Origin: Lentisphaerota bacterium
Lineage (GTDB): Bacteria; Verrucomicrobiota; Lentisphaeria; Victivallales; UBA1829
Assembly (NCBI GenBank): GCA_015061845.1
Contig: SUVT01000002.1
Span: 4,057-68,056, forward strand
Length of the DNA: 64,000 bases
Direction of reading: 5' to 3'
The notes beneath the pieces were generated by a model that was not told where the DNA came from, searched no databases, and was given only the letters and a program-made list of their open reading frames with translations. Numbering within the stretch: position 1 is the stretch's first letter; every line of letters begins with the position of its first letter. Position numbers and translations under genes: made by a program. This document shows positions 1 to 64,000 of this stretch, one piece after another.

Positions 1-726
1 CAAGGTTACCGGACAGGGAAATTCCCGGATCAGCCCCCTGCCCTGCCTGACCGTTTCAACGGACGTCCGGTTCTGGATGCCTCAAAATGTGCCGATTGCG
101 GGGCGTGTAAAAAGGCTTGTCCCGCCAATGCGATCGCAGCTGTCGGAAAAGATCTTTCCATTGATACTGGAAAGTGTATTTTCTGCGGCGACTGTGCGGC
201 GGCATGTAAACAAAATGCCATCACTTTTTCTCAGGAATACCGTCTTGCCAATATGACACGGGAAAAATTGATCGTCCGCTCCGGTGAAATCTATGAACCG
301 GAACGCCCGACCGACCGGGAATTTCTGAGATTCTGCTCAAAGTCTCTCAAGATCCGCCAAATCTCTGCCGGAGGCTGTGCCGCGTGTGAACTGGATTTCA
401 ACGTGCTTGGTACTCTTGCATGGGATATGGGAAGATTCGGGATCCAGGTGGTTGCGTCCCCCCGTCATGCGGACTGTATTCTTGTGACCGGACCGGTCAG
501 CAGAAACATGCTTCTTGCCTTGAAAAAAGGCTATGAAGCAGCACCGCACCCGGTCTGGGTCATTGCCTGCGGAACCTGTGCGATTTCCGGAGGTCTTTAT
601 CAGGACTCCAACGAAACGATGGGCGGGATCGAAGAGATCCTGAAACCGGACTTGTATGTGCCCGGCTGTCCGCCGCATCCAACAACATTACTGGAAGGAA
701 TGCTCCGGCTCATGAACCGGAAGTGA
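1..726 (+). CDS. 4Fe-4S dicluster domain fused to a NuoB/HycG/EchC-like small subunit (group-4 [NiFe]-hydrogenase or complex-I-type module); 5' end cut by window edge
   Basis: Frame 1 has no stop from nt 1 into the listed ORF 253..726. Nt 88-225 translate to CADCGACKKACPANAI...GKCIFCGDCAAACKQNAI (two ferredoxin-type Cys clusters). Downstream GGCAACELDF, ACGTCAISGG and PGCPPHP match the NuoB/HycG Fe-S ligand pattern. Confidence 0.75.
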   Translation, partial: QGYRTGKFPDQPPALPDRFNGRPVLDASKCADCGACKKACPANAIAAVGKDLSIDTGKCIFCGDCAAACKQNAITFSQEYRLANMTREKLIVRSGEIYEPERPTDREFLRFCSKSLKIRQISAGGCAACELDFNVLGTLAWDMGRFGIQVVASPRHADCILVTGPVSRNMLLALKKGYEAAPHPVWVIACGTCAISGGLYQDSNETMGGIEEILKPDLYVPGCPPHPTTLLEGMLRLMNRK

Positions 727-728
727 TT

Positions 729-1697
729 TTATTTCACGCTGTTGCGCCGTATGAATTGGCATGGAAGAACTTCCGGCAGTTCATACGGCTTTTTTTCTAA
801 TTCCGCCAGAACTGCCTGAACTGCCAGTTTTGCTGCTTCAGATAACGGACGGCTGATCGTGCTCAACTCGGGAGTCGTATATTCTGCAGCATGAATATTA
901 TCAAATCCCACCACAGAAAAATCCTCCGGAACTCTCATACCGCTCGTCATACAGTTCTGGATCGTTTTCATTGCAAGAAAATCATTCAGATGAAGCATGG
1001 CAGTACAATCCGGATGTTCCTGTATAAATACGTTCCACTCTTCCACAGGTACATTTCTATACGGCAAACACCAGATATTTTTTTCGGAAACAGCCTCTGC
1101 AAATTCCAGGTACCGCTGATCTTTCGGTTCAAAGTAACGGGTTTGATAGTAGATCCCTGTATGCCCCTGTTTTTTGAGATAATCAATTGCTTCCCGCACA
1201 GCGATCCGGTAATCATACCGGAGCATTTTTCCGGGGAGAGATGCAGAGGAATTCGTATTCAGAATAACAGTCGGAACTGGAAGTTCAGCAATCTGTTCTG
1301 TAACATCCTGATCAAAACACCCACTGACGATTAAAGCATCATAGCCGCGAGCCTGAAATGCCCGGATCTTCTCAAGGGGATGATTAAGATCTGTTGCAAA
1401 CTCAACGATCACACGGTAATTTTCCTCTGCTGCAGCATCGTAGACCTCCAGCATCTCATTCTGAGTTACTTCATTCCGTAAATTTCCGGTAAAATAACCG
1501 ATAATGCGGCTGCGTCCGGTTCGAAGACTCCGGGCAATATCAGAACCATGATAGTCCAACTCTTTCAATGCCCGGTCGATCTTCTCCCGGGTCTGATCCG
1601 ACATTCTGGCACTGGGATGGTGATTCAGGTAATTGGAAACCAGAGCGGTTGAAACTCCTGCACACGCAGCAATATCTTTCAAAGTTACTTTTTTCAT
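729..1697 (-). CDS. LacI/GalR-family transcriptional regulator
   Basis: N-terminal HTH MKKVTLKDIAACAGVSTALVSNYLN...SDIARSLRTGRSR followed by a sugar-binding (PBP type 1) domain. Start moved to the second Met (MKKV), 7 nt after the stop of the preceding CPBP gene. Confidence 0.85.
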   Translation of the reverse strand: MKKVTLKDIAACAGVSTALVSNYLNHHPSARMSDQTREKIDRALKELDYHGSDIARSLRTGRSRIIGYFTGNLRNEVTQNEMLEVYDAAAEENYRVIVEFATDLNHPLEKIRAFQARGYDALIVSGCFDQDVTEQIAELPVPTVILNTNSSASLPGKMLRYDYRIAVREAIDYLKKQGHTGIYYQTRYFEPKDQRYLEFAEAVSEKNIWCLPYRNVPVEEWNVFIQEHPDCTAMLHLNDFLAMKTIQNCMTSGMRVPEDFSVVGFDNIHAAEYTTPELSTISRPLSEAAKLAVQAVLAELEKKPYELPEVLPCQFIRRNSVK

Positions 1698-1704
1698 GTT
1701 CACC

Positions 1705-2388
1705 TCACGTAACATTTAAGATTCCGGTTCTTGCCAGAATCAAGAGAGATAATGAGCACCAATTAAACAGAGAGTGCATCAAAATCACCCGGGTTGCTGA
1801 ACTTTTTGAAAAATGCCATTGCAAGTACAAGGCAAAGAAAAATAATTGAAAGCTTTGCCAGGCGATTCCATGACAAAAAGCAAAAAGCAAAGATGGAATA
1901 AAATAGTACGCCCATTTTTCTTCAGGGAAAACACTTTTGAAAAATCCGCCCGCAACACACCGGAATGCCAGTTCTTCAATAATGGGAGCAACCACACCTG
2001 CGGAAAAGAGGACCAGGATAAATATCCAGACAGGACAATCTGCTGCAAATGAAACGAGGTGCTGCGGTGGCGGCTTCACCCCGAATTTGTGTAATAAAGC
2101 AGTCATCCCGGTAAAAATCAGAAATACAGGAATAGCAGACAATACAGGACCGATATCCTCTTTGGTCAAAGGCTTTAATTCAAGTTTTTTCCACGTCTCA
2201 TTCTTGTAATGTCGCCAACAAGTAATAAAAATCACTATAAGAAAAAAAACCGGAAAAGTAAAAAGCGAAAACAGAAGTTTCAGATTTTCATTGGGAATGA
2301 ATGCTGATGGCGGCAGACAAAATAAAACGGCTCCACCGATCAACGTTGCCGGAAAGGCTGATTGCAGCCACTTATCATCTTGATTCAT
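1705..2388 (-). CDS. CPBP (CAAX/Abi) family intramembrane metalloprotease
   Basis: Multi-TM protein with IIEELAFRCV (EExxxR), FAFCHG (FxxxH) and HSLFN motifs characteristic of the CPBP family. Confidence 0.75.
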   Translation of the reverse strand: MNQDDKWLQSAFPATLIGGAVLFCLPPSAFIPNENLKLLFSLFTFPVFFLIVIFITCWRHYKNETWKKLELKPLTKEDIGPVLSAIPVFLIFTGMTALLHKFGVKPPPQHLVSFAADCPVWIFILVLFSAGVVAPIIEELAFRCVAGGFFKSVFPEEKWAYYFIPSLLFAFCHGIAWQSFQLFFFALYLQWHFSKSSATRVILMHSLFNWCSLSLLILARTGILNVT

Positions 2389-3106
2389 GATCGGTTAAAC
2401 CTTCCGGTGTTGCTTGGGCATCCTTTTTTATCTCATCAGCAGGCTGAGTATTTTTCAATGAGGAATCAAGATCTTCCACTTCAGGAGGAGCGTTCGGCAG
2501 AGCTTCTTTTTCCGGAGAAACTGACGGGATCTTTTCTTCTGTCTTGATCTTACTCTTTACAGGGGTTCCGGATTTATCAAAAGCATTGGAATTTGTACGG
2601 ACACTGGAACCTGTTCCGCCATGATCGATCAAATCCAGACAGACCAAGATATAATGTTTGACTTTGATCCGGAGGAGATTCTGGTCTCCCTTGGAGGCAT
2701 CCCCGGAGTCCGTCATACAGATTCTCCGGAGTTCTGTTCTGCATCCTTTGAAATCAGTAGCAATAACAATCACCCCGGCAACCAGCAGTGCCAGCAGAAA
2801 CAGAAGCAATTCCAGAAGCCATCTTTTCAACCCGTTTCCGGAAGATCCATCCGAAGAATGCTCAACACTGCGAACCGGTTTCAAAGGTTCATTATTTGAA
2901 CTGTCTTCATCGGTATCCTCTCCGGGATCTCTATTTTCAGAGAAACAGTCGATCAGAAAGTCTTCCTCTTCCTCAGAAAAAGAGGTTTTATCTGCAGCAA
3001 CAGAAGAAGCTGTCTCTTCAGAATTTTTCGCAAAGAGACAGCCGCAAAAAGGACACTCTTCATAGGTCTCAGGGACCTTTCCACTGCATTCCGGACAAGT
3101 TTTCAT
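2375..3106 (-). CDS. zinc-ribbon membrane protein, function unknown
   Basis: N-terminal CPECSGKVPETYEECPFCGC zinc ribbon, acidic linker, one TM helix (WLLELLLFLLALLVAGVIVIA) and a C-terminal domain with no family I recognise. Overlaps the CPBP gene start by 14 nt. Confidence 0.5.
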   Translation of the reverse strand: MKTCPECSGKVPETYEECPFCGCLFAKNSEETASSVAADKTSFSEEEEDFLIDCFSENRDPGEDTDEDSSNNEPLKPVRSVEHSSDGSSGNGLKRWLLELLLFLLALLVAGVIVIATDFKGCRTELRRICMTDSGDASKGDQNLLRIKVKHYILVCLDLIDHGGTGSSVRTNSNAFDKSGTPVKSKIKTEEKIPSVSPEKEALPNAPPEVEDLDSSLKNTQPADEIKKDAQATPEGLTDHESR

Positions 3107-3111
3107 TATTT

Positions 3112-4074
3112 TTATTTAGCCGGGGGAAGAGATAATTCAGTTGCGTTGATCGGAGACGGTTCAGGATCCAACTGTTCGATTTCTTCCATCTTTACAGGAG
3201 ACGGCGCAGGGGGAACATTGGATGAATCATCTTTGAACAATGAAATCACAACAATAACAATGACAGTGAGAATGACAGAGAACAGCACGACACCTGCAAC
3301 AGTGATCCAGCGGCGGAACTTTTCCTGTTCATCTTTATTGATAATGGCATGTTCCGGCAAACGGTCATACACATCATCCGGAGGACGGCAGGCAGTACAG
3401 TACGCAGCAGCTTTTTTCTGAGCAATTTCACGGGCATCATTTTCCAGGTTATAGAAGGAACACAAAGCTCTGACATAGGCTCCGGGGAAAGATCCGGAAG
3501 GCAGCTTGTCGAACTCATCACTTTCGATTGCCATAAGGAACCGTTCATTGATTTTCGTTCCTTCATAAACATTTTCAGGCGTAAACCCGGATTTTTCACG
3601 TGCATAAGCCATCAATGAGCCCAGAGACATTGCTTCCAAATCGCCGGAAAGGGCAATCTTTGCAGCAGGGATCGTATATGTGGGTTCCGGGATGACTTCT
3701 TCCTGTTTGAATATATCCTCAGCGAACGGAGGATTGGGTTCCTGACTGGGTGCAGGAGCTTCTTCAAAATCTGCTGATTTATTGTCTGTTTCAACATATT
3801 CAGCTGGAATATCATTCTGAGGTTCTGCGGGAATTTCATCAGTTTCATTCTCCGGCAGGTTATCAAACTCCTGAAAATCATCCAGAGAAACCGGTTCATC
3901 ATCTTCTGTTGAATCATCAAACAGGGGTTTCACAAAAACAGCATCTCCGGGGTCTGAAAAATCATTATCAAAAAGAGGTTTTCCGGCAGGAACAGGTTCT
4001 TCAGAACCGAACAGAGATCTGGCGGAGGATTCACCGTAAAGATCGGTCTGCTTATTTTTTTCTTCATTTATCAT
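3112..4074 (-). CDS. RodZ-like helix-turn-helix membrane protein with long acidic N-terminal extension
   Basis: LGSLMAYAREKSGFTPENVYEGTKINERFLMAIESDEFDKLPSGSFPGAYVRALCSFY resembles the RodZ/HTH_25 domain, followed by a single TM helix (WITVAGVVLFSVILTVIVIVVISLF). GAGGGA RBS upstream. Confidence 0.55.
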   Translation of the reverse strand: MINEEKNKQTDLYGESSARSLFGSEEPVPAGKPLFDNDFSDPGDAVFVKPLFDDSTEDDEPVSLDDFQEFDNLPENETDEIPAEPQNDIPAEYVETDNKSADFEEAPAPSQEPNPPFAEDIFKQEEVIPEPTYTIPAAKIALSGDLEAMSLGSLMAYAREKSGFTPENVYEGTKINERFLMAIESDEFDKLPSGSFPGAYVRALCSFYNLENDAREIAQKKAAAYCTACRPPDDVYDRLPEHAIINKDEQEKFRRWITVAGVVLFSVILTVIVIVVISLFKDDSSNVPPAPSPVKMEEIEQLDPEPSPINATELSLPPAK

Positions 4075-4092
4075 GTTATTCCCTCTGAGTAT

Positions 4093-6702
4093 TTAAATGT
4101 TGTTAGTTTCAAGGAGTTCATCCAGGATCAGGATATCGCGTTTCTGTCCACCCGGAAGCGGTGCGCTCACGATTCCCCTGTGTTCCAGCTCATCTATCAG
4201 TTCGGCAGATTTATTATAGCCGATCCCCAATCTGCGCTGGAGATAGGATGTGCTGACCCGTTTTTCTTCCAGAATGATTTCCAGAGCCCTGCGCATCAAG
4301 TCATTATCGCCGGGCTTCATGTACCGGCTCACGATGGAGCGGACAGCAGAGGACGACGGGGCATGGAGAGATGTTTCATGAAGCTCATCATCTTCCATTG
4401 CTGCCGCTATATCCTTTCTGGAAGACTGCGGAATATTGGTATCAACGACTTCTGCTTCTGCAACGACCTGACTGTCAAAGTTCTGAGGTCTCTGAACACG
4501 GATAAAGTCAACAACACGCTGGATTTCCGGGTCTTCGACCAATGTTCCCTGAACACGTTCCAACCCTTCCCCGCCGGGAGCCATGAAGAGCATGTCTCCG
4601 TTGCCAAGCAGACTTTCAGCACCCATACAGTCAAGGATCACACGGCTGTCGATACCGGATGTCACGCGGAATGCGATCTTCGTGGGCAGGTTTGCTTTGA
4701 TCAAACCGGTGATAACATCCTTTCTGGGAGTCTGAGTTGCAATCACAAGGTGAATTCCGGCAGCACGACCTTTCTGTGCAATACGGCAGATGGAGGTTTC
4801 CACATCCTTCTTGGCTTCGGTCATCATGATATCAGCCAACTCGTCAATGATAACAACGAGCAGCGGAAGTTTTGCGGGAACCGGATTGCCATCGTCATCA
4901 ATTTCAGGAGTGTCAGGAACGGCACGGCTGTTGAATGCCTTGAGGTTCTTTGCCTTCACAGATGCAAGAAGACGGTAACGGCGTTCCATTTCATTATCAG
5001 CCCAGCGCAATGCAAGAGGAACCTGTTTCGGATCGTTCACCACGGGAGTGATCAAGTGGGGAATCGGACGGTACATTGCAAGTTCCACATGTTTCGGGTC
5101 AACAAGAATCAAACGCAGATCATCAGGGGAGAACTTCTGCAGCAAACTCATGATAAGTGAATTCATACACACACTTTTACCGCTGCCTGTAGAACCGGCG
5201 ATAAGAAGGTGGGGCGCTTTGGCAAGGTTGGCGATCACTGTTCTGCCAGCCACATCACGACCGAGAACGATAGGAATACTGCTGGCATTTCCAGTGGCGT
5301 TCTGCCATGCTTCTGATTCAAACAAAGACCGGATATAAACGATACTGGAATTCTTGTTCGGAACTTCCACACCGATATTTCCTTCTCCGGGGATCGGAGC
5401 AAGAATACGGACACTGTCGGCTTTCATTTCCATTGCGATGTTATTCTGCAGCTGCGTAACAAGCCCGACTTTCACACCGGGTTCCAGCTCAATCACAAAG
5501 CGGGTAACGCGGGGACCGACAACTGCCCGGACAACTCTGCCGGCAACATTGAAGCTTTCCAGAACAGACTGAAGGACATTCTGAGAATGTTCCAGGTGGG
5601 AAGTATCTTCTGTATTGATAACCTTCGGTTCATCAAACAATGTAATTGGAGGAAGCATATAATCCAGACTTCCGGCTGCATCGCTGCCGCCATCCCCACG
5701 CATTTGGGCTGTAATTGCAGAAGGTGCAGCAGATCCGTTCTGAGCATTCACCACAGCCATTGCCGGAGTATTCTGAGCTCTGCGCTGCGGACGGGGCGGA
5801 GGAAGATCTTCCGGAGCGAGAGTCTCCTCTTCAGGAACAGAGGAAAGTTGAGACTGAGCCTGAATTTCTTCTGTTTCTCCGTTTTCTTCCTCTTCAGGTT
5901 CGACTCGGTATGGAGCTCTTTTTCTGCGGGGCGGAGGAGGAGGCAAATCTTCCTCAACGTCTTCTTCCGCCTCATCATCCTCATTTTCGTCTGAAGATTT
6001 TTTCTTTTTATCATCGTCTTCATCATCTTCATCATCTTCATCATCTTTTTCATCATCGCTGCCGAAAATACTGAAGGATTTCTTTTTTCCACCATTACCG
6101 GAGAATCGTTCTGCAAAGAATTGCTTCCAATCAGAAAGGATGATGAAAAGCAACCCGGTAAAAAGGAAAGCGGATGCAATAACAAGAGTACCGATTTCAC
6201 CGATCTCACGACGAACCAATCCGGAGGGGTAGAATTTTGTTTCAGGTGCAGCGATCAACTGACCGATGGCTCCGCCTGACAGAGCAAGTTTCTGAACAGC
6301 CGCCTCTGCACGTCCAATGCCGAGATTTGCTGTAATTCCGGCAAAGGGTTCCGGGTAGATCCCGAAAATAATTGTCAAACCGAACAATACACTGAACAAC
6401 GCCCAAACATACCCGCTCCGATCTGGTTCCGGAGCAAAAAAAGACCGGAGAACACTGATAAGAAGAAGGAAAAACATTGGGTAAACTACGACCCCGAACA
6501 GGTAAAAGGACCACTTGGAAATCCAAGCTCCGACTCTTCCGATATAGTTGAAAAAATGACCGGTTGCACCGCCGTCCAGAACGGCAATATCGTGCAAGTT
6601 GTGGGAATAAATTGCAAGACCATACAAAATGAGCAGGACAAGGTATACGACAGACCGGACCTTGAACGTGCTTTTCCTACTCTTATTTTCATTATTTTTC
6701 AT
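4093..6702 (-). CDS. ftsK: DNA translocase FtsK/SpoIIIE
   Basis: N-terminal TM helices and an acidic/Pro-rich linker. Motor domain with Walker A GSTGSGKS and Walker B LLVVIIDELAD, plus a C-terminal gamma winged helix (STSYLQRRLGIGYNKSAELIDELE). Start set at MKNNEN (6702), which is preceded by GGAGGA. Confidence 0.9.
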   Translation of the reverse strand: MKNNENKSRKSTFKVRSVVYLVLLILYGLAIYSHNLHDIAVLDGGATGHFFNYIGRVGAWISKWSFYLFGVVVYPMFFLLLISVLRSFFAPEPDRSGYVWALFSVLFGLTIIFGIYPEPFAGITANLGIGRAEAAVQKLALSGGAIGQLIAAPETKFYPSGLVRREIGEIGTLVIASAFLFTGLLFIILSDWKQFFAERFSGNGGKKKSFSIFGSDDEKDDEDDEDDEDDDKKKKSSDENEDDEAEEDVEEDLPPPPPRRKRAPYRVEPEEEENGETEEIQAQSQLSSVPEEETLAPEDLPPPRPQRRAQNTPAMAVVNAQNGSAAPSAITAQMRGDGGSDAAGSLDYMLPPITLFDEPKVINTEDTSHLEHSQNVLQSVLESFNVAGRVVRAVVGPRVTRFVIELEPGVKVGLVTQLQNNIAMEMKADSVRILAPIPGEGNIGVEVPNKNSSIVYIRSLFESEAWQNATGNASSIPIVLGRDVAGRTVIANLAKAPHLLIAGSTGSGKSVCMNSLIMSLLQKFSPDDLRLILVDPKHVELAMYRPIPHLITPVVNDPKQVPLALRWADNEMERRYRLLASVKAKNLKAFNSRAVPDTPEIDDDGNPVPAKLPLLVVIIDELADIMMTEAKKDVETSICRIAQKGRAAGIHLVIATQTPRKDVITGLIKANLPTKIAFRVTSGIDSRVILDCMGAESLLGNGDMLFMAPGGEGLERVQGTLVEDPEIQRVVDFIRVQRPQNFDSQVVAEAEVVDTNIPQSSRKDIAAAMEDDELHETSLHAPSSSAVRSIVSRYMKPGDNDLMRRALEIILEEKRVSTSYLQRRLGIGYNKSAELIDELEHRGIVSAPLPGGQKRDILILDELLETNNI

Positions 6703-6825
6703 AAAAAATCCTCCATATACCGAAAGATACTTCAAAAGTGAAAATATTCAAGCCCGTTTTTTACTTTATTTTAAAGAAAGTTTTTAAAAATTTCAGTTTC
6801 TTTCAACTTTTCATCCGGAATGCGT

Positions 6826-6854
6826 TTGAAATCTGCCCATTTTGAGTATATATT
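6826..6854 (+). promoter_or_regulatory. candidate sigma70-type promoter of uxaC (TTGAAA-17-TATATT)
   Basis: TTGAAA at 6826-6831, 17-nt spacer, TATATT at 6849-6854, about 55 nt upstream of the uxaC ATG. Confidence 0.4.
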
Positions 6855-6908
6855 GTCCTAAAACACAAACATTGTGAAACATTACAAAAAAATTATGGAG
6901 TTGGGAAC

Positions 6909-8276
6909 ATGGCATTCCTTGATGACAAGTATTTGTTGGGCTCTGAATCAGCTTTGGGTATTTTCTCAAAAATTCAGAATCTCCCTATCGTAGATCCTCA
7001 CAACCATGCAGACGTTGCAGAGATTGCAAGAAATACAAAATATTCTGATCCCTGGCAGGTTTTTGCAGCAACCGACCACTACGTTTGGGAAGTTATGCGG
7101 AAACGCGAAGTCCCCGAAAATCTGATCACCGGTTCTGCAACCCCGAAAGAAAAATGGATGGCTCTGGCTAAAGTTATGCCGGAAATCGCAGGAAACCCTG
7201 TCTTTGAATGGATCCATCTTGACCTCCGCAGAAGATTCGGAATCGAAAGAATTCTTACAACAGAAACAGCTGAAGATATGTGGGAAGAAGTAAAAGCTGC
7301 TCTTGCAGTTCCCTCAAAGTATCCCCAGGCTCTTCTGAAAGAAATGAACGTGGAAGTCATGTGCTCAACAGATGACCCCATCGATACACTGGAAAATCAT
7401 GGTATCGTCAATGACTCCGTCAAACGCACCCTGATCCGCCCCACCTGGCGTCCGGACAAATCCAAACGCATCCAGAAAAAAGATTGGAAAGAATATATCC
7501 AGAAACTTTCCGACCGTTTCCAGATCAAGATCGATTCTGTCGGAAAACTCGTGGAAGCAATGAAGCTCTCCCACAAATACTTTGAAGAACACGGCTGCCG
7601 TGCCAGCGACCATGACACGCCCTTTGTCTGCCCCTGTACTGCAACAGAAGCAGAAGCCGATGCAATCTTCCAGAAAGCTATGGCTGGAAAAGAGATCTCC
7701 AATGCAGATTTTGCTGTTTATGCAGATTATCTGACTGCCCGCTATGCAGAAATGGATGCAGAAGCAGGCTGGGTTTACCAGATGCACATCGGTGTCCGCC
7801 GCGATGTCCGCGATATCATCACCAATACCCTCGGACCTGATGCCGGCGGAGACGTTTCCGATCACTGGGTCGATATCGTGATGCCTCTCTGCAGCTTCCT
7901 CAACCACACCGATGAAAAACTCAAAGTCGTTCTCTATACCCTTGAACCGGCTCATACATCATCCCTCGCAACCGTCGCACGTGCATTCGGAAGCAAGGTC
8001 CGTCTCGGTTCCGCATGGTGGCTGAACGATACCCCAATCGGAATGAAGCGTCAGCTGGAATACATCGGCAGCGTTGATGTCTGGTATGACTTTGCCGGTA
8101 TGGTTTCCGACTCCCGGAAGATCTGTTCCTACGCATCCCGTTTTGAAATGTTCCGCCGCGTCCTGGCAGATGTTCTCGGGGATGCCGTGGAAATGGGTAA
8201 ACTGCCCTACGTTTACGCAGAAAATCTGGCAGTCAAAATGGCTTATGAAGAACCGAAGGCTTTCTTCAATCTTTAA
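6909..8276 (+). CDS. uxaC: glucuronate isomerase (uronate isomerase)
   Basis: 455-aa ORF beginning MAFLDDKYLL...IVDPHNHADV. Length and N-terminal HxH metal motif are typical of UxaC. Confidence 0.88.
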   Translation: MAFLDDKYLLGSESALGIFSKIQNLPIVDPHNHADVAEIARNTKYSDPWQVFAATDHYVWEVMRKREVPENLITGSATPKEKWMALAKVMPEIAGNPVFEWIHLDLRRRFGIERILTTETAEDMWEEVKAALAVPSKYPQALLKEMNVEVMCSTDDPIDTLENHGIVNDSVKRTLIRPTWRPDKSKRIQKKDWKEYIQKLSDRFQIKIDSVGKLVEAMKLSHKYFEEHGCRASDHDTPFVCPCTATEAEADAIFQKAMAGKEISNADFAVYADYLTARYAEMDAEAGWVYQMHIGVRRDVRDIITNTLGPDAGGDVSDHWVDIVMPLCSFLNHTDEKLKVVLYTLEPAHTSSLATVARAFGSKVRLGSAWWLNDTPIGMKRQLEYIGSVDVWYDFAGMVSDSRKICSYASRFEMFRRVLADVLGDAVEMGKLPYVYAENLAVKMAYEEPKAFFNL

Positions 8277-8331
8277 GAATTGCAAACCCTTAACTCTGCG
8301 AAAGCAGATCATAACATAAAGGAAAGACAAA

Positions 8332-9117
8332 ATGGAAGTAATCGTCAGACCCACAGCTAAAAGCGCAGAAGAACTGACAGCTAAGATCATCGCTGCCGAA
8401 CTCATCAAAAAGCCGAACATGACCCTCGGTCTTGCTACCGGCCGTACCATGGAAAGACTTTATGACCTCCTCGGTCAGAAATGCAAGAACGAAGGACTTG
8501 ACTTCTCCCTTTGCAAGACTTTCAACCTCGACGAATATGTCGGACTTGCTCCCGAAGATCCCAACTCCTATCGCTACTACATGAACAAGAACCTCTTTGA
8601 AAAGATCAATATCGATATGCGCAATACCCATGTCGAAAACGGCATCGCTGAAGATCTCGACGAAGAATGCGCACGTTATGAAGAAATGATCAAAGAAGCA
8701 GGCGGACTTGACCTCCAGCTCCTCGGTATCGGACGCAGCGGACATATCGGTTTCAACGAACCCCTCTCCCCCCTCACATCCCGCACCCGCATGGTTCCCC
8801 TGACAAAAGTCACCTACGAACAGAACAGCCCCCTCTTTGAAAATCCCGAAGATATGCCCATGCTCGCTATGACAATGGGTGTCGGTACCATTCTCGAAGC
8901 CAAGAAGCTCGTTATGCTCGTCACCGGTGCTGAAAAGGCTGATATCATTGCAAAAGCAATCGAAGGTCCTGTCACAAGCATGATCTCCGGTTCTGCTATC
9001 CAGTTCCACCCCGATTGCGTTGTCATCCTCGATGAAGAAGCAGCTGCTAAACTCGAAGGAAAAGAAGACTACGCTTTCGCAGTCAAGAACAGCCCCAAAT
9101 ACAAAGATTTCCTTTGA
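8332..9117 (+). CDS. nagB: glucosamine-6-phosphate deaminase
   Basis: 261 aa with GLATGRT and LLGIGRSGHIGFNEP motifs of the NagB family. Confidence 0.88.
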   Translation: MEVIVRPTAKSAEELTAKIIAAELIKKPNMTLGLATGRTMERLYDLLGQKCKNEGLDFSLCKTFNLDEYVGLAPEDPNSYRYYMNKNLFEKINIDMRNTHVENGIAEDLDEECARYEEMIKEAGGLDLQLLGIGRSGHIGFNEPLSPLTSRTRMVPLTKVTYEQNSPLFENPEDMPMLAMTMGVGTILEAKKLVMLVTGAEKADIIAKAIEGPVTSMISGSAIQFHPDCVVILDEEAAAKLEGKEDYAFAVKNSPKYKDFL

Positions 9118-9140
9118 TCTGAGCCTGTTCTCTGATAATA

Positions 9141-9177
9141 AAAATGCGGTCCCCATTCACGGAGACCGCATTTTTTT
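9141..9177. terminator. bidirectional rho-independent terminator between convergent nagB and the six-gene operon
   Basis: AAAAA-GCGGTCCCC-attcac-GGAGACCGC-ATTTTTTT: a 9-bp stem (one mismatch) flanked by an A-run and a T-run. Confidence 0.6.
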
Positions 9178-9554
9178 CACTCCTCCCAAATACACTGCTC
9201 CAACAGTGCTTTGACCTCCTCCGGCACAGTCTTCATGAACGCCACAAAGACCGGATCATCCTCTGCCAGATAGTTGGCAGCAAAGAACTGATCCAGATAC
9301 CCAGCGACCTCAAGCCGTGTCCTGTACCCCTCCCACTCTTCTCCCAGAGTGCGGATGATCTTCAAGGTGCTGTACTTCTTCGGCAGCTCAACAGGCTTCG
9401 GCTGATACGGCTCAAGCTCTTCCGGTGTCCGCAAGACAAAACCATTTTCAACCAGCCATTTTTCGTTTTTATCCACATTGAACATCCCTCTTGCCTTGTC
9501 ATTCTTCGGAGGATAAACGATCCTTCCGTCTTCGATTTTCGCCCAAATCTTCAT
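9177..9554 (-). CDS. hypothetical small acidic protein (gene 6 of orphan operon)
   Basis: 125-aa ORF with AAGGAGA RBS, 14 nt after the repeat-protein gene. No signal peptide and no recognisable motif. Confidence 0.6.
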   Translation of the reverse strand: MKIWAKIEDGRIVYPPKNDKARGMFNVDKNEKWLVENGFVLRTPEELEPYQPKPVELPKKYSTLKIIRTLGEEWEGYRTRLEVAGYLDQFFAANYLAEDDPVFVAFMKTVPEEVKALLEQCIWEE

Positions 9555-9568
9555 ATTGAAATTCTCCT

Positions 9569-10549
9569 TTATTCAGTTGTGTTTGTGCCTGTGAAAGCGG
9601 TATCTGCTCCGGTTACATTTGCCGGACACTTTGCGAGAAACGCTGACCTTGAACCTGTCACTTTAGAACAGCCATTGAACATATTAGCTATATTGGTCAG
9701 CTTCGTCCACCCCTCTGCCGGAGCATTCGCTACAAGCGTATCAAGATTGATTTCAGCGTTGGTACAGCCATTGAACATACTAGTTCCATTCGTCAACCCA
9801 TCCGGTAACTTTGTTAAAGGGAGTTGTGCGTTTGTGCATCCGCCAAACATACCTTCTGCATTCTTCAAACTGGACGGCAGGCTTGTCAATGGCAACCGTG
9901 CATTTGAACAACCAGCGAACATCCATTTTGCTTCAGAAAGTTTATTTCCAAGACTGATAAGGGGAAGTTCCGCATTTTTACATCCACTAAACATGTTGTA
10001 CCCATTCGTCAACCCATCCGGCAGCTTTGTCAAGGGAAGTTGTGCCATAGGGCAGGTATGAAACATACTACTTCCATTTGTCAACCTATCCGGCAGCTTT
10101 GTCAAGGGAAGTTCTGCATTTGAACAATAATGAAACATAAGTTGAGCATTTGTGATACTATCGGGCAAACGCGTGGATTTTAAAAGAGCATTGCTGCAGA
10201 CAGAAAACATCTGATCACCAATCGTCAAATCTCCCAGATTATCCAAACTGTCAGAACACAATTCAATCAGAGTGTTCCCTGTTGTATTAAAGTTTACCCG
10301 ATAACACTCCGTCTTAACTTTTACTGTATAAGTCCCAGCCTTTGCATAAGTATGGTTCAACGCTGTCCCACTTGTAACAGCATCTTTTTTCTGCCCATCT
10401 CCCCAATCAACAGAACAGTAACCTCCACTGTTCCAATAAGGAGTAAATCCATAAGTCATACCAATCGCCAAAATTCCCGGCTTTACAACAAGTTCAAAAT
10501 ACTTCTTTTCGTTCTTCCCCATCGGATTCAATCTGTATGGAATCGGCAT
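9569..10549 (-). CDS. PKD-like domain + BspA/DUF285-type leucine-rich-repeat protein (gene 5 of orphan operon)
   Basis: CSVDWGDGQKKDAVTSGTALNHTYAKAGTYTVKV matches the PKD signature. This is followed by eight 24-residue repeats carrying MFxxC (e.g. LPLTKLPDGLTNGYNMFSGCKNAE). No signal peptide. GGAGGTGA RBS. Confidence 0.7.
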   Translation of the reverse strand: MPIPYRLNPMGKNEKKYFELVVKPGILAIGMTYGFTPYWNSGGYCSVDWGDGQKKDAVTSGTALNHTYAKAGTYTVKVKTECYRVNFNTTGNTLIELCSDSLDNLGDLTIGDQMFSVCSNALLKSTRLPDSITNAQLMFHYCSNAELPLTKLPDRLTNGSSMFHTCPMAQLPLTKLPDGLTNGYNMFSGCKNAELPLISLGNKLSEAKWMFAGCSNARLPLTSLPSSLKNAEGMFGGCTNAQLPLTKLPDGLTNGTSMFNGCTNAEINLDTLVANAPAEGWTKLTNIANMFNGCSKVTGSRSAFLAKCPANVTGADTAFTGTNTTE

Positions 10550-10550
10550 A

Positions 10551-11399
10551 TCAACTCACCTCCAAGGTATAAGCGACATTCCCGATAACTTTTTCCCCAT
10601 CCCACCTGATGACGACAGCATAAAGAGTATTGGCAGTATCGAACGCCGGTTCTTCGATCCAAGTGACATCCGTCATCGTGAAACTGACCACCTCTCCCGG
10701 CATCGTCAGCCACAGCTCCATGGTCACACATTGATCATTTTTCAGCGCAGATTTATCAAATGTAATTATTTCACCATTTGAAAGAGTATGTTTTACAACA
10801 GTTTCATTTTTTAATCCGGTAACAGGATTTTCCGACTCTGCAATCCTCATGCAGGACAATGCGTTATCAAGCATTTCTTTTGTGACCGGAGAATCAATAT
10901 TTTCACCAGCAAGAAATTTCTTGACCCATGACATTGTTGCAATATCTTCAAGGACTTCAACAGGTTGATTGTTCGATGGATCATTGGAGTATCGGGCAAC
11001 CACTCTGAACTTCATCGAATAAACCAAACTTCCGTCAGAGTTGAACCCTCTGACTTCAAGCCATCCATGAGTGTCTCCATTTTCAACGGAAGCCAGGAAA
11101 TTTGTTGTTCTGGTTACAACTGGAAATGATATTCTGCCTTCTTTGATTCCCGATGAATCAATATCAGAATCTATTGTATGACAAAGCAGACTTTTTTCTT
11201 CCAAGCCATAAACGATGACATCCCAGCAAACAATTCCGGAAACAGTCTGGAGAAACTCCTCCGGACGATCTTTCATTTCCAATTTGAAATGTTCCAGTTT
11301 TCCATAACTGAGCACCAATTTTTCCGTCGTTGAAACAGGGGTTGAATCTTCTGCAGAAACGATCCGTTCCAGCGATTTCAATGAGTAATAAATATTCAT
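10551..11399 (-). CDS. hypothetical protein (gene 4 of orphan operon)
   Basis: 282-aa ORF. Its ATG overlaps the upstream stop (ATGA), and its stop lies 1 nt before the next ATG. No recognisable motif. Confidence 0.6.
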   Translation of the reverse strand: MNIYYSLKSLERIVSAEDSTPVSTTEKLVLSYGKLEHFKLEMKDRPEEFLQTVSGIVCWDVIVYGLEEKSLLCHTIDSDIDSSGIKEGRISFPVVTRTTNFLASVENGDTHGWLEVRGFNSDGSLVYSMKFRVVARYSNDPSNNQPVEVLEDIATMSWVKKFLAGENIDSPVTKEMLDNALSCMRIAESENPVTGLKNETVVKHTLSNGEIITFDKSALKNDQCVTMELWLTMPGEVVSFTMTDVTWIEEPAFDTANTLYAVVIRWDGEKVIGNVAYTLEVS

Positions 11400-12484
11400 A
11401 TTTCAGTTCCTTTCTTTTGTGTTCTCTTCAGTTCTTCCAAACGGTCCGGATATTCCGGATAAATAATTACAGCCGGTTCAGATACCCAGACATAATCAGG
11501 TTTATTATCTGACGGTTCAGCTCCTTCTTTGAATTCATATTCCCAGACAGAATCACCTGTACACCAGTCAGGAGATTCATAGATAACGGAATATCTGGCA
11601 CTCGCACTGTTCAACGGAGTTTTATAAAAGTCATAAAGTCCCCCTCCGTAACCGTCTCTGTTTGAATATGTTTTACCAATTATGATATACTTATAACGCA
11701 GCAGACTTTTTGAATGGATCTCAACACGGAAAGTCATCCGTACTGCATATAAAAAACTATTTATATCTATCCATCCAATCCGACCGTTGACAGATTTTCC
11801 GAATACGGTTGAAGAGTTTTCTTTTATCAAAGTCCCTTCTGGTGTGATCTCTTTCATTGCAAAGGTACAATAAATATCACATCGTTTGTAAAAATCCGGA
11901 ACATCCACATTTACGAATGGTGTTTCCGTATGAATGATTGACATGTGGTTATCAAGTATCGCATCAAACGTTTTTGCCATCTGATATTTCCCGTATGTCT
12001 CAACAGCATCACCGTATAAATTCACCGGTTTGATAAAATCATAAAACGATGAATCCAAATATGACATCAGATCGACTAATGAAGTCTTTCCATGCACACT
12101 TGGAAAACGGTTCCCCGCATTTTCCATTGTTTCCGGAGTGACAGTTTCTCCATTTTCCGGAAAGTCAAAATTGAAAATAATTCTGCGGTCACGCCAGAAT
12201 GAAAACCAAGTCAAAAAAGGAAGATACCCCAAATTCTTTATCTGACCCTGTTTCGGATATAAACTTTCTGCATATTCCAGAATATTTTTTCCCGTTTGAA
12301 AAAACTCCGGCATGAGCGGGAAAATACTACTGTATGCCAGCGAAATAATGGGTGTTCCCCAAAACAATTCTGTAGAACTGAATTCCGGATCATAAACCAA
12401 CCGCATATGGTCAAGTGTCCGTTGCCAGTAGGATTGGAAAATGATATCCTCCGGAACACATAATAGTTTATCAGCATCGTTCAT
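11396..12484 (-). CDS. hypothetical protein (gene 3 of orphan operon)
   Basis: 362-aa ORF from MNDADK. Its ATG shares one nt with the upstream TAA (TAATG). An alternative ATG lies 15 nt upstream at 12499. Confidence 0.6.
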   Translation of the reverse strand: MNDADKLLCVPEDIIFQSYWQRTLDHMRLVYDPEFSSTELFWGTPIISLAYSSIFPLMPEFFQTGKNILEYAESLYPKQGQIKNLGYLPFLTWFSFWRDRRIIFNFDFPENGETVTPETMENAGNRFPSVHGKTSLVDLMSYLDSSFYDFIKPVNLYGDAVETYGKYQMAKTFDAILDNHMSIIHTETPFVNVDVPDFYKRCDIYCTFAMKEITPEGTLIKENSSTVFGKSVNGRIGWIDINSFLYAVRMTFRVEIHSKSLLRYKYIIIGKTYSNRDGYGGGLYDFYKTPLNSASARYSVIYESPDWCTGDSVWEYEFKEGAEPSDNKPDYVWVSEPAVIIYPEYPDRLEELKRTQKKGTEI

Positions 12485-13044
12485 TATGCTCTCCACCATC
12501 TGTTATATTCCACGATATGCCCCTGCTGGATTTGAACAATTTTTGTTCCTTCGATCCGGGCAATGGGATAAATGGAAATATATGGATCACGGTAAGGATA
12601 CTCTTCTGTTTTAGGATTCAGATGATCCACAGCCGCCAGTTTCATTGCATCGGAACAACTCTTCCACGGATCGGGTACAAAGTCAAAAATATAACCGGAC
12701 ACACCGGAATTGCCCCAAATCACCCGGAGAACCAGAAGAGTATTCTCCTGTCCCTCAACAAATGTAACCCAGTTGCTGGAAATATGTGCTAAGATTTGCA
12801 TATCCGGCGCACAAATACTCCCGCAATATTGAGTATTTCCTCCCATAAATTCAGGCGGACAACTGATTTGCACTGCATCTTTGAAAATCCATTTTGCCAT
12901 GAAGGGGCCTTGATATCCATCAGAAGATCCTTCCGCAATAAAAAAGCTTTGTTTCTTTGCAGAGCTGCTGATCAATGAACGCGATACAGCATCCATTTTC
13001 CGGATGGCATTCACAGCGGAATCTGTCGCTTTGATAACTTTCAT
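12484..13044 (-). CDS. hypothetical protein (gene 2 of orphan operon)
   Basis: 186-aa ORF from MKVIKATDS, with GAGGTGGAAGA-ATG immediately after the upstream TAA. The listed longer start (13095) would overlap gene 1. Confidence 0.55.
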   Translation of the reverse strand: MKVIKATDSAVNAIRKMDAVSRSLISSSAKKQSFFIAEGSSDGYQGPFMAKWIFKDAVQISCPPEFMGGNTQYCGSICAPDMQILAHISSNWVTFVEGQENTLLVLRVIWGNSGVSGYIFDFVPDPWKSCSDAMKLAAVDHLNPKTEEYPYRDPYISIYPIARIEGTKIVQIQQGHIVEYNRWWRA

Positions 13045-13055
13045 TCTTCCACCTC

Positions 13056-14009
13056 TTACCACGGATTGCCTGACGGAAGAGAGAGAACAGACCAATCAGC
13101 ACTGCGTTTTTCCTGAAATGAAAGCTGCTGCTTATTCTGCTGAGCCCGCTGGGATTGTATCACATATCCGCCAGCATCAAGCCAGACAGGATCGTCGACC
13201 GGCATGATCGGAGTAGATTCTTTCCGGGAATTCAATAAACTCTCCATCGGCGCATAAGAGATCTTGCCGGTATCTTTTGAAACCCCATAGCATATCCGGC
13301 TGTAAGTACTTCCGTTCCAGCAGAAATATCCTCTGTTGGGAACTTGACGCATGAATCCGTGCGGATTGATCTCCAATTCGACATTCACCTGTATGACTGT
13401 CTCTTCATCAACTGTTACGCTTTCAGCGCAAAGACTTCGCAATAAACCGCAGCCCTCGTCGATTCCGATCCCGCAAACACGAATCGCTCTTTTATTGGTC
13501 GTATTGCACAACTCCAGAATCCAGCCCGGAGAAAAGGAGCGGATATAGTAAGAAAAACGGACTAACAAAGTTATTTCTGTGGTTTCCAGATTAAAAAATT
13601 CACCGGCTGAGGAACAGACAGGTTTTGCAGCGTTCCCCTTGGAATCCGTTTCATCATAAGAGTAAAGAAAAGGAACTTTAGTTTCAATTGGAAGAACCTT
13701 GAAATTAAATGGTTTGCCATAATCAACACCACCAACAGAAACCGTTCCGCTGCTCAAGGTCTCATAACTGCATTCAACAAGAACCTTGGACTTTTTTCCC
13801 GACCGTTCCGGCTTCAGCAAAATCTCATTGCAATACAATCCGGGAATCCCGGGGAAAGATTCTCCGATCACTGGAAAATCTTTTACCTTTGCAACTTGTG
13901 CAAGTCCTTCTCCGTCAGAGCAAAAATAAAGAAAGGTTCTCTTCCCTTTCTTTGATGTCCCGGAGAGAATAATCGAATGTTCAACTGTACCGCGATAATC
14001 AATACTCAT
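13056..14009 (-). CDS. hypothetical protein (gene 1 of orphan operon)
   Basis: 317-aa ORF with a strong AGGAGGTTACG-ATG RBS, 73 nt downstream of dxs. No signal peptide and no recognisable motif. Confidence 0.6.
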   Translation of the reverse strand: MSIDYRGTVEHSIILSGTSKKGKRTFLYFCSDGEGLAQVAKVKDFPVIGESFPGIPGLYCNEILLKPERSGKKSKVLVECSYETLSSGTVSVGGVDYGKPFNFKVLPIETKVPFLYSYDETDSKGNAAKPVCSSAGEFFNLETTEITLLVRFSYYIRSFSPGWILELCNTTNKRAIRVCGIGIDEGCGLLRSLCAESVTVDEETVIQVNVELEINPHGFMRQVPNRGYFCWNGSTYSRICYGVSKDTGKISYAPMESLLNSRKESTPIMPVDDPVWLDAGGYVIQSQRAQQNKQQLSFQEKRSADWSVLSLPSGNPW

Positions 14010-14082
14010 CGTAACCTCCTGATTTTTCGCCCGTTATTGTGTCAACCGGGGAATGAATCAGAGAAGCTCTCTTTGAGCAGGA

Positions 14083-15945
14083 TTATTTTTTCAGACAGGC
14101 AATGATTTTTTCTGTAATATCCTGAGGTGTAAGATAATATGCTTTCCGGAGTGCATCGGGTTTTCCGTGGGGAACAAAATCCTGACAGCTCCAGCCGAAA
14201 TGCAGGATTTCTTTATGAGGTTCATTGATCAGAAGAGAGTCAACCAAAGAAGCCAGACCGCCCTCTTTCTGGGAATCTTCCAGTGTCACAATAACCTTTT
14301 CTGATGCATCAAGTTTCAACTTTCCGCTGTCAAAAGGCTTTAAGGACCGAACATTCACAACAGAAGATGCAATTCCGTAACTTTCAAGCAGTTGCGCAAC
14401 TTTCAATCCCGTTTCACACTCTCTCCCGGCACACCAGATCGCAACATCTTTTCCGGATCGGAGTTCTACTGATTTTCCGGGAATAAAGGGAGTCCGTTTC
14501 TCCGTCAGATTTGTTGAATATCCCTTGGGATAACGAATCACAACAGGAGATTTTATATAGTGGGCATAAAAAAGCATATCCTGCAATTCTCCTTCATCTG
14601 CAGGAAGATATATCTGCAAATCAGGAATGGAAAGCAGAAAAGAAAGATCATAAATCCCGTGATGAGTCGGACCATCTTCTACAACGCCGGAACGGTCGAT
14701 CCCTATGATAACAGGCAATTTTTGCAGACAGATATCATGAAAAAGACAGTCCATCGCACGATGCAGAAATGTTGCGTAAATTGCAATCACCGGACGCAAA
14801 CCGCCGGCAGCAAGTCCGGAGGCAAAAACAAGAGCATGTTCTTCGGCGATCCCGACATCAAAAAAACGTTCCGGAAAACGCTTCTCAAATTCACAAAGCT
14901 TTGTACCGGAAGACATTGCAGCAGTTATTGCAACAACTTCCCGGTGCTTTTCTCCAAGACTTACCAAACTTTCCGCAAAAGAATCTGAAAATGTTTTTTC
15001 AGCACTTTTTGAAGTGAACTCTCCTGTTTCAGGATTGAATGGTCCGCACCCGTGAAACGCCTCCGCCCGCTCTTTCGCAAACTTGCAGCCATGACCTTTT
15101 TCCGTTACCACATGAACAACAATCGTTCGCCCCTTGATATCACGGATCTTTTCAAATTTATCTAGAAGCTGGGGAAGATCATGACCATTGATCGGTCCGA
15201 CATACTTCATTCCCAATTCTTCAAAGACTGCTCCGGACACAAAGAAACTCTTGGTGACTCGTTCCAGCTTGCGGATCATCTGAATCAAACGCCGTCCAAA
15301 CGGAACACCCCGCAAACTTACTTTCAACAACGTTTTCAGCTTGTTGTAACGCCGTCCCGTAATGACACGGGTCAGATATTTTGAGATTGCTCCGACGCTG
15401 CGGGATATCGACATTTTATTATCGTTGATCACCAGAATAAAGTTCTCGTTGACCTCCCGGATGTAGTTCAACGCTTCCAAAGCAATCCCGCATCCGAGAG
15501 AACCATCTCCGATCACTGCAACCACTGCAGCATCTTTTTTCCCGGTCAAAGCATTTGCTTTTGCCAGACCGATCGCCTCGGAAATCGCAACTCCCGCATG
15601 ACCGGTATAAAACTTATCCCGGGAAGATTCGTTCGGAGCAAGGAATCCGCTCACACCATCAAAACGGCGCAGAGTTGAAAAATCTTTATTCCTTGCATTC
15701 AGCAACTTGTGTACATAAGCCTGATGCCCCACATCCCAGAGAATAGAATCATCCTCCTTGCAAAACACCCGGTTCAAAGCAACCCCAAGCTCCACCGTTC
15801 CCAGATTTGGAGAAAGGTGTCCGCCATTGGCTGCCACCGTAGTAATGATTTTCTGCCGCAATTCTGAGCAAAGCTCTTCAAGCTCCTGCGGACTGAGAAA
15901 ACGCAAATCTTCAGGTGTTTTTATTTTTTCAAGCTGTGAACTCAT
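14083..15945 (-). CDS. dxs: 1-deoxy-D-xylulose-5-phosphate synthase
   Basis: 620 aa with DVGHQAYVHKLL, GHAGVAISEAIG and VIGDGSL TPP-binding motifs typical of DXS. Confidence 0.93.
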   Translation of the reverse strand: MSSQLEKIKTPEDLRFLSPQELEELCSELRQKIITTVAANGGHLSPNLGTVELGVALNRVFCKEDDSILWDVGHQAYVHKLLNARNKDFSTLRRFDGVSGFLAPNESSRDKFYTGHAGVAISEAIGLAKANALTGKKDAAVVAVIGDGSLGCGIALEALNYIREVNENFILVINDNKMSISRSVGAISKYLTRVITGRRYNKLKTLLKVSLRGVPFGRRLIQMIRKLERVTKSFFVSGAVFEELGMKYVGPINGHDLPQLLDKFEKIRDIKGRTIVVHVVTEKGHGCKFAKERAEAFHGCGPFNPETGEFTSKSAEKTFSDSFAESLVSLGEKHREVVAITAAMSSGTKLCEFEKRFPERFFDVGIAEEHALVFASGLAAGGLRPVIAIYATFLHRAMDCLFHDICLQKLPVIIGIDRSGVVEDGPTHHGIYDLSFLLSIPDLQIYLPADEGELQDMLFYAHYIKSPVVIRYPKGYSTNLTEKRTPFIPGKSVELRSGKDVAIWCAGRECETGLKVAQLLESYGIASSVVNVRSLKPFDSGKLKLDASEKVIVTLEDSQKEGGLASLVDSLLINEPHKEILHFGWSCQDFVPHGKPDALRKAYYLTPQDITEKIIACLKK

Positions 15946-15972
15946 TTTCTATCATTCAGGGGGAAATGACCC

Positions 15973-16004
15973 AGAGAAAAGGGAAGGCAAATGCTTACCT
16001 TCCC
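15973..16004 (-). terminator. candidate rho-independent terminator after dnaA
   Basis: On the minus strand: GGGAAGG-taagcatttg-CCTTCCC followed by TTTTCTCT, located in the 66-nt dnaA-dxs gap. Confidence 0.45.
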
Positions 16005-16011
16005 TCGTTTG

Positions 16012-17430
16012 TTAATCTTCAACTACATGCAAATCACGTTTCAGCTGTACAATCGTATGCTGCAATCTTGGATCTGTCTTACAATCAGTTTCCACCTGTT
16101 TGACAGCATGGATAACAGTTGTATGATTCCGGCCGCCGAACTCCTGCCCGATCTCTTTCAGGGGGAGATCCGTCAAATGACGGGCAAGGTACATTGCAAT
16201 CATACGCGGTTCCGCAATGTTTTTCGGCCGTTTGGAACCGGTGATATCGTGAACATGGATATTAAAATATTTCGCAACAACAGAGAGGATCCTATCGATA
16301 TCGACTCTGGTCGCATCTGCTTCAGAATCAAGAATATCGCAGAGCATACTTTCCGCCATATCCGTTGTGATCTCATCAGGGGATTTCAGACAGGCATTAC
16401 AGAATGTGATAATGCGCATCAAAGCTCCTTCCAAAGCTCTGATCTGGGATGTCACACGACGGGCAATGAAAACCAGAAGTTCCTGCGGGATCTTCGTTGT
16501 CTGATTTTCCTGTTTTGCCTTCAGAATCGCCAACCTGGTTTCATATCCCGGAGGTGTGATTTGTGTCATCGCGCCCTGCTGGAAACGGGATACCAGACGA
16601 TCTTCCAGACCTTTGATTTCAGACGGCTGTTTATCAGAAGTCAGGATGATCTGACCTCCTCTGGAATAAATCGCATTGAAAGTGTTGAAAAACTCTTCCT
16701 GAAGCTGGGTTTTGTTCGCAAGGTTGTGAACGTCGTCGATCAGAAGAAGATCAAGATTCCGGTAATAATCACGGAAGTCTGCATGAGAGTGATTCATACA
16801 TGCCTTCACATAATCATTCAGGAAATTTTCGCTGGGAATATAGCAGACTTTCGCCGCAGGATTGGATTTCTTCACCTGGTTCGCAACAGCATAAAGAAGG
16901 TGGGTTTTTCCAAGCCCCGTACCGCCGTAAATATACAGCGGATTCAACTCTCCGGGATGTTCCGCAGCTGATCTTGCACAGGAAAACGCATAACGGTTTG
17001 CCTCGCCGATCACAAAGTTTTCAAACGTAAACCGAACCCCAGGAATAAATGCCGGACGGGTTTCCTTTTCAGGAGCCTTCTGTTCGACTTTCACTTCCTT
17101 TACAGGTTCGACTGCCGGTGTTTCCTTTTTGACCGGAGCTGAATATCCCTCTTTGAAATTGACAGACAATGAATGACCGGCTGCACGCTGAAGTGCTTCT
17201 TCCAAATCGGACATGGCATTGGTCCGGATCATATCTGCAAAGAAATCGTCAGGCACGCCCAGCGTGATCGCCTCTGTTGTCAGTTCCAAAGGAACAACAC
17301 AGGCAAACCACTGTTGGTACATGGCTGTACTTTTCTCTCTCAGATACTCCGAAGCTGCACTCCAAAGCTGAGTACATTCCGCTGTCGTCTCTTCAAATGT
17401 TTTCATTTTTCCCTTCTTTTCTGTTGACAA
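16012..17430 (-). CDS. dnaA: chromosomal replication initiator DnaA
   Basis: 472 aa with Walker A GGTGLGKTHLL, Walker B LLLIDDVH, and a C-terminal DNA-binding domain (GGRNHTTVIHAVKQV). Confidence 0.95.
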   Translation of the reverse strand: MSTEKKGKMKTFEETTAECTQLWSAASEYLREKSTAMYQQWFACVVPLELTTEAITLGVPDDFFADMIRTNAMSDLEEALQRAAGHSLSVNFKEGYSAPVKKETPAVEPVKEVKVEQKAPEKETRPAFIPGVRFTFENFVIGEANRYAFSCARSAAEHPGELNPLYIYGGTGLGKTHLLYAVANQVKKSNPAAKVCYIPSENFLNDYVKACMNHSHADFRDYYRNLDLLLIDDVHNLANKTQLQEEFFNTFNAIYSRGGQIILTSDKQPSEIKGLEDRLVSRFQQGAMTQITPPGYETRLAILKAKQENQTTKIPQELLVFIARRVTSQIRALEGALMRIITFCNACLKSPDEITTDMAESMLCDILDSEADATRVDIDRILSVVAKYFNIHVHDITGSKRPKNIAEPRMIAMYLARHLTDLPLKEIGQEFGGRNHTTVIHAVKQVETDCKTDPRLQHTIVQLKRDLHVVED

Positions 17431-18182
17431 AAGTTATGATCTCCGATCTCTTCTGTCAACTGACTTCAACCCACCGGACAGAGGCAAAACGTCCCCATCT
17501 CTTTTTCGCATGAAGAAGAGCTGAAAACCCCTTGTTCTGTTATTTCGTTCCGGGTTATTAACATTATTCTGCGTTTGAACCGGATTCCTCCCGGCGGCAG
17601 AATATCAAATCGATATTTTTTCTTCGAGACAGATCTTTTTTCCCAATAACTGTAAACCTTTGATCTTACGGCTTATAACAGCTATTTTGAACTCAAAATC
17701 TGTTTTAATCTTTGTTATTTCTGTTTTGCGATTGGATCTTGAGGAAACGATCCGGATATCCAAACAGTACAACAAAGTTTTTTTCATGCAGGTGAGGCAA
17801 ATCTTATACCTGTCTAACTATTTTCAACAAAGTTATGAACAAGTTATTGACATTGCTCTTTTCTACCTTCGCATGACATCTATAATTTGCACCATTTAGC
17901 AAAATTTGCAAGTCAACTTTGAAAAATTTTTTACAATCTTTTTTTCATTTTGCATTTGCTTATTTCAAAAGATGTGCTATATGCGCGAAAAGACCTGCAG
18001 CACTTCCGGAAATATACTCACCTTTCTTTGTTTTTCAAGCAGTATCATAAACTTTTTTTCAACTCCGGAAAAATCTCGCATACGCGCGTGTTTTTTTTAT
18101 AGCGGGGTTTGAAAATACTCCAAAGAGGTGATATATTGCCGGGTTAAAAGAAACAACATACACCGTTAACAGGAGAAAAAAA
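17431..18182. other. 752-bp AT-rich non-coding region upstream of dnaA: candidate oriC / dnaA promoter region
   Basis: No credible ORF in this region. Three TTAT-NN-ACA 9-mers (TTATTAACA 17555-17563, TTATGAACA 17833-17841, TTATTGACA 17844-17852) each match TTATCCACA at 7 of 9 positions. Long A/T runs are present. No perfect DnaA box was found. Confidence 0.35.
18109..18137 (+). promoter_or_regulatory. candidate sigma70-type promoter of the ROK kinase gene (TTGAAA-17-TATATT)
   Basis: TTGAAA 18109-18114, 17-nt spacer, TATATT 18132-18137, about 45 nt before the ATG. Confidence 0.4.
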
Positions 18183-19169
18183 ATGAGCAACCCCGTTTAT
18201 TTGCTTGGATATGACGTTGGAGGAACAAAAATTGTTGTCAGTCTCGGTACCGCTGATGGCAAAATTCTGGGAACCCAGCGTATTGAAAATAAAGATACCT
18301 ACCCCGATGTCATTCTGCCGCTCATGGTGGAAACCAGTAAAAAACTCGTCAACGATGCCGGTATCAAATTATCCGATGTCAGAGCATTCGGAATCTCCAC
18401 CCCCGGACCTGCTGATATCCCAAACGGCATCATGACCGCTCCCACAAACAACAAACACTGGCGCAATGTGCCTATCAGACAATACCTTTCCGATAATCTC
18501 GGCATGGAAGGTTTTTTCGAGAATGATGCAAACTGCGGAGCTTTGGCGGAATGGTTCTATGGGGCAGGAAAAGGCTGTGATGATTTCCTGTATCTTACCA
18601 TGAGTACCGGTATCGGCGCCGGAATCATTGCCGCAGGAAAACTTGTCCGCGGAACAGGCTTCTATGGCGGTGAAGCAGGACATTTCGTGATCGAACGCAA
18701 CGGAAGAAAGTGCAACTGCGGCATGAACGGCTGCTATGAAGCATACTGCGGCGGACGGGCAATTGCACAGCGTATTCAGGAAGAACTGAAAGATCAGCCG
18801 GATCACCCGCTGATTGCTATGGCTGGCGGAAAACTCGAAGATATTGACTTCGTCACACTGGAAAAGGGTGTCCGTGCCGGGGATGCGTATTCGCTTGCTC
18901 TCTGGGATGAAATGAGTTACCGCAACGCACAGGCATTCGGGGCTTTCATCAATATTTTCAATCCCAAAAAGCTGGTCCTCGGAACGTTCGCATGGGCTTG
19001 CGGAGACATCTTCATGGATCCCATCAAAAAATATCTGCCGCAATTCTGCTGGAAAGAGATGCACGATCAGTGCGAACTCGTCCCCAGTGCGCTGCGCCGG
19101 GATATCGGTGCTTACGCCGGAACAGCTGCTGCAATCTACGGTCTTCGTGAAAAAGGCGAACTCAAGTAA
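18183..19169 (+). CDS. ROK-family sugar kinase (glucokinase / N-acetylglucosamine kinase type)
   Basis: N-terminal LGYDVGGTKIVVS ATP-binding motif and ROK zinc motif CNCGMNGCYEAYCGG. AGGAG RBS. Confidence 0.85.
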   Translation: MSNPVYLLGYDVGGTKIVVSLGTADGKILGTQRIENKDTYPDVILPLMVETSKKLVNDAGIKLSDVRAFGISTPGPADIPNGIMTAPTNNKHWRNVPIRQYLSDNLGMEGFFENDANCGALAEWFYGAGKGCDDFLYLTMSTGIGAGIIAAGKLVRGTGFYGGEAGHFVIERNGRKCNCGMNGCYEAYCGGRAIAQRIQEELKDQPDHPLIAMAGGKLEDIDFVTLEKGVRAGDAYSLALWDEMSYRNAQAFGAFINIFNPKKLVLGTFAWACGDIFMDPIKKYLPQFCWKEMHDQCELVPSALRRDIGAYAGTAAAIYGLREKGELK

Positions 19170-19184
19170 TCTCCGGCGGATATA

Positions 19185-20426
19185 ATGTTCTTCAAACGGC
19201 TGACAATTTTCAGTTTTGCGGTGCTTTCAATTTCTCAGGCAGCGGCACAACTCCTTCTGCCTCAGGAGGAAGCTGATAAACACCGCACAAATATGCTGGT
19301 TTCAAAAATCAATCAGCATGTCAGCCGTATTGTGCCAAGATCTCACCGCGGGCTCCCGATGGAACAGAAGTGCCAAATCGTCTTCCCCGATGCAAATAAA
19401 AATCAGGCTTTCTCCATTAATCCGAACTGGAATCCGATCCGGATCTATCTCCCGCATTACTTTGAAAGCTGGGCATTCCGGGCAAATAATATCATTCCGT
19501 TTGTGCATACTTATCTTTCTGCGAGAGCCGGCAGCAGAATGCCGCTGGCAGATACCTGGCTCTCTGCTGCCATAGTTTATGATCTCTATGAACCGGGTAT
19601 GCTTTATGGTGCATCCGCTTTCAAACACTACCCCTACGCAAGGACCATGGCTGCTCACGGGAATATTCCATCCATACAGAATATTCTCAACAGTGAACTT
19701 GCAGATTTTTACGAAAAATCTTCTTCTGCAGCCAGAATGGAATGGTGTTCGCTGCTTCTGAAATATTCTGCCAGAAGAACCGGTGGTTTTGAAAAAATGC
19801 TGTTTCAGAACCGGAAGCTGAAACCTGCAGACCGTTTTGAAAAGTTCTTCACGGCAAATGTCAATTCCCAGAAAGGAAAATCTGTTTTCGGAAAACATGA
19901 CCAAAGTACACAGGACTGGTTCTCAACAGTTTGCATAAGAACAGTTCTCGGACGCGGGATCCCGGCAGCAATTCCCTATATCGAGGAATCTTTTGCTGAA
20001 ATTATAAATACGATCCGACCACTTCTGATCGTGCCGGAAGCAAAAAAAGGCAGGAAGCCGACATTGACAAATGAAACCGTAAAAGCATTAACTCAGGCGG
20101 AAATGAAGCTGAACTTTCTCTCTCTGATTTCTCCCGAGCAGGTCGCACTGAAAATTTATCGCTGCGCCGATGCGATCCGGAATTTCCGGATGAATGTGCC
20201 GGCTCAAAAATCGATCCAGAAAATTTTTACGGAAGAGAAAGCTTTCTATGCAGAACTCTCTGAACGGGCTGCTTTGGAACATACATTGAAGCTGGCAGAA
20301 CAGAGACTTACTACACCGGGAATGAGATTTTCTTTGACACTTCAAGCCATTGCACCGGAAAAATCTGATATTCCCCTTCTGCAGAAGGCTAACTCTCTCA
20401 TGGACAGATATGAAAAGGATTTCTGA
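19185..20426 (+). CDS. hypothetical secreted protein
   Basis: 413 aa with a signal-peptide-like N-terminus (MFFKRLTIFSFAVLSISQAAAQ). No family recognised. Its 3' end overlaps the mreC start. Confidence 0.55.
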   Translation: MFFKRLTIFSFAVLSISQAAAQLLLPQEEADKHRTNMLVSKINQHVSRIVPRSHRGLPMEQKCQIVFPDANKNQAFSINPNWNPIRIYLPHYFESWAFRANNIIPFVHTYLSARAGSRMPLADTWLSAAIVYDLYEPGMLYGASAFKHYPYARTMAAHGNIPSIQNILNSELADFYEKSSSAARMEWCSLLLKYSARRTGGFEKMLFQNRKLKPADRFEKFFTANVNSQKGKSVFGKHDQSTQDWFSTVCIRTVLGRGIPAAIPYIEESFAEIINTIRPLLIVPEAKKGRKPTLTNETVKALTQAEMKLNFLSLISPEQVALKIYRCADAIRNFRMNVPAQKSIQKIFTEEKAFYAELSERAALEHTLKLAEQRLTTPGMRFSLTLQAIAPEKSDIPLLQKANSLMDRYEKDF

Positions 20427-21297
20427 TATGAATCTTGATATGAACGATGAAAATTTGAAAGGGAAAAAGATTTACAGGATCCTTCTGTTGATCTTCCTGG
20501 GAATTATCCTTCTGGTTGCAGTCTATGCTTCTCTCAGAAGAACAGCTGCCAGATTTTCCAGAGACTTCATGAGTCCCTTCCTCAGAACCGTGACAATTAC
20601 TGAAAATGAAGCATTTTATGCTGCTCAGATGACCAAACCGAAAAAACAGCTCGCTGCAGAAGTTCAGATGCTGCAGGAACAGAATCTCGTTCTGGAATCA
20701 AAGAATCATGCATTGCAGGCACTTCAGGAGGAAAACCGCTCCTTGCGCGCACTTCTGAAATTACCGGATGCTCCGGAATTTATCCCGGTTACAGCTGAAA
20801 TCTCCGGAAGAACGGCTGCTCAATGGCGTGAACGGTTCGTGATCAACCGTGGCTGGTCTGACGGCATCCGGGTCGGAAATGCTGTCGTTGCCCCGGATGA
20901 TGCCGGAAATATTGTTATGGCAGGAAGAGTGATTGAAGTCTCCGGCGGAACGGCTGTCGTTGCAACAGTTTTCTCCGGTGATTGCCGTCTCAGTGTCATG
21001 GTTGAAACTGATAAATCGATCGGTGGAATGGAAGTGTTGAACGAAAAAAGTCTTCCGGTGGTCCGTTATCTTCCTGTTGCGGGAAAATATCAGGATCACG
21101 CAAAACTCCTGACCAGCGGCATCGCAGACGATACCCCGTCAGGAATCCCTGTCGCAACCATCACTCCGCGGGGAAAAGATCTTCCTCCGGAAGTCATCAG
21201 AGACCAGCTCTATACAGAAGTGAATGTCTCTCCGCTGATCCGCATCGACTCCGTCCGGACTGTAGTTGTCTTCACCAGAAAAGGCGGGAATAAGTAA
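20410..21297 (+). CDS. mreC: rod shape-determining protein MreC
   Basis: N-terminal TM helix, coiled coil (LAAEVQMLQEQNLVLESKNHALQALQEENRSLRALL), then the beta-rich MreC domain (GIRVGNAVVAPD...AGRVIEVSGGTAVV). The start is uncertain: ATG at 20410 or 20428, while the listed 20350 start overlaps the previous gene. Confidence 0.8.
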   Translation: MKRISDMNLDMNDENLKGKKIYRILLLIFLGIILLVAVYASLRRTAARFSRDFMSPFLRTVTITENEAFYAAQMTKPKKQLAAEVQMLQEQNLVLESKNHALQALQEENRSLRALLKLPDAPEFIPVTAEISGRTAAQWRERFVINRGWSDGIRVGNAVVAPDDAGNIVMAGRVIEVSGGTAVVATVFSGDCRLSVMVETDKSIGGMEVLNEKSLPVVRYLPVAGKYQDHAKLLTSGIADDTPSGIPVATITPRGKDLPPEVIRDQLYTEVNVSPLIRIDSVRTVVVFTRKGGNK

Positions 21298-21809
21298 TGC
21301 GTTTCACCTACCTCTTCGTTACCCTGATTATTTTTGTTGTCGCACAGATCTCTCTTAGGGCGATCGGGATCAACTTCCCGTTACTGCCGCTGCTGATCTT
21401 CTATGCGGCTTACACCTATGGTCCATTATTCGGGTTCGGATTGGTAATTCCGGCTGCATTCCTGCTTGATTTCAACTGCGGATGGTCTCATCCATGGAGC
21501 ATTTCGGGGTTCCTTCTTGTGGCTGGTTTTGCTGTTTTCTGGATTCAGCGGATCGAATCAGACTCGCTTCTTCTGCTGGCAATTCCCGGTTTCCTTATCC
21601 CCATCATCGGAGACTTCCCGCAAAATCTTTTCGCCGGAGGTTTTTCCGGTGACAATATCCTGAACTCAGGGGCTGATGCTCTGGCAAATGGAGTGCTGGG
21701 AGCGGTTCTCTTTCCTTTCTGGATCATTATTCTGGATTTCTTCGGCAAAAGACTGGGACTGAAAACTTACGGTGAAGCAAAAGAACGCATCAAGAAAGAG
21801 AATCTGTAA
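21297..21809 (+). CDS. mreD: rod shape-determining protein MreD (polytopic membrane protein)
   Basis: 170-aa multi-TM protein. Its start overlaps the mreC stop (TAATG) and it sits between mreC and PBP2, the conserved mreD position. Confidence 0.65.
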   Translation: MRFTYLFVTLIIFVVAQISLRAIGINFPLLPLLIFYAAYTYGPLFGFGLVIPAAFLLDFNCGWSHPWSISGFLLVAGFAVFWIQRIESDSLLLLAIPGFLIPIIGDFPQNLFAGGFSGDNILNSGADALANGVLGAVLFPFWIIILDFFGKRLGLKTYGEAKERIKKENL

Positions 21810-21811
21810 CC

Positions 21812-23662
21812 ATGTTTGCACCGGAATTCATCTCTAAAATAAGAATCGCAATCATTGCGTTTGCTGTATTCATCTTGTACGCAATTCTCTGTGTCCGCCT
21901 CTGGCAGGTTCAGGTCGTCAAGGGCGAAGATACCAAGGAAAAAGTTTCCAGACAGTACATCCGCAAAATCAGAATTCCTGCAGTCCGGGGACGGATCCTG
22001 ACCGCTGACGGTGTTCCCCTTGCAGATAACAGACCGTCCATGGATGTCGTGCTTCACATCTCTGAAATGCGGCAGCCCGGTCCCCTTGGAAAAACGATCA
22101 ATTTCATTGCTCAGAATGTGGAAATCATTGCAAAAGCGATTGGAAGAACGGAATATCCGACCCGGGATGATATCTCTTATCATACTTCAAAAACACCGGG
22201 ACTGCCCCTTACGATTTTCAGGGATCTGACGGAAGAGGAGACTGCGAAAGCCTTTGAAATTTCTTCTGTCATCCCCGGAATGGAATTGGTCTGCGATGCC
22301 GTTCGTATTTATCCTCAGGGAACCACAGCAGGACACCTGATCGGTTATGTCAGGCAAGATGACCCCGGCAAAGCTGATGACCGGAAAAGCTACTCGTATT
22401 ACGTCCCCGATATCGTCGGAAAGTCCGGACTTGAACTGGCATATGATACTTATCCCGAAACAACGACATCATCGGGCGGAAAAGTTTCTCCGGTCAAACG
22501 TCCCCTGCTCCGTGGAACACCCGGTCAGAAACTGGTTATCGTCGACCATCGCCGTTTTATCCGGGATTCCGGTGGTGAAGGAATCAAGGCTGAAAACGGA
22601 AAAAACCTGATTCTCTCCATGAATTTCAAAGCCCAGAAAATCGCAGAAGAACTGCTTGACGGATACTCCGGTGCAGTCGTCGTCATGGATGCAAATACCG
22701 GAGAAATCATCGTCATGGCTTCAGCTCCTTCTTATGCTCCGGCTATGTTTATCCCGTCAATCTCTCATGAAGACTATAAAGCCCTCCTGGATGACCCGGA
22801 ACGACCGCTTTTCAATAAAGCTCTGCAAGGTTCTTACAGCCCGGGTTCCATTATCAAACCGCTCATGGGGCTTTCCATTCTGCGGAACATGGAAAACGGC
22901 GGTGAAGAAATGGAATGTGATGGTTTTACACCGATCGGAGACTATAAACTCAACTGCTGGATCCGTCCCCTCACCGGCGGCGGACACGGAACACTGGATC
23001 TCAGAGAAGCGATCACCGTCTCCTGCAATGACTATTTCGTCTCCAACGGGCTTGCCCTGGGGATCGATAAAATCTCCCAAACCTATTCCTCCGCAGGATT
23101 CGGAAAAAAGACTGGATTTATTCTGCCGGAAACTGCCGGACGACTACCTTCCAGAAATGTAAAAAAGAATTGGAAAGTCTTTGATACAGCACTGGTGTCC
23201 ATCGGTCAGGGTGAACTGCTGATCTCCCCCCTGCAGGCTGCCGTTTATATCTCCGCAATCGCAAATGGCGGTATTATTTATAAGCCTCAGATTCTGAAAA
23301 GTATTGAAGATGCCGATGGAAAAACACTTCATCGGACAACGCCGGAAATCCGGGGGCATCTCCAGACAACACCGGAACACCTCAATTTTGTCCGGGATGC
23401 AATGCTCAATGCTGTCTATGCAAACAATGGCGGTGCAAAAAAAGCAAGAAATGATGCGATTAAACTTTACGGAAAAACAGGTACCGCAGAAGTCGGACCA
23501 CGTTCAAAACGCTATAAAAACACCTGGTTCGCCGGCTTCGGTACCTCTCCGAAAAATGGAAAAACTTACACGATCATTGTTTTTGTTGAGCGCGGAATAT
23601 CCGGCGGAAGTACAGCCGCCCCCATTGCAGCGCAGTTCTTCAAACAATGGACACCAGAATAA
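21812..23662 (+). CDS. mrdA: penicillin-binding protein 2 (elongasome transpeptidase)
   Basis: TM anchor and PBP dimerisation domain, with transpeptidase motifs SPGSIIKP (SxxK), VSCND (SxN) and KTGTA (KTG). Confidence 0.9.
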   Translation: MFAPEFISKIRIAIIAFAVFILYAILCVRLWQVQVVKGEDTKEKVSRQYIRKIRIPAVRGRILTADGVPLADNRPSMDVVLHISEMRQPGPLGKTINFIAQNVEIIAKAIGRTEYPTRDDISYHTSKTPGLPLTIFRDLTEEETAKAFEISSVIPGMELVCDAVRIYPQGTTAGHLIGYVRQDDPGKADDRKSYSYYVPDIVGKSGLELAYDTYPETTTSSGGKVSPVKRPLLRGTPGQKLVIVDHRRFIRDSGGEGIKAENGKNLILSMNFKAQKIAEELLDGYSGAVVVMDANTGEIIVMASAPSYAPAMFIPSISHEDYKALLDDPERPLFNKALQGSYSPGSIIKPLMGLSILRNMENGGEEMECDGFTPIGDYKLNCWIRPLTGGGHGTLDLREAITVSCNDYFVSNGLALGIDKISQTYSSAGFGKKTGFILPETAGRLPSRNVKKNWKVFDTALVSIGQGELLISPLQAAVYISAIANGGIIYKPQILKSIEDADGKTLHRTTPEIRGHLQTTPEHLNFVRDAMLNAVYANNGGAKKARNDAIKLYGKTGTAEVGPRSKRYKNTWFAGFGTSPKNGKTYTIIVFVERGISGGSTAAPIAAQFFKQWTPE

Positions 23663-23663
23663 T

Positions 23664-24635
23664 ATGCAAGGAACTCTCATGGCTCTTCAAGATGTCGAAC
23701 AACGCTACCCGGTAAAGCTGAATCAATACTGTAAAAAACTGACAGAACATTCCAACGCCGCAAAAAAAATGTATCTTCCGGACGAAAAGGAACTTGAAAC
23801 ATGCGGTCTCTCAGATGACGGACTGGGCGAAATCGCTCAGATGCCCGTGCCGAAATTTATCCGGAGATACACCGACCGCGCAGTCTTGCTTTGTACAGAT
23901 AAATGTTTTGTTCACTGCCGATTCTGTTTCCGGAAACGCCAGTGGAGAAGCGATGCGCTCCCCATGAACCTTTCCGATGAAGAGTTGAATGCTGTTTGCA
24001 ATTGGCTCGATCTGAATCATGAAGTTACGGACATTCTGCTCAGCGGCGGCGATATTATGACCCTGCCGGATGAACGGATCATTGAAATCGCATCAAGAAT
24101 CCGGGCTTCAGGCAATGTCTCTTCTGTCCGGATCTGCTCCCGTGCGCCAGCCGTAGATCCGGAAAGAATCACTGATCACATTGCAGAAAAACTTGCAGAT
24201 ATTGAAGGACTTTGGTTCGTTACCCACTTCAATCATCCCGATGAACTGACTCCGGAAGCTCATGAAGCCTGCAGAAAATTGATTCGTCATGGAATCCCCG
24301 TCCTGGATCAAACTGTTCTGCTGGCTGGCATCAATGATGATCCAGAAACGCTGAAAACATTGTTCAAAACTTTAGTCTCCTGGCGAGTCAAACCCCATTA
24401 CCTGTTCCATGTCGACCCCATCGAAGGCGTGGCTCATTTCGCAACAGGTGTTCAGAAAGGGCTTGATATTTTGAAAGATTTCCAACTCTCTTTATCTTCT
24501 CTTGCAACACCTGCGTTTGCCATCGATCTTCCCTGTGGCGGCGGAAAATTGATCCTGACAGCCGCAGAAAAAAACGATAAAGGCGAGTGGTTCAGTCCTG
24601 TTCATAAGCGATTTATCCGCCATCCGCTGACTTGA
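23664..24635 (+). CDS. KamA-family radical SAM protein (lysine 2,3-aminomutase-like, EpmB/YjeK size)
   Basis: YTDRAVLLCTDKCFVHCRFCFRKR contains the CxxxCxxC radical-SAM motif in a KamA-type context. 323 aa from the ATG 1 nt after the PBP2 stop. The listed 23304 start overlaps mrdA. Confidence 0.8.
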   Translation: MQGTLMALQDVEQRYPVKLNQYCKKLTEHSNAAKKMYLPDEKELETCGLSDDGLGEIAQMPVPKFIRRYTDRAVLLCTDKCFVHCRFCFRKRQWRSDALPMNLSDEELNAVCNWLDLNHEVTDILLSGGDIMTLPDERIIEIASRIRASGNVSSVRICSRAPAVDPERITDHIAEKLADIEGLWFVTHFNHPDELTPEAHEACRKLIRHGIPVLDQTVLLAGINDDPETLKTLFKTLVSWRVKPHYLFHVDPIEGVAHFATGVQKGLDILKDFQLSLSSLATPAFAIDLPCGGGKLILTAAEKNDKGEWFSPVHKRFIRHPLT

Positions 24636-24766
24636 AAGGCTGTTTTTACTTAAAAAAAAGCATTTTTCTGTTTGATAATCATAAATCCAGCTGTATATTA
24701 CATTGAAAGATTGTGATTTGGCAGAGAAACTGTCATAAAATAATTTTCAGTTGGAGATTTTTCTTT

Positions 24767-25504
24767 ATGCATAAATTTGACATAGTACTGCCTCTCTATC
24801 ATCCTGCAGATGGTTGGGAAGAACATATCCTTAACGCTGTGAAAGGCATCCGTTCTTACTTCGCCGGGAAAGATTGCGAAATACATGTCTATCTGACAAA
24901 TGACGGTTACCCCGTTGAACACTATTCCAAAGATTCTCTTGACAGAATCAATAACGCTTTGGATGGAAAACTGCATTTCCTCACCTACACCCCCAATCAG
25001 GGAAAAGGTTACTCCCTCCGTTATCTGATTGAACGCACAGAAGGTGATTATGTCGTTTATACTGATGGTGATTTCCCCTTCGGTTGGAAGTCGGTTGCAG
25101 AAGCCTTTGAACTGCTTCAGTCCGGCGCAGATGTCGTCATGGGCAAACGCGGAACAGATTACAGCGGCGCACTTTGTTTCCTGAGAAAAGTTCTCTCAAA
25201 AGGAACCAGATTCCTGAACAGAACTCTTCTTGGCCTCCCCTCCGAATTTCTTGATACGCAGGCAGGGTTGAAAGGCTTTAATAAAAAAGGAAAAGAAGTT
25301 TTCCTGAAAACAACTGTCAAAACATTTGTTTTCGATACAGAATTTATTCTGCTTGCCTGGAAAAACTCCCTGAACATCAAAACGCTTCCCATTAAAATCC
25401 GGGACGGTCTGCTTCTTTCTTCCATGGGATTCAAAGTCATGATCCGGGAATTGAGACTTTTCCTCAAGATCCTCTGGAACATCAGAATCAGAAAACGTTA
25501 CTGA
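24767..25504 (+). CDS. family 2 glycosyltransferase
   Basis: MHKFDIVLPLYHP...LTNDGYP...YTDGDFPF resembles a GT2 fold with a DxD-like motif. Start set at MHKF rather than the listed 24713. Confidence 0.65.
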   Translation: MHKFDIVLPLYHPADGWEEHILNAVKGIRSYFAGKDCEIHVYLTNDGYPVEHYSKDSLDRINNALDGKLHFLTYTPNQGKGYSLRYLIERTEGDYVVYTDGDFPFGWKSVAEAFELLQSGADVVMGKRGTDYSGALCFLRKVLSKGTRFLNRTLLGLPSEFLDTQAGLKGFNKKGKEVFLKTTVKTFVFDTEFILLAWKNSLNIKTLPIKIRDGLLLSSMGFKVMIRELRLFLKILWNIRIRKRY

Positions 25505-25525
25505 TCCTCTCCCTTTAAAATAAAT

Positions 25526-25562
25526 AAGGTATGGCACACAGCAATGTACCATACCTTTTTTT
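25526..25562. terminator. bidirectional rho-independent terminator between convergent GT2 gene and CAZyme operon
   Basis: AAGGTATGG-loop-CCATACCTT followed by TTTTTTT. An A-rich tract lies on the other side. Confidence 0.6.
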
Positions 25563-25578
25563 CTTGTCTCAATCCGGA

Positions 25579-26727
25579 TTATTTCCAGACAACACCCTGC
25601 TCTGACGGCAATTTTCCGGTCTTCTGACCTTCCGCAAAAACAGCCTCAATATTGTCCATGAGGTACTGTCCATCCTCTGCCTTGCGGGAGACAGTCTCTT
25701 TCACAACGATCGGCGTGATCGTCTTGCTCATCATTTCGATGCAGTTCGTATGTTCTGCTCCGATGGCAAGCGGACAGGTGAATGCAAAGTTTCCTCTGAT
25801 CTTCTGAATGATATCCATAAACATCTCCGGCTGGGAAAGTTCAGATGCTCCGGAGTGAAGCACTGTACCGTCCGCAGACAGGATCTTCCAATCGCTGGAG
25901 GTCCAGATCGCTCTGCCGTTTTCACATTCCACATCGATCACCGGATTGACCCCTTTGCCGCCCGCATGGGACAGCATCGTAACGATCTTGATCCCGCTGT
26001 CAGTGGTGAAACGGACAGCGCAGGTATCAAAGGTTTCAATATTTTCTCTCGCACGGTAGAGATTTCCCTCCACGGAAACGACATGGGCAGACTTTTCAAA
26101 CCGTTCTCCGGCATAGAAGAGTTCCATGTTCAGGTAGTGAGCAAATGCGTTGTTGATGGGGGAATCGAAAATTGCTGCTCCGTCAGCAGCATACATTTTG
26201 CCTGCCCAGTTGTTCCGGCTGTAGTAGGCATCGCTGCGGGGCCAGATCCCGGTACAGACGATCTGCTTCACTTTACCAAGTTTTCCGCTGACAAGATAGT
26301 GCTTGATAAACTGGACTTCTCTTGCATACATATGCTGGAATCCGATAGCTACGAACTTTCCGTTCGCTTCCTGCTCCGCTTTGATCATGAGGTTCACATC
26401 TTCCACAGAACCGGCAGCAGGTTTTTCCACAAGAACGTTTGCACCGTGCTTCAACGCTTCTACTGTCATTCTGGAGTGAAGCGCGATCCCTGTCGGAATG
26501 CAGACCAAATCCAGTTTTCCGGACTGTTCCGCATACATTGCTTCAGTGGAAGGATAAACCTTGACACCCATTTCTTTCAGTTTCTGCAACTGTTCCGGCA
26601 CTTGTTCCGGGTTGATCACAACCACACAAACCAGTTCAATCACGCCTTTTTTTGCCAGCGGTTCCAGATGAGAAAAATGGACACTGCTGTAACCGGAAAT
26701 TCCGATCAGACCGACTTTTATTGTCAT
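25579..26727 (-). CDS. Gfo/Idh/MocA-family NAD(P)-dependent oxidoreductase
   Basis: Rossmann N-terminus IKVGLIGISGYS and GANVLVEKP motif. Start set at ATG 26727 (GAGGTG RBS) rather than TTG 26739. Confidence 0.85.
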   Translation of the reverse strand: MTIKVGLIGISGYSSVHFSHLEPLAKKGVIELVCVVVINPEQVPEQLQKLKEMGVKVYPSTEAMYAEQSGKLDLVCIPTGIALHSRMTVEALKHGANVLVEKPAAGSVEDVNLMIKAEQEANGKFVAIGFQHMYAREVQFIKHYLVSGKLGKVKQIVCTGIWPRSDAYYSRNNWAGKMYAADGAAIFDSPINNAFAHYLNMELFYAGERFEKSAHVVSVEGNLYRARENIETFDTCAVRFTTDSGIKIVTMLSHAGGKGVNPVIDVECENGRAIWTSSDWKILSADGTVLHSGASELSQPEMFMDIIQKIRGNFAFTCPLAIGAEHTNCIEMMSKTITPIVVKETVSRKAEDGQYLMDNIEAVFAEGQKTGKLPSEQGVVWK

Positions 26728-26735
26728 GTTACACC

Positions 26736-27725
26736 TCAAAAATAGATTATTTTTCCTGTATCAGCAGCTTCCTGCGCTTTCAAACAGGCGTTGGTAAGTT
26801 CAATTGTTTCTTCTGTCGTGACCACTGCCGGCTTTCCGCCGGAAAGTTCGCCCAGAAAATCTGCAAAAATATTCATGCCGGTATCTTCCGGCTCGATCAC
26901 ACGGCTGCCTTCCTTGTCGATCAGATAAATCTTTTCATCCCGGATCTCCAGTACACCTTCGGTTCCAGCCAGACGGATCCGGTCATCGCCCCAGGTGGGA
27001 GCTGACATCGGGCGCAGAAATTCCATTGTGGCATTGACAATGATACCGGATTTCATTTTCAGCTGACAGCTTGCGGCGATTTCCATTTCTCCGTTCCCGA
27101 AATTGTCTTCTGAAGTCTGAAGCGCACTGACAGATTCAAATTTATCTTTTGTGAAGTACATCACCCAATCCAGCGCATGGCTTCCAACCCAGCCGATGGT
27201 TCCGCCATAGGTCGCACGGCGGCTGTAAAACGCCGGACGGGTTGCAAGTTTGTAAGACTTCTGAGTCCGGATCAGTTTGATCTTTCCGATTGCTCCGGCA
27301 TGAACCATCTCAGCCGCCTGATAGAACGGTGTCATATAGCGGATCCCCACCATGGAGATGATCCGGGCTTTGCTGACTTTCAGCGCATCTTTCACCAAAT
27401 CCAGCTGCTCATAAGTCAGCGCAATGGGCTTTTCACAGAAGACATGGATTCCTTTCCGCAAAGCAAAAGCACTCATCTCCGCATGTTTTTCAAAAGGTCC
27501 GTCAACACAAACCACATCAGGCTTTTCTGTCTCAAGCATCTCTTTCCAGTCAGCATAGATTTCCGGCTGAAAACCGAACTCCGCACAACGGTCTTTCAAC
27601 CGGTCTATCGGATCTTCGCAACCGGAAGAAATACAGGTAATATCTGCCATTTTTTTCAGGGCTTCGATATCCATAAAAACATAATTAAAGTGACCGCGGC
27701 TGCCGATCATTGCCAATTTCAGCAT
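26736..27725 (-). CDS. Gfo/Idh/MocA-family NAD(P)-dependent oxidoreductase
   Basis: MLKLAMIGSRGH Rossmann start and GIHVFCEKP motif. 329 aa. Confidence 0.85.
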   Translation of the reverse strand: MLKLAMIGSRGHFNYVFMDIEALKKMADITCISSGCEDPIDRLKDRCAEFGFQPEIYADWKEMLETEKPDVVCVDGPFEKHAEMSAFALRKGIHVFCEKPIALTYEQLDLVKDALKVSKARIISMVGIRYMTPFYQAAEMVHAGAIGKIKLIRTQKSYKLATRPAFYSRRATYGGTIGWVGSHALDWVMYFTKDKFESVSALQTSEDNFGNGEMEIAASCQLKMKSGIIVNATMEFLRPMSAPTWGDDRIRLAGTEGVLEIRDEKIYLIDKEGSRVIEPEDTGMNIFADFLGELSGGKPAVVTTEETIELTNACLKAQEAADTGKIIYF

Positions 27726-27744
27726 TGAAACAACTCCTTCCTTA

Positions 27745-28551
27745 TTACCGTTCTGTTGTGGTTCCGCAGAACCATCTTAAAGTCTCTTCAAGCCACACAG
27801 CATGATCCCGGAATTGCGGATCGGAAAGCCAGCCGTTCTGCAGACAGACACATCCGTCAAGAAACGCATATTTTCCGCGCATGGCAGAAAGAACTTTCAT
27901 CCACTGCAGCTTCCAGAGTTCAAAGTCAATGGGGTGCGCCGCAGATGAAAATTCGCCGTAATTCTGAATATAGATGCCGTGAAGCAGTTTCTTTTTATAA
28001 ATCTCTTTGAACCGATGGATCAGCGAACCGAACTCTGCTTTCCAGAAGTGTTCCGTGGAAACCCACCGCCAGAGAATGATCCCGTCGATCAAATCCAGAT
28101 ACGGGGTCAGATCCAGATGGTTCAAATCGGAGTAGATCACCACATAAATTTCCAATTCCGGATTGGCAGATTTCAGATTATCCCGGATCCCTTTCACCAG
28201 TTCCGGTGTCGTGGGATGTCCGGAGAGCTGAAGAAAATCATCCAGCACGATCCCTTTGATATTCGGATATTTCAAGGACATTTCACTGAGAACTTTTGCG
28301 CCTTCCAGAGCATTTTTTTCGCCGTGGGGCAATCCGCAAAGAACCTGTTTAGAATCTTTCACAAATGCCAGATTTTCTTCCAACCGGTCCAATGAGTGCA
28401 TGCTGTTCATGAAAACAGTATTGTTCATCCCGAAATATTCAGCCGCACTTTCCAGACTGCAAAAACTTCTGTAACTTCCGGTGAATGGCAGGTTCGTTCC
28501 CGCCTGCTCCATGGTGTAACCCCACATCCAAAACTTGTCGCGCATACTCAT
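27745..28551 (-). CDS. hypothetical cytoplasmic protein (TIM-barrel-like?), function unknown
   Basis: 268-aa ORF with no signal peptide. Its ATG overlaps the upstream stop (ATGA at 28548-28551). No family recognised. Confidence 0.55.
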   Translation of the reverse strand: MSMRDKFWMWGYTMEQAGTNLPFTGSYRSFCSLESAAEYFGMNNTVFMNSMHSLDRLEENLAFVKDSKQVLCGLPHGEKNALEGAKVLSEMSLKYPNIKGIVLDDFLQLSGHPTTPELVKGIRDNLKSANPELEIYVVIYSDLNHLDLTPYLDLIDGIILWRWVSTEHFWKAEFGSLIHRFKEIYKKKLLHGIYIQNYGEFSSAAHPIDFELWKLQWMKVLSAMRGKYAFLDGCVCLQNGWLSDPQFRDHAVWLEETLRWFCGTTTER

Positions 28552-31500
28552 TTCAGATTTCTCCTTATTTTTATGGAATCGTTTCCTGGTTCTATTGTAT
28601 CAACAGCCTTTTTCCAATATATTTTTCCATCTTTCACAACAGGCATTTCCATACCGGGTACAGCCGGATAAACCAAGGTCAGGAACTCCACATTTTCCCC
28701 TTTCTGAGAGAAAATCCCCTGGGGCAAAGCAACTTGGAGCTGTCCGTGAAAACGGGTATTGAAAATCTTGCGGGTAACTTGAATCTCCGGTTTTCCGATC
28801 ATGGGGATCAGATGCAGTTCCGTCTGTTCCTGTTTGATCCATTTCCATCCTTTCCCGATCCGTTTGGCATCTGCGACTTCCAGAAGCAAATCTGTTTTTG
28901 CATCGGCTCCGAGATAAATATCACTGCGTTCAGAAAGAGCGATCGCATAAATCTTTGCCTGAGACTGGATCGCGATTTTATGCTCCCCTGCCCCCAGCTC
29001 CACAAAAAACGGTTTGTTCTTCATCCGGAAATGCCGCCACTGCCAGGTGTCCGGACGGGAATAGGGCTGCAAATAAGTCACAGCATATTTCTTACCGTCG
29101 ATCTCCAACGAAACAGGCGCACCGTTCCGGGCGTAAAGGTGAAAATACCACTTTCCTTTCTTCGGAACCTTTACGGTCCATTCTGCTTTGTCTGCTTTCT
29201 CTGAACTCTGATAACAACCATCAAAAAGAGCATCACGAATTGATAGATGATTTTTGGTAAAATTAAAAATTCCCATCCCCTGATCCGCAGTAAAAAGCTG
29301 TTCCACTTTCACATTCCGTCCGGCTTCCACTTTATCATAAACCAGATAATAAGCCGGGATCCCATCCGCAGCTTTCATCATTGTGACGATCCGTTTTCCA
29401 GCCTTGATCCCCGCCCGTCCGCAAGGAATCCCGGAATATCCCGGCGCACCGAAAAAGGAAACTGCAAAGGCTTCCGTAAAATCAACTGCAACAGAAACAG
29501 TATTCCCATCTCTGACAGGCTTTTTCAGCATGGGCTTCGACAATGCGCTTCTGTTGCGCCCTTCCCCGTCAATAATGATCTGACTGTGATATTCACTCAT
29601 GGGAACAGCCTGTCCGGGTTCGGTCAGGAACCGCAAACCGCGGGAAGTCAGAGAGATCGCACCGTATGTCAAATGGGCGTGACCGGAACCTTGTGGAGCC
29701 GTGATCGCCATAACGGAATCTTCCATTTTATCCCCAGTCCGCAGAACAGCATACCCCTGATGCGGGAAATAACCTCGATCCGGCAATCCGCCTTCCCATT
29801 TCTGAGCCTTTCCTTCCGAGGGCTTCCACCAGAGCAAACCAAGAACATCAGTCAACTCCGATGATTTCCGGGGAACACTGTTCCACAATTTATGCAGCGT
29901 CTGATCTTCCGGATAAAGCTCCAGCAATCCCGTCGGCAATCTCAACGCAAGATAATCCGCATCATCAATCGCCGGGGTTTCCGTTCCGCCCTTCATGGAA
30001 GAAACCGCCATCCAGCCGGAGATTTTTTTCAAATTGGAATCCAGCAGAGCCCGAGCCTGATTGTGTTTGTTCAAAGTCACAAGAAACGGAGTCAATTCTC
30101 CAACCGGATGATGGAAATAGGAAAAACCTTCTTCCGCATCACCGTATTCGCCGATCCATTTGTTCAAAGCAAGCAGAGAAAGACGCTCTGCCACAAGGCT
30201 GTAATCGTCAGAGATCCCTTCTTCCCCCCTCATGGCAAATCCCATGGGACCGAGAGATGCAGCAAAATAAACCGCATAATTTCCGCCGCCGGGAGAAGTA
30301 CCGTATATCCCGCAGTGGTGGTTCAAACAGGTATCTTTCTTGGCATCCATGGAAATTTTCAAAAGCACATTCAATGCCTTCAAATCTTTCTTCGGAATCA
30401 GATCATAAACCCAGTCATACGCACAAGCCATGCGGTAATCGCTATGCACCACACCGTGTGCATAACGGGAGATCTCCGCCGCTTTCAGCATGATCTCAAC
30501 TGCACGTTTTCCGTACTTTTCTTCTCCGGTGATCTGACGGGCAAACGCAAGAGACATCATGGCATTCACCCACAATTCTCTGTAATAAAGCTCTGCGAAA
30601 GCCGGAATGGCATAACGTTTCCGCATGGGATCTGTTGCAATCTTTTTCAGAGATGCCTCCACTTTCGGATCTGTCAGATATCCATCGCACTTTTTCAGGA
30701 ACTTGTTCCAATATGTTTTGTAAGGTTCTTTCGCAAAACGGGCACGGATCGCAGGCAGATCTTTTGCTGTGAACAGAATCCGGGGCCGCTCCATTTTCAC
30801 AGGGGGGATCACGATCGGCATGGAAAGGGTCGGTTTGTCTCCGATTCTGCCTTCCATTGTCAGTTTTTCATCAGCGATCACCTGAGTATCCGGTTTCCAC
30901 TGCAATAAAATACCGGAAACAGCAGGACGTACCCAACGGGGGAAATAATCCTGTGCAAACGGTGTATTGGTTACATTAAAATGTTTATTTGTCTTCAAAT
31001 CATAAACCCAGATATCCGCATTTCCGGAACGCTGAGAGGAATAAGCGAGCTTCGTTCCATCCAGGGACCAGCTGACATGTCCGCTCCACACGGGAGTCGA
31101 AAAATGTTTTTTCAAATCCGTTCCATCGGGACGGACACTCATCACCTCGGTGGAACCATCTGCATTAACAACGGTAAATGCGATTCTGTTGTTGCGCCAT
31201 CCCCAGTCCGGCTCATGAATATCTCCGGACAGAGAAAGGATCTTTTTCTGAGAAACGCCCTGTTCATCAGAAATATAAAGATCGAACTTTCCATCCCGGT
31301 TGCTGGTGAAAGAAATGTTTTTGCCATCAGGCGACCATGACGGGGAGAGATGAGTGGCTCTGTTCCAGGAAATATTTCTCATTCCTGTGCCATCATATTT
31401 CATAATAAAAATTTCGCAGTTGTTGTTCAGATCTGTCACAAAAGCGATTTTCTGTCCATCGGGGGACCAGCGGGGCTGATACTTTTCCCGGATGAACCGG

Positions 31501-31826
31501 GTAAGATTATAAATAGACTTTCCGCCGGGCTGGATCACAAAAAAATTGTAGGTGTTGGTAAAAATAAGATTACCCTGAAAAGAGACATCAGGGTAATCAT
31601 ACTGATTGGGCCCGAAACCACGGTATCCGGGCCAGAAATTTTCGGCTTTGAAGTTAGGAGAAATGACTTGCTTCCTCTGCGAGCCATCTTCATTGATCTG
31701 TTCGATAATCCTGACCGGACGCCCGGAAGAATCCCGGGCATCAGTCCCATACACAAGACTTTGTGCTGAACAGAGCGGAATCAATCCGGTCAGTGCCAGC
31801 AGCGCAGAGCAAACTTTTTTATTCAT
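28548..31826 (-). CDS. secreted TolB-type (PD40/WD40-like) beta-propeller fused to a heparinase II/III-like domain (possible polysaccharide lyase)
   Basis: Signal peptide MNKKVCSALLALTGLIPLCSA. PD40 repeats: PRWSPDGQKIAFV, PSWSPDGKNISFTSNRDG, VSWSLDGTKLAYSSQRSGNADIWV. These are followed by an alginate-lyase/DUF4962-like toroid (RPRILFTAKDLPAIRARF...DYRMACAYDWVYD) and a heparinase II/III-like C-terminal region (GSGHAHLTYGAISLTSRG). Start ATG 31826 overlaps the upstream stop (ATGA). Confidence 0.7.
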   Translation of the reverse strand: MNKKVCSALLALTGLIPLCSAQSLVYGTDARDSSGRPVRIIEQINEDGSQRKQVISPNFKAENFWPGYRGFGPNQYDYPDVSFQGNLIFTNTYNFFVIQPGGKSIYNLTRFIREKYQPRWSPDGQKIAFVTDLNNNCEIFIMKYDGTGMRNISWNRATHLSPSWSPDGKNISFTSNRDGKFDLYISDEQGVSQKKILSLSGDIHEPDWGWRNNRIAFTVVNADGSTEVMSVRPDGTDLKKHFSTPVWSGHVSWSLDGTKLAYSSQRSGNADIWVYDLKTNKHFNVTNTPFAQDYFPRWVRPAVSGILLQWKPDTQVIADEKLTMEGRIGDKPTLSMPIVIPPVKMERPRILFTAKDLPAIRARFAKEPYKTYWNKFLKKCDGYLTDPKVEASLKKIATDPMRKRYAIPAFAELYYRELWVNAMMSLAFARQITGEEKYGKRAVEIMLKAAEISRYAHGVVHSDYRMACAYDWVYDLIPKKDLKALNVLLKISMDAKKDTCLNHHCGIYGTSPGGGNYAVYFAASLGPMGFAMRGEEGISDDYSLVAERLSLLALNKWIGEYGDAEEGFSYFHHPVGELTPFLVTLNKHNQARALLDSNLKKISGWMAVSSMKGGTETPAIDDADYLALRLPTGLLELYPEDQTLHKLWNSVPRKSSELTDVLGLLWWKPSEGKAQKWEGGLPDRGYFPHQGYAVLRTGDKMEDSVMAITAPQGSGHAHLTYGAISLTSRGLRFLTEPGQAVPMSEYHSQIIIDGEGRNRSALSKPMLKKPVRDGNTVSVAVDFTEAFAVSFFGAPGYSGIPCGRAGIKAGKRIVTMMKAADGIPAYYLVYDKVEAGRNVKVEQLFTADQGMGIFNFTKNHLSIRDALFDGCYQSSEKADKAEWTVKVPKKGKWYFHLYARNGAPVSLEIDGKKYAVTYLQPYSRPDTWQWRHFRMKNKPFFVELGAGEHKIAIQSQAKIYAIALSERSDIYLGADAKTDLLLEVADAKRIGKGWKWIKQEQTELHLIPMIGKPEIQVTRKIFNTRFHGQLQVALPQGIFSQKGENVEFLTLVYPAVPGMEMPVVKDGKIYWKKAVDTIEPGNDSIKIRRNLK

Positions 31827-34408
31827 TTTCCTGTATTCCAATAAAATTCTTCTGTGAAACGGGTCTCGATATCCTTATGCCACTTTCCGGGATCATTGGG
31901 TTCTTCCGGCATAGCGGTAAAGATAACATATTTTCCTTCCTTACGGAACTCAACCGATTTTCCGTTACAATACACCGCTTTTGCCTTCGGTGCAAATGCT
32001 TTTACAGAAATTTTTCGGGAATATGCGTTTGATCTGCGCTCCAAACGCAAATCCATTGTCAAAGTTTCACCGTCACAGACGACCCAGGACTGGATCGCAA
32101 CACGGGGATAAGTGATCATCTGTCTGTCACCTTGCGCCTCTTTCGCTTCAAAAACAACTTTCGTATGAAGCTTCAAGTCACCGCCGCCCGCAATGAAATA
32201 CTGCAGCTCATCCGGCAATGTTCCCGGAATCTTCCCAACTGCACTCTTCGGTACACGCATCATCTTCAACTGCGGCTGCAATGGTGCTGCAACAGACTTC
32301 GGAGCGGTTCCGACAGCAATGTAATCAACAGCATTTTTCCATTCCAGTGAATGACTGAAACCATACCAGTTGCCAATGCTCTTCCGGATTGGCTGTACCG
32401 CATCAGGAAGGATCACTGCCAGAAAATCACCGGTCTTGCCTTCTGCAATCACCGTCCGCACATGCTGAAACTCTTTGCCGCATTTCACATCCGCAACTTT
32501 CAAAGACACATTCTCCGGCAGAGGATACCAGACCGTTGTCTTCACAGGGGTCGCCGTGAATCCGACACTGTTTTCAGCCGGAACACCAAAGACCGGACGC
32601 TTGTTTCCGGCATAGATCCACGCACCTTTCAGCGTTTGTGCAGCATTCAGCTCCACAATATTTTCTCCGGCTTTCAGCGGAACTTTCTTCGCAATGCAGT
32701 TCCATGTCAAACGGTACGGCAACGGTGTGCTGAACCAGAATTTTCCAACTTCTTTTCCATTCACTTTCGTGAAAAGCTGACTTTTCCCCGCCCCCAGCAT
32801 GTACAAGTCATAAGTTCCAGCACTGCTGACTTTCAACTTGAGACTCTTCTTTTTGAAATCAACAGAAGCTCCAGCACCAACACTGATTTCTGCGGTATCT
32901 TTTGCTGTTTTGATGTTGTTGAACGGCTCCTGCTGAAGCCGGAACTCATAAGTCGCATTCGGTGTCAGTGAACGGATGGAATCGGTAACGATCACATATC
33001 CCGGAACCTGATTTTTTGCATCCGGCGGCATAACAGCAAAAGTCCGTTCTGCCTTGCTGACTTCCGGTTTCTCGATCATGCGGCTGCTGTAACCCACTTT
33101 CCGGTTCCACGCATCGAACGCATCGACCGTATATAGCACCGCAAACTTCCCGATGACAAGACCATTGACCAGCCCTGCCCCACCGTGTTCGCTTGGGGCT
33201 TTGCTGTTGATCGTAACGATATTATGCAGAAGTCCGCTCTTGTGTCCATAGCCCGGATCTGTTGTCCGCATGACACCGCCGTAATGCAGCACGAACGATC
33301 CCACATCCGAATGGGAATGCCCCCGGGAAACGATAGCTTCCGAAGCAAAATGCAACGCCTTTTCGCTCCAGTCGGAGCGGTACAGCAGTAAATTCATTTC
33401 CGGAAAGAAACGGCTCAATGCAAACTTCTCCGGAGTAACTTTTTCCGGTGCTTTGTGATAGATGATCCCGGAAATCGGATCCGGCGCCGGCTCCTGTTCC
33501 GCATTCGCCCAGATAAGAAGCTGATCTATCGCTTTGGATTCCGGAACCAGCCGCTTGATCAAACGCAAAACATACTCTTCCGGATCCTGAATATTACAAT
33601 CTTCCATAGGAATGAAACGCAAAGGCAGCATAGGAGCGGTTTCCAACAGAAGCCACTCCGGTAATTTCGGAAAATTGGAGTCTTTCACCATGGAATATCC
33701 CTTCCGTTCCAGCATGAGTATGGCACTTCCGTTGATCACCATGGGATAATTGAAATATGCCCCGTGTTCCGTAACAGCTCCCCCCGGAACAATGGCATAC
33801 TTCAACTGGGCCTTCATTGCAAGTGCTGCCTTGTCCAATCCGGCTTTATCAAACTCCGGATGACCGCTCAGCACAGCACGATAGCGGATGGAATGGGGCA
33901 TATACATAAAATACCCCCAGTTCCCGAAAATCGAAAACGCCGGATGACGGTTCATTTTCGGATTCGTTTTCAACTCTTTCAGAATCAGATCTTTCAGATA
34001 TTTCTGATTCGACGCACTCAATCCGGCATACGCCCAGTCTAAAATATAAGGAACATGATGTCCCGTTTTGATCAGGTCGATTTTCCTGTTCCGGGCATCT
34101 GTCACCAGCCGTTCCACAGCATTGAGATATTTCATATCCCCGCCCAACTGCCATGCAAGAGCCAATTCACTCAACGCATCCAGTTTGGCATCCGAAAACT
34201 GTGATTTCACGATCTTCGATGGAACAGATTTCATTTGAAGATGCTTATTGCAGCGGGCAATCAGCTGTTTATATACCTTCCCCGGAATCCCTCCGGCTTT
34301 GATTTTTGCCTGTAACGCAGGAACATCCTCTTTGGAAAACAGCAGATGCGGATGCTCCGCTGCCGAAAGTCCGGCAGCGAAAAACAGAAAGAGCAGAAAA
34401 TATCTCAT
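31823..34408 (-). CDS. secreted heparinase II/III-like protein (possible polysaccharide lyase)
   Basis: Signal peptide MRYFLLFLFFAAGLSAAEHP, N-terminal HPHLLFSKEDVPALQAKI toroid-type region, and SRGHSHSDVGSFVLHYGG (heparinase II/III signature). Start ATG 34408 overlaps the upstream stop (ATGA). Confidence 0.7.
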   Translation of the reverse strand: MRYFLLFLFFAAGLSAAEHPHLLFSKEDVPALQAKIKAGGIPGKVYKQLIARCNKHLQMKSVPSKIVKSQFSDAKLDALSELALAWQLGGDMKYLNAVERLVTDARNRKIDLIKTGHHVPYILDWAYAGLSASNQKYLKDLILKELKTNPKMNRHPAFSIFGNWGYFMYMPHSIRYRAVLSGHPEFDKAGLDKAALAMKAQLKYAIVPGGAVTEHGAYFNYPMVINGSAILMLERKGYSMVKDSNFPKLPEWLLLETAPMLPLRFIPMEDCNIQDPEEYVLRLIKRLVPESKAIDQLLIWANAEQEPAPDPISGIIYHKAPEKVTPEKFALSRFFPEMNLLLYRSDWSEKALHFASEAIVSRGHSHSDVGSFVLHYGGVMRTTDPGYGHKSGLLHNIVTINSKAPSEHGGAGLVNGLVIGKFAVLYTVDAFDAWNRKVGYSSRMIEKPEVSKAERTFAVMPPDAKNQVPGYVIVTDSIRSLTPNATYEFRLQQEPFNNIKTAKDTAEISVGAGASVDFKKKSLKLKVSSAGTYDLYMLGAGKSQLFTKVNGKEVGKFWFSTPLPYRLTWNCIAKKVPLKAGENIVELNAAQTLKGAWIYAGNKRPVFGVPAENSVGFTATPVKTTVWYPLPENVSLKVADVKCGKEFQHVRTVIAEGKTGDFLAVILPDAVQPIRKSIGNWYGFSHSLEWKNAVDYIAVGTAPKSVAAPLQPQLKMMRVPKSAVGKIPGTLPDELQYFIAGGGDLKLHTKVVFEAKEAQGDRQMITYPRVAIQSWVVCDGETLTMDLRLERRSNAYSRKISVKAFAPKAKAVYCNGKSVEFRKEGKYVIFTAMPEEPNDPGKWHKDIETRFTEEFYWNTGK

Positions 34409-36201
34409 GAGCCAGCCCGTTCGTGGAATCTGTTTCTGAACTTGAAAAGAATCTGGGAATCTCTCCAATACTTCATCATCAACCGCTGTTTCTCACGCAG
34501 CTGATCCGCAAGTCCCGGACCGAACAGGAATGTGGTTTCATTTTCCGGACTGTTTGCCAGCGGCAGCAGCGGCGCACCGCCATCTTCCAGCAGACGGATC
34601 ATGTTAGTTGAATTGTCATATTCATCACGCATGACAACTTCCAGAATATCAGAGTTGGCAAGGGAAGAATACCCTTCACTCTTTGCACGGTCAAGAATCG
34701 CCTGGAACTGACAACAGTTCCGCAGGTTTTTCAGGACGCAAACCAGAAAGTCAAGACGGCGCAGAGATTCTTTCAGATATTCCTTGTCTGATCCGGCATT
34801 ATTCATTGCTTTCTGATAGGAGGCTCTCGCCTTGGAAAGAGTTGTCAGAATGGAGTTCCAGCAGATCACACTGCGGTCAGCTTCCTCCGGTGTTCTGCCC
34901 TGAAACACATTGCGCAAACCGTGGATATTCAGCAGGTCAAGTTCATAATCCTGACGGTCGAGAGAGTCAAACACATGCTTCTTGTAATAGTATTTTTCCT
35001 CTTCTGTCAGATTTTCCGGAATCGGCACGAACGGACGGACCAGTGTACGGCAGCTCATGGCTCCATACAATGCAACGCTGTAGTAGAAGAGATGCTTCAG
35101 AGAAGTATCGTCGATTCCGCGATAAAGATACTGCCACGCATCAAGCAGATCATTTCCGCCATCCAGTTTCATGGATTCGATCAGATTTTTCAGATAAAGC
35201 ACCCGGTCAGTCATTCCGTTGGTGGATTTGTGATATCTCTTCAGTAATTCATAATAAACGCCGCCCTTCTTGAACAAATGCTGGGTCTGTTCAATATTGA
35301 CAACGATCACATCGGGATTTGCGAGAACAGCATTTTCCAGTTCTTCGATCATGGACAGCGGGTTTTCATATGCGACCGGCTTATCCTGCGGCGGTCGCAC
35401 GAACCAGATATTTTCTTTCCGCATATTTCCTTCGTGAGGAGAGATTTTTCCGCTGAAGCACCAGAACCCCTGCCATGCGTTGTAAGCAAGAGCATCAGCA
35501 GAGGGCATTCCGGATTCCAACGCATTCAGGAAACCGGTCACACGGTCTTCCATGGAACGGTTCTTGCAAGCCTCGGGTCCATTCTTGCCGGGATAGGAAT
35601 TTGAGTTCCAGCAGAAACTTGTTCCGGAATCATTTGTCATAAAGATCATGGTGTCAAGACAGGGCGCGATCTTTCCAAGTTCGCTACTGACTTCACGGTA
35701 AAGATCCAGCACTTCTTCATTGTCAACGCAGGGTGCAAAGTAAGCTCTTCTGCTGCGGAAAGGCATGTCACAGCGGGGACCGCGCCATTCTGGATGTTCC
35801 TGAAAAACAGATTCCGGCAGCCACTGGGGGAATGCTCCGATAATACAGCCTTTCATTCCGATGGATTCCAGAAATGCGGCGCGGCGGGCAAGTTCATCAT
35901 GATTTGCCTTGATCACATCGGCAGGCAGATGCTTTTCCAGTGCTTTCGGACAATGGAACTTGAAAGGATCAGCAAATGCTGCGGTATATTCCGGATAAAA
36001 GTCATATCCCGGCTCATAGGTTCCGTTATTATCCAGCTGCCAGCGGGAACGGTCGAGCATGGCACTGCCAAGATCCATGTGGGTGAAACCGGCTTCTTTC
36101 GCATTGGATGCGACCGTCTTGAACTCTTCAAAGGTGAGACCATTTCCCATGGCGGTATAACCAGTGAAAAGGATCGTTCTTTTTTCGTCGGCAAAACTCA
36201 T
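34405..36201 (-). CDS. hypothetical Cys-rich TIM-barrel-like protein (possible novel glycoside hydrolase), no signal peptide
   Basis: 598-aa ORF from MSFADEK with a strong AGGAGGAAAAA-ATG RBS; the listed 36279 start lacks one. No family recognised. Confidence 0.6.
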   Translation of the reverse strand: MSFADEKRTILFTGYTAMGNGLTFEEFKTVASNAKEAGFTHMDLGSAMLDRSRWQLDNNGTYEPGYDFYPEYTAAFADPFKFHCPKALEKHLPADVIKANHDELARRAAFLESIGMKGCIIGAFPQWLPESVFQEHPEWRGPRCDMPFRSRRAYFAPCVDNEEVLDLYREVSSELGKIAPCLDTMIFMTNDSGTSFCWNSNSYPGKNGPEACKNRSMEDRVTGFLNALESGMPSADALAYNAWQGFWCFSGKISPHEGNMRKENIWFVRPPQDKPVAYENPLSMIEELENAVLANPDVIVVNIEQTQHLFKKGGVYYELLKRYHKSTNGMTDRVLYLKNLIESMKLDGGNDLLDAWQYLYRGIDDTSLKHLFYYSVALYGAMSCRTLVRPFVPIPENLTEEEKYYYKKHVFDSLDRQDYELDLLNIHGLRNVFQGRTPEEADRSVICWNSILTTLSKARASYQKAMNNAGSDKEYLKESLRRLDFLVCVLKNLRNCCQFQAILDRAKSEGYSSLANSDILEVVMRDEYDNSTNMIRLLEDGGAPLLPLANSPENETTFLFGPGLADQLREKQRLMMKYWRDSQILFKFRNRFHERAGS

Positions 36202-36299
36202 TTTTTCCTCCTGTATCTGATTTTTATGATAAACCGATTTATCATTTAATATAACACACCATTTTTCTTTTTCAAGCATGGTGTATTAAATTGTAGAAA

Positions 36300-37061
36300 T
36301 TAATTTGATTTTCCGTTCTTCCACTGCCAGGGAGCACCTTCACGGGTACTTGTGAAAAGATATCTGTCCGGAATAGGTTGAGTTACAATACTTGTTCCAT
36401 CAACAAATTTACTTTTGACAGCTTCAGCATGACCGTCAAGCCAGGCAGTATTCACTACACCGCCATGACGAACCCGGAAATACTGGCTGTAAGGGGAAAT
36501 AACTCTGGAAGAACCGTCCCCCATCAACAGAGAACCGGCAGCACTCGTCACAGAATTGAATTTTCTGGGATGAAGTTCTCCATAAGAAGTTCCGTCATGT
36601 TTTGTCCCTTGAGGAACAAGCATAATATTCATTGCATAGGTGTGAGTCAACGCAATGGTGGAAGAGTGACTGAACCAGAGTTTCTGATTGCTTGTCGCTG
36701 AAACATAACCATAATCGGTAAACGGCGCGTTCTCTCCGCGGTTACAATAGAGGACATGCTTTCTTGCAGTAAGAGATGCCAGCGGCGTTTTTGTATAGTT
36801 CACGATCTGAACGAAAGCAAACATTCCGGTTCCACTGCTACCTGCATCTCTGAAATCAAGCGGCATAATATAATCATCATTGTCGTTTCCGTAAAAGTTG
36901 AAAACTGCAGCGCATTGTTTCAGATTATTAAGACACCCCGACCGCTGTCCACTCTTCCTTGCATTATTCAATGCCGGCAAAAGCAAGCCTGCCAGAATCG
37001 CAATAATCGCAATCACAACCAAAAGTTCAATCAAAGTAAATTCTTTCTTACTGTTTCTCAT
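36300..37061 (-). CDS. prepilin-type N-terminal cleavage/methylation-domain protein with C-terminal H-X9-DG motif (DUF1559-like)
   Basis: [36 protein letters not shown]-terminus. C-terminal [14 protein letters not shown] reads as H-X9-DG. Confidence 0.85.
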
Positions 37062-37107
37062 TCAAACCTCTGCTTTCTGATAAACCGTTTTATCTCTGAC
37101 ATTAATC

Positions 37108-37136
37108 ATTATAACAGCTTAATTTTAATTTGTCAA
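37108..37136 (-). promoter_or_regulatory. perfect-consensus sigma70 promoter (TTGACA-17-TATAAT) of the 25579-37061 operon
   Basis: The minus strand reads CCTCTTGACA-aattaaaattaagctgt-TATAAT-G, with the -10 element about 47 nt upstream of the ATG at 37061. Confidence 0.55.
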
Positions 37137-37363
37137 GAGGTAAAAATCATTTTCTTAAAGTTTTTTTGTTTTTTTTCAGGCAATAACCAGTTTATTTTTT
37201 ATACAATATCTGATATTTTTCGGACAGTTTCTCTGTTTTTATGAAAAAAAAGGTTTTTTTTTACGAAAAAATATAGTAGAAATTCAATCTTCCGTTTGCG
37301 AAATCAGGAAAAGAGTGTAAATTACATGAAGGAAAAAATTAAGTTACAACGGAGAAATGTTCA

Positions 37364-38350
37364 GTGAGTATCAGAAAACGCAAGATCAAAGTATATTTTC
37401 TTGGTTCAGGAGAATTTGCCGTTCCCTATCTGGACGTGCTTGCGAATTGCAGCTCCGTTGAACTTGTTGGTGTCGGCACCCAGCCGGACCGCCCGTTCGG
37501 ACGCCGCAGACAGCTGCGCCCTACCCCGGTGGGAATCTTTTGCGGCAGCCGCAACATGAACTGCGAACGAATCGAATCTGTCAGCTCCGATGAATTTTAT
37601 GCCAGAATGCTTGGCTTGCAGCCGGATCTTCTGGTCGTTGTCTCTTTCGGGCAGATCCTGAGAGAACGGATCCTGGAATTTCCACGGCTCGGCTGTTTGA
37701 ATGTTCACTCCTCACTTCTGCCGAAATACCGCGGGGCATCGCCGATCACTTCCATGATCCTCGGCGGCGATAAAATCGGCGGAGTTACCTTCATGAGAAT
37801 GGACAAAGGTCTTGATACCGGTCCGATTTATGATGTCTATGAAACGGAACTCGGTGATCACTTTACAACGCAGTCTCTGGAAAAATATCTTTCTGAAGAA
37901 TCCGCTCTGATGCTGCCGGAACTTATCACCCGGATCGTCGGCGGACTGGAGCCAACTCCCCAGGATCATTCCAAAGCATGTGTTACCAGAAAGATCAAAA
38001 AGACGGATGGCTCCATTCTCTGGAACGAAGATTCAGCAACAGTTCTCCGGAAGATCCGCGCTTACTACCCCTGGCCCGGTTCTGCATTCCGGGTCCCCAG
38101 CAAAGGCGGTTTCTCCCTGATCAAGATCACAGAAGCAAAACTTGCGGAAGGGTCAGGCGAACCGGGACACTCTATTGAGCTTGGAAAACGCTGGATCGTG
38201 GCATGCGGCAAGGGTGCAATCGAAATTTTGAAAGTAATCCCCGAAGGCTCCCGGGAAATGAATGCCGGGGATTATCTTCGCGGCTTTGGCGGTAAGACCG
38301 AACATCTCGAAAACGTACTTGATGGTCCCCCCGCAGCCGGAACAGTTTAA
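37364..38350 (+). CDS. fmt: methionyl-tRNA formyltransferase
   Basis: 328 aa with a GTG start. NVHSSLLPKYRGASPI formyltransferase motif and a C-terminal Fmt domain. Confidence 0.88.
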   Translation: MSIRKRKIKVYFLGSGEFAVPYLDVLANCSSVELVGVGTQPDRPFGRRRQLRPTPVGIFCGSRNMNCERIESVSSDEFYARMLGLQPDLLVVVSFGQILRERILEFPRLGCLNVHSSLLPKYRGASPITSMILGGDKIGGVTFMRMDKGLDTGPIYDVYETELGDHFTTQSLEKYLSEESALMLPELITRIVGGLEPTPQDHSKACVTRKIKKTDGSILWNEDSATVLRKIRAYYPWPGSAFRVPSKGGFSLIKITEAKLAEGSGEPGHSIELGKRWIVACGKGAIEILKVIPEGSREMNAGDYLRGFGGKTEHLENVLDGPPAAGTV

Positions 38351-38365
38351 CCTCTGAAACTTATA

Positions 38366-40024
38366 ATGAAACTGAAATCTAAAACTCAAATCATCATCAA
38401 CTGCGAAGAACTGGAAACAAGATTTGCAATGCTGCAGGATGGTGTGCTGGAAGAATATGAAATCCAGCGTCTCGATGATGATGAACTCCTGCCCGGGTCG
38501 ATCTACCTGGGAAAAATCACCCATCTCGAACCGAAACTTGAAGCGGCTTTCGTTGATATCGGCGCAAAGAAAAATGCGTTCCTCCATTACAAAGATATGC
38601 TCCCGGCATCCTATGACATGCTGGATGATATCCGCAATATGGAAGATCATGCAAATGCTGAAAAAGGAAAGAAAAAAGGGAAAATCCTTGATAAACTCGC
38701 TGACAAGATCCGCGGTTTGATCGGAACCGGCAGCAAATCCAAACGGCTGAAAGAGTTTGAAACAAAACTCCACAGCGGAAAAATAACCGTCGCAGATATC
38801 CCGAAAATGTTCCCTGTCGGCAGCGAACTGCTCGTCCAGATCCAGAAAGGTCCCATCGGAACAAAGGGCGCCCGTGTGACAACCAATATCTCCATACCCG
38901 GAAGATATCTGGTACTCCTGCCCTACTCCAATCATATCGGACTTTCTTCTAAAATCGACGAAAAAAAGGAACGATCCAGACTGCGCAACATTCTGATGGA
39001 TCTGGATATCCCGGAAGGCATGGGCTTGATCTGCCGCACCATCGGTGAAGGCAAAAAAGCCGCCGCTTTCGACCGCGATCTTGCTATGCTTCTGAATATC
39101 TGGCATCAGGCAGACAGCTCTCTTGATACCTGCAGCGCACCGGCTCTGGTTTATAAAGAATTTGATCTTCTTGAACGGACCGTCCGGGATTTCCTTTCCG
39201 ATGACATCGATGAAATCATCGTTGACACTCAGGAAGCTGCAAACACCCTGAAGCAGATGTTTGAAAAGTTTGCCGGAAAAGATTATGATACAAAAATCAA
39301 GGTCCATAACCGTTCCGTTCCGATTTTTGAACACTACAAGATTGCGGATCAGGTGGCTAATATTTTTCATCGCATCGCACCGCTCCCCAGCGGCGGCTAT
39401 CTCTGCATCGATGAAACAGAAGCTCTCGTTGCCATCGACGTGAACTCCGGAAAAATCAAAAAAGGAAAAGATCAGCCGGAAGTGATCCTGCGGACGAATC
39501 TGGAAGCTGCGAAAGAGATTGCAAGACAGGCAAAACTCCGCGATATCGGCGGGTTGATCGTCATTGACTTTATTGATATGAGAACCCAAACCGACCGTGA
39601 TGCGGTTTATCATGCAATGAAAACCTATGTCGAAAATGACCGGGCAAAAACAAAACTTCTGCCCATCAGCCGGTTCGGATTGATGGAAGTCACCCGCCAG
39701 CGTGAACATGAAAGTATTCAGGATGTCATCTACGATCCCTGCCCCTACTGTTCCGGTTCCGGACGGGTCAAATCGCCCGTCAGCATGAGTGTGGAAATCC
39801 AGCGGAAACTGAAAGAGATCCTGAAACGGAAACGCAAAAGTAAAAAACTTTCTCTGCGTGTGATCATGCACCCCACAGTTCTGGCACGTTTGAAAAATGA
39901 AGATGCCGAACTGCTCAAAGATCTTGAAGACAGCTATGGAAAAGATCTTTCTTTCCGTGCAGATCCAACTCTCCACATGGAGCAATTCAAACTGCTGGAT
40001 CCCGAAACCGGCGTGGAATATTGA
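38366..40024 (+). CDS. rng: Rne/Rng-family ribonuclease (RNase G-like)
   Basis: 552 aa with an S1 domain (GSIYLGKITHLEPKLEAAFVDIG), a DNase-I-like catalytic region (AIDVNSGK) and a Zn-link CPYCSGSG. Confidence 0.85.
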   Translation: MKLKSKTQIIINCEELETRFAMLQDGVLEEYEIQRLDDDELLPGSIYLGKITHLEPKLEAAFVDIGAKKNAFLHYKDMLPASYDMLDDIRNMEDHANAEKGKKKGKILDKLADKIRGLIGTGSKSKRLKEFETKLHSGKITVADIPKMFPVGSELLVQIQKGPIGTKGARVTTNISIPGRYLVLLPYSNHIGLSSKIDEKKERSRLRNILMDLDIPEGMGLICRTIGEGKKAAAFDRDLAMLLNIWHQADSSLDTCSAPALVYKEFDLLERTVRDFLSDDIDEIIVDTQEAANTLKQMFEKFAGKDYDTKIKVHNRSVPIFEHYKIADQVANIFHRIAPLPSGGYLCIDETEALVAIDVNSGKIKKGKDQPEVILRTNLEAAKEIARQAKLRDIGGLIVIDFIDMRTQTDRDAVYHAMKTYVENDRAKTKLLPISRFGLMEVTRQREHESIQDVIYDPCPYCSGSGRVKSPVSMSVEIQRKLKEILKRKRKSKKLSLRVIMHPTVLARLKNEDAELLKDLEDSYGKDLSFRADPTLHMEQFKLLDPETGVEY

Positions 40025-40028
40025 CGTC

Positions 40029-41753
40029 ATGGAACTCTGTAAAAGATTCATTCATTACTACCGTCCATACCGCTGGCTCTTTGCCGCTGATATGATTTGT
40101 GTGGTCATTGCCTCTGCCATTGACCTCCTCTTTCCCCAGCTGCTGAACCTGCTTACTAAAGATGTGTTCCAAAGAGGGTCAGCAGAAATCATGAAAGTCA
40201 TCCTCTGGATCGGGCTCGGGCTTCTCGGACTGTATCTGATCCGCTATTTCTGCATGTATTTTATCACCAGCTGGGGACATGTCATGGGTGCCAGAATGGA
40301 AACCGACATGCGCAGAGACCTTTTCACCCACTACCAGCGGCTATCTTTCTCCTATTACGACAAAAACAACACCGGAGAAATGATGTCACGGATCGTCTCC
40401 GACCTTTTTGATATCACCGAACTCTGCCATCACGGTCCGGAAACGCTCCTGATCTCTTCCATCAAAATCATCGGTTCTTTTGCAATTCTTCTCACAATCA
40501 ACTGGAAAATGACCTTGATCCTGCTGGCAGTCACCCTGTGTATGATCGTTTTCACAGCTGTCCAGAACCGGAGAATGAGGAACACCTTTGCTGATAACCG
40601 GAAGAAAATTGCTGTAGTGAACGCCCGGATCCAGGATTCTCTCAGCGGGATCCGCGTAGTAAAATCTTTTGCCAACGAAGAAATGGAAGTAGAGAAATTT
40701 GAGGGAACAAATCAGGCTTTCCTTGAATCCAAGAAAAACAGTTACAAGGTCATGGGGCTGTTCCACGCAACCAATAACTTTATGCAGGGGATCCTTTATA
40801 TCGCGATCCTTGTAAGCGGCGGTTATTTTATCGCACAGGGAACGCTGGACCCGACAGAGCTGGCAGTTTATGCGCTTTATATCGGACTGTTCCTCGGTCC
40901 GGTGGATATGCTTCTGCACTTCACGGAACAGTTCCAGCGGGGATTCTCCGGATTCCGCCGTTTTTCTGAAATTCTCAGTCAGATCCCCGATATCCGGGAT
41001 AATCCGAACGCAAAAGAACTCCCGACGACCAAAGGACATGTGGTTTATAAAAATGTCTGTTTCTCTTACGAAAAAGGCAAAGAAATTCTGCATGATATTT
41101 CTTTTGAGATCAAGCCCGGAACAACGGTTGCGCTTGCCGGAGCATCCGGTGGCGGAAAAAGCACCATCTGCAGTCTGCTTTCCCGCTTCTATGATGTCGG
41201 AAACGGAGCAATCTCCATTGACGGCTATGACATCCGGGATCTGAAACTGCAAAGCCTCCGCAAACAAATCGGGATCGTCCAGCAGGATGTCTATATTTTC
41301 AACGGAACGGTTCGGGAAAACATTCTTTACGGGAAGCCGGATGCCACGGATGAAGAGTTGATCCTTGCAGCCAAACGGGCAAATATCCATGAGTTCATTC
41401 TCTCTTTACCCAACGGATATGATTCTGAACTGGGCGAACGCGGGGTCCGTCTATCCGGCGGACAGAAACAGAGGTTGTCCATTGCCCGTGTTTTCCTGAA
41501 AAATCCGCCGATCCTGATTCTGGATGAGGCAACAAGTGCCCTTGATAACGAGAGCGAACGGAAGATCCAGGCTGCCATCACGGAACTTTCCAAAGGTCGG
41601 ACTGTCCTTGTTATTGCGCATCGTCTTTCCACGATCCGGAATGCCGATGAAATCATAGTAATTGAAGAAGGTAAAATTGCAGAGCGCGGCACGCATGAAT
41701 CCCTTCTGGAACAAAAAGGTGTCTATGCAAAATATCACGCATTGACGGAATAA
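40029..41753 (+). CDS. ABC transporter, fused permease/ATPase (MsbA/exporter type)
   Basis: Six-TM exporter domain, Walker A GASGGGKST, signature LSGGQKQR, Walker B ILILDEATS. Start set at MELCKRF, 4 nt after the RNase G stop. Confidence 0.9.
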   Translation: MELCKRFIHYYRPYRWLFAADMICVVIASAIDLLFPQLLNLLTKDVFQRGSAEIMKVILWIGLGLLGLYLIRYFCMYFITSWGHVMGARMETDMRRDLFTHYQRLSFSYYDKNNTGEMMSRIVSDLFDITELCHHGPETLLISSIKIIGSFAILLTINWKMTLILLAVTLCMIVFTAVQNRRMRNTFADNRKKIAVVNARIQDSLSGIRVVKSFANEEMEVEKFEGTNQAFLESKKNSYKVMGLFHATNNFMQGILYIAILVSGGYFIAQGTLDPTELAVYALYIGLFLGPVDMLLHFTEQFQRGFSGFRRFSEILSQIPDIRDNPNAKELPTTKGHVVYKNVCFSYEKGKEILHDISFEIKPGTTVALAGASGGGKSTICSLLSRFYDVGNGAISIDGYDIRDLKLQSLRKQIGIVQQDVYIFNGTVRENILYGKPDATDEELILAAKRANIHEFILSLPNGYDSELGERGVRLSGGQKQRLSIARVFLKNPPILILDEATSALDNESERKIQAAITELSKGRTVLVIAHRLSTIRNADEIIVIEEGKIAERGTHESLLEQKGVYAKYHALTE

Positions 41754-41771
41754 TATAAAGGATTATTGATC

Positions 41772-43499
41772 ATGGATTCTACAGAAGAGAAAAAAGTGGT
41801 AACGGAAGAAACTCCTGCTGTTGAACAGGATATGTACACTTTTTCCAAAAAGAAAAAAACTTATTTTGTCCTTGCAACGATCATTCTTTTCATTCTTGCC
41901 GGGATATTCAGCTTCAACGTGAGAAGTCTGGCGGTTCTTCCGCAATCCTCAACCGTATTCGGACAGCAAACAAAGGAATTTAATTGGGCTAGAAGATTTT
42001 ATTGGGATGAAGTTTATACTACAGCCAAAGGAAATGACCGGTTTTTTCTTCAGCTCAATACCGGAGATCTCTATCCCGTAAATCCTCTTCAATGCTATAA
42101 AATGCTGCATGAAGCCGAACCGAAAAACCCGATTTATCTTTCCTATTATACCCTGTATCTTGCCCTGGCAGACTCCAAAGATACCCGGGAAGAATTTGAG
42201 AAAACCATTGAAAAATGGAAAGCTCTTGATCCCAACAATGCAATGCCTTACTTTTTCAAGGCTTACGTCCTTGCAAAACAGGGGATCATTGAGAAAAAAG
42301 AGACCGGAAAACAGGCTCAACAGCAGCCCAAAGGTCAGCCGGCACCTCTTGGAAGAATCGAATTTGAACTCAAGAACCAAACTGCTGCCGACTTGGCAAT
42401 CAAGGAATATAAGGAAGGTCTCAAAAAGAAATACGCATCCTGCTATACAGATGAGGCAATCAGGAAAAAATTGGAAAGTGCAAATCTGACACGGGATCCT
42501 CTGGGAGAAATCCACCGTATCTCTATTGCTGCAAGCTGTATTCCTGTCCCTCTGCTCACTATGGAACAGGATTTGAATTACCGGATGGCATTCCTTGCAG
42601 AAACAAAGGCAAAAAATGGAAATCTTCCCGAAGCAAAAGATTTGGTAAAATCCGGAGAAAAATATATTCTGCTCCGTCTTGAAAAAGAAAATCCGGCTCT
42701 CATCAATATTATGGTCTACCGTTCTCTCTGCAGCAACTGGCTCACAGCGGCGATGGAGATCAAAGATGAAGCCATGGCAAAAAAATATGACAATGTTGTA
42801 AGAGACTTTGAAATTTGGCGCAACAGCAATAAACCGGAACTGGAAGCGTTGCGGAAACATGGAGGAATCTTCATCCAATCCCTCGTTCCGTCCATCAAGG
42901 TCGATATTGCAAAAGAAGATTATAAACCGGAACGTATGGTCAATTATCTGATTCTTGATCAATATGGATTGACAGCTCTTTTCACCCAGCTTGGAATTAT
43001 CATTCTTCTCCTGGCTCTGTGTTCCGGTGTTTTCTTCCTCTGCAAACGGAAAGCCCGCTGGATCCAGCTGCCTGAAAAATCTTATTGGTTCATTGGGTTG
43101 GTCGGAGTTCTCCTGCCGCTTGCAATTTATCTAGTCTGGGTTCATGTCCCGGCTCTGAGCGGAAGAGAAATGAATATCTCCAACAATCAGACCATCATCA
43201 ATCTTCTGGCGAAATATCAGGTATTCATCAGTCCGCTTTTCTTCGGGATCGTCAGCTGTGTCGTACTTGTTAAAAAAGCAAATGCAAAGCCGCTGGATTG
43301 TCTCTGGAATCTGGTTTTTCTGTTGACAGCTTATCTCTTCCTGACAACTGCAACGCTCCGCATCATTCAGGATATTGAGATCAGCCATTATACAAAACAG
43401 GATAAACTGGTTCACTCGGAAAGCGGCTTTACAGCGATTGAAGATAAAGCCGTCAAAGAACTTACCGGGAAGTTGAAAAAGAATCTGAACGGGAATTAA
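41772..43499 (+). CDS. hypothetical polytopic membrane protein with large helical extracytoplasmic domain
   Basis: One N-terminal TM helix, an alpha-helical (TPR-like) region of about 380 aa, then several C-terminal TM helices. AAAGGA RBS before ATG 41772. No family recognised. Confidence 0.55.
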   Translation: MDSTEEKKVVTEETPAVEQDMYTFSKKKKTYFVLATIILFILAGIFSFNVRSLAVLPQSSTVFGQQTKEFNWARRFYWDEVYTTAKGNDRFFLQLNTGDLYPVNPLQCYKMLHEAEPKNPIYLSYYTLYLALADSKDTREEFEKTIEKWKALDPNNAMPYFFKAYVLAKQGIIEKKETGKQAQQQPKGQPAPLGRIEFELKNQTAADLAIKEYKEGLKKKYASCYTDEAIRKKLESANLTRDPLGEIHRISIAASCIPVPLLTMEQDLNYRMAFLAETKAKNGNLPEAKDLVKSGEKYILLRLEKENPALINIMVYRSLCSNWLTAAMEIKDEAMAKKYDNVVRDFEIWRNSNKPELEALRKHGGIFIQSLVPSIKVDIAKEDYKPERMVNYLILDQYGLTALFTQLGIIILLLALCSGVFFLCKRKARWIQLPEKSYWFIGLVGVLLPLAIYLVWVHVPALSGREMNISNNQTIINLLAKYQVFISPLFFGIVSCVVLVKKANAKPLDCLWNLVFLLTAYLFLTTATLRIIQDIEISHYTKQDKLVHSESGFTAIEDKAVKELTGKLKKNLNGN

Positions 43500-43513
43500 C
43501 CGGAGAAAACGTC

Positions 43514-44014
43514 ATGAAAGGGTTCAACGGATTAAACCTTGCGCTGCTTCTGTTTCTGATTTGTACAGGACTTTCTGCCCAGATCCGGAAAGATTTGATT
43601 GTAACACTCCAACCAATCACGGGGGTAAAAGATGCGTTTCTTCTCCAATGCTCTGCCGAAGAACATTCTGCGGCAATCAGCACAAGTTCCGTTTTGACCA
43701 CACGTCTGCCGGGGCTTCCGCTGAAAGTCGGAAAATGGGAAGAATCGATTTATATTATGCCCGGGTCGCCCGCCCCTATGAAAAAACTTCATTTAATCAA
43801 TGGCGTTACATTCAAGTTCCCTGTCGTAGGAATCTCCCGGAAAGCATTGCTTGAACCTGATCCGGAAGAACCCGGAGAATATCGCCTCTACCTGTTCTGG
43901 TACGAAGGAAAGATGTTCCGGTTCGGAGAAATCACCTCTTTCCGGATATGGAGCATCGTTTCATTGCGCCCCGGAAAACCTGAACGGATCGGCTCTCTGG
44001 AGATAACCAAATGA
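43514..44014 (+). CDS. hypothetical secreted protein
   Basis: 166 aa with a signal peptide (LNLALLLFLICTGLSAQ). Its stop overlaps the next ATG (ATGA). Confidence 0.5.
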   Translation: MKGFNGLNLALLLFLICTGLSAQIRKDLIVTLQPITGVKDAFLLQCSAEEHSAAISTSSVLTTRLPGLPLKVGKWEESIYIMPGSPAPMKKLHLINGVTFKFPVVGISRKALLEPDPEEPGEYRLYLFWYEGKMFRFGEITSFRIWSIVSLRPGKPERIGSLEITK

Positions 44015-44703
44015 GTTTTTCCACGCCGCAGATGCAAACATATCTGATCTATCTCCTTGACATCGTCGGAACAGTAATTTTTGCAATTACCGGCGGGGTC
44101 AGGGGCGTCCGTCTGAAACTGGACTTTCTGGGTGTCATTGTTTTCGCCTGTACGGTCGGTGTCGGCGGCGGTATGATCCGGGATTGTCTGATCGGAGCGG
44201 TCCCCGTCGCAGCATTCAGGAGTGAAGTCTATCTGTTATCCTGCATCATCACAGGAATGATTGTTTTCTTTTCAGCTCCGCTTATCCGGAAAGCCGGTAA
44301 TATCATCCTTGTGTGTGATGCCTTCGGGCTGGGTGTTTTTACAGCCATCGGAGCTGCAAAAGGGGCCTCCATGGGGCTTTCCTTTATCGGGATCATCCTG
44401 AGCGGAGTGATCACTGCAGTCGGGGGCGGTATGATCCGTGACGTCATGTCCGGCAGAATTCCCGCGGTTCTGTCCAGTGATTTCTATGCCACGGCATCTC
44501 TTCTGGGAGCAGTTTTATATTGTCTGCTGGCAAAATTCTGCCCGCTTCATTTTTTCTGGATGTTCCTGATCATTATGATTTTTGTCACCGGGATCCGTCT
44601 GCTGGCAATTCATTTTCACTTACGTCTTCCTGTTTCCGGCGGTAAAACCTCGTCCTATCTCCGGAAAAAGCTCCGGAAAGGATTCCGGCATAAAAGAAAA
44701 TAA
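44011..44703 (+). CDS. UPF0126/TRIC-family membrane protein (YicG/YadS-like cation channel)
   Basis: Duplicated glycine-rich motifs: VGTVIFAITGGVRG...GVGGGMIRD and ILSGVITAVGGGMIRD. Confidence 0.75.
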   Translation: MSFSTPQMQTYLIYLLDIVGTVIFAITGGVRGVRLKLDFLGVIVFACTVGVGGGMIRDCLIGAVPVAAFRSEVYLLSCIITGMIVFFSAPLIRKAGNIILVCDAFGLGVFTAIGAAKGASMGLSFIGIILSGVITAVGGGMIRDVMSGRIPAVLSSDFYATASLLGAVLYCLLAKFCPLHFFWMFLIIMIFVTGIRLLAIHFHLRLPVSGGKTSSYLRKKLRKGFRHKRK

Positions 44704-44715
44704 GTCCGCAAGTGT

Positions 44716-44760
44716 AAAAAAAAACTGCCGCTTCACCGTTTCCGGGTTGCGGCAGTTTCT
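44716..44760. terminator. bidirectional terminator between convergent genes
   Basis: AAAAAAAAA-CTGCCGC-17-nt loop-GCGGCAG-TTTCTGTTT. Confidence 0.5.
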
Positions 44761-44775
44761 GTTTCCGGCTTTGAT

Positions 44776-46908
44776 TTATCCGATCTGTTTGATCAGATAA
44801 TTGCTTGCTATGATCTTTTCCATCAGTTCGTTGATGGTGTAGAAGTAATGGTTTGTTGCTTCAAAACCGATTCTGGAATCGGAAAGGAAGTTTTTGATCA
44901 GCAGCTTTGTCAATTCAATATCTTCTTTGATCAGCGGAACCGTTTCTGCAATTTTTCCGGCATTGCGCATCCGGATGAAATGGGTCTGGAGATAAGTACT
45001 CCGCAGACAGGTCCATGTGGTTTCAGCAAGGATCTTCTGTTCTTTGAGCGCAGGGGTATCATCCAGTTTTTCCAACTTGTCAAGACCGGTTTTCCATTCG
45101 TCGGCAACGATACGGAATGCTTCTTCAAAAATCTCTTCCGGATAACTTCCGCACCAGCCTTTGAGGTCATCATAGGGGAATCCGCGAACCATACTTGCCT
45201 GATATCCGGTGGGATCCTTGAACAGCAGGTTGGCAGCACCGATGTTCTGGGGGGATTTGTAAATCTGATCAGTGACATCAAAGGGGATCTTGGCAAAAGC
45301 ATCTGAGAAGATCTTCCAGATTTCAAGCATTGCAGGAGCATCTTTTCCGAACTTCCGTTCAGCAAGTTCTTCCACAGACATATTCATCAGCGGCATGTTT
45401 CCGCCGGGACATCCGCCGAGCGTCCAGCTCATCATGAAATCTTTGATTCCCTCCGCTTTCAGCGCATCGAGGTGCTGCTTCACAAGGAACGGAACCTGTA
45501 CGGTGGGGACAGCAGACATTTCCCAACTTGTATTGACCTGAATTTTTGCCACGCAGGGGTGACCGGTATCTCTTCCGAGCTTCCAGAGAACTTTCGCATC
45601 GGGACCGGGACCGGGCTTGGAAAGAGAGTAGTCAAGGATCGTTCCTTTGTGACCAAGCACATTGGTTTCCACGTTGGTTTCACTGACGCACATCACCATA
45701 ATATCCTTGGGGAGCTGCTTGAGGACATCCACTGCCCAGTCAGCCTTCCATGCCCAGGTCCATGCAACAACTTTCGCATCGGATCCGGCATCCTTGATCC
45801 CTTTGTAAATCGCTTCCAGAACTTTTGCAACGTTATCGGCTTTCGTATGCTCTGCACAACGGGGACAGACATAGCTCATCTCTTCGTTGTTTCTGGCAAG
45901 ACAGTGAGTCAGGTTTTCACTCATGGTGATGGTGAAGAATCCGCCCAGAGTCGGCACTTCACGGCAGAGCCGTTCCACTCCGGCAGAAAATGCTTCCAGC
46001 AATCCGGGAGCCCAGGGACAAAGTGCCGTGCTGCCGTCAGATTCCGTCACAGAACCGCCCCACGGGGTTTTATCAGCAATGTGCTTGGGCAGAGAACGGG
46101 GTTCGTTCAGATAAAGATAAAGACGGATCCCGTACTTTGCGCAGCGGTCGGCGATACGGCGCACTCCGGCAAGGCGTTTTTCCCAGTCTTTGGAAATTTC
46201 AAGGTCTTCACCCAGCCACGGAATCAGTGTATAAAGCAATCCGGGCAGCCAGACAGCGTTGATTCCGGCAGCGGCATAATCTTTCAGCAGACCATCCGGA
46301 TAGGGATCGACTTTTTCATCCATGAAGGGGTCGCCGTAAACAGCGGAATAGGAGTAAATCAAGCGCAAGCCGTCGGCTTTTCCGCCGCCGAGACTTTCCA
46401 TTTTTCCATAGTTGTCAAGGAATGCAAAACGGGGCTCGATTTCAGCAGGGAACGATTTACGGATATCTGCAGTTTCCTGTGCGATTTCTGCAACTCGCAT
46501 CTTTTCTTCTGCGGTGAGTTCACGATAAACGACTTTGCCGCAGCTGGGCTTCATGTTGCCGAGTTTCACCCACAGGAAGTCATCTTCTTTCAAGGTGAAT
46601 GCCAGCTTGTCGGGAGTCCAGCCGAGAAGTTTCAGCATCTGTTCATAATCAAGCAAATGCCAGTTTGTGCGGATCACGGTCTGATAGCCGCGGCTGGCGA
46701 ACTGTTCCAGTTTGGAATCATCACGGATCAAGCCCATAGCTTCTGCATCGGCGACCACGTTTGCCTCGGTCGTCTCAAGAACTTCTGCGATTCTGGCGGG
46801 TGCAACCAGGTTCCAGTTGTGCCAGATCACAGCAAGATGTTTCGCAGGAAAAAAGGGAAAGTCAAGTGCCTTCTGCACACTTCCGACAGGGATCTCTGAA
46901 ATTTCCAT
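44776..46908 (-). CDS. hypothetical Cys-rich TIM-barrel-like protein (possible novel glycoside hydrolase), no signal peptide
   Basis: 710-aa ORF from MEISEIPVG. The central region ALCPWAPGLLEAF...TITMSENLTHC...YVCPRCAEH resembles, by eye, the organisation of the 34405-36201 protein. No family recognised. Confidence 0.55.
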   Translation of the reverse strand: MEISEIPVGSVQKALDFPFFPAKHLAVIWHNWNLVAPARIAEVLETTEANVVADAEAMGLIRDDSKLEQFASRGYQTVIRTNWHLLDYEQMLKLLGWTPDKLAFTLKEDDFLWVKLGNMKPSCGKVVYRELTAEEKMRVAEIAQETADIRKSFPAEIEPRFAFLDNYGKMESLGGGKADGLRLIYSYSAVYGDPFMDEKVDPYPDGLLKDYAAAGINAVWLPGLLYTLIPWLGEDLEISKDWEKRLAGVRRIADRCAKYGIRLYLYLNEPRSLPKHIADKTPWGGSVTESDGSTALCPWAPGLLEAFSAGVERLCREVPTLGGFFTITMSENLTHCLARNNEEMSYVCPRCAEHTKADNVAKVLEAIYKGIKDAGSDAKVVAWTWAWKADWAVDVLKQLPKDIMVMCVSETNVETNVLGHKGTILDYSLSKPGPGPDAKVLWKLGRDTGHPCVAKIQVNTSWEMSAVPTVQVPFLVKQHLDALKAEGIKDFMMSWTLGGCPGGNMPLMNMSVEELAERKFGKDAPAMLEIWKIFSDAFAKIPFDVTDQIYKSPQNIGAANLLFKDPTGYQASMVRGFPYDDLKGWCGSYPEEIFEEAFRIVADEWKTGLDKLEKLDDTPALKEQKILAETTWTCLRSTYLQTHFIRMRNAGKIAETVPLIKEDIELTKLLIKNFLSDSRIGFEATNHYFYTINELMEKIIASNYLIKQIG

Positions 46909-46995
46909 AAATAAGCCTTTCTGTTTTGTTAATTTAACAACAGGAATATACCACACAGATTTGTTTTTTCAAGCGTAAAAACTCTTTTCTTTTGA

Positions 46996-47033
46996 TAAAA
47001 AAAGCCGCTCCGGTTCTGATGTCCGGAACGGCT
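46996..47033 (-). terminator. rho-independent terminator after the LamG-like gene
   Basis: The minus strand reads AGCCGTTCCGG-acatcagaa-CCGGAGCGGCT followed by TTTTTTT. Confidence 0.55.
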
Positions 47034-47056
47034 CAAAAAGCTCTGACTGCTGCGTT

Positions 47057-47803
47057 TTATTTTTTTGCAGCTTTCAAAGATTCCTGATAAAGCTTTGCGA
47101 TTTCCGCATCTGTCAAACGCTTGTTCAGAATGGTGAGTTCATCAACAACAAAAGAGTCGGCTCTGATGGTGAACCACTGGGGTTTCGCTGCCAGAATTTC
47201 ACGCAACTCAGAGACTGCAGATTTCTTTCCGTCAACAGAGTAAGAGATCGTTCCATTGCCCCATGTCACAACAAACATGTGCCACTGTCCGGCGGGCCAC
47301 TGATAAACCATTCCCTGATTCCAGAGAATACAGCTGGTCACTTTTTTCAATCTGGGATACTGGACATACGCATTCAGATGTCCTTTCTTCCAGGGCTGGT
47401 TCGGCATTTTTCCGAAAATCAAGTCATAGATCTGATCCTTGGAAGCAGCATGAACACCAAAAATGGAGAAGCCGGGTTCTTTTTTGGTTACTTCCTGACT
47501 CCATGTGGGTGCCGCCCATGCAACAACTGAACCGGGAACGGTCGTATCTACATTTCCTTCGGAAAAATACATGGGGACTACGCCAAAGACAGCCTTTCCG
47601 AACATGCCCGGCTTGTAACTCACAGGTGTTTTTGTCAGAATACGTCTGACTTCCCCTTTTCCGTTTGCCATGTCTGCTTCCAGAGTGTCATTAAAAGAGA
47701 CGGAGAACATGATCTCATCGGAATACATTTTGTAGATGGGGTTTTCGGCGGCAGCCGCAAAAATGGCTGCCGGTAAAATCAATGCTGCAAGAAACTTTTT
47801 CAT
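47057..47803 (-). CDS. secreted LamG/concanavalin-A-like lectin-domain protein
   Basis: Signal peptide MKKFLAALILPAAIFAAAA. WHMFVVTWGNGTISYSVDGK...VDELTILNKRLTDAEIAKLY is typical of a LamG_3 domain C-terminus. Its ATG overlaps the upstream stop (ATGA). Confidence 0.6.
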   Translation of the reverse strand: MKKFLAALILPAAIFAAAAENPIYKMYSDEIMFSVSFNDTLEADMANGKGEVRRILTKTPVSYKPGMFGKAVFGVVPMYFSEGNVDTTVPGSVVAWAAPTWSQEVTKKEPGFSIFGVHAASKDQIYDLIFGKMPNQPWKKGHLNAYVQYPRLKKVTSCILWNQGMVYQWPAGQWHMFVVTWGNGTISYSVDGKKSAVSELREILAAKPQWFTIRADSFVVDELTILNKRLTDAEIAKLYQESLKAAKK

Positions 47804-50800
47804 TTTGTCACCTTTCCTTTCAGGAAGATATATCCATATTTACCAAGTTTGAACGTAACTTTATTTCCGCTGACATTCACCGGTTTATTGGTGTTTCCGT
47901 CAATAGCGGTAAATGCGCCGATATCAGTAATTTCAGCTGTCAGAGTTGCAGCTTCGCCGTAATTGCAAACCACAAGATAGAACTCTTTCCCTTTGCGGAG
48001 AAGAATGGAGCTGTTTTCTGCTCCGGTGATCTTCACAGGGTAGTTCTTATCCCAGTAGTTCAACACCTGAACTTTATCGTCCTGACCGTAACCGAACTTG
48101 TAGAAGCTTTCCAGCATGTGCCGGAAATCTTTGGAACGGGGACTTCCGAGGGTCCACTGGATTTCATGGGTAATCGCCACCCCTGCACCGGTTTCAGTAC
48201 AGAATTCCAGAACCTTTTTGTCTCCGGAAAGAAGACCGAGTGCAGCCGGAAGGTTACCGAACTGACGTGCGATCGTTGTTGCCCGGAGATATTCTTTGCT
48301 GTAACGCTGCTGGAAGGGATTGGATCCGAGATTATCTTCCCAGTCAAGGTTCTGCTGAACGAATGCACAGATCGGAACCATTGCGGCATTGGTCATATGA
48401 ACCATGTTGTTGGGAACTCTGCCAAGTTCCACCTGCATGATCGCTGTTCTCTTGGTGAGTTCACGGAGATCAAAGACTCCGAAAGAAGGCTGAAGTCTGC
48501 CGTCTTCCAGGATATATGCATCGGTGGATCCGCCGTAGTTTTCATTGGCACCAAGGAACATATCATCCCAGTAGATGTTGTCACAAGCACCGGTTTCGAT
48601 CATCTTCTTGTAACGGGTGATAGCGAAATCACGGTAGGTTTCAACAGGGGTAACACTGTACGCTTTGCTTGCGCCGTAGGAAGGCGGTGTTTTCCGGGAT
48701 TCCTGGAAATCTTCTCTGAACCAATCGTCAAGGAAGGTTCTGGATTCCGGAATATCGATCCGCTGTCCGCGGGCATTGGTGTAGAATGTGACGGAAAGAT
48801 CTGTTTTCTGTCCGAGATCGTTTGTGGTCGTGGAAGGTTTCCGGGACCATCTTGCGTTATGCAGACCGAAGTTGATCTCTCTGCGGTAAACGTCCATGGT
48901 ACGGGGACTGTTCTTGGGATATCCGGCAAGCCATTTTTCAAGGAAGCCTTTGGGGATCACACCGGTTCTGCGGATCTGACCGTACATTTCCCAGAGAGAG
49001 TGGTCACGATTCCGGGGGAACAGGTCATCAGAACCGCAAACCCCGCCCTGACAGAGACTGCTGCCATAGAAACGGATGGCATAATCCACATACTTATAGA
49101 ACTGAGTCGGGAAACCCCAGCTTGCCTGACGGCGGCGCCAGTTTTTCGGCATGGGTTTCACAGGGGTCGCCTGGAACGCCATCGTAATCTTCCGGGGCTC
49201 TTTCAGATTCACAGGTTTGGCAAACAGATTCATGACAAGCTCAATCTTTTCGCCTCTTCTGGTAATGGTCTGGGCGGGAACGTTCTTGTCGATGGACCAG
49301 CCTCTGTCATTATCACCGTAAACGCAGAATCCGGGACCTTCTTTTCCAAGCCAGATATAGGGAATATAGGAGGTGAGAATATTCCGTTTTGCGGCATCGG
49401 AAGACTTCCAGCTGTCAGGTGTTTTACCGGCATAGTTGAACCGCAAACCGTCGCCGCTTTCATGGAAAAGATATGCTTTCTCTGCATCCATCGGGACAAT
49501 CATTTTGAGTGAATCAACTTTGACACCCGGATTCATCACAAGGTCAAATTTCATCATACCGTCAAATTCAAAATGAATGACTGTTTTTCCTTTGAGAGGT
49601 CCTGCGGTCCACTCGGCAACAGCATTCACAACGGTATCGCTCTTCTTCGTGAATTTCACGCCTTTGCCCTTGGCAACATACTCTTTGCCGCCGATTTTGG
49701 CAATCAGTTTGATACCGCCATCCACAAACAGATCTTCGCCTGCTGCATTGACCTGTTTCCAGAATCCGGCAGAAGAAAGTGTATGTTTCCGGAGAACGGT
49801 ATAAACCGCCGGATCACCGGAGAAGAATCCGCCTTCGTCCACCTTCATAGCAGTGAAACCGGGGATCAGGATATCGCTCTTACCGATTTTGTTTCCTTCC
49901 CAATCAAAGAGTTTACGTTCAAATTTGAATTTCTGAGTGCTCTTTCCGCCGGTAATGATCAATTCATATTCCCCGGACGGATTCTTTGTTCTGGTGTAAG
50001 CCTTCAAGTCAGGCAGCTGGAACAGATAATCAAGAGCAAACTCTTTATTGAATGCGGGAAGCGTTGCTTTTGCAATGCTCTTTCCGCTCTTATCTTTCAC
50101 TTCTGCTGTGAATTTGCCAAGACCGAAAATTTCTTTGCCCATGGCACTGGCATCGATCTGCAGATAAATATTATTGGTGGAAGGATAGAATGCAAACTTT
50201 GCAGCGATCCGTTCCGCAGCAGAAAGTGCTTTGAAAATTTCACGTTTTTCTTTTTTCCAGAGGAAAGAACGGAAATAGATGTTGTTTCCTTTGGCATCCG
50301 TAACTTTGTAAGCCGCCTGAACAGTTTCGCCGTCAGCCACCTGTGCGGTGGGCAGCTGGATCTGTCTGGTCTCTCCGGCTTTCAGCGTGTAACTCTTCTT
50401 TTCATTGATAGACTGGGAGTTGACCGGCTTATGGACATAATGTGTATTGATCGTGACAGTTTTGGAGGAGGGATTGTAGAAGCTGACCTGAAGGTTCGGC
50501 TTCTGATCCTTGGTGATGTCCAGAAAACGGACTACCGGCGTATCCTGTTTCATGGTCAGAGTCGGGATCTTGAATGTATCAAAGAATGCGCACTTGACCT
50601 GACTCCAGCTGCTCTGGATCGCCCACTGTGGTGAGAAAGAGATCCCGCGCCAGTTGCGGCAGATACGAAGCCCGATGGTTGTTCCATCTTTCCAGCCTTT
50701 GATTCCGAACTGATCCAGAGGAAATGCGATTTCATAGGTCCACTTCCCGTTGGCAAGCGTTCCTTTGGCTGTAAATTTGGGTTCCCATCCGCAGTTGGAA

Positions 50801-51255
50801 CCGTTCTTCTTTGCGGTTGCAGAATATGCACCCTTGTTATTAAGGATCACATGATAAAGATCAGGAACTTTTGCGCCGGGATTGGGGGTGAATACAAATT
50901 CATGGGTATCATCGGCAAAAACGTTTCCGTTTCTACCTTTGCGCATCCGCTGCAGAATTCCGGAAGGAGCTGTCTCACACTCCGTGGCAATGTAAAGATT
51001 TTTGCCATCGGTTCCGACCTGAAAACGGGCATCAGCATCGAAGATCGGCAGCATTGCGATTCGTCCGAGAACTTCAGAAAAACCATTCATTCCGGCAGTG
51101 TAACGCTCTTCCTCCGGAGAGATTTTTCCATCGATCTTAAAAGTTTTCAGTTTCGGTACTGTTACACTTGGCGGTGTATCAAAGTACGCATCGGAAGCTC
51201 CGGCAGTCAGAAAAAGCCCTGCAGCCAAAGCAGCCAAACTTGATTTCAAGTTCAT
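47800..51255 (-). CDS. large secreted CBM9-like + glycoside-hydrolase-like protein (GH123/DUF4091-like? unverified)
   Basis: 1151 aa from MNLKSSLAALAAGLFLTAGA (signal peptide, AAGGAG RBS). The N-terminal domain is CBM9/DOMON-like (FKIDGKISPEE...GKNLYIATECE...WTYEIAFPL). The remainder is unrecognised. The listed 1779-aa ORF extends antisense through uxaB and is rejected. Confidence 0.7.
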   Translation of the reverse strand: MNLKSSLAALAAGLFLTAGASDAYFDTPPSVTVPKLKTFKIDGKISPEEERYTAGMNGFSEVLGRIAMLPIFDADARFQVGTDGKNLYIATECETAPSGILQRMRKGRNGNVFADDTHEFVFTPNPGAKVPDLYHVILNNKGAYSATAKKNGSNCGWEPKFTAKGTLANGKWTYEIAFPLDQFGIKGWKDGTTIGLRICRNWRGISFSPQWAIQSSWSQVKCAFFDTFKIPTLTMKQDTPVVRFLDITKDQKPNLQVSFYNPSSKTVTINTHYVHKPVNSQSINEKKSYTLKAGETRQIQLPTAQVADGETVQAAYKVTDAKGNNIYFRSFLWKKEKREIFKALSAAERIAAKFAFYPSTNNIYLQIDASAMGKEIFGLGKFTAEVKDKSGKSIAKATLPAFNKEFALDYLFQLPDLKAYTRTKNPSGEYELIITGGKSTQKFKFERKLFDWEGNKIGKSDILIPGFTAMKVDEGGFFSGDPAVYTVLRKHTLSSAGFWKQVNAAGEDLFVDGGIKLIAKIGGKEYVAKGKGVKFTKKSDTVVNAVAEWTAGPLKGKTVIHFEFDGMMKFDLVMNPGVKVDSLKMIVPMDAEKAYLFHESGDGLRFNYAGKTPDSWKSSDAAKRNILTSYIPYIWLGKEGPGFCVYGDNDRGWSIDKNVPAQTITRRGEKIELVMNLFAKPVNLKEPRKITMAFQATPVKPMPKNWRRRQASWGFPTQFYKYVDYAIRFYGSSLCQGGVCGSDDLFPRNRDHSLWEMYGQIRRTGVIPKGFLEKWLAGYPKNSPRTMDVYRREINFGLHNARWSRKPSTTTNDLGQKTDLSVTFYTNARGQRIDIPESRTFLDDWFREDFQESRKTPPSYGASKAYSVTPVETYRDFAITRYKKMIETGACDNIYWDDMFLGANENYGGSTDAYILEDGRLQPSFGVFDLRELTKRTAIMQVELGRVPNNMVHMTNAAMVPICAFVQQNLDWEDNLGSNPFQQRYSKEYLRATTIARQFGNLPAALGLLSGDKKVLEFCTETGAGVAITHEIQWTLGSPRSKDFRHMLESFYKFGYGQDDKVQVLNYWDKNYPVKITGAENSSILLRKGKEFYLVVCNYGEAATLTAEITDIGAFTAIDGNTNKPVNVSGNKVTFKLGKYGYIFLKGKVTK

Positions 51256-51321
51256 AAGTGAACTCCTTTCCTGTTTTTTATTTTTGAGTAGAATATACAA
51301 AAAATCTGTTATACCTGTTAT

Positions 51322-51350
51322 ATTATAACTCTGGAATAAATAATTGTCAA
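51322..51350 (-). promoter_or_regulatory. perfect-consensus sigma70 promoter (TTGACA-17-TATAAT) for the 47057-51255 operon
   Basis: The minus strand reads CACTTGACA-attatttattccagagt-TATAAT-A. It is immediately followed by the tandem direct repeat TATAACAG-G-TATAACAG (plus strand 51306-51322). Confidence 0.55.
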
Positions 51351-51443
51351 GTGAAAAACAGAAACTTTTTTCAGCAGAAACACATTTTTTTAATTTTTTT
51401 AACAGAAACATTGAAAATATATTTTTTCTTTCACGATTTTTAC

Positions 51444-51472
51444 TTGAAAATGCCAACGTTGGCAAGTATAGT
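51444..51472 (+). promoter_or_regulatory. uxaB promoter (TTGAAA-17-TATAGT) with a perfect 14-bp LacI-type palindromic operator TGCCAACGTTGGCA in the spacer
   Basis: TTGAAA 51444-51449, palindrome 51451-51464, TATAGT 51467-51472. The palindrome fits the generic LacI-family pattern TGnnAnCGnTnnCA. Confidence 0.6.
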
Positions 51473-51519
51473 ACCACAAATGTTCTACTGATACAGAAAT
51501 AATAGAAAGGATATCCAAA

Positions 51520-52959
51520 ATGAGCCTGCTCAAAAGAACAGAACCCGTTAACATGCCCGTAAAAGTCATTCAGTTCGGCGAAGGTAACTTCCTCCGCGCA
51601 TTCATCGACTGGATGATCAACACCATGAACAAACAGGGAAAATTCAACGGAATGGTCCAGATCGTTCAGCCCCTCGAACAGGGAATGAGCGATATGATCA
51701 ACGCTCAGGAAGGTCTTTACACCCTTGTCCTCCGCGGTGTCGAAAACGGCAAAATCGTGGAAAATAAAGAAGTCATCGAATGTGTCAAAGGCTGCTTGAA
51801 CCCCTATCATCAGTGGCTCGAAACCGTCCGCGCTTTCTGCGGTAAAGATGTCCGGTTCGTCTTCTCCAACACCACCGAAGCCGGAATCGAATTCAAAGAA
51901 GAACCTTACACCCCCGGTCAGTGCCAGAACACCTATCCGGCAAAAATCACAAGTCTTCTTTATGAACGTTTTGCAGCCGGTGAAAAAGGTTTGAACTTCC
52001 TCCCCTGCGAACTCATCGACAAAAACGGAACCAATCTCAAGAACTGCATCCTCAAGTATGCCGATCTCTGGAACCTCTCCGAAGAGTTCAAAAACTGGGT
52101 CAAAACGGAAAACACCTTCTTTAACACACTTGTCGACCGCATCGTTGCCGGTTATCCCCGCAATGAAGCCGCTGAAATGGAAAAACAGTTCGGCTATGAA
52201 GATAAACTTATCGACTGCGGCGAAATCTTCCATTTCTTCGTCATCGAAGGACCTAAATCCATTGAAGAGGAACTTCCCCTTCAGGCTGCCGGGCTCAATG
52301 TTGTCATTACCGATAATCAGACCCCTTACCGTACAAGAAAAGTCCGTTTCCTCAACGGCGCACACACCGGAAACGTTCTCGCTGCAAGTCTCGGCGGCTT
52401 GACTTACGTCGACGAAATGATGAAAGATCCTGTCTTCGGAAAACTCGTCCGGAAGTCCGTCAAAGAGGAAATCTACTGCACCGTTGACCTGCCCGATCAG
52501 GAAAAGACTTTCTTCGCAGATTCTGTCATGGAACGCTTTGAAAATCCCTTTGCCATGCACCGTCTGCTTTCCATCTCTCTGAACTCCGTTTCCAAGTGGA
52601 AGGTCCGCGTGCTTCCCAGCTTGCTGGATTATGTCAAACTCAATGCAAAACTTCCCCAGTGCCTGGCATTCTCTCTGGCAGCTTTGATCCGCTTCTACAT
52701 GCAGAACGACAAGGCGGAAGGCACTAGCGAACATGGAACCTATCCTGTTTCCGACTCCCCTGACATTCTGAAATTCTTTGCCGGTCTCACCCCGCAGCTG
52801 GAAACAGCTCCTGCCGATGCAGTCAAAGCGATTCTGGCAAATACCTCTTTCTGGGAAATGGATCTTAACACCATCCCCGGAATGACCGATTATGTCACGG
52901 AAAAATTTGTCATGATCCGCGAAAAGGGAATCCGTGCGGCTGCAGAAAGCATCCTCTGA
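51520..52959 (+). CDS. uxaB: tagaturonate reductase (altronate oxidoreductase), mannitol dehydrogenase family
   Basis: 479 aa. VIQFGEGNFLRAFIDWMI N-terminus and overall layout are typical of UxaB. Confidence 0.88.
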   Translation: MSLLKRTEPVNMPVKVIQFGEGNFLRAFIDWMINTMNKQGKFNGMVQIVQPLEQGMSDMINAQEGLYTLVLRGVENGKIVENKEVIECVKGCLNPYHQWLETVRAFCGKDVRFVFSNTTEAGIEFKEEPYTPGQCQNTYPAKITSLLYERFAAGEKGLNFLPCELIDKNGTNLKNCILKYADLWNLSEEFKNWVKTENTFFNTLVDRIVAGYPRNEAAEMEKQFGYEDKLIDCGEIFHFFVIEGPKSIEEELPLQAAGLNVVITDNQTPYRTRKVRFLNGAHTGNVLAASLGGLTYVDEMMKDPVFGKLVRKSVKEEIYCTVDLPDQEKTFFADSVMERFENPFAMHRLLSISLNSVSKWKVRVLPSLLDYVKLNAKLPQCLAFSLAALIRFYMQNDKAEGTSEHGTYPVSDSPDILKFFAGLTPQLETAPADAVKAILANTSFWEMDLNTIPGMTDYVTEKFVMIREKGIRAAAESIL

Positions 52960-52969
52960 GGAGAATATC

Positions 52970-54448
52970 ATGAAGTTTATCAAAATCCATCCCTCTGACA
53001 ATGTGGCAGTTGCTCTGGAACATCTCGAAGCCGGAGAAAACGCGATCGTCACATTGAAAGAAGCTGTCGGACGCGGACACAAGTTTGCACTGAAAGAGAT
53101 CAAAGCAGGCGAAAATATTCTGAAGTACGGCATGCCCATCGGCAGCGCAAAACAGGATATCCAGCCCGGCGAAAAAGTCCATACTCATAACATGAAAACC
53201 CGTCTTTCCGGGATTCTGGATTATCAGTATGACAAAGAAGATATCGCAGCCCGCCCTGCCCCTGAAAAAGAGCTGTTCTTTCAGGGATTCCGCAGAAAAG
53301 ACGGCAAAGTCGGGATCAGAAACCACCTCTGGATCGTTCCGACTGTCGGCTGTGTGAACCGTCTTGCCCAGAATCTTGCCGACGAAGTCAACCGTTCTCT
53401 TCTTCCCAAAGGAACTCTTGACCGTGCAATGGCTCTCACTCATCCTTACGGCTGTTCCCAGCTTGGAAAAGATCACGAACTCACCCGGCTCCTTCTGGCT
53501 GACTTCGTCCATCACCCCAACGCCGGAGCGGTTCTCGTTGTCGGTCTCGGCTGCGAAAACAATACCGCCGAACAGTTCAAGGAAGAGCTGGGCGATTACG
53601 ACAAGGAACGGATCCGTTTTCTCATCGCACAGGATGGCATTGATGAGTTCACCGAGGGAATGAAGATCCTGAAAGAACTTGCAGAAGTTGCCAAAGATGA
53701 CAAACGGGAACCGATCCCGGTCAACGAACTTGTCATCGGTTTGAAATGCGGCGGCTCCGACGGTCTTTCCGGTATCACTGCAAACGCACTTGTCGGAACA
53801 TTCTCTGACAGACTTTCCGCTTGCGGAGGAACAACGATCCTCTCTGAAGTTCCGGAGATGTTCGGGGCGGAAACCATCCTCATGAACCGCTGTGCCACAC
53901 GCTCCATTTTCGATAAATGCGTGGATATGATCAACGGCTTCAAAGAGTATTTCATGCGCTACAAGCAGACCATCTATGAAAATCCCTCTCCCGGCAATAA
54001 AGACGGCGGGATCTCCACTCTGGAAGATAAATCCATGGGCTGCACCCAGAAAGCCGGAACGGCTCAGGTCGTAGATGTTCTTGAAATGGGCGGAAGAGTG
54101 GAAAAACAGGGCTTGAACCTGTTGAGCGGTCCCGGTAATGATATGGTCGCAACGACTTTGCTGACCGCTGCCGGAGCGCATATCGTTCTCTTCACCACCG
54201 GACGCGGCACCCCCTTCGGCGGCGTTGTTCCGACTTTGAAGATCGCCTCCAACTCCGATCTGGCAACCCGGAAAGGACACTGGATCGACTTCAATGCGGG
54301 CCGTTTGATCGAAGACGGCGCAGATCAGCAGGCATTGGAAGAAGAGTTCTTCCAGCTCGTCCTGAAAACCGCCGACGGAGAACCCGCACGGAACGAAGTT
54401 TATCATTACGAAGAAATCGCCATTTTCAAAGACGGAGTAACCCTCTGA
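52970..54448 (+). CDS. uxaA: altronate dehydratase
   Basis: MKFIKIHPSDNVAVAL SAF domain followed by a UxaA/GarD C-terminal domain. GAGGAG RBS. Start moved from the listed 52934. Confidence 0.88.
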   Translation: MKFIKIHPSDNVAVALEHLEAGENAIVTLKEAVGRGHKFALKEIKAGENILKYGMPIGSAKQDIQPGEKVHTHNMKTRLSGILDYQYDKEDIAARPAPEKELFFQGFRRKDGKVGIRNHLWIVPTVGCVNRLAQNLADEVNRSLLPKGTLDRAMALTHPYGCSQLGKDHELTRLLLADFVHHPNAGAVLVVGLGCENNTAEQFKEELGDYDKERIRFLIAQDGIDEFTEGMKILKELAEVAKDDKREPIPVNELVIGLKCGGSDGLSGITANALVGTFSDRLSACGGTTILSEVPEMFGAETILMNRCATRSIFDKCVDMINGFKEYFMRYKQTIYENPSPGNKDGGISTLEDKSMGCTQKAGTAQVVDVLEMGGRVEKQGLNLLSGPGNDMVATTLLTAAGAHIVLFTTGRGTPFGGVVPTLKIASNSDLATRKGHWIDFNAGRLIEDGADQQALEEEFFQLVLKTADGEPARNEVYHYEEIAIFKDGVTL

Positions 54449-54449
54449 T

Positions 54450-55412
54450 ATGGCAATCACTTTGAAACAGCTGGCTGAATTGTCCGGGGTCTCCATCCGG
54501 ACAGTCAGCCGTGTTCTCAAAAATCAGGCGCATGTGCAGGAGGAAAAACGGGAACGGATCCTTGCACTTGCCAAAAAACACCATTATGTCACCAACATGG
54601 CGGCACGGAATCTGCGGCTCAACCGCTCCCGGTTCGTCGGGATCCTCTGTTCCAACGCACCTTATGAGATTTTCCGGCAGAAACTCCAGGATCTGGAAAC
54701 CCGGCTGGAAACAAAAGGCTATTATCCCATCATGGCTTGCTGCGACGGTTCTGCGGAACAGATCGAAAAAATCTTTTCCGACTGGTCCGGGCTGGTGGAT
54801 TTTGTGGTCGTCTCTCTTTTCGATGTGCCGCTGCCGTCAAAGCAGTTGCCCGAACTTTTTGAACGCTTCTCCATGACTCCGATCTATGTGGATCAGGAAG
54901 AAGATTTTCCGGGACATCATCTGACCATCAACCGGGCAACCGGCATCAGGGATGCCATCTCCGTTCTCATCCGGAACGGCAAAAAACGGATCCTCCGCTG
55001 CGGCTCTCTTCAATCCCGTGAAACCGGACTTCAACAGGCATTTTCGGAAACTCCGGCAGAAAAATGCCCGGAGCTGTTGCGTATGGAAGAAGAGGCAACC
55101 TTTAAAAACGGCTGTCTTCTTGGAAAAAAAATCATGGAAACCGGAGCTGATGCAGTATTTTTTGACACGGATAAAATGGCTCTCGGTTTTCTGAATTATG
55201 CCGCACAAAATAAAATTCCGATCCCGGAAAAGCTCTCTGTCATCGGGTTCGATGATGATATTTCCGGACAGATCATTTATCCGTCACTCAGTACAGTTGC
55301 CCACCCGACAGAAGAGTTGAATGAAGCGATTCTTACGATCATCAACGCACGTCCGGAAAAGCCTATCAAAAAAGAGTTTTCCACCCGTTTCATCCAGCGT
55401 GAAAGCTGCTGA
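54450..55412 (+). CDS. LacI/GalR-family transcriptional regulator, last gene of the uxaB-uxaA operon
   Basis: MAITLKQLAELSGVSIRTVSRVLKN HTH followed by a sugar-binding domain. Its ATG lies 1 nt after the uxaA stop. Confidence 0.85.
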   Translation: MAITLKQLAELSGVSIRTVSRVLKNQAHVQEEKRERILALAKKHHYVTNMAARNLRLNRSRFVGILCSNAPYEIFRQKLQDLETRLETKGYYPIMACCDGSAEQIEKIFSDWSGLVDFVVVSLFDVPLPSKQLPELFERFSMTPIYVDQEEDFPGHHLTINRATGIRDAISVLIRNGKKRILRCGSLQSRETGLQQAFSETPAEKCPELLRMEEEATFKNGCLLGKKIMETGADAVFFDTDKMALGFLNYAAQNKIPIPEKLSVIGFDDDISGQIIYPSLSTVAHPTEELNEAILTIINARPEKPIKKEFSTRFIQRESC

Positions 55413-55459
55413 AAACAAAGATTTAAGCTCTGTTTCCTTTTTTCCAAACCTTTTTGCGG

Positions 55460-55702
55460 GGCTGTTGCAAAACCTGTTTGTAGAAAACGCATTTTAATTG
55501 TGTTTTTTGTACGGAGTGAACGGAGGTTACAGAGATTACGGAAGGGGGTTGGTATTAAAAAAACAACCGTTGCCCAAGAGATTTTTTTTATTTCTTTTGA
55601 GAAATCATCCGGTAATAACCAAAAATGCCTCCGTACACTCGGTAAACTCCGTTCACTCTGTACGAAAATGCTCTTTCAAAATTTTCAGGTTTTGCAACAG
55701 CC
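55460..55702. repeat. 243-bp nested inverted-repeat element (MITE-like or long structured RNA)
   Basis: Outer arms are a perfect 17-bp inverted repeat: GGCTGTTGCAAAACCTG (55460-55476) and CAGGTTTTGCAACAGCC (55686-55702). Inner arms are GTACGGAGTGAACGGAGGTTAC (55509-55530) and GTAAACTCCGTTCACTCTGTAC (55642-55663), complementary at 20 of 22 positions. An additional direct repeat CTCCGT(A/T)CACTC occurs at 55629 and 55647. Confidence 0.6.
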
Positions 55703-55794
55703 TCATCTTAAAGTAAAAATAGCAGAAGGATTTACCAACCTGTATGGGGAACAGCGCTTTACAAAAAAATATAAAAAATATTATCATTCTCCTC

Positions 55795-55823
55795 TTGACA
55801 ATTATGCATTAATGTTGTATAAT
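55795..55823 (+). promoter_or_regulatory. perfect-consensus sigma70 promoter (TTGACA-17-TATAAT) of the 55967-62073 operon
   Basis: CCTCTTGACA-attatgcattaatgttg-TATAAT-G. The -10 element lies about 144 nt upstream of the ATG at 55967. Confidence 0.6.
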
Positions 55824-55966
55824 GAAAAAGTAAAAAAAAAGATCATTTGCAACTTCGCATATTCTTCATTATGTTAACTCCTTCCGTTAGTTTTTCCCTT
55901 TTTCAAGGGGTATTTTTATTATTTTTTTTGTAACTTGTTGATTATCAATCATCACGACTTAACATA

Positions 55967-56695
55967 ATGAAGATTATGCGTCGGAAGTTCACCTTGATCG
56001 AATTGCTCGTAGTGATTGCAATTATCGCCATCCTTGCAGGAATGCTTTTGCCAGCATTAAACAATGCCAGAGAGAGCGCAAGAGTTTCCAAGTGTACCAA
56101 CAATCACAAGCAGATCGGCACCTATGCAATGATGTATGCCGGTGATTGCGGAGGCTGGGGATTACCGTTACTCTCTACAACTTCGCCAGGGATAAACATC
56201 AATTATTTCTATCCCGGAGTTCAGTTGTATGGTATTATCAAGTATGATCTTATGAAACCTCAACTGGTTGCTGATCTGTTTTGCTGTCCTTCCGCAACGG
56301 ATCCGAATTCAAAATACGTATATGCTGAATCTAACGGTTCCAAAATCAAAATTTATGATATGATCGTAGAAAATAACTACCGGAGCTCCTATCGTTCCGT
56401 TCCTCTGCTTGTCCGTAATTTTAACTACGGTGGAGCAAAGACTAACTCCGTCGGAGCACAAATGGTGCTTTTCCACAAAATAACGACCTCAAATGATGGA
56501 AAAGTTCTTTCTCCCAGCAAGACTGCGTATGTTGCAGATTGTCCGTTCGACCAGGCATGGTTCCACAAAGACCGTCTGAATGTTCTCTACTGTGATGGTT
56601 CTGCCGCAGTGAAAACCAAAAATTCCATTACTGGAGTCACCTGGCCCGTAAGCGGTAGTGCCTGGACATTCAATATGAGCAAACTTGATCGATAA
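55967..56695 (+). CDS. prepilin-type N-terminal cleavage/methylation-domain protein with H-X9-DG motif (DUF1559-like)
   Basis: [36 protein letters not shown]-terminus. C-terminal [12 protein letters not shown] reads as H-X9-DG. Confidence 0.85.
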
Positions 56696-56720
56696 TTTTT
56701 AAGCATCAGGAGAAATAATA

Positions 56721-57674
56721 ATGAACTTGAAACATCTTGCTGCTGTAAGTATTGCAGCAATCACCGCCGTATCTTTTGCCCAGAATCCACTCGACCAGAT
56801 CAAAGGATTGGCTCAGGAATCTTCAAAAGTAAAACTTGATTTCAAACAGAATAAAAGAGTGCTGAAAGCAAATCAGCCGCCGTACTGCACAGATAATTAT
56901 ACCTTTGTGACACCTTCCAATAAACTGACGGTCTATTATCATTATTTCATGAATCAGCCGCCGGAATTTACCGGAAAACATCCTGCGCTGCTGCACTCTC
57001 TCGGTGGTATCGGACTGTCCGGAAAATCTTTTGCTTTCTGGTACTACGGCGGAATGATTCGTATTTATGTCAATAACATTGATATCATGCAGCAAAAGAT
57101 TGCCAAAGTTTCAACGAAATGCGGAAAGAACGGGAACATTGAATTTGTTTGGAACTGGGGCAAGGCGTCCAAGTTTACGCTTCAATTGATCGTTCCCTCG
57201 GAAGGAAACCGTGTTTATGCCCGTCTGATTCCTGAAATATCTCCTCTGGATAAGAAAGTAAATCATATCAAAATCAGATTGACCGGCTACCCGGGCGGTT
57301 TCGGTCCGGCCTATAAACAGCCCTCTCACCGCTATGTAAAATTTTCCGATGGCAAGGAAGAAATTCTTGATGCCGGAAAAATCATGAAGAAACAAATCAC
57401 TTTGCCGGGTGATGTAAAATGGGCTTTTCTGGCGGATAAACTCCAGAAAAAAGGAGCCATCGGATTTGTTCTTGAAAAGATTGCCGGAGGGAATCACAAT
57501 CTGAATCTGAGCAGCTATGGATCATCATTCTATCTGAATTATCAGGGGTGCCCGAAAGCTGTCAACTTCGCGCTCTATGCCTTTGAAACAACGAATGAAG
57601 TTTCCTTCAACACTTTTAAGAACAGAGCCTCTTCTGACTATCAGGAAATGCTTTCCATCAAGTACGGAGAATAA
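56721..57674 (+). CDS. hypothetical secreted protein
   Basis: 317 aa with signal peptide MNLKHLAAVSIAAITAVSFAQ. AGGAGA RBS. No family recognised. Confidence 0.55.
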   Translation: MNLKHLAAVSIAAITAVSFAQNPLDQIKGLAQESSKVKLDFKQNKRVLKANQPPYCTDNYTFVTPSNKLTVYYHYFMNQPPEFTGKHPALLHSLGGIGLSGKSFAFWYYGGMIRIYVNNIDIMQQKIAKVSTKCGKNGNIEFVWNWGKASKFTLQLIVPSEGNRVYARLIPEISPLDKKVNHIKIRLTGYPGGFGPAYKQPSHRYVKFSDGKEEILDAGKIMKKQITLPGDVKWAFLADKLQKKGAIGFVLEKIAGGNHNLNLSSYGSSFYLNYQGCPKAVNFALYAFETTNEVSFNTFKNRASSDYQEMLSIKYGE

Positions 57675-57679
57675 CGACT

Positions 57680-60600
57680 ATGAACAAATCACTCTTTGCT
57701 GCCGGAGCAGCTGCACTCTTTGCGGGGATCTCTGTTCAGGCAGCCCCGCACCCACTCGGACTTGACGAAAACCAGCCCTACGGCATTTTATCAGACAAGT
57801 ATGTCACGCCCCATGTGAAATGGGCAAAACCTTACGCCGGAAAGAAGCTGCGGGTTCTTGTTCTCGCTCCGATTTCCACCCAGCGTGAAACTGTCGAACT
57901 TGCTCAGCGCATGGATATTGAATTTGACGGATGGATGACACAGGATTTCAAGGAGATGGAAAAATCCGGCTCCAGTGATTTCTGCTCCGCATTTTTCTGC
58001 GCTCCCGGCTCCGTTATGACAGCTGCACTCAAACAGAAGCTGCAGAGCAGACACGATGTTTATGTCGTTGGAAAAATTTTCTGGGATATCATTCCGGCAG
58101 ATTCCCGTATCAAAATTCTGGAACGGGTCGCCGGCGGTGCCGGTCTGGTGATCATCAACCCCTTGAAAACTCATCCGGAGCTTGATATCATCAAAAAACA
58201 GCCCGCAATTCCCGGAGGTGTCGAGTACATCAGCAGTGCCATTCCAGCAGAAGCTCTTGCGCCGTTCAAGATGGCAAAGAATGAAATCAAAGCACTCTCT
58301 TTCGGAAAAGGAAGAGTTGTGATCATGGATTTCGGAGAAACGATCAGAAGTTATCAGGATAGCAAACGCTTTTTCATGCCTTCCCTGACTCCCATCTGGG
58401 ATAATACAGATAAACAGGTCCATTGGCAGGAGACAGATTCTGAATCCAAAATTCTGAAAGTTCCTTATGAATATGCAATGGTACAGGTTGCCCGTGCAGT
58501 TCTCTGGAGCGGAAAAAATGAAAATAAAACGCCAGTGAATGTCTCCATGTCTGGAAAGATCCCGGCAGGAAAAGTTGCATCATTCCGGATGGAAAAGCCC
58601 TTCAAAGCTGCAGTCCGTGATTTACGCGCAGCTGGGATCAAAATGGATCTCGGCGGCAGCAATCAGATCCCCGCCCTTCCCTGCGGACAATATATGCTGG
58701 ATGTTTGGAAACTGGATGCTCAGGGAAAGATCGTAAACTGGAAAACGGTTCCGTTTACCGCAGTTTCAGACGTCGAAGTTTCCTCTGTAAAGCTGGATAA
58801 ATTGCAGTATGAATCCGGGGAAAAAGTTACCGGAACCATCACGTTCAAGGGAACAAAGCCCGCTGTAAAAGATATTTCTGTCGTTATGTTTGACAATCTG
58901 GAACGGCAGGTATCACTTCCGGGAACTGTCAAACTCAATGCCGACGGCACTGTAAAATTCACGGTTCAGCCGATGAAAGCGGATGTTCCCCTGCATAAGA
59001 TCAGAGTGAATATCAGCAAAAACGGTGCAATTGTTGCCAATAAGGATTACATGTTTCCTGTCCGTACGAAACCACGCCACAGATTCGTGGAAGTTGTATG
59101 GGGATCCTGGTATAACAGTCCATTCTGTCATTTCATGATCGAAAAATTGAAAAAAGACAATGCGACAGATGTTCTGATGATCGTCTGGTCAGGCGCATCT
59201 TCCGCATACAATGTTGCAAGAGGCAATGCAAACTCTCTTCTTTATGGAGCCCGTTACGGTGTCTTCGGTAAAACAAAAGACCACATCCACAAAGTCCGGA
59301 ATCGCGCAGACTGCGGATGTATGAACAATCCGAACGTTCTGAAGGCAACCCGAAAAACCATGAACCGCTTTGTCAAGGTTCACGGACCTTATGGCCCTGC
59401 CGGGTACACACATGGCGATGAAACGTTCTACTCCACTGACCCCAGTTCCTGCCGCTGTCAGTATTGTCTTGCAAAACTGCGGAATTATCTGAAGAAAAAG
59501 TTTGTCACCATTGAAAAACTCAACGCAGCCTACAAGACAGATTACAAGACTTTTGAAGAAATCGATCCCCCTGTTTACGAAGAAGCCAAAAAGAGCGGAA
59601 AGTATGGACTCTGGCTGGCGCACCGTGAGATGGCAGCTGTTACACTCCATGACTTTTTCCGGGCAACGCAGGATTATTTGAGAGAGGCAGGCGATCCCAC
59701 TGCACAGGCAGGGTTTGACGGAATACAGGGTCCCGGAAATCCGAACAGCGGATTGAACATTCCTTATCTCAGCGGAACCCTGGAAAACTTGAATGTTTAT
59801 ACCTACGGCAACACCTCTCTCACCCGTCTGCTGGGAGATTTCACCAAAAAGAATTTTATGACTGGCGGCTGGTACGGCTCTTATGGAGACTCCAATGTGA
59901 TCGGTCATAATAATGTCCCCGCAGCAAATATTTTCCCATACTTCATGCTGCTGAACGGTCTGAACTCATCCTGGTTCTGGACGATGGGATATCCCGGCGG
60001 AGTCAGCGGATTTGCCGGCGACATGACAAGCCTGCCCTATGTGGATGCAAGAACGGAGTCTTTGAAAGAGATCCATACCGGGATCGGGGATATGATCCTT
60101 GACAGCGAAAAGACCACTGACGGCATTGCGATCTGCTATGAGGATCATTCCCGTATTCTTGAAGCAATGTTCTCCAATGATGCACTGGGGACCAAATGGG
60201 TCGATGCAGATGCAAATATCAGAACAGCTTTGGAAGATTCCGGCTATGCGTTCCGCTATGTTCTTGCAGCACAACTGAAAAATGCTGTCCGTAACTGTAA
60301 AGCGATCATTCTTCCCCGCTGCCATATTCTCTCCGATGAAAATATTGCTTTACTGAAATCGTTCGCCGCAAAAGGCGGGCTTCTGATCGCAGATATCATC
60401 CCCGGAGAATATGACGAGTTCGGAAACAAGCGGGCTTCTTCTCCTCTTGCGGATCTTTTCAAATCCGGAAAGAATGCGGTTCTTATCGGGGATATGCTGA
60501 ATGGCTACCGCAATCAGCGTACCGATAAGGTCTGTTGGAAGAATAAAGTTCCGCTGAAAGGATGGAAACTCGGAGAAATCCTCAAAAAAGCAGGTATCGA

Positions 60601-61159
60601 ACCGCGTTTCAAAGTTTCTTCCGTTGACGGAAAACAGTTCCCGCAGCCGAGCGTTTACTCTTTCGCAAATGGAAATGTCCAGTATGTCGGATTGCTCCGG
60701 GACTATTGGCTGATCGATACCGGTACATACAAACTGAAAATGACAATGCCTTCTTCTGCTTATGTTTATGACAGCCGTGCAGGCAAGTTCATGGGCAAAG
60801 GAAAAAGCGTTGTCTTTTCACAGGATTACCACACGGTTCTGTTCACCCTGCTGCCGGGAAAGGTTGGCAAAGTATCTTTGAATCATGCCGGAAATGTCAA
60901 AGCCGGGGAAACGGTCAAGGTCAAAGTATCTATGGAAATGGCGGAAGGGAAACTGCCCGATGCAGGAGCTTACCGGCTTCAGGTTTACGCCCCCAGCGGC
61001 AAACTTCTGACAGAATATGAACGTTCTGCTTCTGCAAAGCTCGGAAAAGCAGAACTGGAATTCCGGACCGCGTTCAACCAGAAACCCGGGAAATACCGTC
61101 TTATTATCCGTGATGCCGCAACGGGTGTCCGGGCAGAAAGTTTTGTTGAGGTGAAATAA
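57680..61159 (+). CDS. large secreted GH42-like (beta-galactosidase-family-like) multidomain protein
   Basis: Signal peptide MNKSLFAAGAAALFAGISVQA. The central segment GYTHGDETFYSTDPSSCRCQYCLAKLRNYLKKKFVTIEKLNAAYKTDYKTFEEIDPP resembles the GH42 Cys-cluster/'W-L-x-x-Y-G-x-L-x-x-L-N-x-A-W' region. AIILPRCHILSDENIALLKSFAAKGGLLIAD resembles a GH42 trimerisation/GATase-like domain. Confidence 0.55.
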   Translation: MNKSLFAAGAAALFAGISVQAAPHPLGLDENQPYGILSDKYVTPHVKWAKPYAGKKLRVLVLAPISTQRETVELAQRMDIEFDGWMTQDFKEMEKSGSSDFCSAFFCAPGSVMTAALKQKLQSRHDVYVVGKIFWDIIPADSRIKILERVAGGAGLVIINPLKTHPELDIIKKQPAIPGGVEYISSAIPAEALAPFKMAKNEIKALSFGKGRVVIMDFGETIRSYQDSKRFFMPSLTPIWDNTDKQVHWQETDSESKILKVPYEYAMVQVARAVLWSGKNENKTPVNVSMSGKIPAGKVASFRMEKPFKAAVRDLRAAGIKMDLGGSNQIPALPCGQYMLDVWKLDAQGKIVNWKTVPFTAVSDVEVSSVKLDKLQYESGEKVTGTITFKGTKPAVKDISVVMFDNLERQVSLPGTVKLNADGTVKFTVQPMKADVPLHKIRVNISKNGAIVANKDYMFPVRTKPRHRFVEVVWGSWYNSPFCHFMIEKLKKDNATDVLMIVWSGASSAYNVARGNANSLLYGARYGVFGKTKDHIHKVRNRADCGCMNNPNVLKATRKTMNRFVKVHGPYGPAGYTHGDETFYSTDPSSCRCQYCLAKLRNYLKKKFVTIEKLNAAYKTDYKTFEEIDPPVYEEAKKSGKYGLWLAHREMAAVTLHDFFRATQDYLREAGDPTAQAGFDGIQGPGNPNSGLNIPYLSGTLENLNVYTYGNTSLTRLLGDFTKKNFMTGGWYGSYGDSNVIGHNNVPAANIFPYFMLLNGLNSSWFWTMGYPGGVSGFAGDMTSLPYVDARTESLKEIHTGIGDMILDSEKTTDGIAICYEDHSRILEAMFSNDALGTKWVDADANIRTALEDSGYAFRYVLAAQLKNAVRNCKAIILPRCHILSDENIALLKSFAAKGGLLIADIIPGEYDEFGNKRASSPLADLFKSGKNAVLIGDMLNGYRNQRTDKVCWKNKVPLKGWKLGEILKKAGIEPRFKVSSVDGKQFPQPSVYSFANGNVQYVGLLRDYWLIDTGTYKLKMTMPSSAYVYDSRAGKFMGKGKSVVFSQDYHTVLFTLLPGKVGKVSLNHAGNVKAGETVKVKVSMEMAEGKLPDAGAYRLQVYAPSGKLLTEYERSASAKLGKAELEFRTAFNQKPGKYRLIIRDAATGVRAESFVEVK

Positions 61160-62073
61160 TGCGTTATACTGCACTTTTAACTGTGATGATCGGAATTCTC
61201 GGCTGCGCCGCCAATGGCGCACCGAAACCGCCGCCGCATGTTCCTTTTGAACCCTTGATCTTTGCGGTGAAAGCCGACACAAAAATGATTGTTGATGGCA
61301 AAGATACGGAAGCATGTTACTCAAAAGCCCCCAGATCAAGCAATTTTGTAACGATCTCCGGAGAGAAAATCGCTCCGACTTCCAATGTCCGCGTGGTGTA
61401 TGATGACGCGAAAATCTACTTCTTCTACGACTGCTATGAACTGCCTGATGCAGAACCTGCCCGCCCCACGGACTCCGTCGAGCTGTTTATCAACGGAACG
61501 GAAAGCGACAGAAGTTTCTACTATCAGATCTATGCGGCCCTGAATGGTAATTATGTCGTCAACAAGAAGCGGAAAAGATTTGAAGACCCTGTCGGTCTGC
61601 AGGGTTTTGAAGTAAAATTCCAGAGAAAGGGAAAGGGATTCACCTGCGAAATCGCAATTTCCAGAGCGATGTTTTCTCAAGACCCCAATTTCCTCTGGCG
61701 TGTCAATTTCAACCGCAGCCGTCCGAGAAATGACTACCCGAAAATGTTCACTTGCTGGTCCCCGACCGGAGCGGATTTCCATACGCCCCAGAGATTCGGC
61801 TACATGATCCTCGGAGACAAAAAGTCCTTCATCAAAGGATATTACGGAACCAAGGCAAAAGAAAAAATGGCTTCGATCCAGGCAATGGCAAAAAAATATC
61901 CGAAGATCATCAAAGCAGCGGACTTTAATAAACTTGAAAAAGAATTCAAAGCATTTGAAAAATCTCTTTCCGGTGAGCCGGAACTCAAAGACGGAGAAAA
62001 ATTGCTCTCTGCACTTGAAAAGTTCTCCTCTGAAATGTCCATGAAACTGATCATGAATAATTTCGGAAATTGA
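61159..62073 (+). CDS. secreted carbohydrate-binding family 9-like (CBM9/DOMON-like) protein
   Basis: MIVDGKDTEACYSKAP...VVYDDAKIYFFYDCYE...ELFINGTESDRSFYYQIY...FTCEIAISRAMF is a CBM9-like pattern. Its ATG shares one nt with the upstream TAA. Confidence 0.6.
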   Translation: MRYTALLTVMIGILGCAANGAPKPPPHVPFEPLIFAVKADTKMIVDGKDTEACYSKAPRSSNFVTISGEKIAPTSNVRVVYDDAKIYFFYDCYELPDAEPARPTDSVELFINGTESDRSFYYQIYAALNGNYVVNKKRKRFEDPVGLQGFEVKFQRKGKGFTCEIAISRAMFSQDPNFLWRVNFNRSRPRNDYPKMFTCWSPTGADFHTPQRFGYMILGDKKSFIKGYYGTKAKEKMASIQAMAKKYPKIIKAADFNKLEKEFKAFEKSLSGEPELKDGEKLLSALEKFSSEMSMKLIMNNFGN

Positions 62074-62080
62074 TCCTGCC

Positions 62081-62116
62081 GCAATACAATGATTCAGTAA
62101 AAGATCATTGTATTGC
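62081..62116 (+). terminator. 13-bp perfect hairpin after the operon (terminator-like, no T-run)
   Basis: GCAATACAATGAT (62081-62093) and ATCATTGTATTGC (62104-62116) with a 10-nt loop, followed by TGGAACATG rather than a U-tract. Confidence 0.4.
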
Positions 62117-62203
62117 TGGAACATGACCTGTCTTTTAAGAGCATTTTATACGGGATCCGTCTGGTTGCAGAGATGTTTTCCGTCTCTTCCCGTTCAGCAG
62201 CTC

Positions 62204-63229
62204 TCAGGGACGGGTCATTTCTTCCATATTGACCAGTTCGGTTTCTATTTCGATTTTTCCTGAAGAGATATAATCCGGATCATTGATCAAATTGAGCAAT
62301 TCATTAACACTTTGCATTCCGATTTCTTCCGGATGCTGTTCTACACTGGGAAATTTTATCTGCCCACAAGAGTGTTCCACATTTCCAAAGCCGGTAATAC
62401 AGAGTTTCCGTTCCGGCATCAAAAGTGCTTTCGCCTGTAACAGTTTATTCGCAATATTATCAGAATCAACCATGATCGCAGTTGTTTCCGGGAAGAGTTT
62501 CATCATTTTCTTAAACATGAATTTTATAGATGTCAAGTCCAGAATCGCTTCATGAAAGACTCTTTTCTGAACATTTTTGATCCCGTGTTTTTCCAATGTA
62601 TCACGGAACCCCCGAACCCGTTCAGCCCGGGAGATTTCCAATTCACCGTAAGAGGTATAAATCAGGATCTCGCGGTGTCCATACGACAGAACTTTTTCTG
62701 TCATATCCGCTGCACCTTTGTAGTTTGTACAGGTTACGGAAGACTTTACATTTCCCCCTAAATCATATCCGTTATCGACATAAACGACCGGGAGCGTAAA
62801 AGATGACGGAATAAGTCCGATATTGGAAACCAGAAGTCCACGAAAATCTGAATTGGCGATCTTATCAAGAACATGATTGATCGACTCCGCCCCCGGAGAG
62901 AAAATACTGACAGCATAATTCTTCTGGAAAGCAGCCATCTGGAGTCCGTTCAGAATTCTGCTGTGATACAAAGAATTGATGGATCCCAGATAGGCAAGGT
63001 GTCCGATCGGAAAAGGAAAACTTTCTGCAACAAAAGTTCCAGCCCCTTTCGGACCGCGATTGAGCAGGCGTTCCGCTACAAGTTGAGTTGTCACTTTGTT
63101 GATCGTCGGTCTTGAGGCATTGAACCGGAGCATCAGCTTATGTTCCGAAGCGAACTTGCTTCCCGGTTTATAATGACCACTCTCCAGTTCTTTTCTCAAA
63201 ACATCCAGTATCTCATCAATTTTTGTCAT
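62204..63229 (-). CDS. AraR-type regulator: GntR-family winged-helix N-terminus + LacI/GalR-type sugar-binding C-terminus
   Basis: GSKFASEHKLMLRFNASRPTINKVTTQLVAERLLNRGPKGAGTFV is a GntR HTH. The remainder (LLVSNIG...VVYVDN...REILIYTS...GFRDTLEKHGI...ITGFGN) is a PBP type-1 sugar-binding fold. Confidence 0.8.
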   Translation of the reverse strand: MTKIDEILDVLRKELESGHYKPGSKFASEHKLMLRFNASRPTINKVTTQLVAERLLNRGPKGAGTFVAESFPFPIGHLAYLGSINSLYHSRILNGLQMAAFQKNYAVSIFSPGAESINHVLDKIANSDFRGLLVSNIGLIPSSFTLPVVYVDNGYDLGGNVKSSVTCTNYKGAADMTEKVLSYGHREILIYTSYGELEISRAERVRGFRDTLEKHGIKNVQKRVFHEAILDLTSIKFMFKKMMKLFPETTAIMVDSDNIANKLLQAKALLMPERKLCITGFGNVEHSCGQIKFPSVEQHPEEIGMQSVNELLNLINDPDYISSGKIEIETELVNMEEMTRP

Positions 63230-63332
63230 AACAAAATCCTTCTATTTTGAAATTGCCTCTTTTATCATTCTTTTTACTATACTGCCAGAAAGCTGTATTA
63301 CAAGTATTTTTTTATTTTTTTTATCATTGCTG

Positions 63333-63361
63333 TTGAAAATAACTGCTGTTATTATTATATT
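63333..63361 (+). promoter_or_regulatory. candidate promoter (TTGAAA-17-TATATT) of the third pilin-like gene
   Basis: TTGAAA 63333-63338, 17-nt spacer, TATATT 63356-63361. Confidence 0.35.
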
Positions 63362-63423
63362 AGCAATGGAATGTAAAAAAAGCGATAAAAAGAAGTAATA
63401 CAACTTTAACAGGAGAATATACC

Positions 63424-64000
63424 ATGAAGGAGAGAATGAGCTCGTCATTTAAGGGACATTCATCCCTGCAGGCAGGGATGAAGCACGCGTGCTTCACGCT
63501 GATTGAACTGCTTGTTGTCATTGCAATCATTGCAATTCTTGCCGGAATGCTTCTGCCTGCGTTGAATAATGCAAGAAGCACCGCAATCACAAAAAATTGC
63601 ACAAGCAATCAGAAAAATGTCGGACTCTATGTTAATATGTACACGACCGACAACAATGGATGGTTGTGTCCGGCGAAAGAAAGCAATGCAAAAGTCAATG
63701 GAAGTACGGTTGTAGACTACTGGTGGTCAATGCGTCTTCAGGATAACGGTTACAGTTCAACCGCAAATCGAACTACGGTTGCGAATGAGTTCCGTTGTCC
63801 TCATGGTGAAATGTCTGGCAGACACTATGGTTTGAGAACCTGCGGACAGGTTACTGTTTCTATAAATTTCAACCGGGGACCGTTTTATATCACAACCACC
63901 GGTGCAATGAAATCCTGGAAAAGTCATTCGGAAATGATTATGATCGGAGATTCCATGTGGAACAGTGCAAATCCGCGACTGAACCACTCACAGCACGGAT
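63424..64000 (+). CDS. prepilin-type N-terminal cleavage/methylation-domain protein (DUF1559-like), 3' end cut by window
   Basis: My own translation, since an open-ended ORF is not in the track: [65 protein letters not shown]... There is no stop up to nt 64000. AGGAGA RBS. The start may instead be the internal MKHAC. Confidence 0.8.

Follow-up and report, generated by a model that had tools for sequence, protein, structure and literature searches.

In siphoviruses such as SPP1, TP901-1 and lambda, the tail-tip module is ordered as the tape-measure protein (TMP), Dit, Tal, receptor-binding proteins or fibres, and a chaperone. Loci for tailocins (R-/F-type pyocins and other bacteriocins resembling phage tails) carry genes for the tube, tape measure, baseplate and, in the types that have one, the sheath, together with a lysis cassette. 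In E. coli, the elements Rac and e14 are domesticated or cryptic prophages in which tail-fibre genes, stf/tfa, have been kept. Incomplete prophages are reported to be generally enriched in tail-fibre genes (PMC7744054), and relaxed homologous recombination lets temperate phages acquire the DNA of defective prophages (De Paepe et al. 2014, PMC3945230).

The six genes described here, g1 to g6, lie between dxs and nagB in the window, the whole 64-kb stretch of DNA that was analyzed. The explanation we prefer, with moderate confidence, is that they constitute a domesticated phage tail-tip/host-recognition (adsorption) module, kept by ruminant-gut Lentisphaeria near dnaA. The genes and their control elements are as follows.

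14040..14047, minus strand: GGTTGACA box, invariant; candidate promoter-like (-35-type) or operator element
14015..14020, minus strand: ribosome binding site (RBS) of g1, AGGAGG, by direct reading
13056-14009, minus strand: g1, 317 aa
12484-13044, minus strand: g2, 186 aa counted from the ATG, or 203 aa if an upstream TTG is used
11396-12484, minus strand: g3, 362 aa, or 367 aa if an upstream ATG is used
10551-11399, minus strand: g4, 282 aa
9569-10549, minus strand: g5, 326 aa
9177-9554, minus strand: g6, 125 aa
9140..9175, no strand assigned: bidirectional intrinsic terminator, common to g6 and nagB, between the two stops

Direct reading placed the g1 ATG 73 nt beyond the dxs stop and gave spacings of 11 nt for g1/g2, 1 nt for g4/g5 and 14 nt for g5/g6, with a TAATG overlap at g2/g3 and an ATGA overlap at g3/g4. 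The six genes are a single operon, and independent gene calling on 23 metagenome contigs returned identical products. All structural details of an earlier note on this DNA (ORFs, junctions, AGGAGG, terminator, feature-free proteins and g5 domains) were obtained again, and its view of one coupled operon of orphan, signal-peptide-free proteins is borne out. Neither a transmembrane helix nor a signal peptide was detected in g1-g6 (maximum 19-residue hydropathy ≤1.33, compared with 2.44 for the FtsK control), and the six products likewise lack a P-loop, a lipobox or sorting signal, and any enzymatic or nucleotide-binding motif.

The TTGACA of the GGTTGACA box begins 36 nt 5′ of the g1 ATG. The box is kept in all nine diverged chromosomal loci (9/9), while the intergenic sequence around it is not, and among the 48 window genes checked it was found upstream of g1 and dnaA only. 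A palindromic form precedes the g1-like gene of the phage contig L014. The RBS of g1 is AGGAGG or AGGAGA at every orthologous locus. The terminator has 15-nt arms with 93% complementarity, a 6-nt loop and flanking A- and T-runs; it folds at -27.4 kcal/mol (free energy; z = -5.9 versus shuffles) and is still present in L028 despite the deletion of g5-g6 there.

In every chromosomal relative found, the cluster is located directly after dnaA(-dxs), and all of these relatives are ruminant-gut Lentisphaeria, with dnaA identity of 81-97%. Housekeeping genes stand on either side, and the more distal neighbors differ among loci. The window contains no tRNA, no att-like flanking repeat was found, and no phage genes were seen among its other large ORFs. 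The cluster is not a prophage, and this fixed position and these surroundings agree with the earlier judgment that it is not an ordinary one. Tailocins are similar in being phage tail genes domesticated and kept by the host, with the receptor-binding parts evolving fastest, but here the tube, tape measure, sheath, baseplate and lysis cassette are absent from the 64-kb window and from up to 10 kb around the cluster in the relatives. Cryptic prophage remnants are closer, since they also keep tail or host-recognition genes without those for head, packaging, lysis and integration, selection maintains these genes, and recombination with infecting relatives is possible. The present cassette differs from them in that it is not strain-specific: a whole clade, of genus or family level, has it fixed at one locus directly after dnaA(-dxs). 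It also forms an entire operon, with translational coupling and a conserved box upstream, and apart from g5 its products come from families that PHROGs, Pfam, IMG/VR and INPHARED lack.

The foreign origin hinted at by low GC in hand counts was re-examined. The counts themselves (41% versus 46%) were reproduced, and the cluster has 42.7% GC against 47.0 ± 2.6% for 41 other genes. The deviation is modest for g1-g5, with g3 at -3.2 SD, and the hint fails for g6 (+1.2 SD), whose GC and GC3 are host-typical or above, in contrast to g1-g5. The dN/dS ratio was 0.10-0.35 across all six genes (four pairwise comparisons, with saturated synonymous divergence), and therefore they are real genes and not chance ORFs; the constraint on g1 almost equals that on dxs. 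Identity to the closest relative was 88% for g1, 74% for g2, 71% for g3 and 76% for g4, and identity to L011 was 79% for g1, 70% for g2 and 52-56% for g3-g5, the fastest-evolving members. Such a gradient is typical of adsorption modules.

A neutral cryptic remnant, that is, the slowly decaying end of an old prophage without function for the cell, in which deletions have simply not yet arrived, would account for the distal losses (L028 lacks g5-g6 and L022 lacks g4-g6) and for the AT-shifted composition, and tail-fibre genes are the ones known to persist when prophages degrade (PMC7744054). We regard it as distinctly improbable, because six intact genes are under purifying selection, with g1 constrained nearly as strongly as dxs, and because the junctions, RBS, box and terminator are conserved at dnaA identity as low as 81%. 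In addition, no pseudogenes or frameshifts were found in the complete six-gene loci examined, except for a split g4 in L013, the sole break seen. The conserved position, the dN/dS ratios, the invariant box and RBS and the phage-free surroundings argue for domestication, not decay.

The core of the cluster consists of g1-g3, of which g1 is the most conserved member, with orthologues at 52-88% identity and dN/dS of about 0.10. It is predicted to be all-beta and may be the core or hub subunit; its AF2 model was poor (pLDDT 52), and matches to tail-terminator/tube folds were local and non-significant. The families are tiny. That of g1 comprised 19 clusters in a search of 5.8 billion proteins. The g2 family has 23 clusters, and in the g2 protein a short N-terminal segment precedes a C-terminal domain of ~145 aa that is strongly conserved. 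The fast-evolving g3 combines a helical N-terminal domain (~1-180) with a C-terminal beta-sandwich (~182-343) in a good AF2 model (pLDDT 80, pTM 0.83), for which Foldseek gave no full-length match (TM ≤0.2) and no known tail-protein fold; partial matches were only to generic jelly-roll, lectin or CBM folds. An exhaustive HMMER search of 1.84 billion representative proteins found only 15 relatives of g3. None of the core proteins matched any Dit, Tal, baseplate or fibre family in sequence, and IMG/VR, INPHARED and plasmids yielded no homologue. The protein families themselves are undescribed.

Homologues of g1-g2-g3 in the same order on phage-derived contigs are the decisive link to phages. Only three phage-type contigs were found (L014, L021 and L041), each an incomplete metagenomic assembly. 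L014 carries g1-like (E 4e-11), g2-like (57% identity) and g3-like (47%) genes as ordered in the chromosome, and its neighbors encode a tape-measure protein (PHROG match 1e-32), a head-tail adaptor, an ERCC4 nuclease and a sigma-like regulator. In L021, the tape-measure gene is followed by a small HTH cassette and then by g1-like and g2-like genes, and in both contigs the distance of the core homologues from the tape-measure 3′ end is no more than about 1.6 kb. In L041, a phage-type g2 and then g3 are followed, in the slot of chromosomal g4, by a fibre-like protein that is 55% identical (E 1e-19) to a 322-aa fibre-like protein of L014. Chromosomal g1 is collinear with phage proteins of 401 aa (L014) and 356 aa (L021), the C-domain of g2 shares 57-64% identity with the phage versions in L014 and L021, whose N-termini are longer or different, and the phage homologue P0009 is 47% identical to g3. 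Between the two phage g1 proteins, and between them and chromosomal g1, identity is only 24-29%, compared with the 52-88% among chromosomal copies, so that the phage pool is more diverse. This favors a phage-to-host transfer; the AT shift of g1-g5 relative to the host was also counted for this direction.

These contigs allow comparison with the siphovirus tail tip. Phage copies of the core adjoin the tape-measure gene, a conserved proximal part precedes variable distal binders with a fibre-like protein after the core, a small acidic product is encoded last, and the products lack secretion signals. The differences from that module are that comparisons of sequence and fold linked the core neither to Dit or Tal nor to known receptor-binding proteins, that the core is not co-linear with TMP in L014 and L021, and that a tail tube or TMP for attachment is missing from the chromosomal copy. 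Of the three identities offered by the earlier note, a domesticated receptor-binding/baseplate cassette is favored by the position of g1-g3 homologues beside tape-measure genes and by the phage matches of g5 and, weakly, g4. Its synteny check gave a chromosomal copy that is always solitary in a housekeeping context; phages do have homologues, yet none of the chromosomal copies is the end of a prophage.

The distal genes are dispensable: the cluster exists in three-, four- and six-gene forms, g4 is missing from L022, g5 is deleted in L028 and L022, and g6 was deleted jointly with g5 in L028. In g4, the last 65 residues are highly conserved and the N-terminal two-thirds variable. Six of eight g4 orthologues gave a weak but reproducible match to a tail-fibre family, PHROG 3904, at its extreme C-terminus (best E 0.028), and the L025 orthologue matched phrog_3838 (1e-5) and a virion structural family (0.007), which makes g4 a candidate fibre-like subunit. 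As noted before, only g5 has recognizable folds, and it is the sole one of the six to score in Pfam: a PKD domain (26.1 bits, cut-off 23.5), eight 24-residue BspA/DUF285-type LRR repeats with eight MFxxC copies (LRR_5, 28.7 bits, cut-off 27.7) and a conserved C-terminal cap. It matched PHROG 22899 (9e-12) and PHROG 9915 (2e-6; 6e-31 for the L025 orthologue), both large phage protein families, and phage genomes gave tblastn matches. Orthologues range from 326 to 543 aa through gain and loss of repeats. The acidic g6 (pI 5.0) has a near-invariant C-terminal stretch of 65 residues and no family, PDB or phage match. Its suggested identity as a tail-fibre chaperone was not supported, as homology to any chaperone family was not found; position is all that suggests a role as chaperone or adaptor.

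With its PKD domain and BspA/DUF285 LRR repeats, g5 has the typical build of a surface adhesin, and repeat-number variation is common among surface proteins, so that a host-invented surface or adhesion complex could be imagined, with g5 as a BspA-like adhesin exported non-classically and g1-g3 captured later by phages. We give this almost no weight: the products carry no signal peptide, lipobox, transmembrane segment or sorting signal, g5-g6 are dispensable, phage g1 is far more diverse than chromosomal g1, and the best g5 matches are phage families. The suggestion of cargo for a non-Sec export route found no support.

The gene arrangement in the phage contigs bears on another alternative. In L014 the core is convergent to the tape-measure gene, and in L021 an opposite-strand HTH cassette separates the two and a divergent promoter region precedes the core; because it is not co-linear with the tape-measure gene, the core could be an accessory (moron-like) cassette and not structural genes. 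According to this explanation, g1-g3, with or without g4-g6, would be a novel, non-structural multi-protein system that phages and hosts share, for example one for anti-phage defence, superinfection exclusion or counter-defence. Temperate phages would carry it as a moron close to where the tail operon ends, and the clade would keep its chromosomal copy for its own benefit. It fits the divergence from an HTH-repressor-like cassette in L021, the L014 unit of module, sigma-like regulator and nuclease convergent to the tail operon, the module's own conserved box and its want of a tail-family match, as well as the fast evolution, narrow distribution and variable gene content, which resemble defence islands. 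We nevertheless consider it unlikely, since PADLOC gave no hits, none of the six proteins has the motifs of an enzyme or nucleotide-binding protein, no other candidate tail-tip genes are visible beside the tape-measure gene in L014 and L021, fibre-like proteins follow or adjoin the module, and g4 and g5 match tail-fibre-type or phage families.

For the domesticated tail-tip module, we propose that an ancestor of the ruminant-gut Lentisphaeria clade fixed a phage module immediately 3′ of dnaA(-dxs), and that vertical inheritance under purifying selection then preserved it, with no genes for capsid, packaging, tail tube, lysis or integration. The g1-g2-g3 core moves as one unit in related phages, and g4 (fibre-like), g5 (PKD and BspA/DUF285 LRR binder) and g6 (small acidic) form a swappable, dispensable distal part, the slot being filled by another fibre-like protein in the phage lineage. 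The products may co-assemble in the cytoplasm, as translational coupling suggests, with g1 as the conserved hub and g3-g5 as the fast-evolving parts that contact ligands. The cell may keep the cassette because of its interaction with related phages, for which it could serve as a recombination partner of tail genes; it could also supply tail-tip subunits that are built into the tails of infecting phages or poison them. To call this something of an undescribed kind, as was done earlier, is too strong, because selected retention of tail/fibre genes from degraded prophages is a known phenomenon (PMC7744054).

Positions 6469-7005 of L021 are 96% identical in nucleotides to the chromosomal locus L018 over 537 nt, from the g2 C-domain onward. 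The g2 architecture seen here is present also in sequences that diverged independently. This segment suggests ongoing phage-chromosome exchange, although it could be an assembly chimera; unlike the described cases of relaxed recombination, the event is deduced from metagenomic contigs only and no recombinase was identified. The junction is sharp, in frame and located at the start of the g2 C-domain, a domain boundary, as such an exchange would give.

The six consecutive minus-strand ORFs that the earlier note described between dxs and nagB are real genes; ORF calling in the window matched that description exactly, and gene callers on 23 independent metagenome contigs gave the same six products. 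Hereafter, we call them g1 to g6, counting from dxs towards nagB, and refer to g1-g2-g3 as the core and to g4-g6 as the distal genes. The genes and the signals at both ends of the operon are listed below.

13056-14009, minus strand, g1 (317 aa)
12484-13044, minus strand, g2 (186 aa)
11396-12484, minus strand, g3 (362 aa)
10551-11399, minus strand, g4 (282 aa)
9569-10549, minus strand, g5 (326 aa)
9177-9554, minus strand, g6 (125 aa)
14015-14020, minus strand, AGGAGG ribosome-binding site of g1, read from the sequence
9140-9175, terminator hairpin with a 15-bp stem, common to g6 and the convergent nagB, with A- and T-runs on its flanks

Read on the minus strand, the junctions were also as claimed, with 73 nt from the dxs stop codon to the g1 ATG, followed by 11 nt, TAATG, ATGA, 1 nt and 14 nt, and the terminator hairpin had a free energy of -27.4 kcal/mol (z = -5.9). 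Plus-strand ORFs over 9144-14009, such as the one at 9144-10061 (305 aa), are shadow ORFs antisense to g5 and its neighbours and were rejected as extra genes.

No transmembrane segment, signal peptide or P-loop was found in any of the six proteins, in agreement with the previous inspection, nor was there any lipobox, and their maximum hydropathy was 1.33, compared with 2.44 for the FtsK control. A regular-expression match to PD-(D/E)xK in g3 was dropped because the residues are not at conserved positions. As previously described, g5 is the sole member with Pfam domains, namely PKD and LRR_5, and carries eight MFxxC repeats. Both domains barely exceeded their cut-offs (28.7 bits against 27.7 for LRR_5 and 26.1 bits against 23.5 for PKD), and DUF285 matched the g5 orthologue of the related chromosomal locus L025 at 2.5e-11. 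With Pfam scores exceeding the curated cut-offs, g5 is a protein of the BspA-type LRR/DUF285 plus PKD kind. The hint of foreign origin drawn from GC content held for part of the operon: g1-g5 are AT-shifted (42.7% GC versus 47.0 ± 2.6% for the 41 other genes), with g3 the lowest of any gene in the window (-3.2 SD), whereas g6 has no shift.

Among 5.8 billion proteins, g3 formed 13 clusters, g1 19 and g2 23. When 1.84 billion representatives were searched exhaustively with an HMMER profile, only 15 relatives of g3 emerged, all with E <= 1e-10 and with no twilight zone, and g1 was present in 2 of 185,579 species genomes, both of them Lentisphaeria MAGs (from roe-deer caecum and sheep colon). The cluster sits behind dnaA-dxs in every recovered chromosomal context, or directly behind dnaA in one lineage (L015); this position was identical in 10 distinct contexts and was maintained at DnaA identity as low as 81% (L025). 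The upstream neighbourhood of MreC, ROK and dnaA is conserved, and the downstream neighbour differs, being nagB-uxaC-FtsK, phosphatidylserine decarboxylase or unrelated sugar genes. Most loci carry all six genes. The closest relative, L028, has four, g5-g6 being deleted with the final g6 codons and the terminator left in place, and L022 has three genes only. The sole disrupted cluster gene observed was g4 of L013, which is split into ORFs of 112 and 169 aa (10360-11189), whether by a frameshift in that allele or by an assembly error.

That the cluster is not an ordinary prophage was borne out by its surroundings: in all chromosomal loci, the 10 kb to either side consist of housekeeping genes, with PBP2, MreC, ROK, dnaA and dxs at one end and nagB, uxaC, FtsK and a RodZ-like gene at the other. 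There was no tRNA in the window, no att-like flanking repeat around the cluster and no phage gene among the other large ORFs of the window. Nor is the cluster a tailocin or a known defence system: the tailocin hallmarks (tube, tape measure, sheath and lysis cassette) were absent from the window and from the flanks of all relatives, and PADLOC gave zero matches for the six proteins at E up to 1.

Purifying selection acts on all six genes, with dN/dS of 0.09-0.35 in three comparisons with relatives more distant than L028. Against L028 (dS ~0.7), dN/dS was 0.02 for dnaA, 0.06 for dxs, 0.10 for g1, 0.16 for g2, 0.25 for g3 and 0.15 for g4. Positive selection in g3-g4 was considered and dropped, as no 40-codon window was above dN/dS 0.58. 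Constraint follows a clear gradient along the operon. Identity to the related locus L011 was 94% for dnaA, 81% for dxs, 79% for g1, 70% for g2, 52-56% for g3-g5, 94% for g6 and 99% for nagB. Good conservation of g4 is restricted to its last 65 residues, and g5 retains its PKD end and C-terminal cap while the repeat number changes, giving proteins of 326 to 543 aa. In L011, a run of N, translated as X, lies within the repeat array of g5 (about 12900-13000), and, apart from 25 additional residues, this copy is identical to that of L012; the N run indicates that the LRR repeat array is assembly-unstable and that repeat counts from MAGs need care. Synonymous divergence from L011 and L028 falls sharply at the g5/g6 boundary (window 8332-9554). 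In the same genome pairs, dS was 0.7-1.7 from dnaA through g5, 0.17-0.25 for g6 and nagB, and 0.59 for uxaC, a pattern that points either to a recombination breakpoint close to where the cassette ends or to a recent exchange of the nagB-side segment.

Taken together, the operon of orphan proteins is real, coupled, selected and vertically inherited beside dnaA in one clade of gut Lentisphaeria.

The three-gene core is common to phages, where it adjoins tape-measure and fibre-like proteins. On the phage-type metagenomic contig L014, a g3 homologue (P0009, 47% identity) comes after genes for a 359-aa protein, with 57% identity to g2 over its C-terminal 167 residues, and for a 401-aa protein that aligns collinearly with g1 (E 4e-11). 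The same contig encodes a tape-measure protein (TMP) of 1,126 aa (PHROG match 1e-32, Pfam PhageMin_Tail), a head-tail adaptor, an ERCC4 nuclease and a sigma-like regulator. On a second such contig, L021, a tape measure of 1,048 aa is followed by four small genes on the opposite strand, one of them for an HTH protein, and then by a g1-like protein of 356 aa and a g2-like protein of 198 aa. The full-length alignment of this g1-like protein with that of L014 shows 24% identity (E 8e-15). On a third, L041, a g2 of the same phage type and then a g3 precede a gene for a protein that shares 55% identity (E 1e-19) with the N-terminus of a 322-aa protein of L014; the latter is encoded next to the g1-like gene and ends in a glycine-rich, fibre-like region. 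This arrangement indicates that the core of the phage lineage goes with another fibre-like distal protein, which takes the place of the chromosomal g4. Homology of g4 itself to the L014 fibre-like protein was dropped because the similarity was not significant. A 429-aa protein of L014 (13027-14316, minus strand) weakly matched glycosyltransferase family 9 and the TibC N-domain (heptosyltransferase-like), and it heads the head-tail gene block, an unusual site for such an enzyme.

In both L014 and L021, the module lies <=1.6 kb from the 3′ end of the TMP gene. We infer that the cluster is a tail-tip/adsorption module, left behind and later exapted. The main rival explanation is that the core could be a non-structural accessory cassette, and two features speak for it. 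The arrangement of the core with the tape measure is non-co-linear, being convergent in L014 and interrupted by the four-gene opposite-strand cassette in L021, and regulators adjoin the core in both contigs.

Phage g1 proteins share 24-29% identity with one another and with their chromosomal counterparts, whereas identity among chromosomal g1 proteins is 52-88%; unlike phage g1, the phage g2 C-domain and g3 fall within the range of chromosomal diversity. The g1 diversity indicates that the phage pool is the older, more diverse reservoir, and it argues for transfer from phage to chromosome. L021 is also a mosaic: over positions 6469-7005, which cover the g2 C-domain and the beginning of g3, it shares 96% nucleotide identity with the chromosomal L018 cluster. 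The junction is sharp, in frame and precisely at the g2 domain boundary, and identity upstream of it is at background. The L021-type g2 architecture is also found in the independently diverged proteins P0054 and P0052, indicating a real lineage; chimeric assembly of the L021 contig itself could also be the source of the mosaic.

The distal genes are phage-like, variable and dispensable. g5 matched PHROG 22899 (9e-12) and PHROG 9915, the L025 orthologue matched the C-terminal end of the 1,813-position PHROG 9915 profile at 6e-31, and tblastn gave g5 matches in phage genomes. For g4, 6 of the 8 orthologues weakly matched the extreme C-terminus of a tail-fibre PHROG, and that of L025 matched other phage families at 1e-5 and 0.007. 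Homologues of g1-g3 (on L014, L021 and L041) and of g5 (in PHROGs) are phage-carried, and the chromosomal cassette is inherited vertically at one locus under purifying selection, a combination expected of a domesticated prophage remnant.

Nothing was found in Pfam, PHROGs, NCBIfam or PADLOC for g1-g3 or g6, including the phage-borne versions and divergent orthologues, and neither the chromosomal nor the phage-borne versions significantly matched Dit, Tal or baseplate families in Pfam, PHROGs or PDB. PDB sequence profile searches with alignments of g1, g2, g3, g4 and g6 gave chance-level matches only. The idea that g6 is a tail-fibre chaperone did not gain from these searches, as Pfam, PHROGs, NCBIfam and PDB (including Caudo_TAP, DUF4376 and the PHROG chaperones) were without a match at E <= 0.01, and its fit is limited to position and size. 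The AF2 model of g3 was good (pLDDT 80, pTM 0.83) and consists of a helical domain at the N-terminus and a beta-sandwich at the C-terminus. Foldseek against PDB and BFVD found no full-length relative of this model (TM <= 0.2) and no tail fold, the similarities being partial ones to jelly-roll, TNF-like lectin and CBM folds. The model of g1 was poor (pLDDT 52) and all-beta, and its best-predicted N-terminal 90 residues gave local, non-significant matches to phage tail-terminator/tube folds, such as 9l0e_N (Foldseek probability 0.95, E 0.18).

Scans of IMG/VR with g1, g2, g3, g4 and g6 gave no relatives, nor did two JGI metagenome scans of a collection that evidently lacks the known JGI contigs. 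INPHARED tblastn with chromosomal and phage-borne proteins gave g5 repeat matches or nothing, and the plasmid collection gave no match. Twelve IMG/VR loci distantly related to the L021 tape measure contained no g1-g6 homologue according to family HMMs to E 10, and the L014 tape measure had no IMG/VR relative.

Upstream of g1, a GGTTGACA box is invariant in 9 of 9 diverged chromosomal loci, the remaining spacer being unconserved, and its TTGACA begins 36 nt ahead of the g1 ATG. Among the genes of the window, g1 and dnaA alone have GTTGACA upstream, and at dnaA it occurs as an inverted pair and fits a TTGACA-17-TAACTT promoter. The GTTGACA boxes are located as follows.

Window 14040-14047, minus strand, GTTGACA box
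Window 17423-17430, GTTGACA box
Window 17454-17460, GTTGACA box
L014 1126-1139, GTTGACA box
L014 9206-9212, GTTGACA box
L014 14349-14355, GTTGACA box

On L014, a perfect palindrome TTGTCAAC/GTTGACAA (written whole, TTGTCAACGTTGACAA) lies between the g1-like gene and the divergent fibre-like gene, and the TMP gene and the gene for the 429-aa protein each have a single box 33-36 nt ahead of them. We read the GTTGACA box as a putative conserved promoter or operator element, by which the cassette would have its own, selected transcription signal, and it may be a signal common to host dnaA, cassette and phage. Its identification as a DnaA box was not supported, canonical and variant boxes being neither enriched nor clustered near dnaA. 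The sole Rfam match, AsdA (antisense RNA of dnaA mRNA) at 16861-16929 on the plus strand inside dnaA, scored 25.3 bits against a gathering threshold of 52 (E 0.099) and is probably due to chance.

As a tail-tip/adsorption module, the cluster would have g1 as its conserved hub, g2-g3 as intermediate parts, g4-g5 as binders and g6 as an accessory. The most economical account of its benefit to the cell would be that it interacts with related phages. It might do so by recombining with them, for which the L021/L018 mosaic speaks (compare PMC3945230), or by disturbing the assembly of their tails. A more far-reaching proposal, which we regard as improbable, is that the cassette was exapted as a new type of host system with constitutive expression, in which a tail-tip complex made by the cell, with a promoter/operator box shared with dnaA, acts on infecting relatives of the ancestral phage. 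Such a complex might co-assemble into phage tails and poison or retarget them, amounting to assembly-interference immunity; alternatively, the cassette might act as a permanent recombination donor and so alter the range of hosts that phages infect. Both roles would account for the long fixation next to dnaA under purifying selection, for the fast evolution of the distal subunits and for the mosaic of phage and chromosome.

Tail-fibre genes are reported to be enriched in degraded prophages (PMC7744054), and a domesticated prophage remnant with such genes is the closest known kind to the cassette. The cassette differs from these remnants in its deep and fixed retention, at one locus beside dnaA and clade-wide, in its intact operon organisation and conserved upstream box, and in that 5 of its 6 proteins come from families missing in all reference libraries. 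These five orphan families gain a provisional assignment from their genomic context. To our knowledge, almost no phages of gut Lentisphaeria have been described, and the present data give a first look at the tail-region genes of phages of the uncultured members. The cassette would also be an unusually clean example of a long-kept phage host-recognition module. If it acts on related phages by exchange or interference, it would offer a concrete, testable case of why tail and fibre genes preferentially survive prophage degradation, a question raised explicitly in PMC7744054; if it is merely a structural remnant, the finding is an ordinary one.

Another uncharacterised block of large genes, unrelated to the cassette, was observed at 28548-37061 on the minus strand of the window. 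It encodes a 1,097-aa PD40-repeat protein, two proteins without a Pfam match (881 and 624 aa), and one of 253 aa whose N-terminus carries a methylation motif like that of type IV pilins.

Follow-up and report, generated by a model that had tools for sequence, protein, structure and literature searches.

The SusC/SusD PULs of Bacteroidota are substrate-induced clusters that combine exported glycan-cutting enzymes and downstream glycosidases with a dedicated regulator, and a non-enzymatic envelope protein is encoded alongside the enzymes. In E. coli, the lac and gal operons are examples of LacI/GalR-type repression that acts through two operators. Type IV pilins and type II pseudopilins (the TIGR02532 class) carry a short basic leader and an FTLIE-type helix with Glu+5, and the DUF1559 or H-X9-DG family of PVC bacteria (PF07596, TIGR04294) is marked by two conserved Cys residues and a C-terminal H-X9-DG motif. 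Pili-like fibres binding dextran have been observed in related Planctomycetes (PMC5394234). The enzymes closest to those considered below are GAGase II of PL35 (PDB 8KHV; PMC12088678), the PL15 oligoalginate lyase Atu3025 (PDB 3A0O) and the GH138 alpha-galacturonidase BT0997 (PDB 6HZE), which acts on rhamnogalacturonan II, i.e. on uronic acid.

Here, we analyze a seven-gene cluster within a 64,000-nt stretch of a Lentisphaerota genome (hereafter, the window). The cluster shares the listed features with the Bacteroidota PULs and differs from them in that no SusC/SusD-type or transporter protein is found among its seven products and the envelope protein, whose role is putative, is pilin-like. 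Gene content, regulatory sites, synteny and genome-wide association together point to a LacI-repressed catabolic operon for a uronic-acid-containing glycan in a bacterium of the gut or rumen that belongs to Lentisphaeria, with the pilin serving the glycan of its own operon, a reading to which we assign a probability of about 0.6.

Organization and conservation of the gene cluster

The cluster comprises the following features, in the order of transcription.

37108-37136, minus strand: promoter P1, TTGACA-17 nt-TATAAT with a TG-extended -10 element (12/12 match), conserved in the same-genus genome G127
37079-37094, palindrome: putative operator O1, GATAAA-ACGG-TTTATC (minus-strand reading), downstream of the -10 element and ahead of the start codon of the pilin gene
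36300-37061, minus strand: pilin-like H-X9-DG protein, 253 aa, with N_methyl, TIGR02532 and TIGR04294 matches
36248-36275, minus strand: internal promoter-like site, TTGAAA-16 nt-TATATT, TG-extended (10/12 match)
36228-36243, palindrome: putative operator O2, GATAAA-TCGG-TTTATC, 26 nt ahead of the P2 start codon
34405-36201, minus strand: P2, 598 aa, no signal peptide, glycoside-hydrolase-like TIM barrel with a C-terminal helical bundle (AlphaFold2)
31823-34408, minus strand: P3, 861 aa, signal peptide, candidate lyase with distant similarity to PL35 (heparinase II/III type; profile and residues)
28548-31826, minus strand: P4, 1092 aa, signal peptide, N-terminal PD40 beta-propeller followed by a PL15/PL35-like lyase module (profile)
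27745-28551, minus strand: P5, 268 aa, signal-less, glycosidase-like protein consisting of a small (beta/alpha)8-barrel (AlphaFold2)
26736-27725, minus strand: Gfo/Idh/MocA oxidoreductase 1, 329 aa (Pfam E 1.6e-17 and 8.2e-17)
25579-26727, minus strand: Gfo/Idh/MocA oxidoreductase 2, 382 aa from the ATG at 26727 (Pfam E 2.7e-15)
25526-25557, both directions: intrinsic terminator, 14-bp stem preceded by an A-run and followed by a T-run

A check of the open reading frames placed all seven genes, tightly packed, on the minus strand at the positions given in a preliminary description of this DNA, and the three ATGA overlaps claimed there (34405-34408, 31823-31826 and 28548-28551) are all exact. 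The other junctions measure 19 nt (P5/oxidoreductase 1), 8 nt (oxidoreductase 1/oxidoreductase 2) and 98 nt (pilin gene/P2). The start of P2 was set at the ATG at 36201, which is preceded by AGGAGG, and that of oxidoreductase 2 was chosen to agree with the gene model and with a nearby GAGG. The 98-nt gap holds the internal promoter-like site, which is unchanged in G127 and still discernible in G097, together with O2. The cluster had been taken for one unit running from promoter to terminator; its genes, consensus promoter and terminator are real, but because of this second promoter-like site and operator, the unit may consist of two co-regulated transcripts. Inspection of the N-termini restricts signal peptides to P3 and P4. 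The earlier remark that the operon lacks an importer stands, as profile domain searches matched none of the seven proteins to SusC-type, SusD-type or any transporter family.

The pilin-P2-P3-P4-P5 core is syntenic in six genomes, among which its flanks vary. The two oxidoreductases, whose family assignment agrees with the earlier one, were seen in this genus only (oxidoreductase 1 was confirmed in G097, and the G127 contig ends before its position); in three other genomes they are replaced by a 729-aa TIM-barrel-like protein, the copy in L102 being partial at a contig end. The oxidoreductases are thus accessory and lie outside the conserved core, and the gene set once described as a complete pathway is not fixed. 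Nor is the first position of the pilin gene, emphasized in the preliminary description, a rule: a LacI gene heads the cluster in four of the six genomes, and 58 of 92 pilin-like genes in this genome have a same-strand gene at most 150 nt upstream, so that the arrangement seen here is a local, derived state.

Candidate lyases and glycosidase-like proteins

P3 and P4 had been called heparinase-like. This does not hold at the level of Pfam, where P3 has no match and the heparinase-type score of P4, 17.1 bits, stays below the threshold of 24, but profile searches of solved structures link both proteins to PL35 and PL15. Residues 19-389 of P3 match GAGase II (8khv, E 3.5e-13); N163, which corresponds to the Asn neutraliser, Y218 and H364 align with its Asn192, Tyr246 and His401, and H366 and D368 occupy the positions of its Mn ligands, H366 completing the His-x-His motif of the beta-sandwich domain. 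P4 matches Atu3025 (3a0o, E 7.5e-8) over its C-terminal 750 residues, with N516 aligned to His311 and Y570 to Tyr365; H716 and H718 are retained, and T720 occupies the position of the metal-binding Asp of P3. The N-terminal propeller of P4, previously assigned to TolB, is recovered as PD40 (E 6.5e-24) with additional matches to TolB structures. P4 is a distant paralogue of P3, and the two families are very small, unnamed and confined to Lentisphaeria. In contrast to the described PL35 and PL15 enzymes, to which their sequence identity is very low, P3 has approximately 450 additional C-terminal residues and P4 carries the propeller and the Thr substitution. The two proteins appear to be distantly related to the lyases of PL35 and PL15 and to have kept the catalytic Asn, Tyr and His, although the failure of both to reach Pfam thresholds, the very small size of their families and the Thr in P4 in place of the metal-binding Asp speak against the lyase assignment.

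For P2, neither a Pfam match nor a sequence match in PDB was found, and its family spans 48 clusters. The best PDB fold matches of its AlphaFold2 model (pLDDT 90.4) are GH138 BT0997 (E 1e-8, TM 0.47-0.50), followed by GH20, GH36 and GH89. P2 and BT0997 have a TIM barrel and a helical domain in common, and BT0997 acts on the same type of sugar as that in the proposed glycan of the operon; however, the match is weak (TM approximately 0.5, 9% identity), and P2 lacks both a signal peptide and a Pfam family. Its description as Cys-rich was overstated, since Cys makes up 2.2% of its residues and the genome average is 1.66%. The model of P5 (pLDDT 90.0) is most similar to Cwp19 and to GH18, GH2 and GH10 catalytic barrels (TM 0.5-0.65); the P5 family comprises 25 clusters, all named ones from Lentisphaeria or Victivallales. 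Both former unknowns are therefore predicted to be signal-less, glycosidase-like TIM-barrel proteins. The combination of exported lyase-like proteins and signal-less downstream enzymes fits the carbohydrate-catabolic unit for a uronic-acid-containing glycan that had been suggested, and the similarities resolve the probable substrate to that level only, with GAG, alginate and ulvan being equally compatible.

A genome-unique palindrome and its putative repressor

The palindrome GATAAA-N4-TTTATC is present in two copies in the whole 3.2-Mb genome, namely O1 and O2; in the window, 0.01 copies would be expected by chance. The arms of O2 extend to 8 bp (ATGATAAA / TTTATCAT), and O2 is kept in G127 and G097. 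In L001, L102 and G135, the same palindrome or a variant precedes the LacI gene of the cluster, and in G097 it is placed between the LacI and pilin genes; given this adjacency to the cluster-leading LacI gene in four related genomes, we read it as the operator of a LacI-family repressor. The genome analyzed here encodes the LacI orthologue on another contig (C136), with 60-72% identity to the clustered LacI proteins of relatives, whereas the next best LacI is approximately 30% identical to them; no operator was found near the C136 gene. As in the E. coli lac and gal operons, the putative operator is a palindrome centred on CG that directly follows the promoter, and it recurs inside the unit at a distance of approximately 850 bp. 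The differences are that the repressor gene is unlinked, that O2 follows a promoter-like site of its own, and that repressor binding is a prediction. Because the pilin gene and the enzyme genes share a genome-unique operator, they are likely to be co-regulated.

The pilin-like protein and its possible roles

The pilin-like protein had been described as a DUF1559-type prepilin. The prepilin N-terminus and an exact H-X9-DG motif are present (TIGR04294, 20.5 bits with a cut-off of 19), but PF07596 is not matched, although 58 of 81 paralogues match it. Two conserved Cys residues are shared with the H-X9-DG family. The short basic leader, MRNSKKE, places Glu at position -1, where Gly is rare in the family as a whole (5 of 90 paralogues), so prepilin peptidase cleavage and fibre assembly of this protein are uncertain. 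The N-terminal 25 residues, including Glu+5 and the full pilin helix, are invariant in 81 paralogues, all 81 of which match the GspG N-terminal model, within the N-terminal helix only. The globular part matched no solved pilin. In five other genomes, the same enzymes are accompanied by orthologues with 42-66% identity, compared to 35% identity for the best paralogue in the same genome, which identifies the protein as a true orthologue. As in type IV pilin systems, a prepilin peptidase (one gene) and filament ATPases are encoded in the genome, which holds a PilB/PilT/PilC set and a type II secretion operon, the latter a complete GspD-E-F operon with short pseudopilins on contig C129.

Unlike pilins encoded in a pilus operon, about 94 pilin-like genes, 3.7% of all genes in the 3.2-Mb genome, sit inside sugar-regulated carbohydrate operons. 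A same-strand gene follows in 88 of 90 cases (median gap 25 nt), compared to 79% of all adjacent gene pairs, and the dominant downstream neighbours are DUF4838, GH123_N, CBM9, CBM4_9 and Laminin_G_3; upstream, GntR, LacI or AraC regulators account for 22 of 67 neighbours. The enrichment beside carbohydrate-enzyme genes that had been anticipated is strong: 16 of 36 DUF4838 genes stand directly behind a pilin gene, compared to 3.7% expected (binomial p 4e-14). Together with the shared operator and the conserved orthologue in six genomes, this association bears out the inclusion of the pilin in the unit.

Between this genome and G127, the locus pilin has 66.5% identity, compared to 98.8% for P2 and 95.7% for P3, and the boundary of divergence is sharp at the pilin stop codon. 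Most pilins diverge no faster than their neighbours (median 93.9% vs 94.7%), but such a drop in identity affects 7 of the 48 pilins compared and 2 of the 146 neighbours (Fisher p 9e-4). Allele replacement of this kind is a pattern seen for exposed pilins and is an indirect sign of exposure here. The pilin gene and the exported propeller part of P4 are the two most divergent stretches between the two genomes.

In the proposed model, P3 and P4, exported by Sec, would cut the polymer by beta-elimination outside the cytoplasm; P2 and P5 would finish the fragments, and the two oxidoreductases, in this genus only, might also act on the products. A dedicated LacI-family repressor, its gene apparently moved to contig C136 in this genome, would bind the 16-bp palindrome, and with operators behind the strong promoter and behind the second promoter-like site, a single sugar signal would turn on both the pilin and the enzymes. 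The pilin, a locus-specific member of its large family, would most likely belong to the envelope or cell surface and enter one of the shared type IV filament machines, serving the locus glycan by capture or import, or by helping to export both lyases. The preliminary description had likewise cast it as a capture, uptake or secretion component.

The export function could take a more specific form, with the locus pilin as a variant pseudopilin of the type II machine on C129, adapting the pseudopilus to move P3 and P4 through the outer membrane; pullulanase, encoded beside the pul secreton in Klebsiella, is the nearest model. The Sec signal peptides of P3 and P4, which need an outer-membrane route, the complete secretion operon and the universal GspG match agree with this, and the joint divergence of the pilin and the P4 propeller could reflect co-adaptation. 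Nevertheless, such an adaptor seems unlikely: P2, directly behind the pilin, has no signal peptide, the other six divergent-pilin clusters show no consistently divergent exported neighbour, about 100 alternative major pseudopilins occur in no known type II system, and the GspG match covers a single helix. The residue at -1 raises a different, quite improbable alternative, under which most paralogues, lacking Gly there, are never processed or polymerised. The pilin would then be a bitopic inner-membrane protein with a periplasmic domain that binds oligosaccharides of the locus; in the manner of a scaffold or a tethered solute-binding protein, it would hand fragments to a shared inner-membrane transporter. 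The Pfam name of the family, SBP_bac_10, is compatible with this, and so is an operon that has neither a transporter nor a binding protein while its signal-less enzymes need imported fragments; this lack of an importer also counts against the preferred model. The invariance of the N-terminus, however, exceeds what a plain anchor needs and fits filament packing, allele replacement in a subset of pilins suggests outside selection, and the related Planctomycetes have the dextran-binding fibres mentioned above.

Adjacency might also be a by-product of abundance, with the pilins forming, for example, an adhesion or motility structure unrelated to glycans. This genome is rich in pilin-like and carbohydrate-enzyme genes alike, but the operator common to pilin and enzymes, the retention of the pilin orthologue by the same four enzymes in six genomes despite changing flanks, the strand and DUF4838 biases and the sugar-type regulators directly upstream already disfavour this explanation, which we regard as highly improbable.

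Two similar arrangements had been reported in the window, one of them as probable. The gene at 63424 is a pilin gene, but the contig stops approximately 200 nt beyond it; at 55967, the recurrence is clear, with a pilin gene accompanied by genes for an unknown protein of 317 aa, a GH42-like protein of 1159 aa and a CBM9-like protein.

Layout, conservation and predicted control of the operon

The assembly of the source bacterium (3.21 Mb in 169 contigs, 82.7% complete; the window is C59:4057-68056) carries the operon as seven minus-strand open reading frames, which lead from the gene of the 253-aa pilin-like H-X9-DG protein (hereafter the pilin) through four genes denoted P2 to P5 to a pair that, as had been proposed, encodes two Gfo/Idh/MocA oxidoreductases. 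The expression signals named in the preliminary description were likewise recovered, namely the exact ATGA overlaps at three junctions (34405, 31823 and 28548; the remaining tight junctions measure 19 and 8 nt), the consensus promoter and the terminator. The neighbors outside the operon are non-glycan genes: fmt, RNase G and an ABC exporter flank it at one end, GT2 and radical-SAM genes at the other. An adjacent susC/susD pair, a feature of polysaccharide utilization loci of the Bacteroidota type, is absent from the seven-gene operon, and the earlier remark that an importer is lacking holds, with none of the seven proteins (0/7) matching a TonB-dependent receptor, SusD or any transporter family.

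Features of the operon and its candidate regulator (window positions unless a contig is named)
25579-37061, minus strand: seven open reading frames, pilin to second oxidoreductase
37136-37108: promoter, TTGACA, 17 nt, TG-extended TATAAT
37079-37094: palindrome O1, GATAAA-N4-TTTATC, between the -10 element and the pilin start codon
36228-36243: palindrome O2, GATAAA-N4-TTTATC, in the 98-nt gap before P2, just past a second promoter-like site
25557-25526: terminator, 14-bp stem with an A-run on one side and a T-run on the other
C136:1976-3031: LacI orthologue of the source genome, on a 4.9-kb contig

The order pilin-P2-P3-P4-P5 is conserved in six genomes, comprising the source genome, two same-genus genomes (G127 and G097), the same-family genome G135, and the metagenomic relatives L001/L002 and L102. 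The two oxidoreductase genes follow P5 in G097 as in the source genome, while the G127 contig stops inside P5; in three of the six genomes, P5 is followed by a gene for a 729-aa protein distantly similar to P2 (the L102 copy is truncated at the contig end).

The two palindromes have a central CG in the style of LacI-family operators, and the second promoter-like site, before P2, matches the consensus at 10 of 12 positions and is TG-extended. No third copy of GATAAA-N4-TTTATC occurs in the window or in the whole source genome. In L001 and L102, where a LacI gene heads the cluster, the same palindrome lies 20-40 nt ahead of the LacI start codon; in G135, the palindrome variant GATGAAACGGTTAATC stands between a perfect consensus promoter and LacI; and in G097, LacI is located directly upstream of the pilin gene, with both operators present. 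The LacI gene is no longer found beside the cluster in the source genome and G127. The orthologue on C136 of the source genome is 72% identical to the G097 LacI, with a nearly unchanged helix-turn-helix, and the second-best LacI match in the source genome reaches about 30% identity; a search for the operator near the C136 LacI gene did not find it. We read the palindrome as the predicted operator of a LacI repressor of the C136 type, and the pilin gene together with the enzyme genes as a putative single regulon served by one or two promoters. An alternative reading of the palindromes as RNA hairpins was set aside because their stems consist of 6-8 A/U-rich pairs and because the site is conserved before LacI genes in other genomes. 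The C136 LacI gene adjoins a 105-aa gene that in L001 ends the cluster. L001 also carries, divergent to the LacI-led cluster, a second cassette (L001:5943-7745, minus strand) in which a GntR-type regulator and a GH42-like enzyme of 1548 aa accompany a pilin-like gene; the layout is the same, with another regulator class.

Enzymes encoded by the operon

We read the enzyme part as an ordinary repressor-controlled glycan catabolic operon built from new families. P2-P5 belong to small unnamed families with members almost all in Lentisphaeria (48 clusters for P2, 25 for P5 and 12 for P3), and 13 of 151 genomes in the order have P2. The locus points to four unnamed enzyme families, which may be new CAZy families.

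Both P3 (861 aa) and P4 (1092 aa) have Sec-type N-termini and, at 21% identity, are distant paralogues. The description of both as heparinase-like stands as to profile matches and catalytic residues and fails as to the curated Pfam model, since neither reaches the Hepar_II_III_C threshold (no match for P3; 17.1 bits vs 24 for P4). A profile of five P3 orthologues matches the PL35 lyase GAGase II (8KHV; E 3.5e-13, residues 19-389), and the P4 C-terminal profile matches the PL15 oligoalginate lyase Atu3025 (E 7.5e-8); the N-terminus of P4 was correctly described as a PD40/TolB-type propeller. In PL35, the catalytic residues are Asn192, Tyr246 and His401, and Mn is bound by His403 and Asp405 (PMC12088678). 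P3 residues N163, Y218 and H364 align with the catalytic triplet of GAGase II, and H366 and D368 are present at the metal-binding positions. N516 and Y570 of P4 correspond in the alignment to Atu3025 residues His311 and Tyr365, respectively, and H716 is retained; at the PL35 metal-ligand positions H718 is kept, and T720 occupies the Asp position, where most P4 orthologues have Glu. The catalytic Asn, Tyr and His positions of both proteins are invariant across five orthologues. Based on these alignments, P3 and P4 are candidate uronate-glycan beta-eliminative lyases of the heparinase II/III type (PL12/15/17/21/35). Asn as the neutralizer is the glycosaminoglycan-lyase state and His the alginate-lyase state (PMC12088678); P3 and P4 would accordingly show the glycosaminoglycan-lyase state, yet this is too thin a basis for naming the substrate.

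The two proteins previously listed as unknown, P2 and P5, both lack signal peptides and now have predicted folds of the TIM-barrel type. For P2 (598 aa when translated from the ATG that follows AGGAGG), Pfam, NCBIfam and PDB gave no sequence match. Its AlphaFold2 model (pLDDT 90.4) combines a TIM barrel with a helical bundle, and its closest PDB fold is the GH138 galacturonidase BT0997, with a TM score of only 0.47-0.50 at 9% identity, followed by GH20, GH36 and GH89 enzymes. P5 (268 aa) was modelled as a small (beta/alpha)8 barrel with pLDDT 90.0; its nearest folds are Cwp19 and the catalytic barrels of GH18, GH2 and GH10. The substrate was also sought in the neighborhoods of distant P2 and P5 homologues, which gave no consistent signal: a P2 homologue from Clostridia adjoins a GH78 rhamnosidase, and P5 homologues adjoin GH123 and DUF4838 genes. 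More distant P2 homologues, at 37-40% identity, adjoin neither lyases nor a pilin gene. The protein encoded behind P5 in three related genomes belongs to a signal-less family of 726-729-aa proteins with weak similarity to P2 (for the truncated copy in L102, 26% identity to P2 over 89 residues); members of this family in the source genome are located away from the operon.

Members of the 726-729-aa family
L001:18497-20686: member in the metagenomic relative
C102:32701-34911: member in the source genome
C94:6786-8705: member in the source genome

The pilin, its orthologues and its family

The pilin is firmly tied to the operon by regulation, orthology and genome-wide statistics. It is 66.5, 62, 51, 49 and 42% identical to its five counterparts and at most 35% identical to the paralogues of its own genome; it is a specific orthologue retained at the cluster. 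The assignment as a DUF1559-type prepilin was borne out for the N-terminus, with a short basic leader (MRNSKKE), a hydrophobic helix starting with FTLIELLVV and Glu at +5 (TIGR02532, 22.0 bits vs a cut-off of 16.3), and for the exact C-terminal H-X9-DG motif (TIGR04294, 20.5 bits vs 19), but not for the DUF1559 model itself, PF07596, which the pilin does not match at E 0.01. The pilin is a divergent member of the DUF1559/H-X9-DG expansion in this genome. With 94 prepilin-type genes, this expansion makes up 3.7% of gene calls, and a common core is shared by about 90 of the genes (G127 has 115 prepilin-type genes); among 81 full-length paralogues, the N-methylation motif is found in all 81, PF07596 in 58 (E 0.001) and TIGR04294 in 11. 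A profile of these 81 sequences matched PDB entries in the N-terminal helix only.

A same-strand gene follows 88 of 90 pilin-like genes at a median gap of 25 nt, against a same-strand adjacency background of 79%; genes were called with a crude caller of our own that mis-called a few, such as an ABC transporter near 40 kb, and all neighbor counts inherit this error. The arrangement with the pilin gene in first position did not generalize: for 58 of 92 pilin-like genes, another gene on the same strand lies no more than 150 nt upstream, so most of them do not stand first. GntR, LacI or AraC regulators make up 22 of 67 such upstream neighbors. Downstream, the commonest domains are DUF4838 (14), GH123_N (8), Laminin_G_3 (6), CBM9 (4) and CBM4_9 (3), and many neighbors have no Pfam domain. 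The suggested enrichment beside carbohydrate-enzyme genes was found genome-wide when the association was tested in reverse, starting from DUF4838 genes, instead of with a random-gene Pfam control: a pilin gene immediately precedes 16 of 36 DUF4838 genes (binomial p 4e-14), and for 30 of 36 a pilin gene is found within the same run of no more than five same-strand genes.

The divergence of the operon between the same-genus genomes is a mosaic. Compared with the G127 contig (L132), DNA identity is 93-99% through P2, P3, the C-terminal part of P4 and P5, 74-85% in the PD40 propeller part of P4 (29705-31944) and 55-79% in the pilin gene stretch (36295-37190), where a sharp boundary falls exactly on the stop codon of the pilin gene. 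In a set of 48 pilin clusters, each having two or more syntenic neighbors, faster evolution of pilins in general was rejected, the median identity to G127 being 93.9% for pilins vs 94.7% for neighbors (Wilcoxon p 0.057). Identities at least 20 points below the rest of the cluster were seen for 7 of the 48 pilins vs 2 of 146 neighbors (Fisher p 9e-4), and replacement is confined to only a subset of pilins. Patchy allele replacement is known for exposed pilins, and by this analogy the pattern may point, indirectly, to surface exposure.

Possible roles of the pilin

In guts and oceans, polysaccharides have major degraders in the PVC bacteria (Planctomycetota, Verrucomicrobiota, Lentisphaerota and Kiritimatiellota), and DUF1559 is among the largest families of these phyla; to our knowledge, they are without the SusC/SusD system, which explains glycan uptake in Bacteroidota. 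No function is assigned to DUF1559 in the literature searched, and searches on DUF1559, H-X9-DG and prepilins in Lentisphaerae or Kiritimatiella returned no paper tying the family to glycan loci. A 2025 review describes macromolecule uptake in Planctomycetes as a process whose players have yet to be identified (PMC12673574), and dextran-binding pili-like fibres have been observed in Planctomycetes (PMC5394234). Besides the genes listed below, the source genome encodes a Tad-type ATPase and has eight secretin-domain matches.

Prepilin processing and assembly genes of the source genome
C141: prepilin peptidase, one Peptidase_A24 gene
C129: type II secretion operon (GspD-E-F) with four short pseudopilins
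C163: two PilB-like, one PilT-like and one PilC-like genes
Genome-wide: five T2SSE-family assembly ATPases, including a 372-aa PilT-like one

The reading ranked first, with a probability of about 0.3, is that each H-X9-DG/DUF1559 pilin would confer specificity as a subunit private to its operon and induced by sugar. A single type IV filament machine would be shared by about 100 glycan loci per genome, each supplying its own pilin; the leaders would be processed without Gly, the fibre would capture and, by retraction, import the polysaccharide of each locus, and strains would exchange a subset of the pilins as alleles exposed on the surface. In another reading, which is unlikely and ranks below a capture or uptake subunit, the pilin would be a secretion adaptor. 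The pilin has Glu instead of the Gly expected before the prepilin peptidase cleavage site (position -1), which brings in an uncleaved periplasmic binding anchor as a further, even less probable role; among 90 paralogues, position -1 is Ser in 18, Cys in 12, Lys in 9 and Gly in only 5. If the capture and uptake reading is true, these pilins would be the missing players behind polysaccharide-binding pili-like fibres and SusC/SusD-free uptake in PVC bacteria. The locus is a compact test case, with one pilin gene, one operator, one candidate repressor and two candidate lyases, and the orthologous clusters in five other genomes provide natural variants in the pilin alleles and in the linkage of the repressor gene.

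Several minor features of the family were also observed. Ser, Cys, Lys, Arg and Asn dominate position -1 in the DUF1559-type paralogues of the source genome. Four pilin-like genes are located in tandem at C17:11908-15156 and five in tandem on contig C112 of G127; two of the four C17 pilins are strongly divergent between the two genomes (58% and 75% identity vs 97% for neighbors). A sub-family of about 300-aa pilin-like proteins has a different conserved stretch after the FTLIELLV core, e.g., SVTCQIGVLPLYCLKKIHKNCTSLRPSGRTSR, replacing the usual one.

Members, among others, of the sub-family of about 300 aa in the source genome
C18:12659
C63:53664
C76:4077
C148:5028
C158:14955
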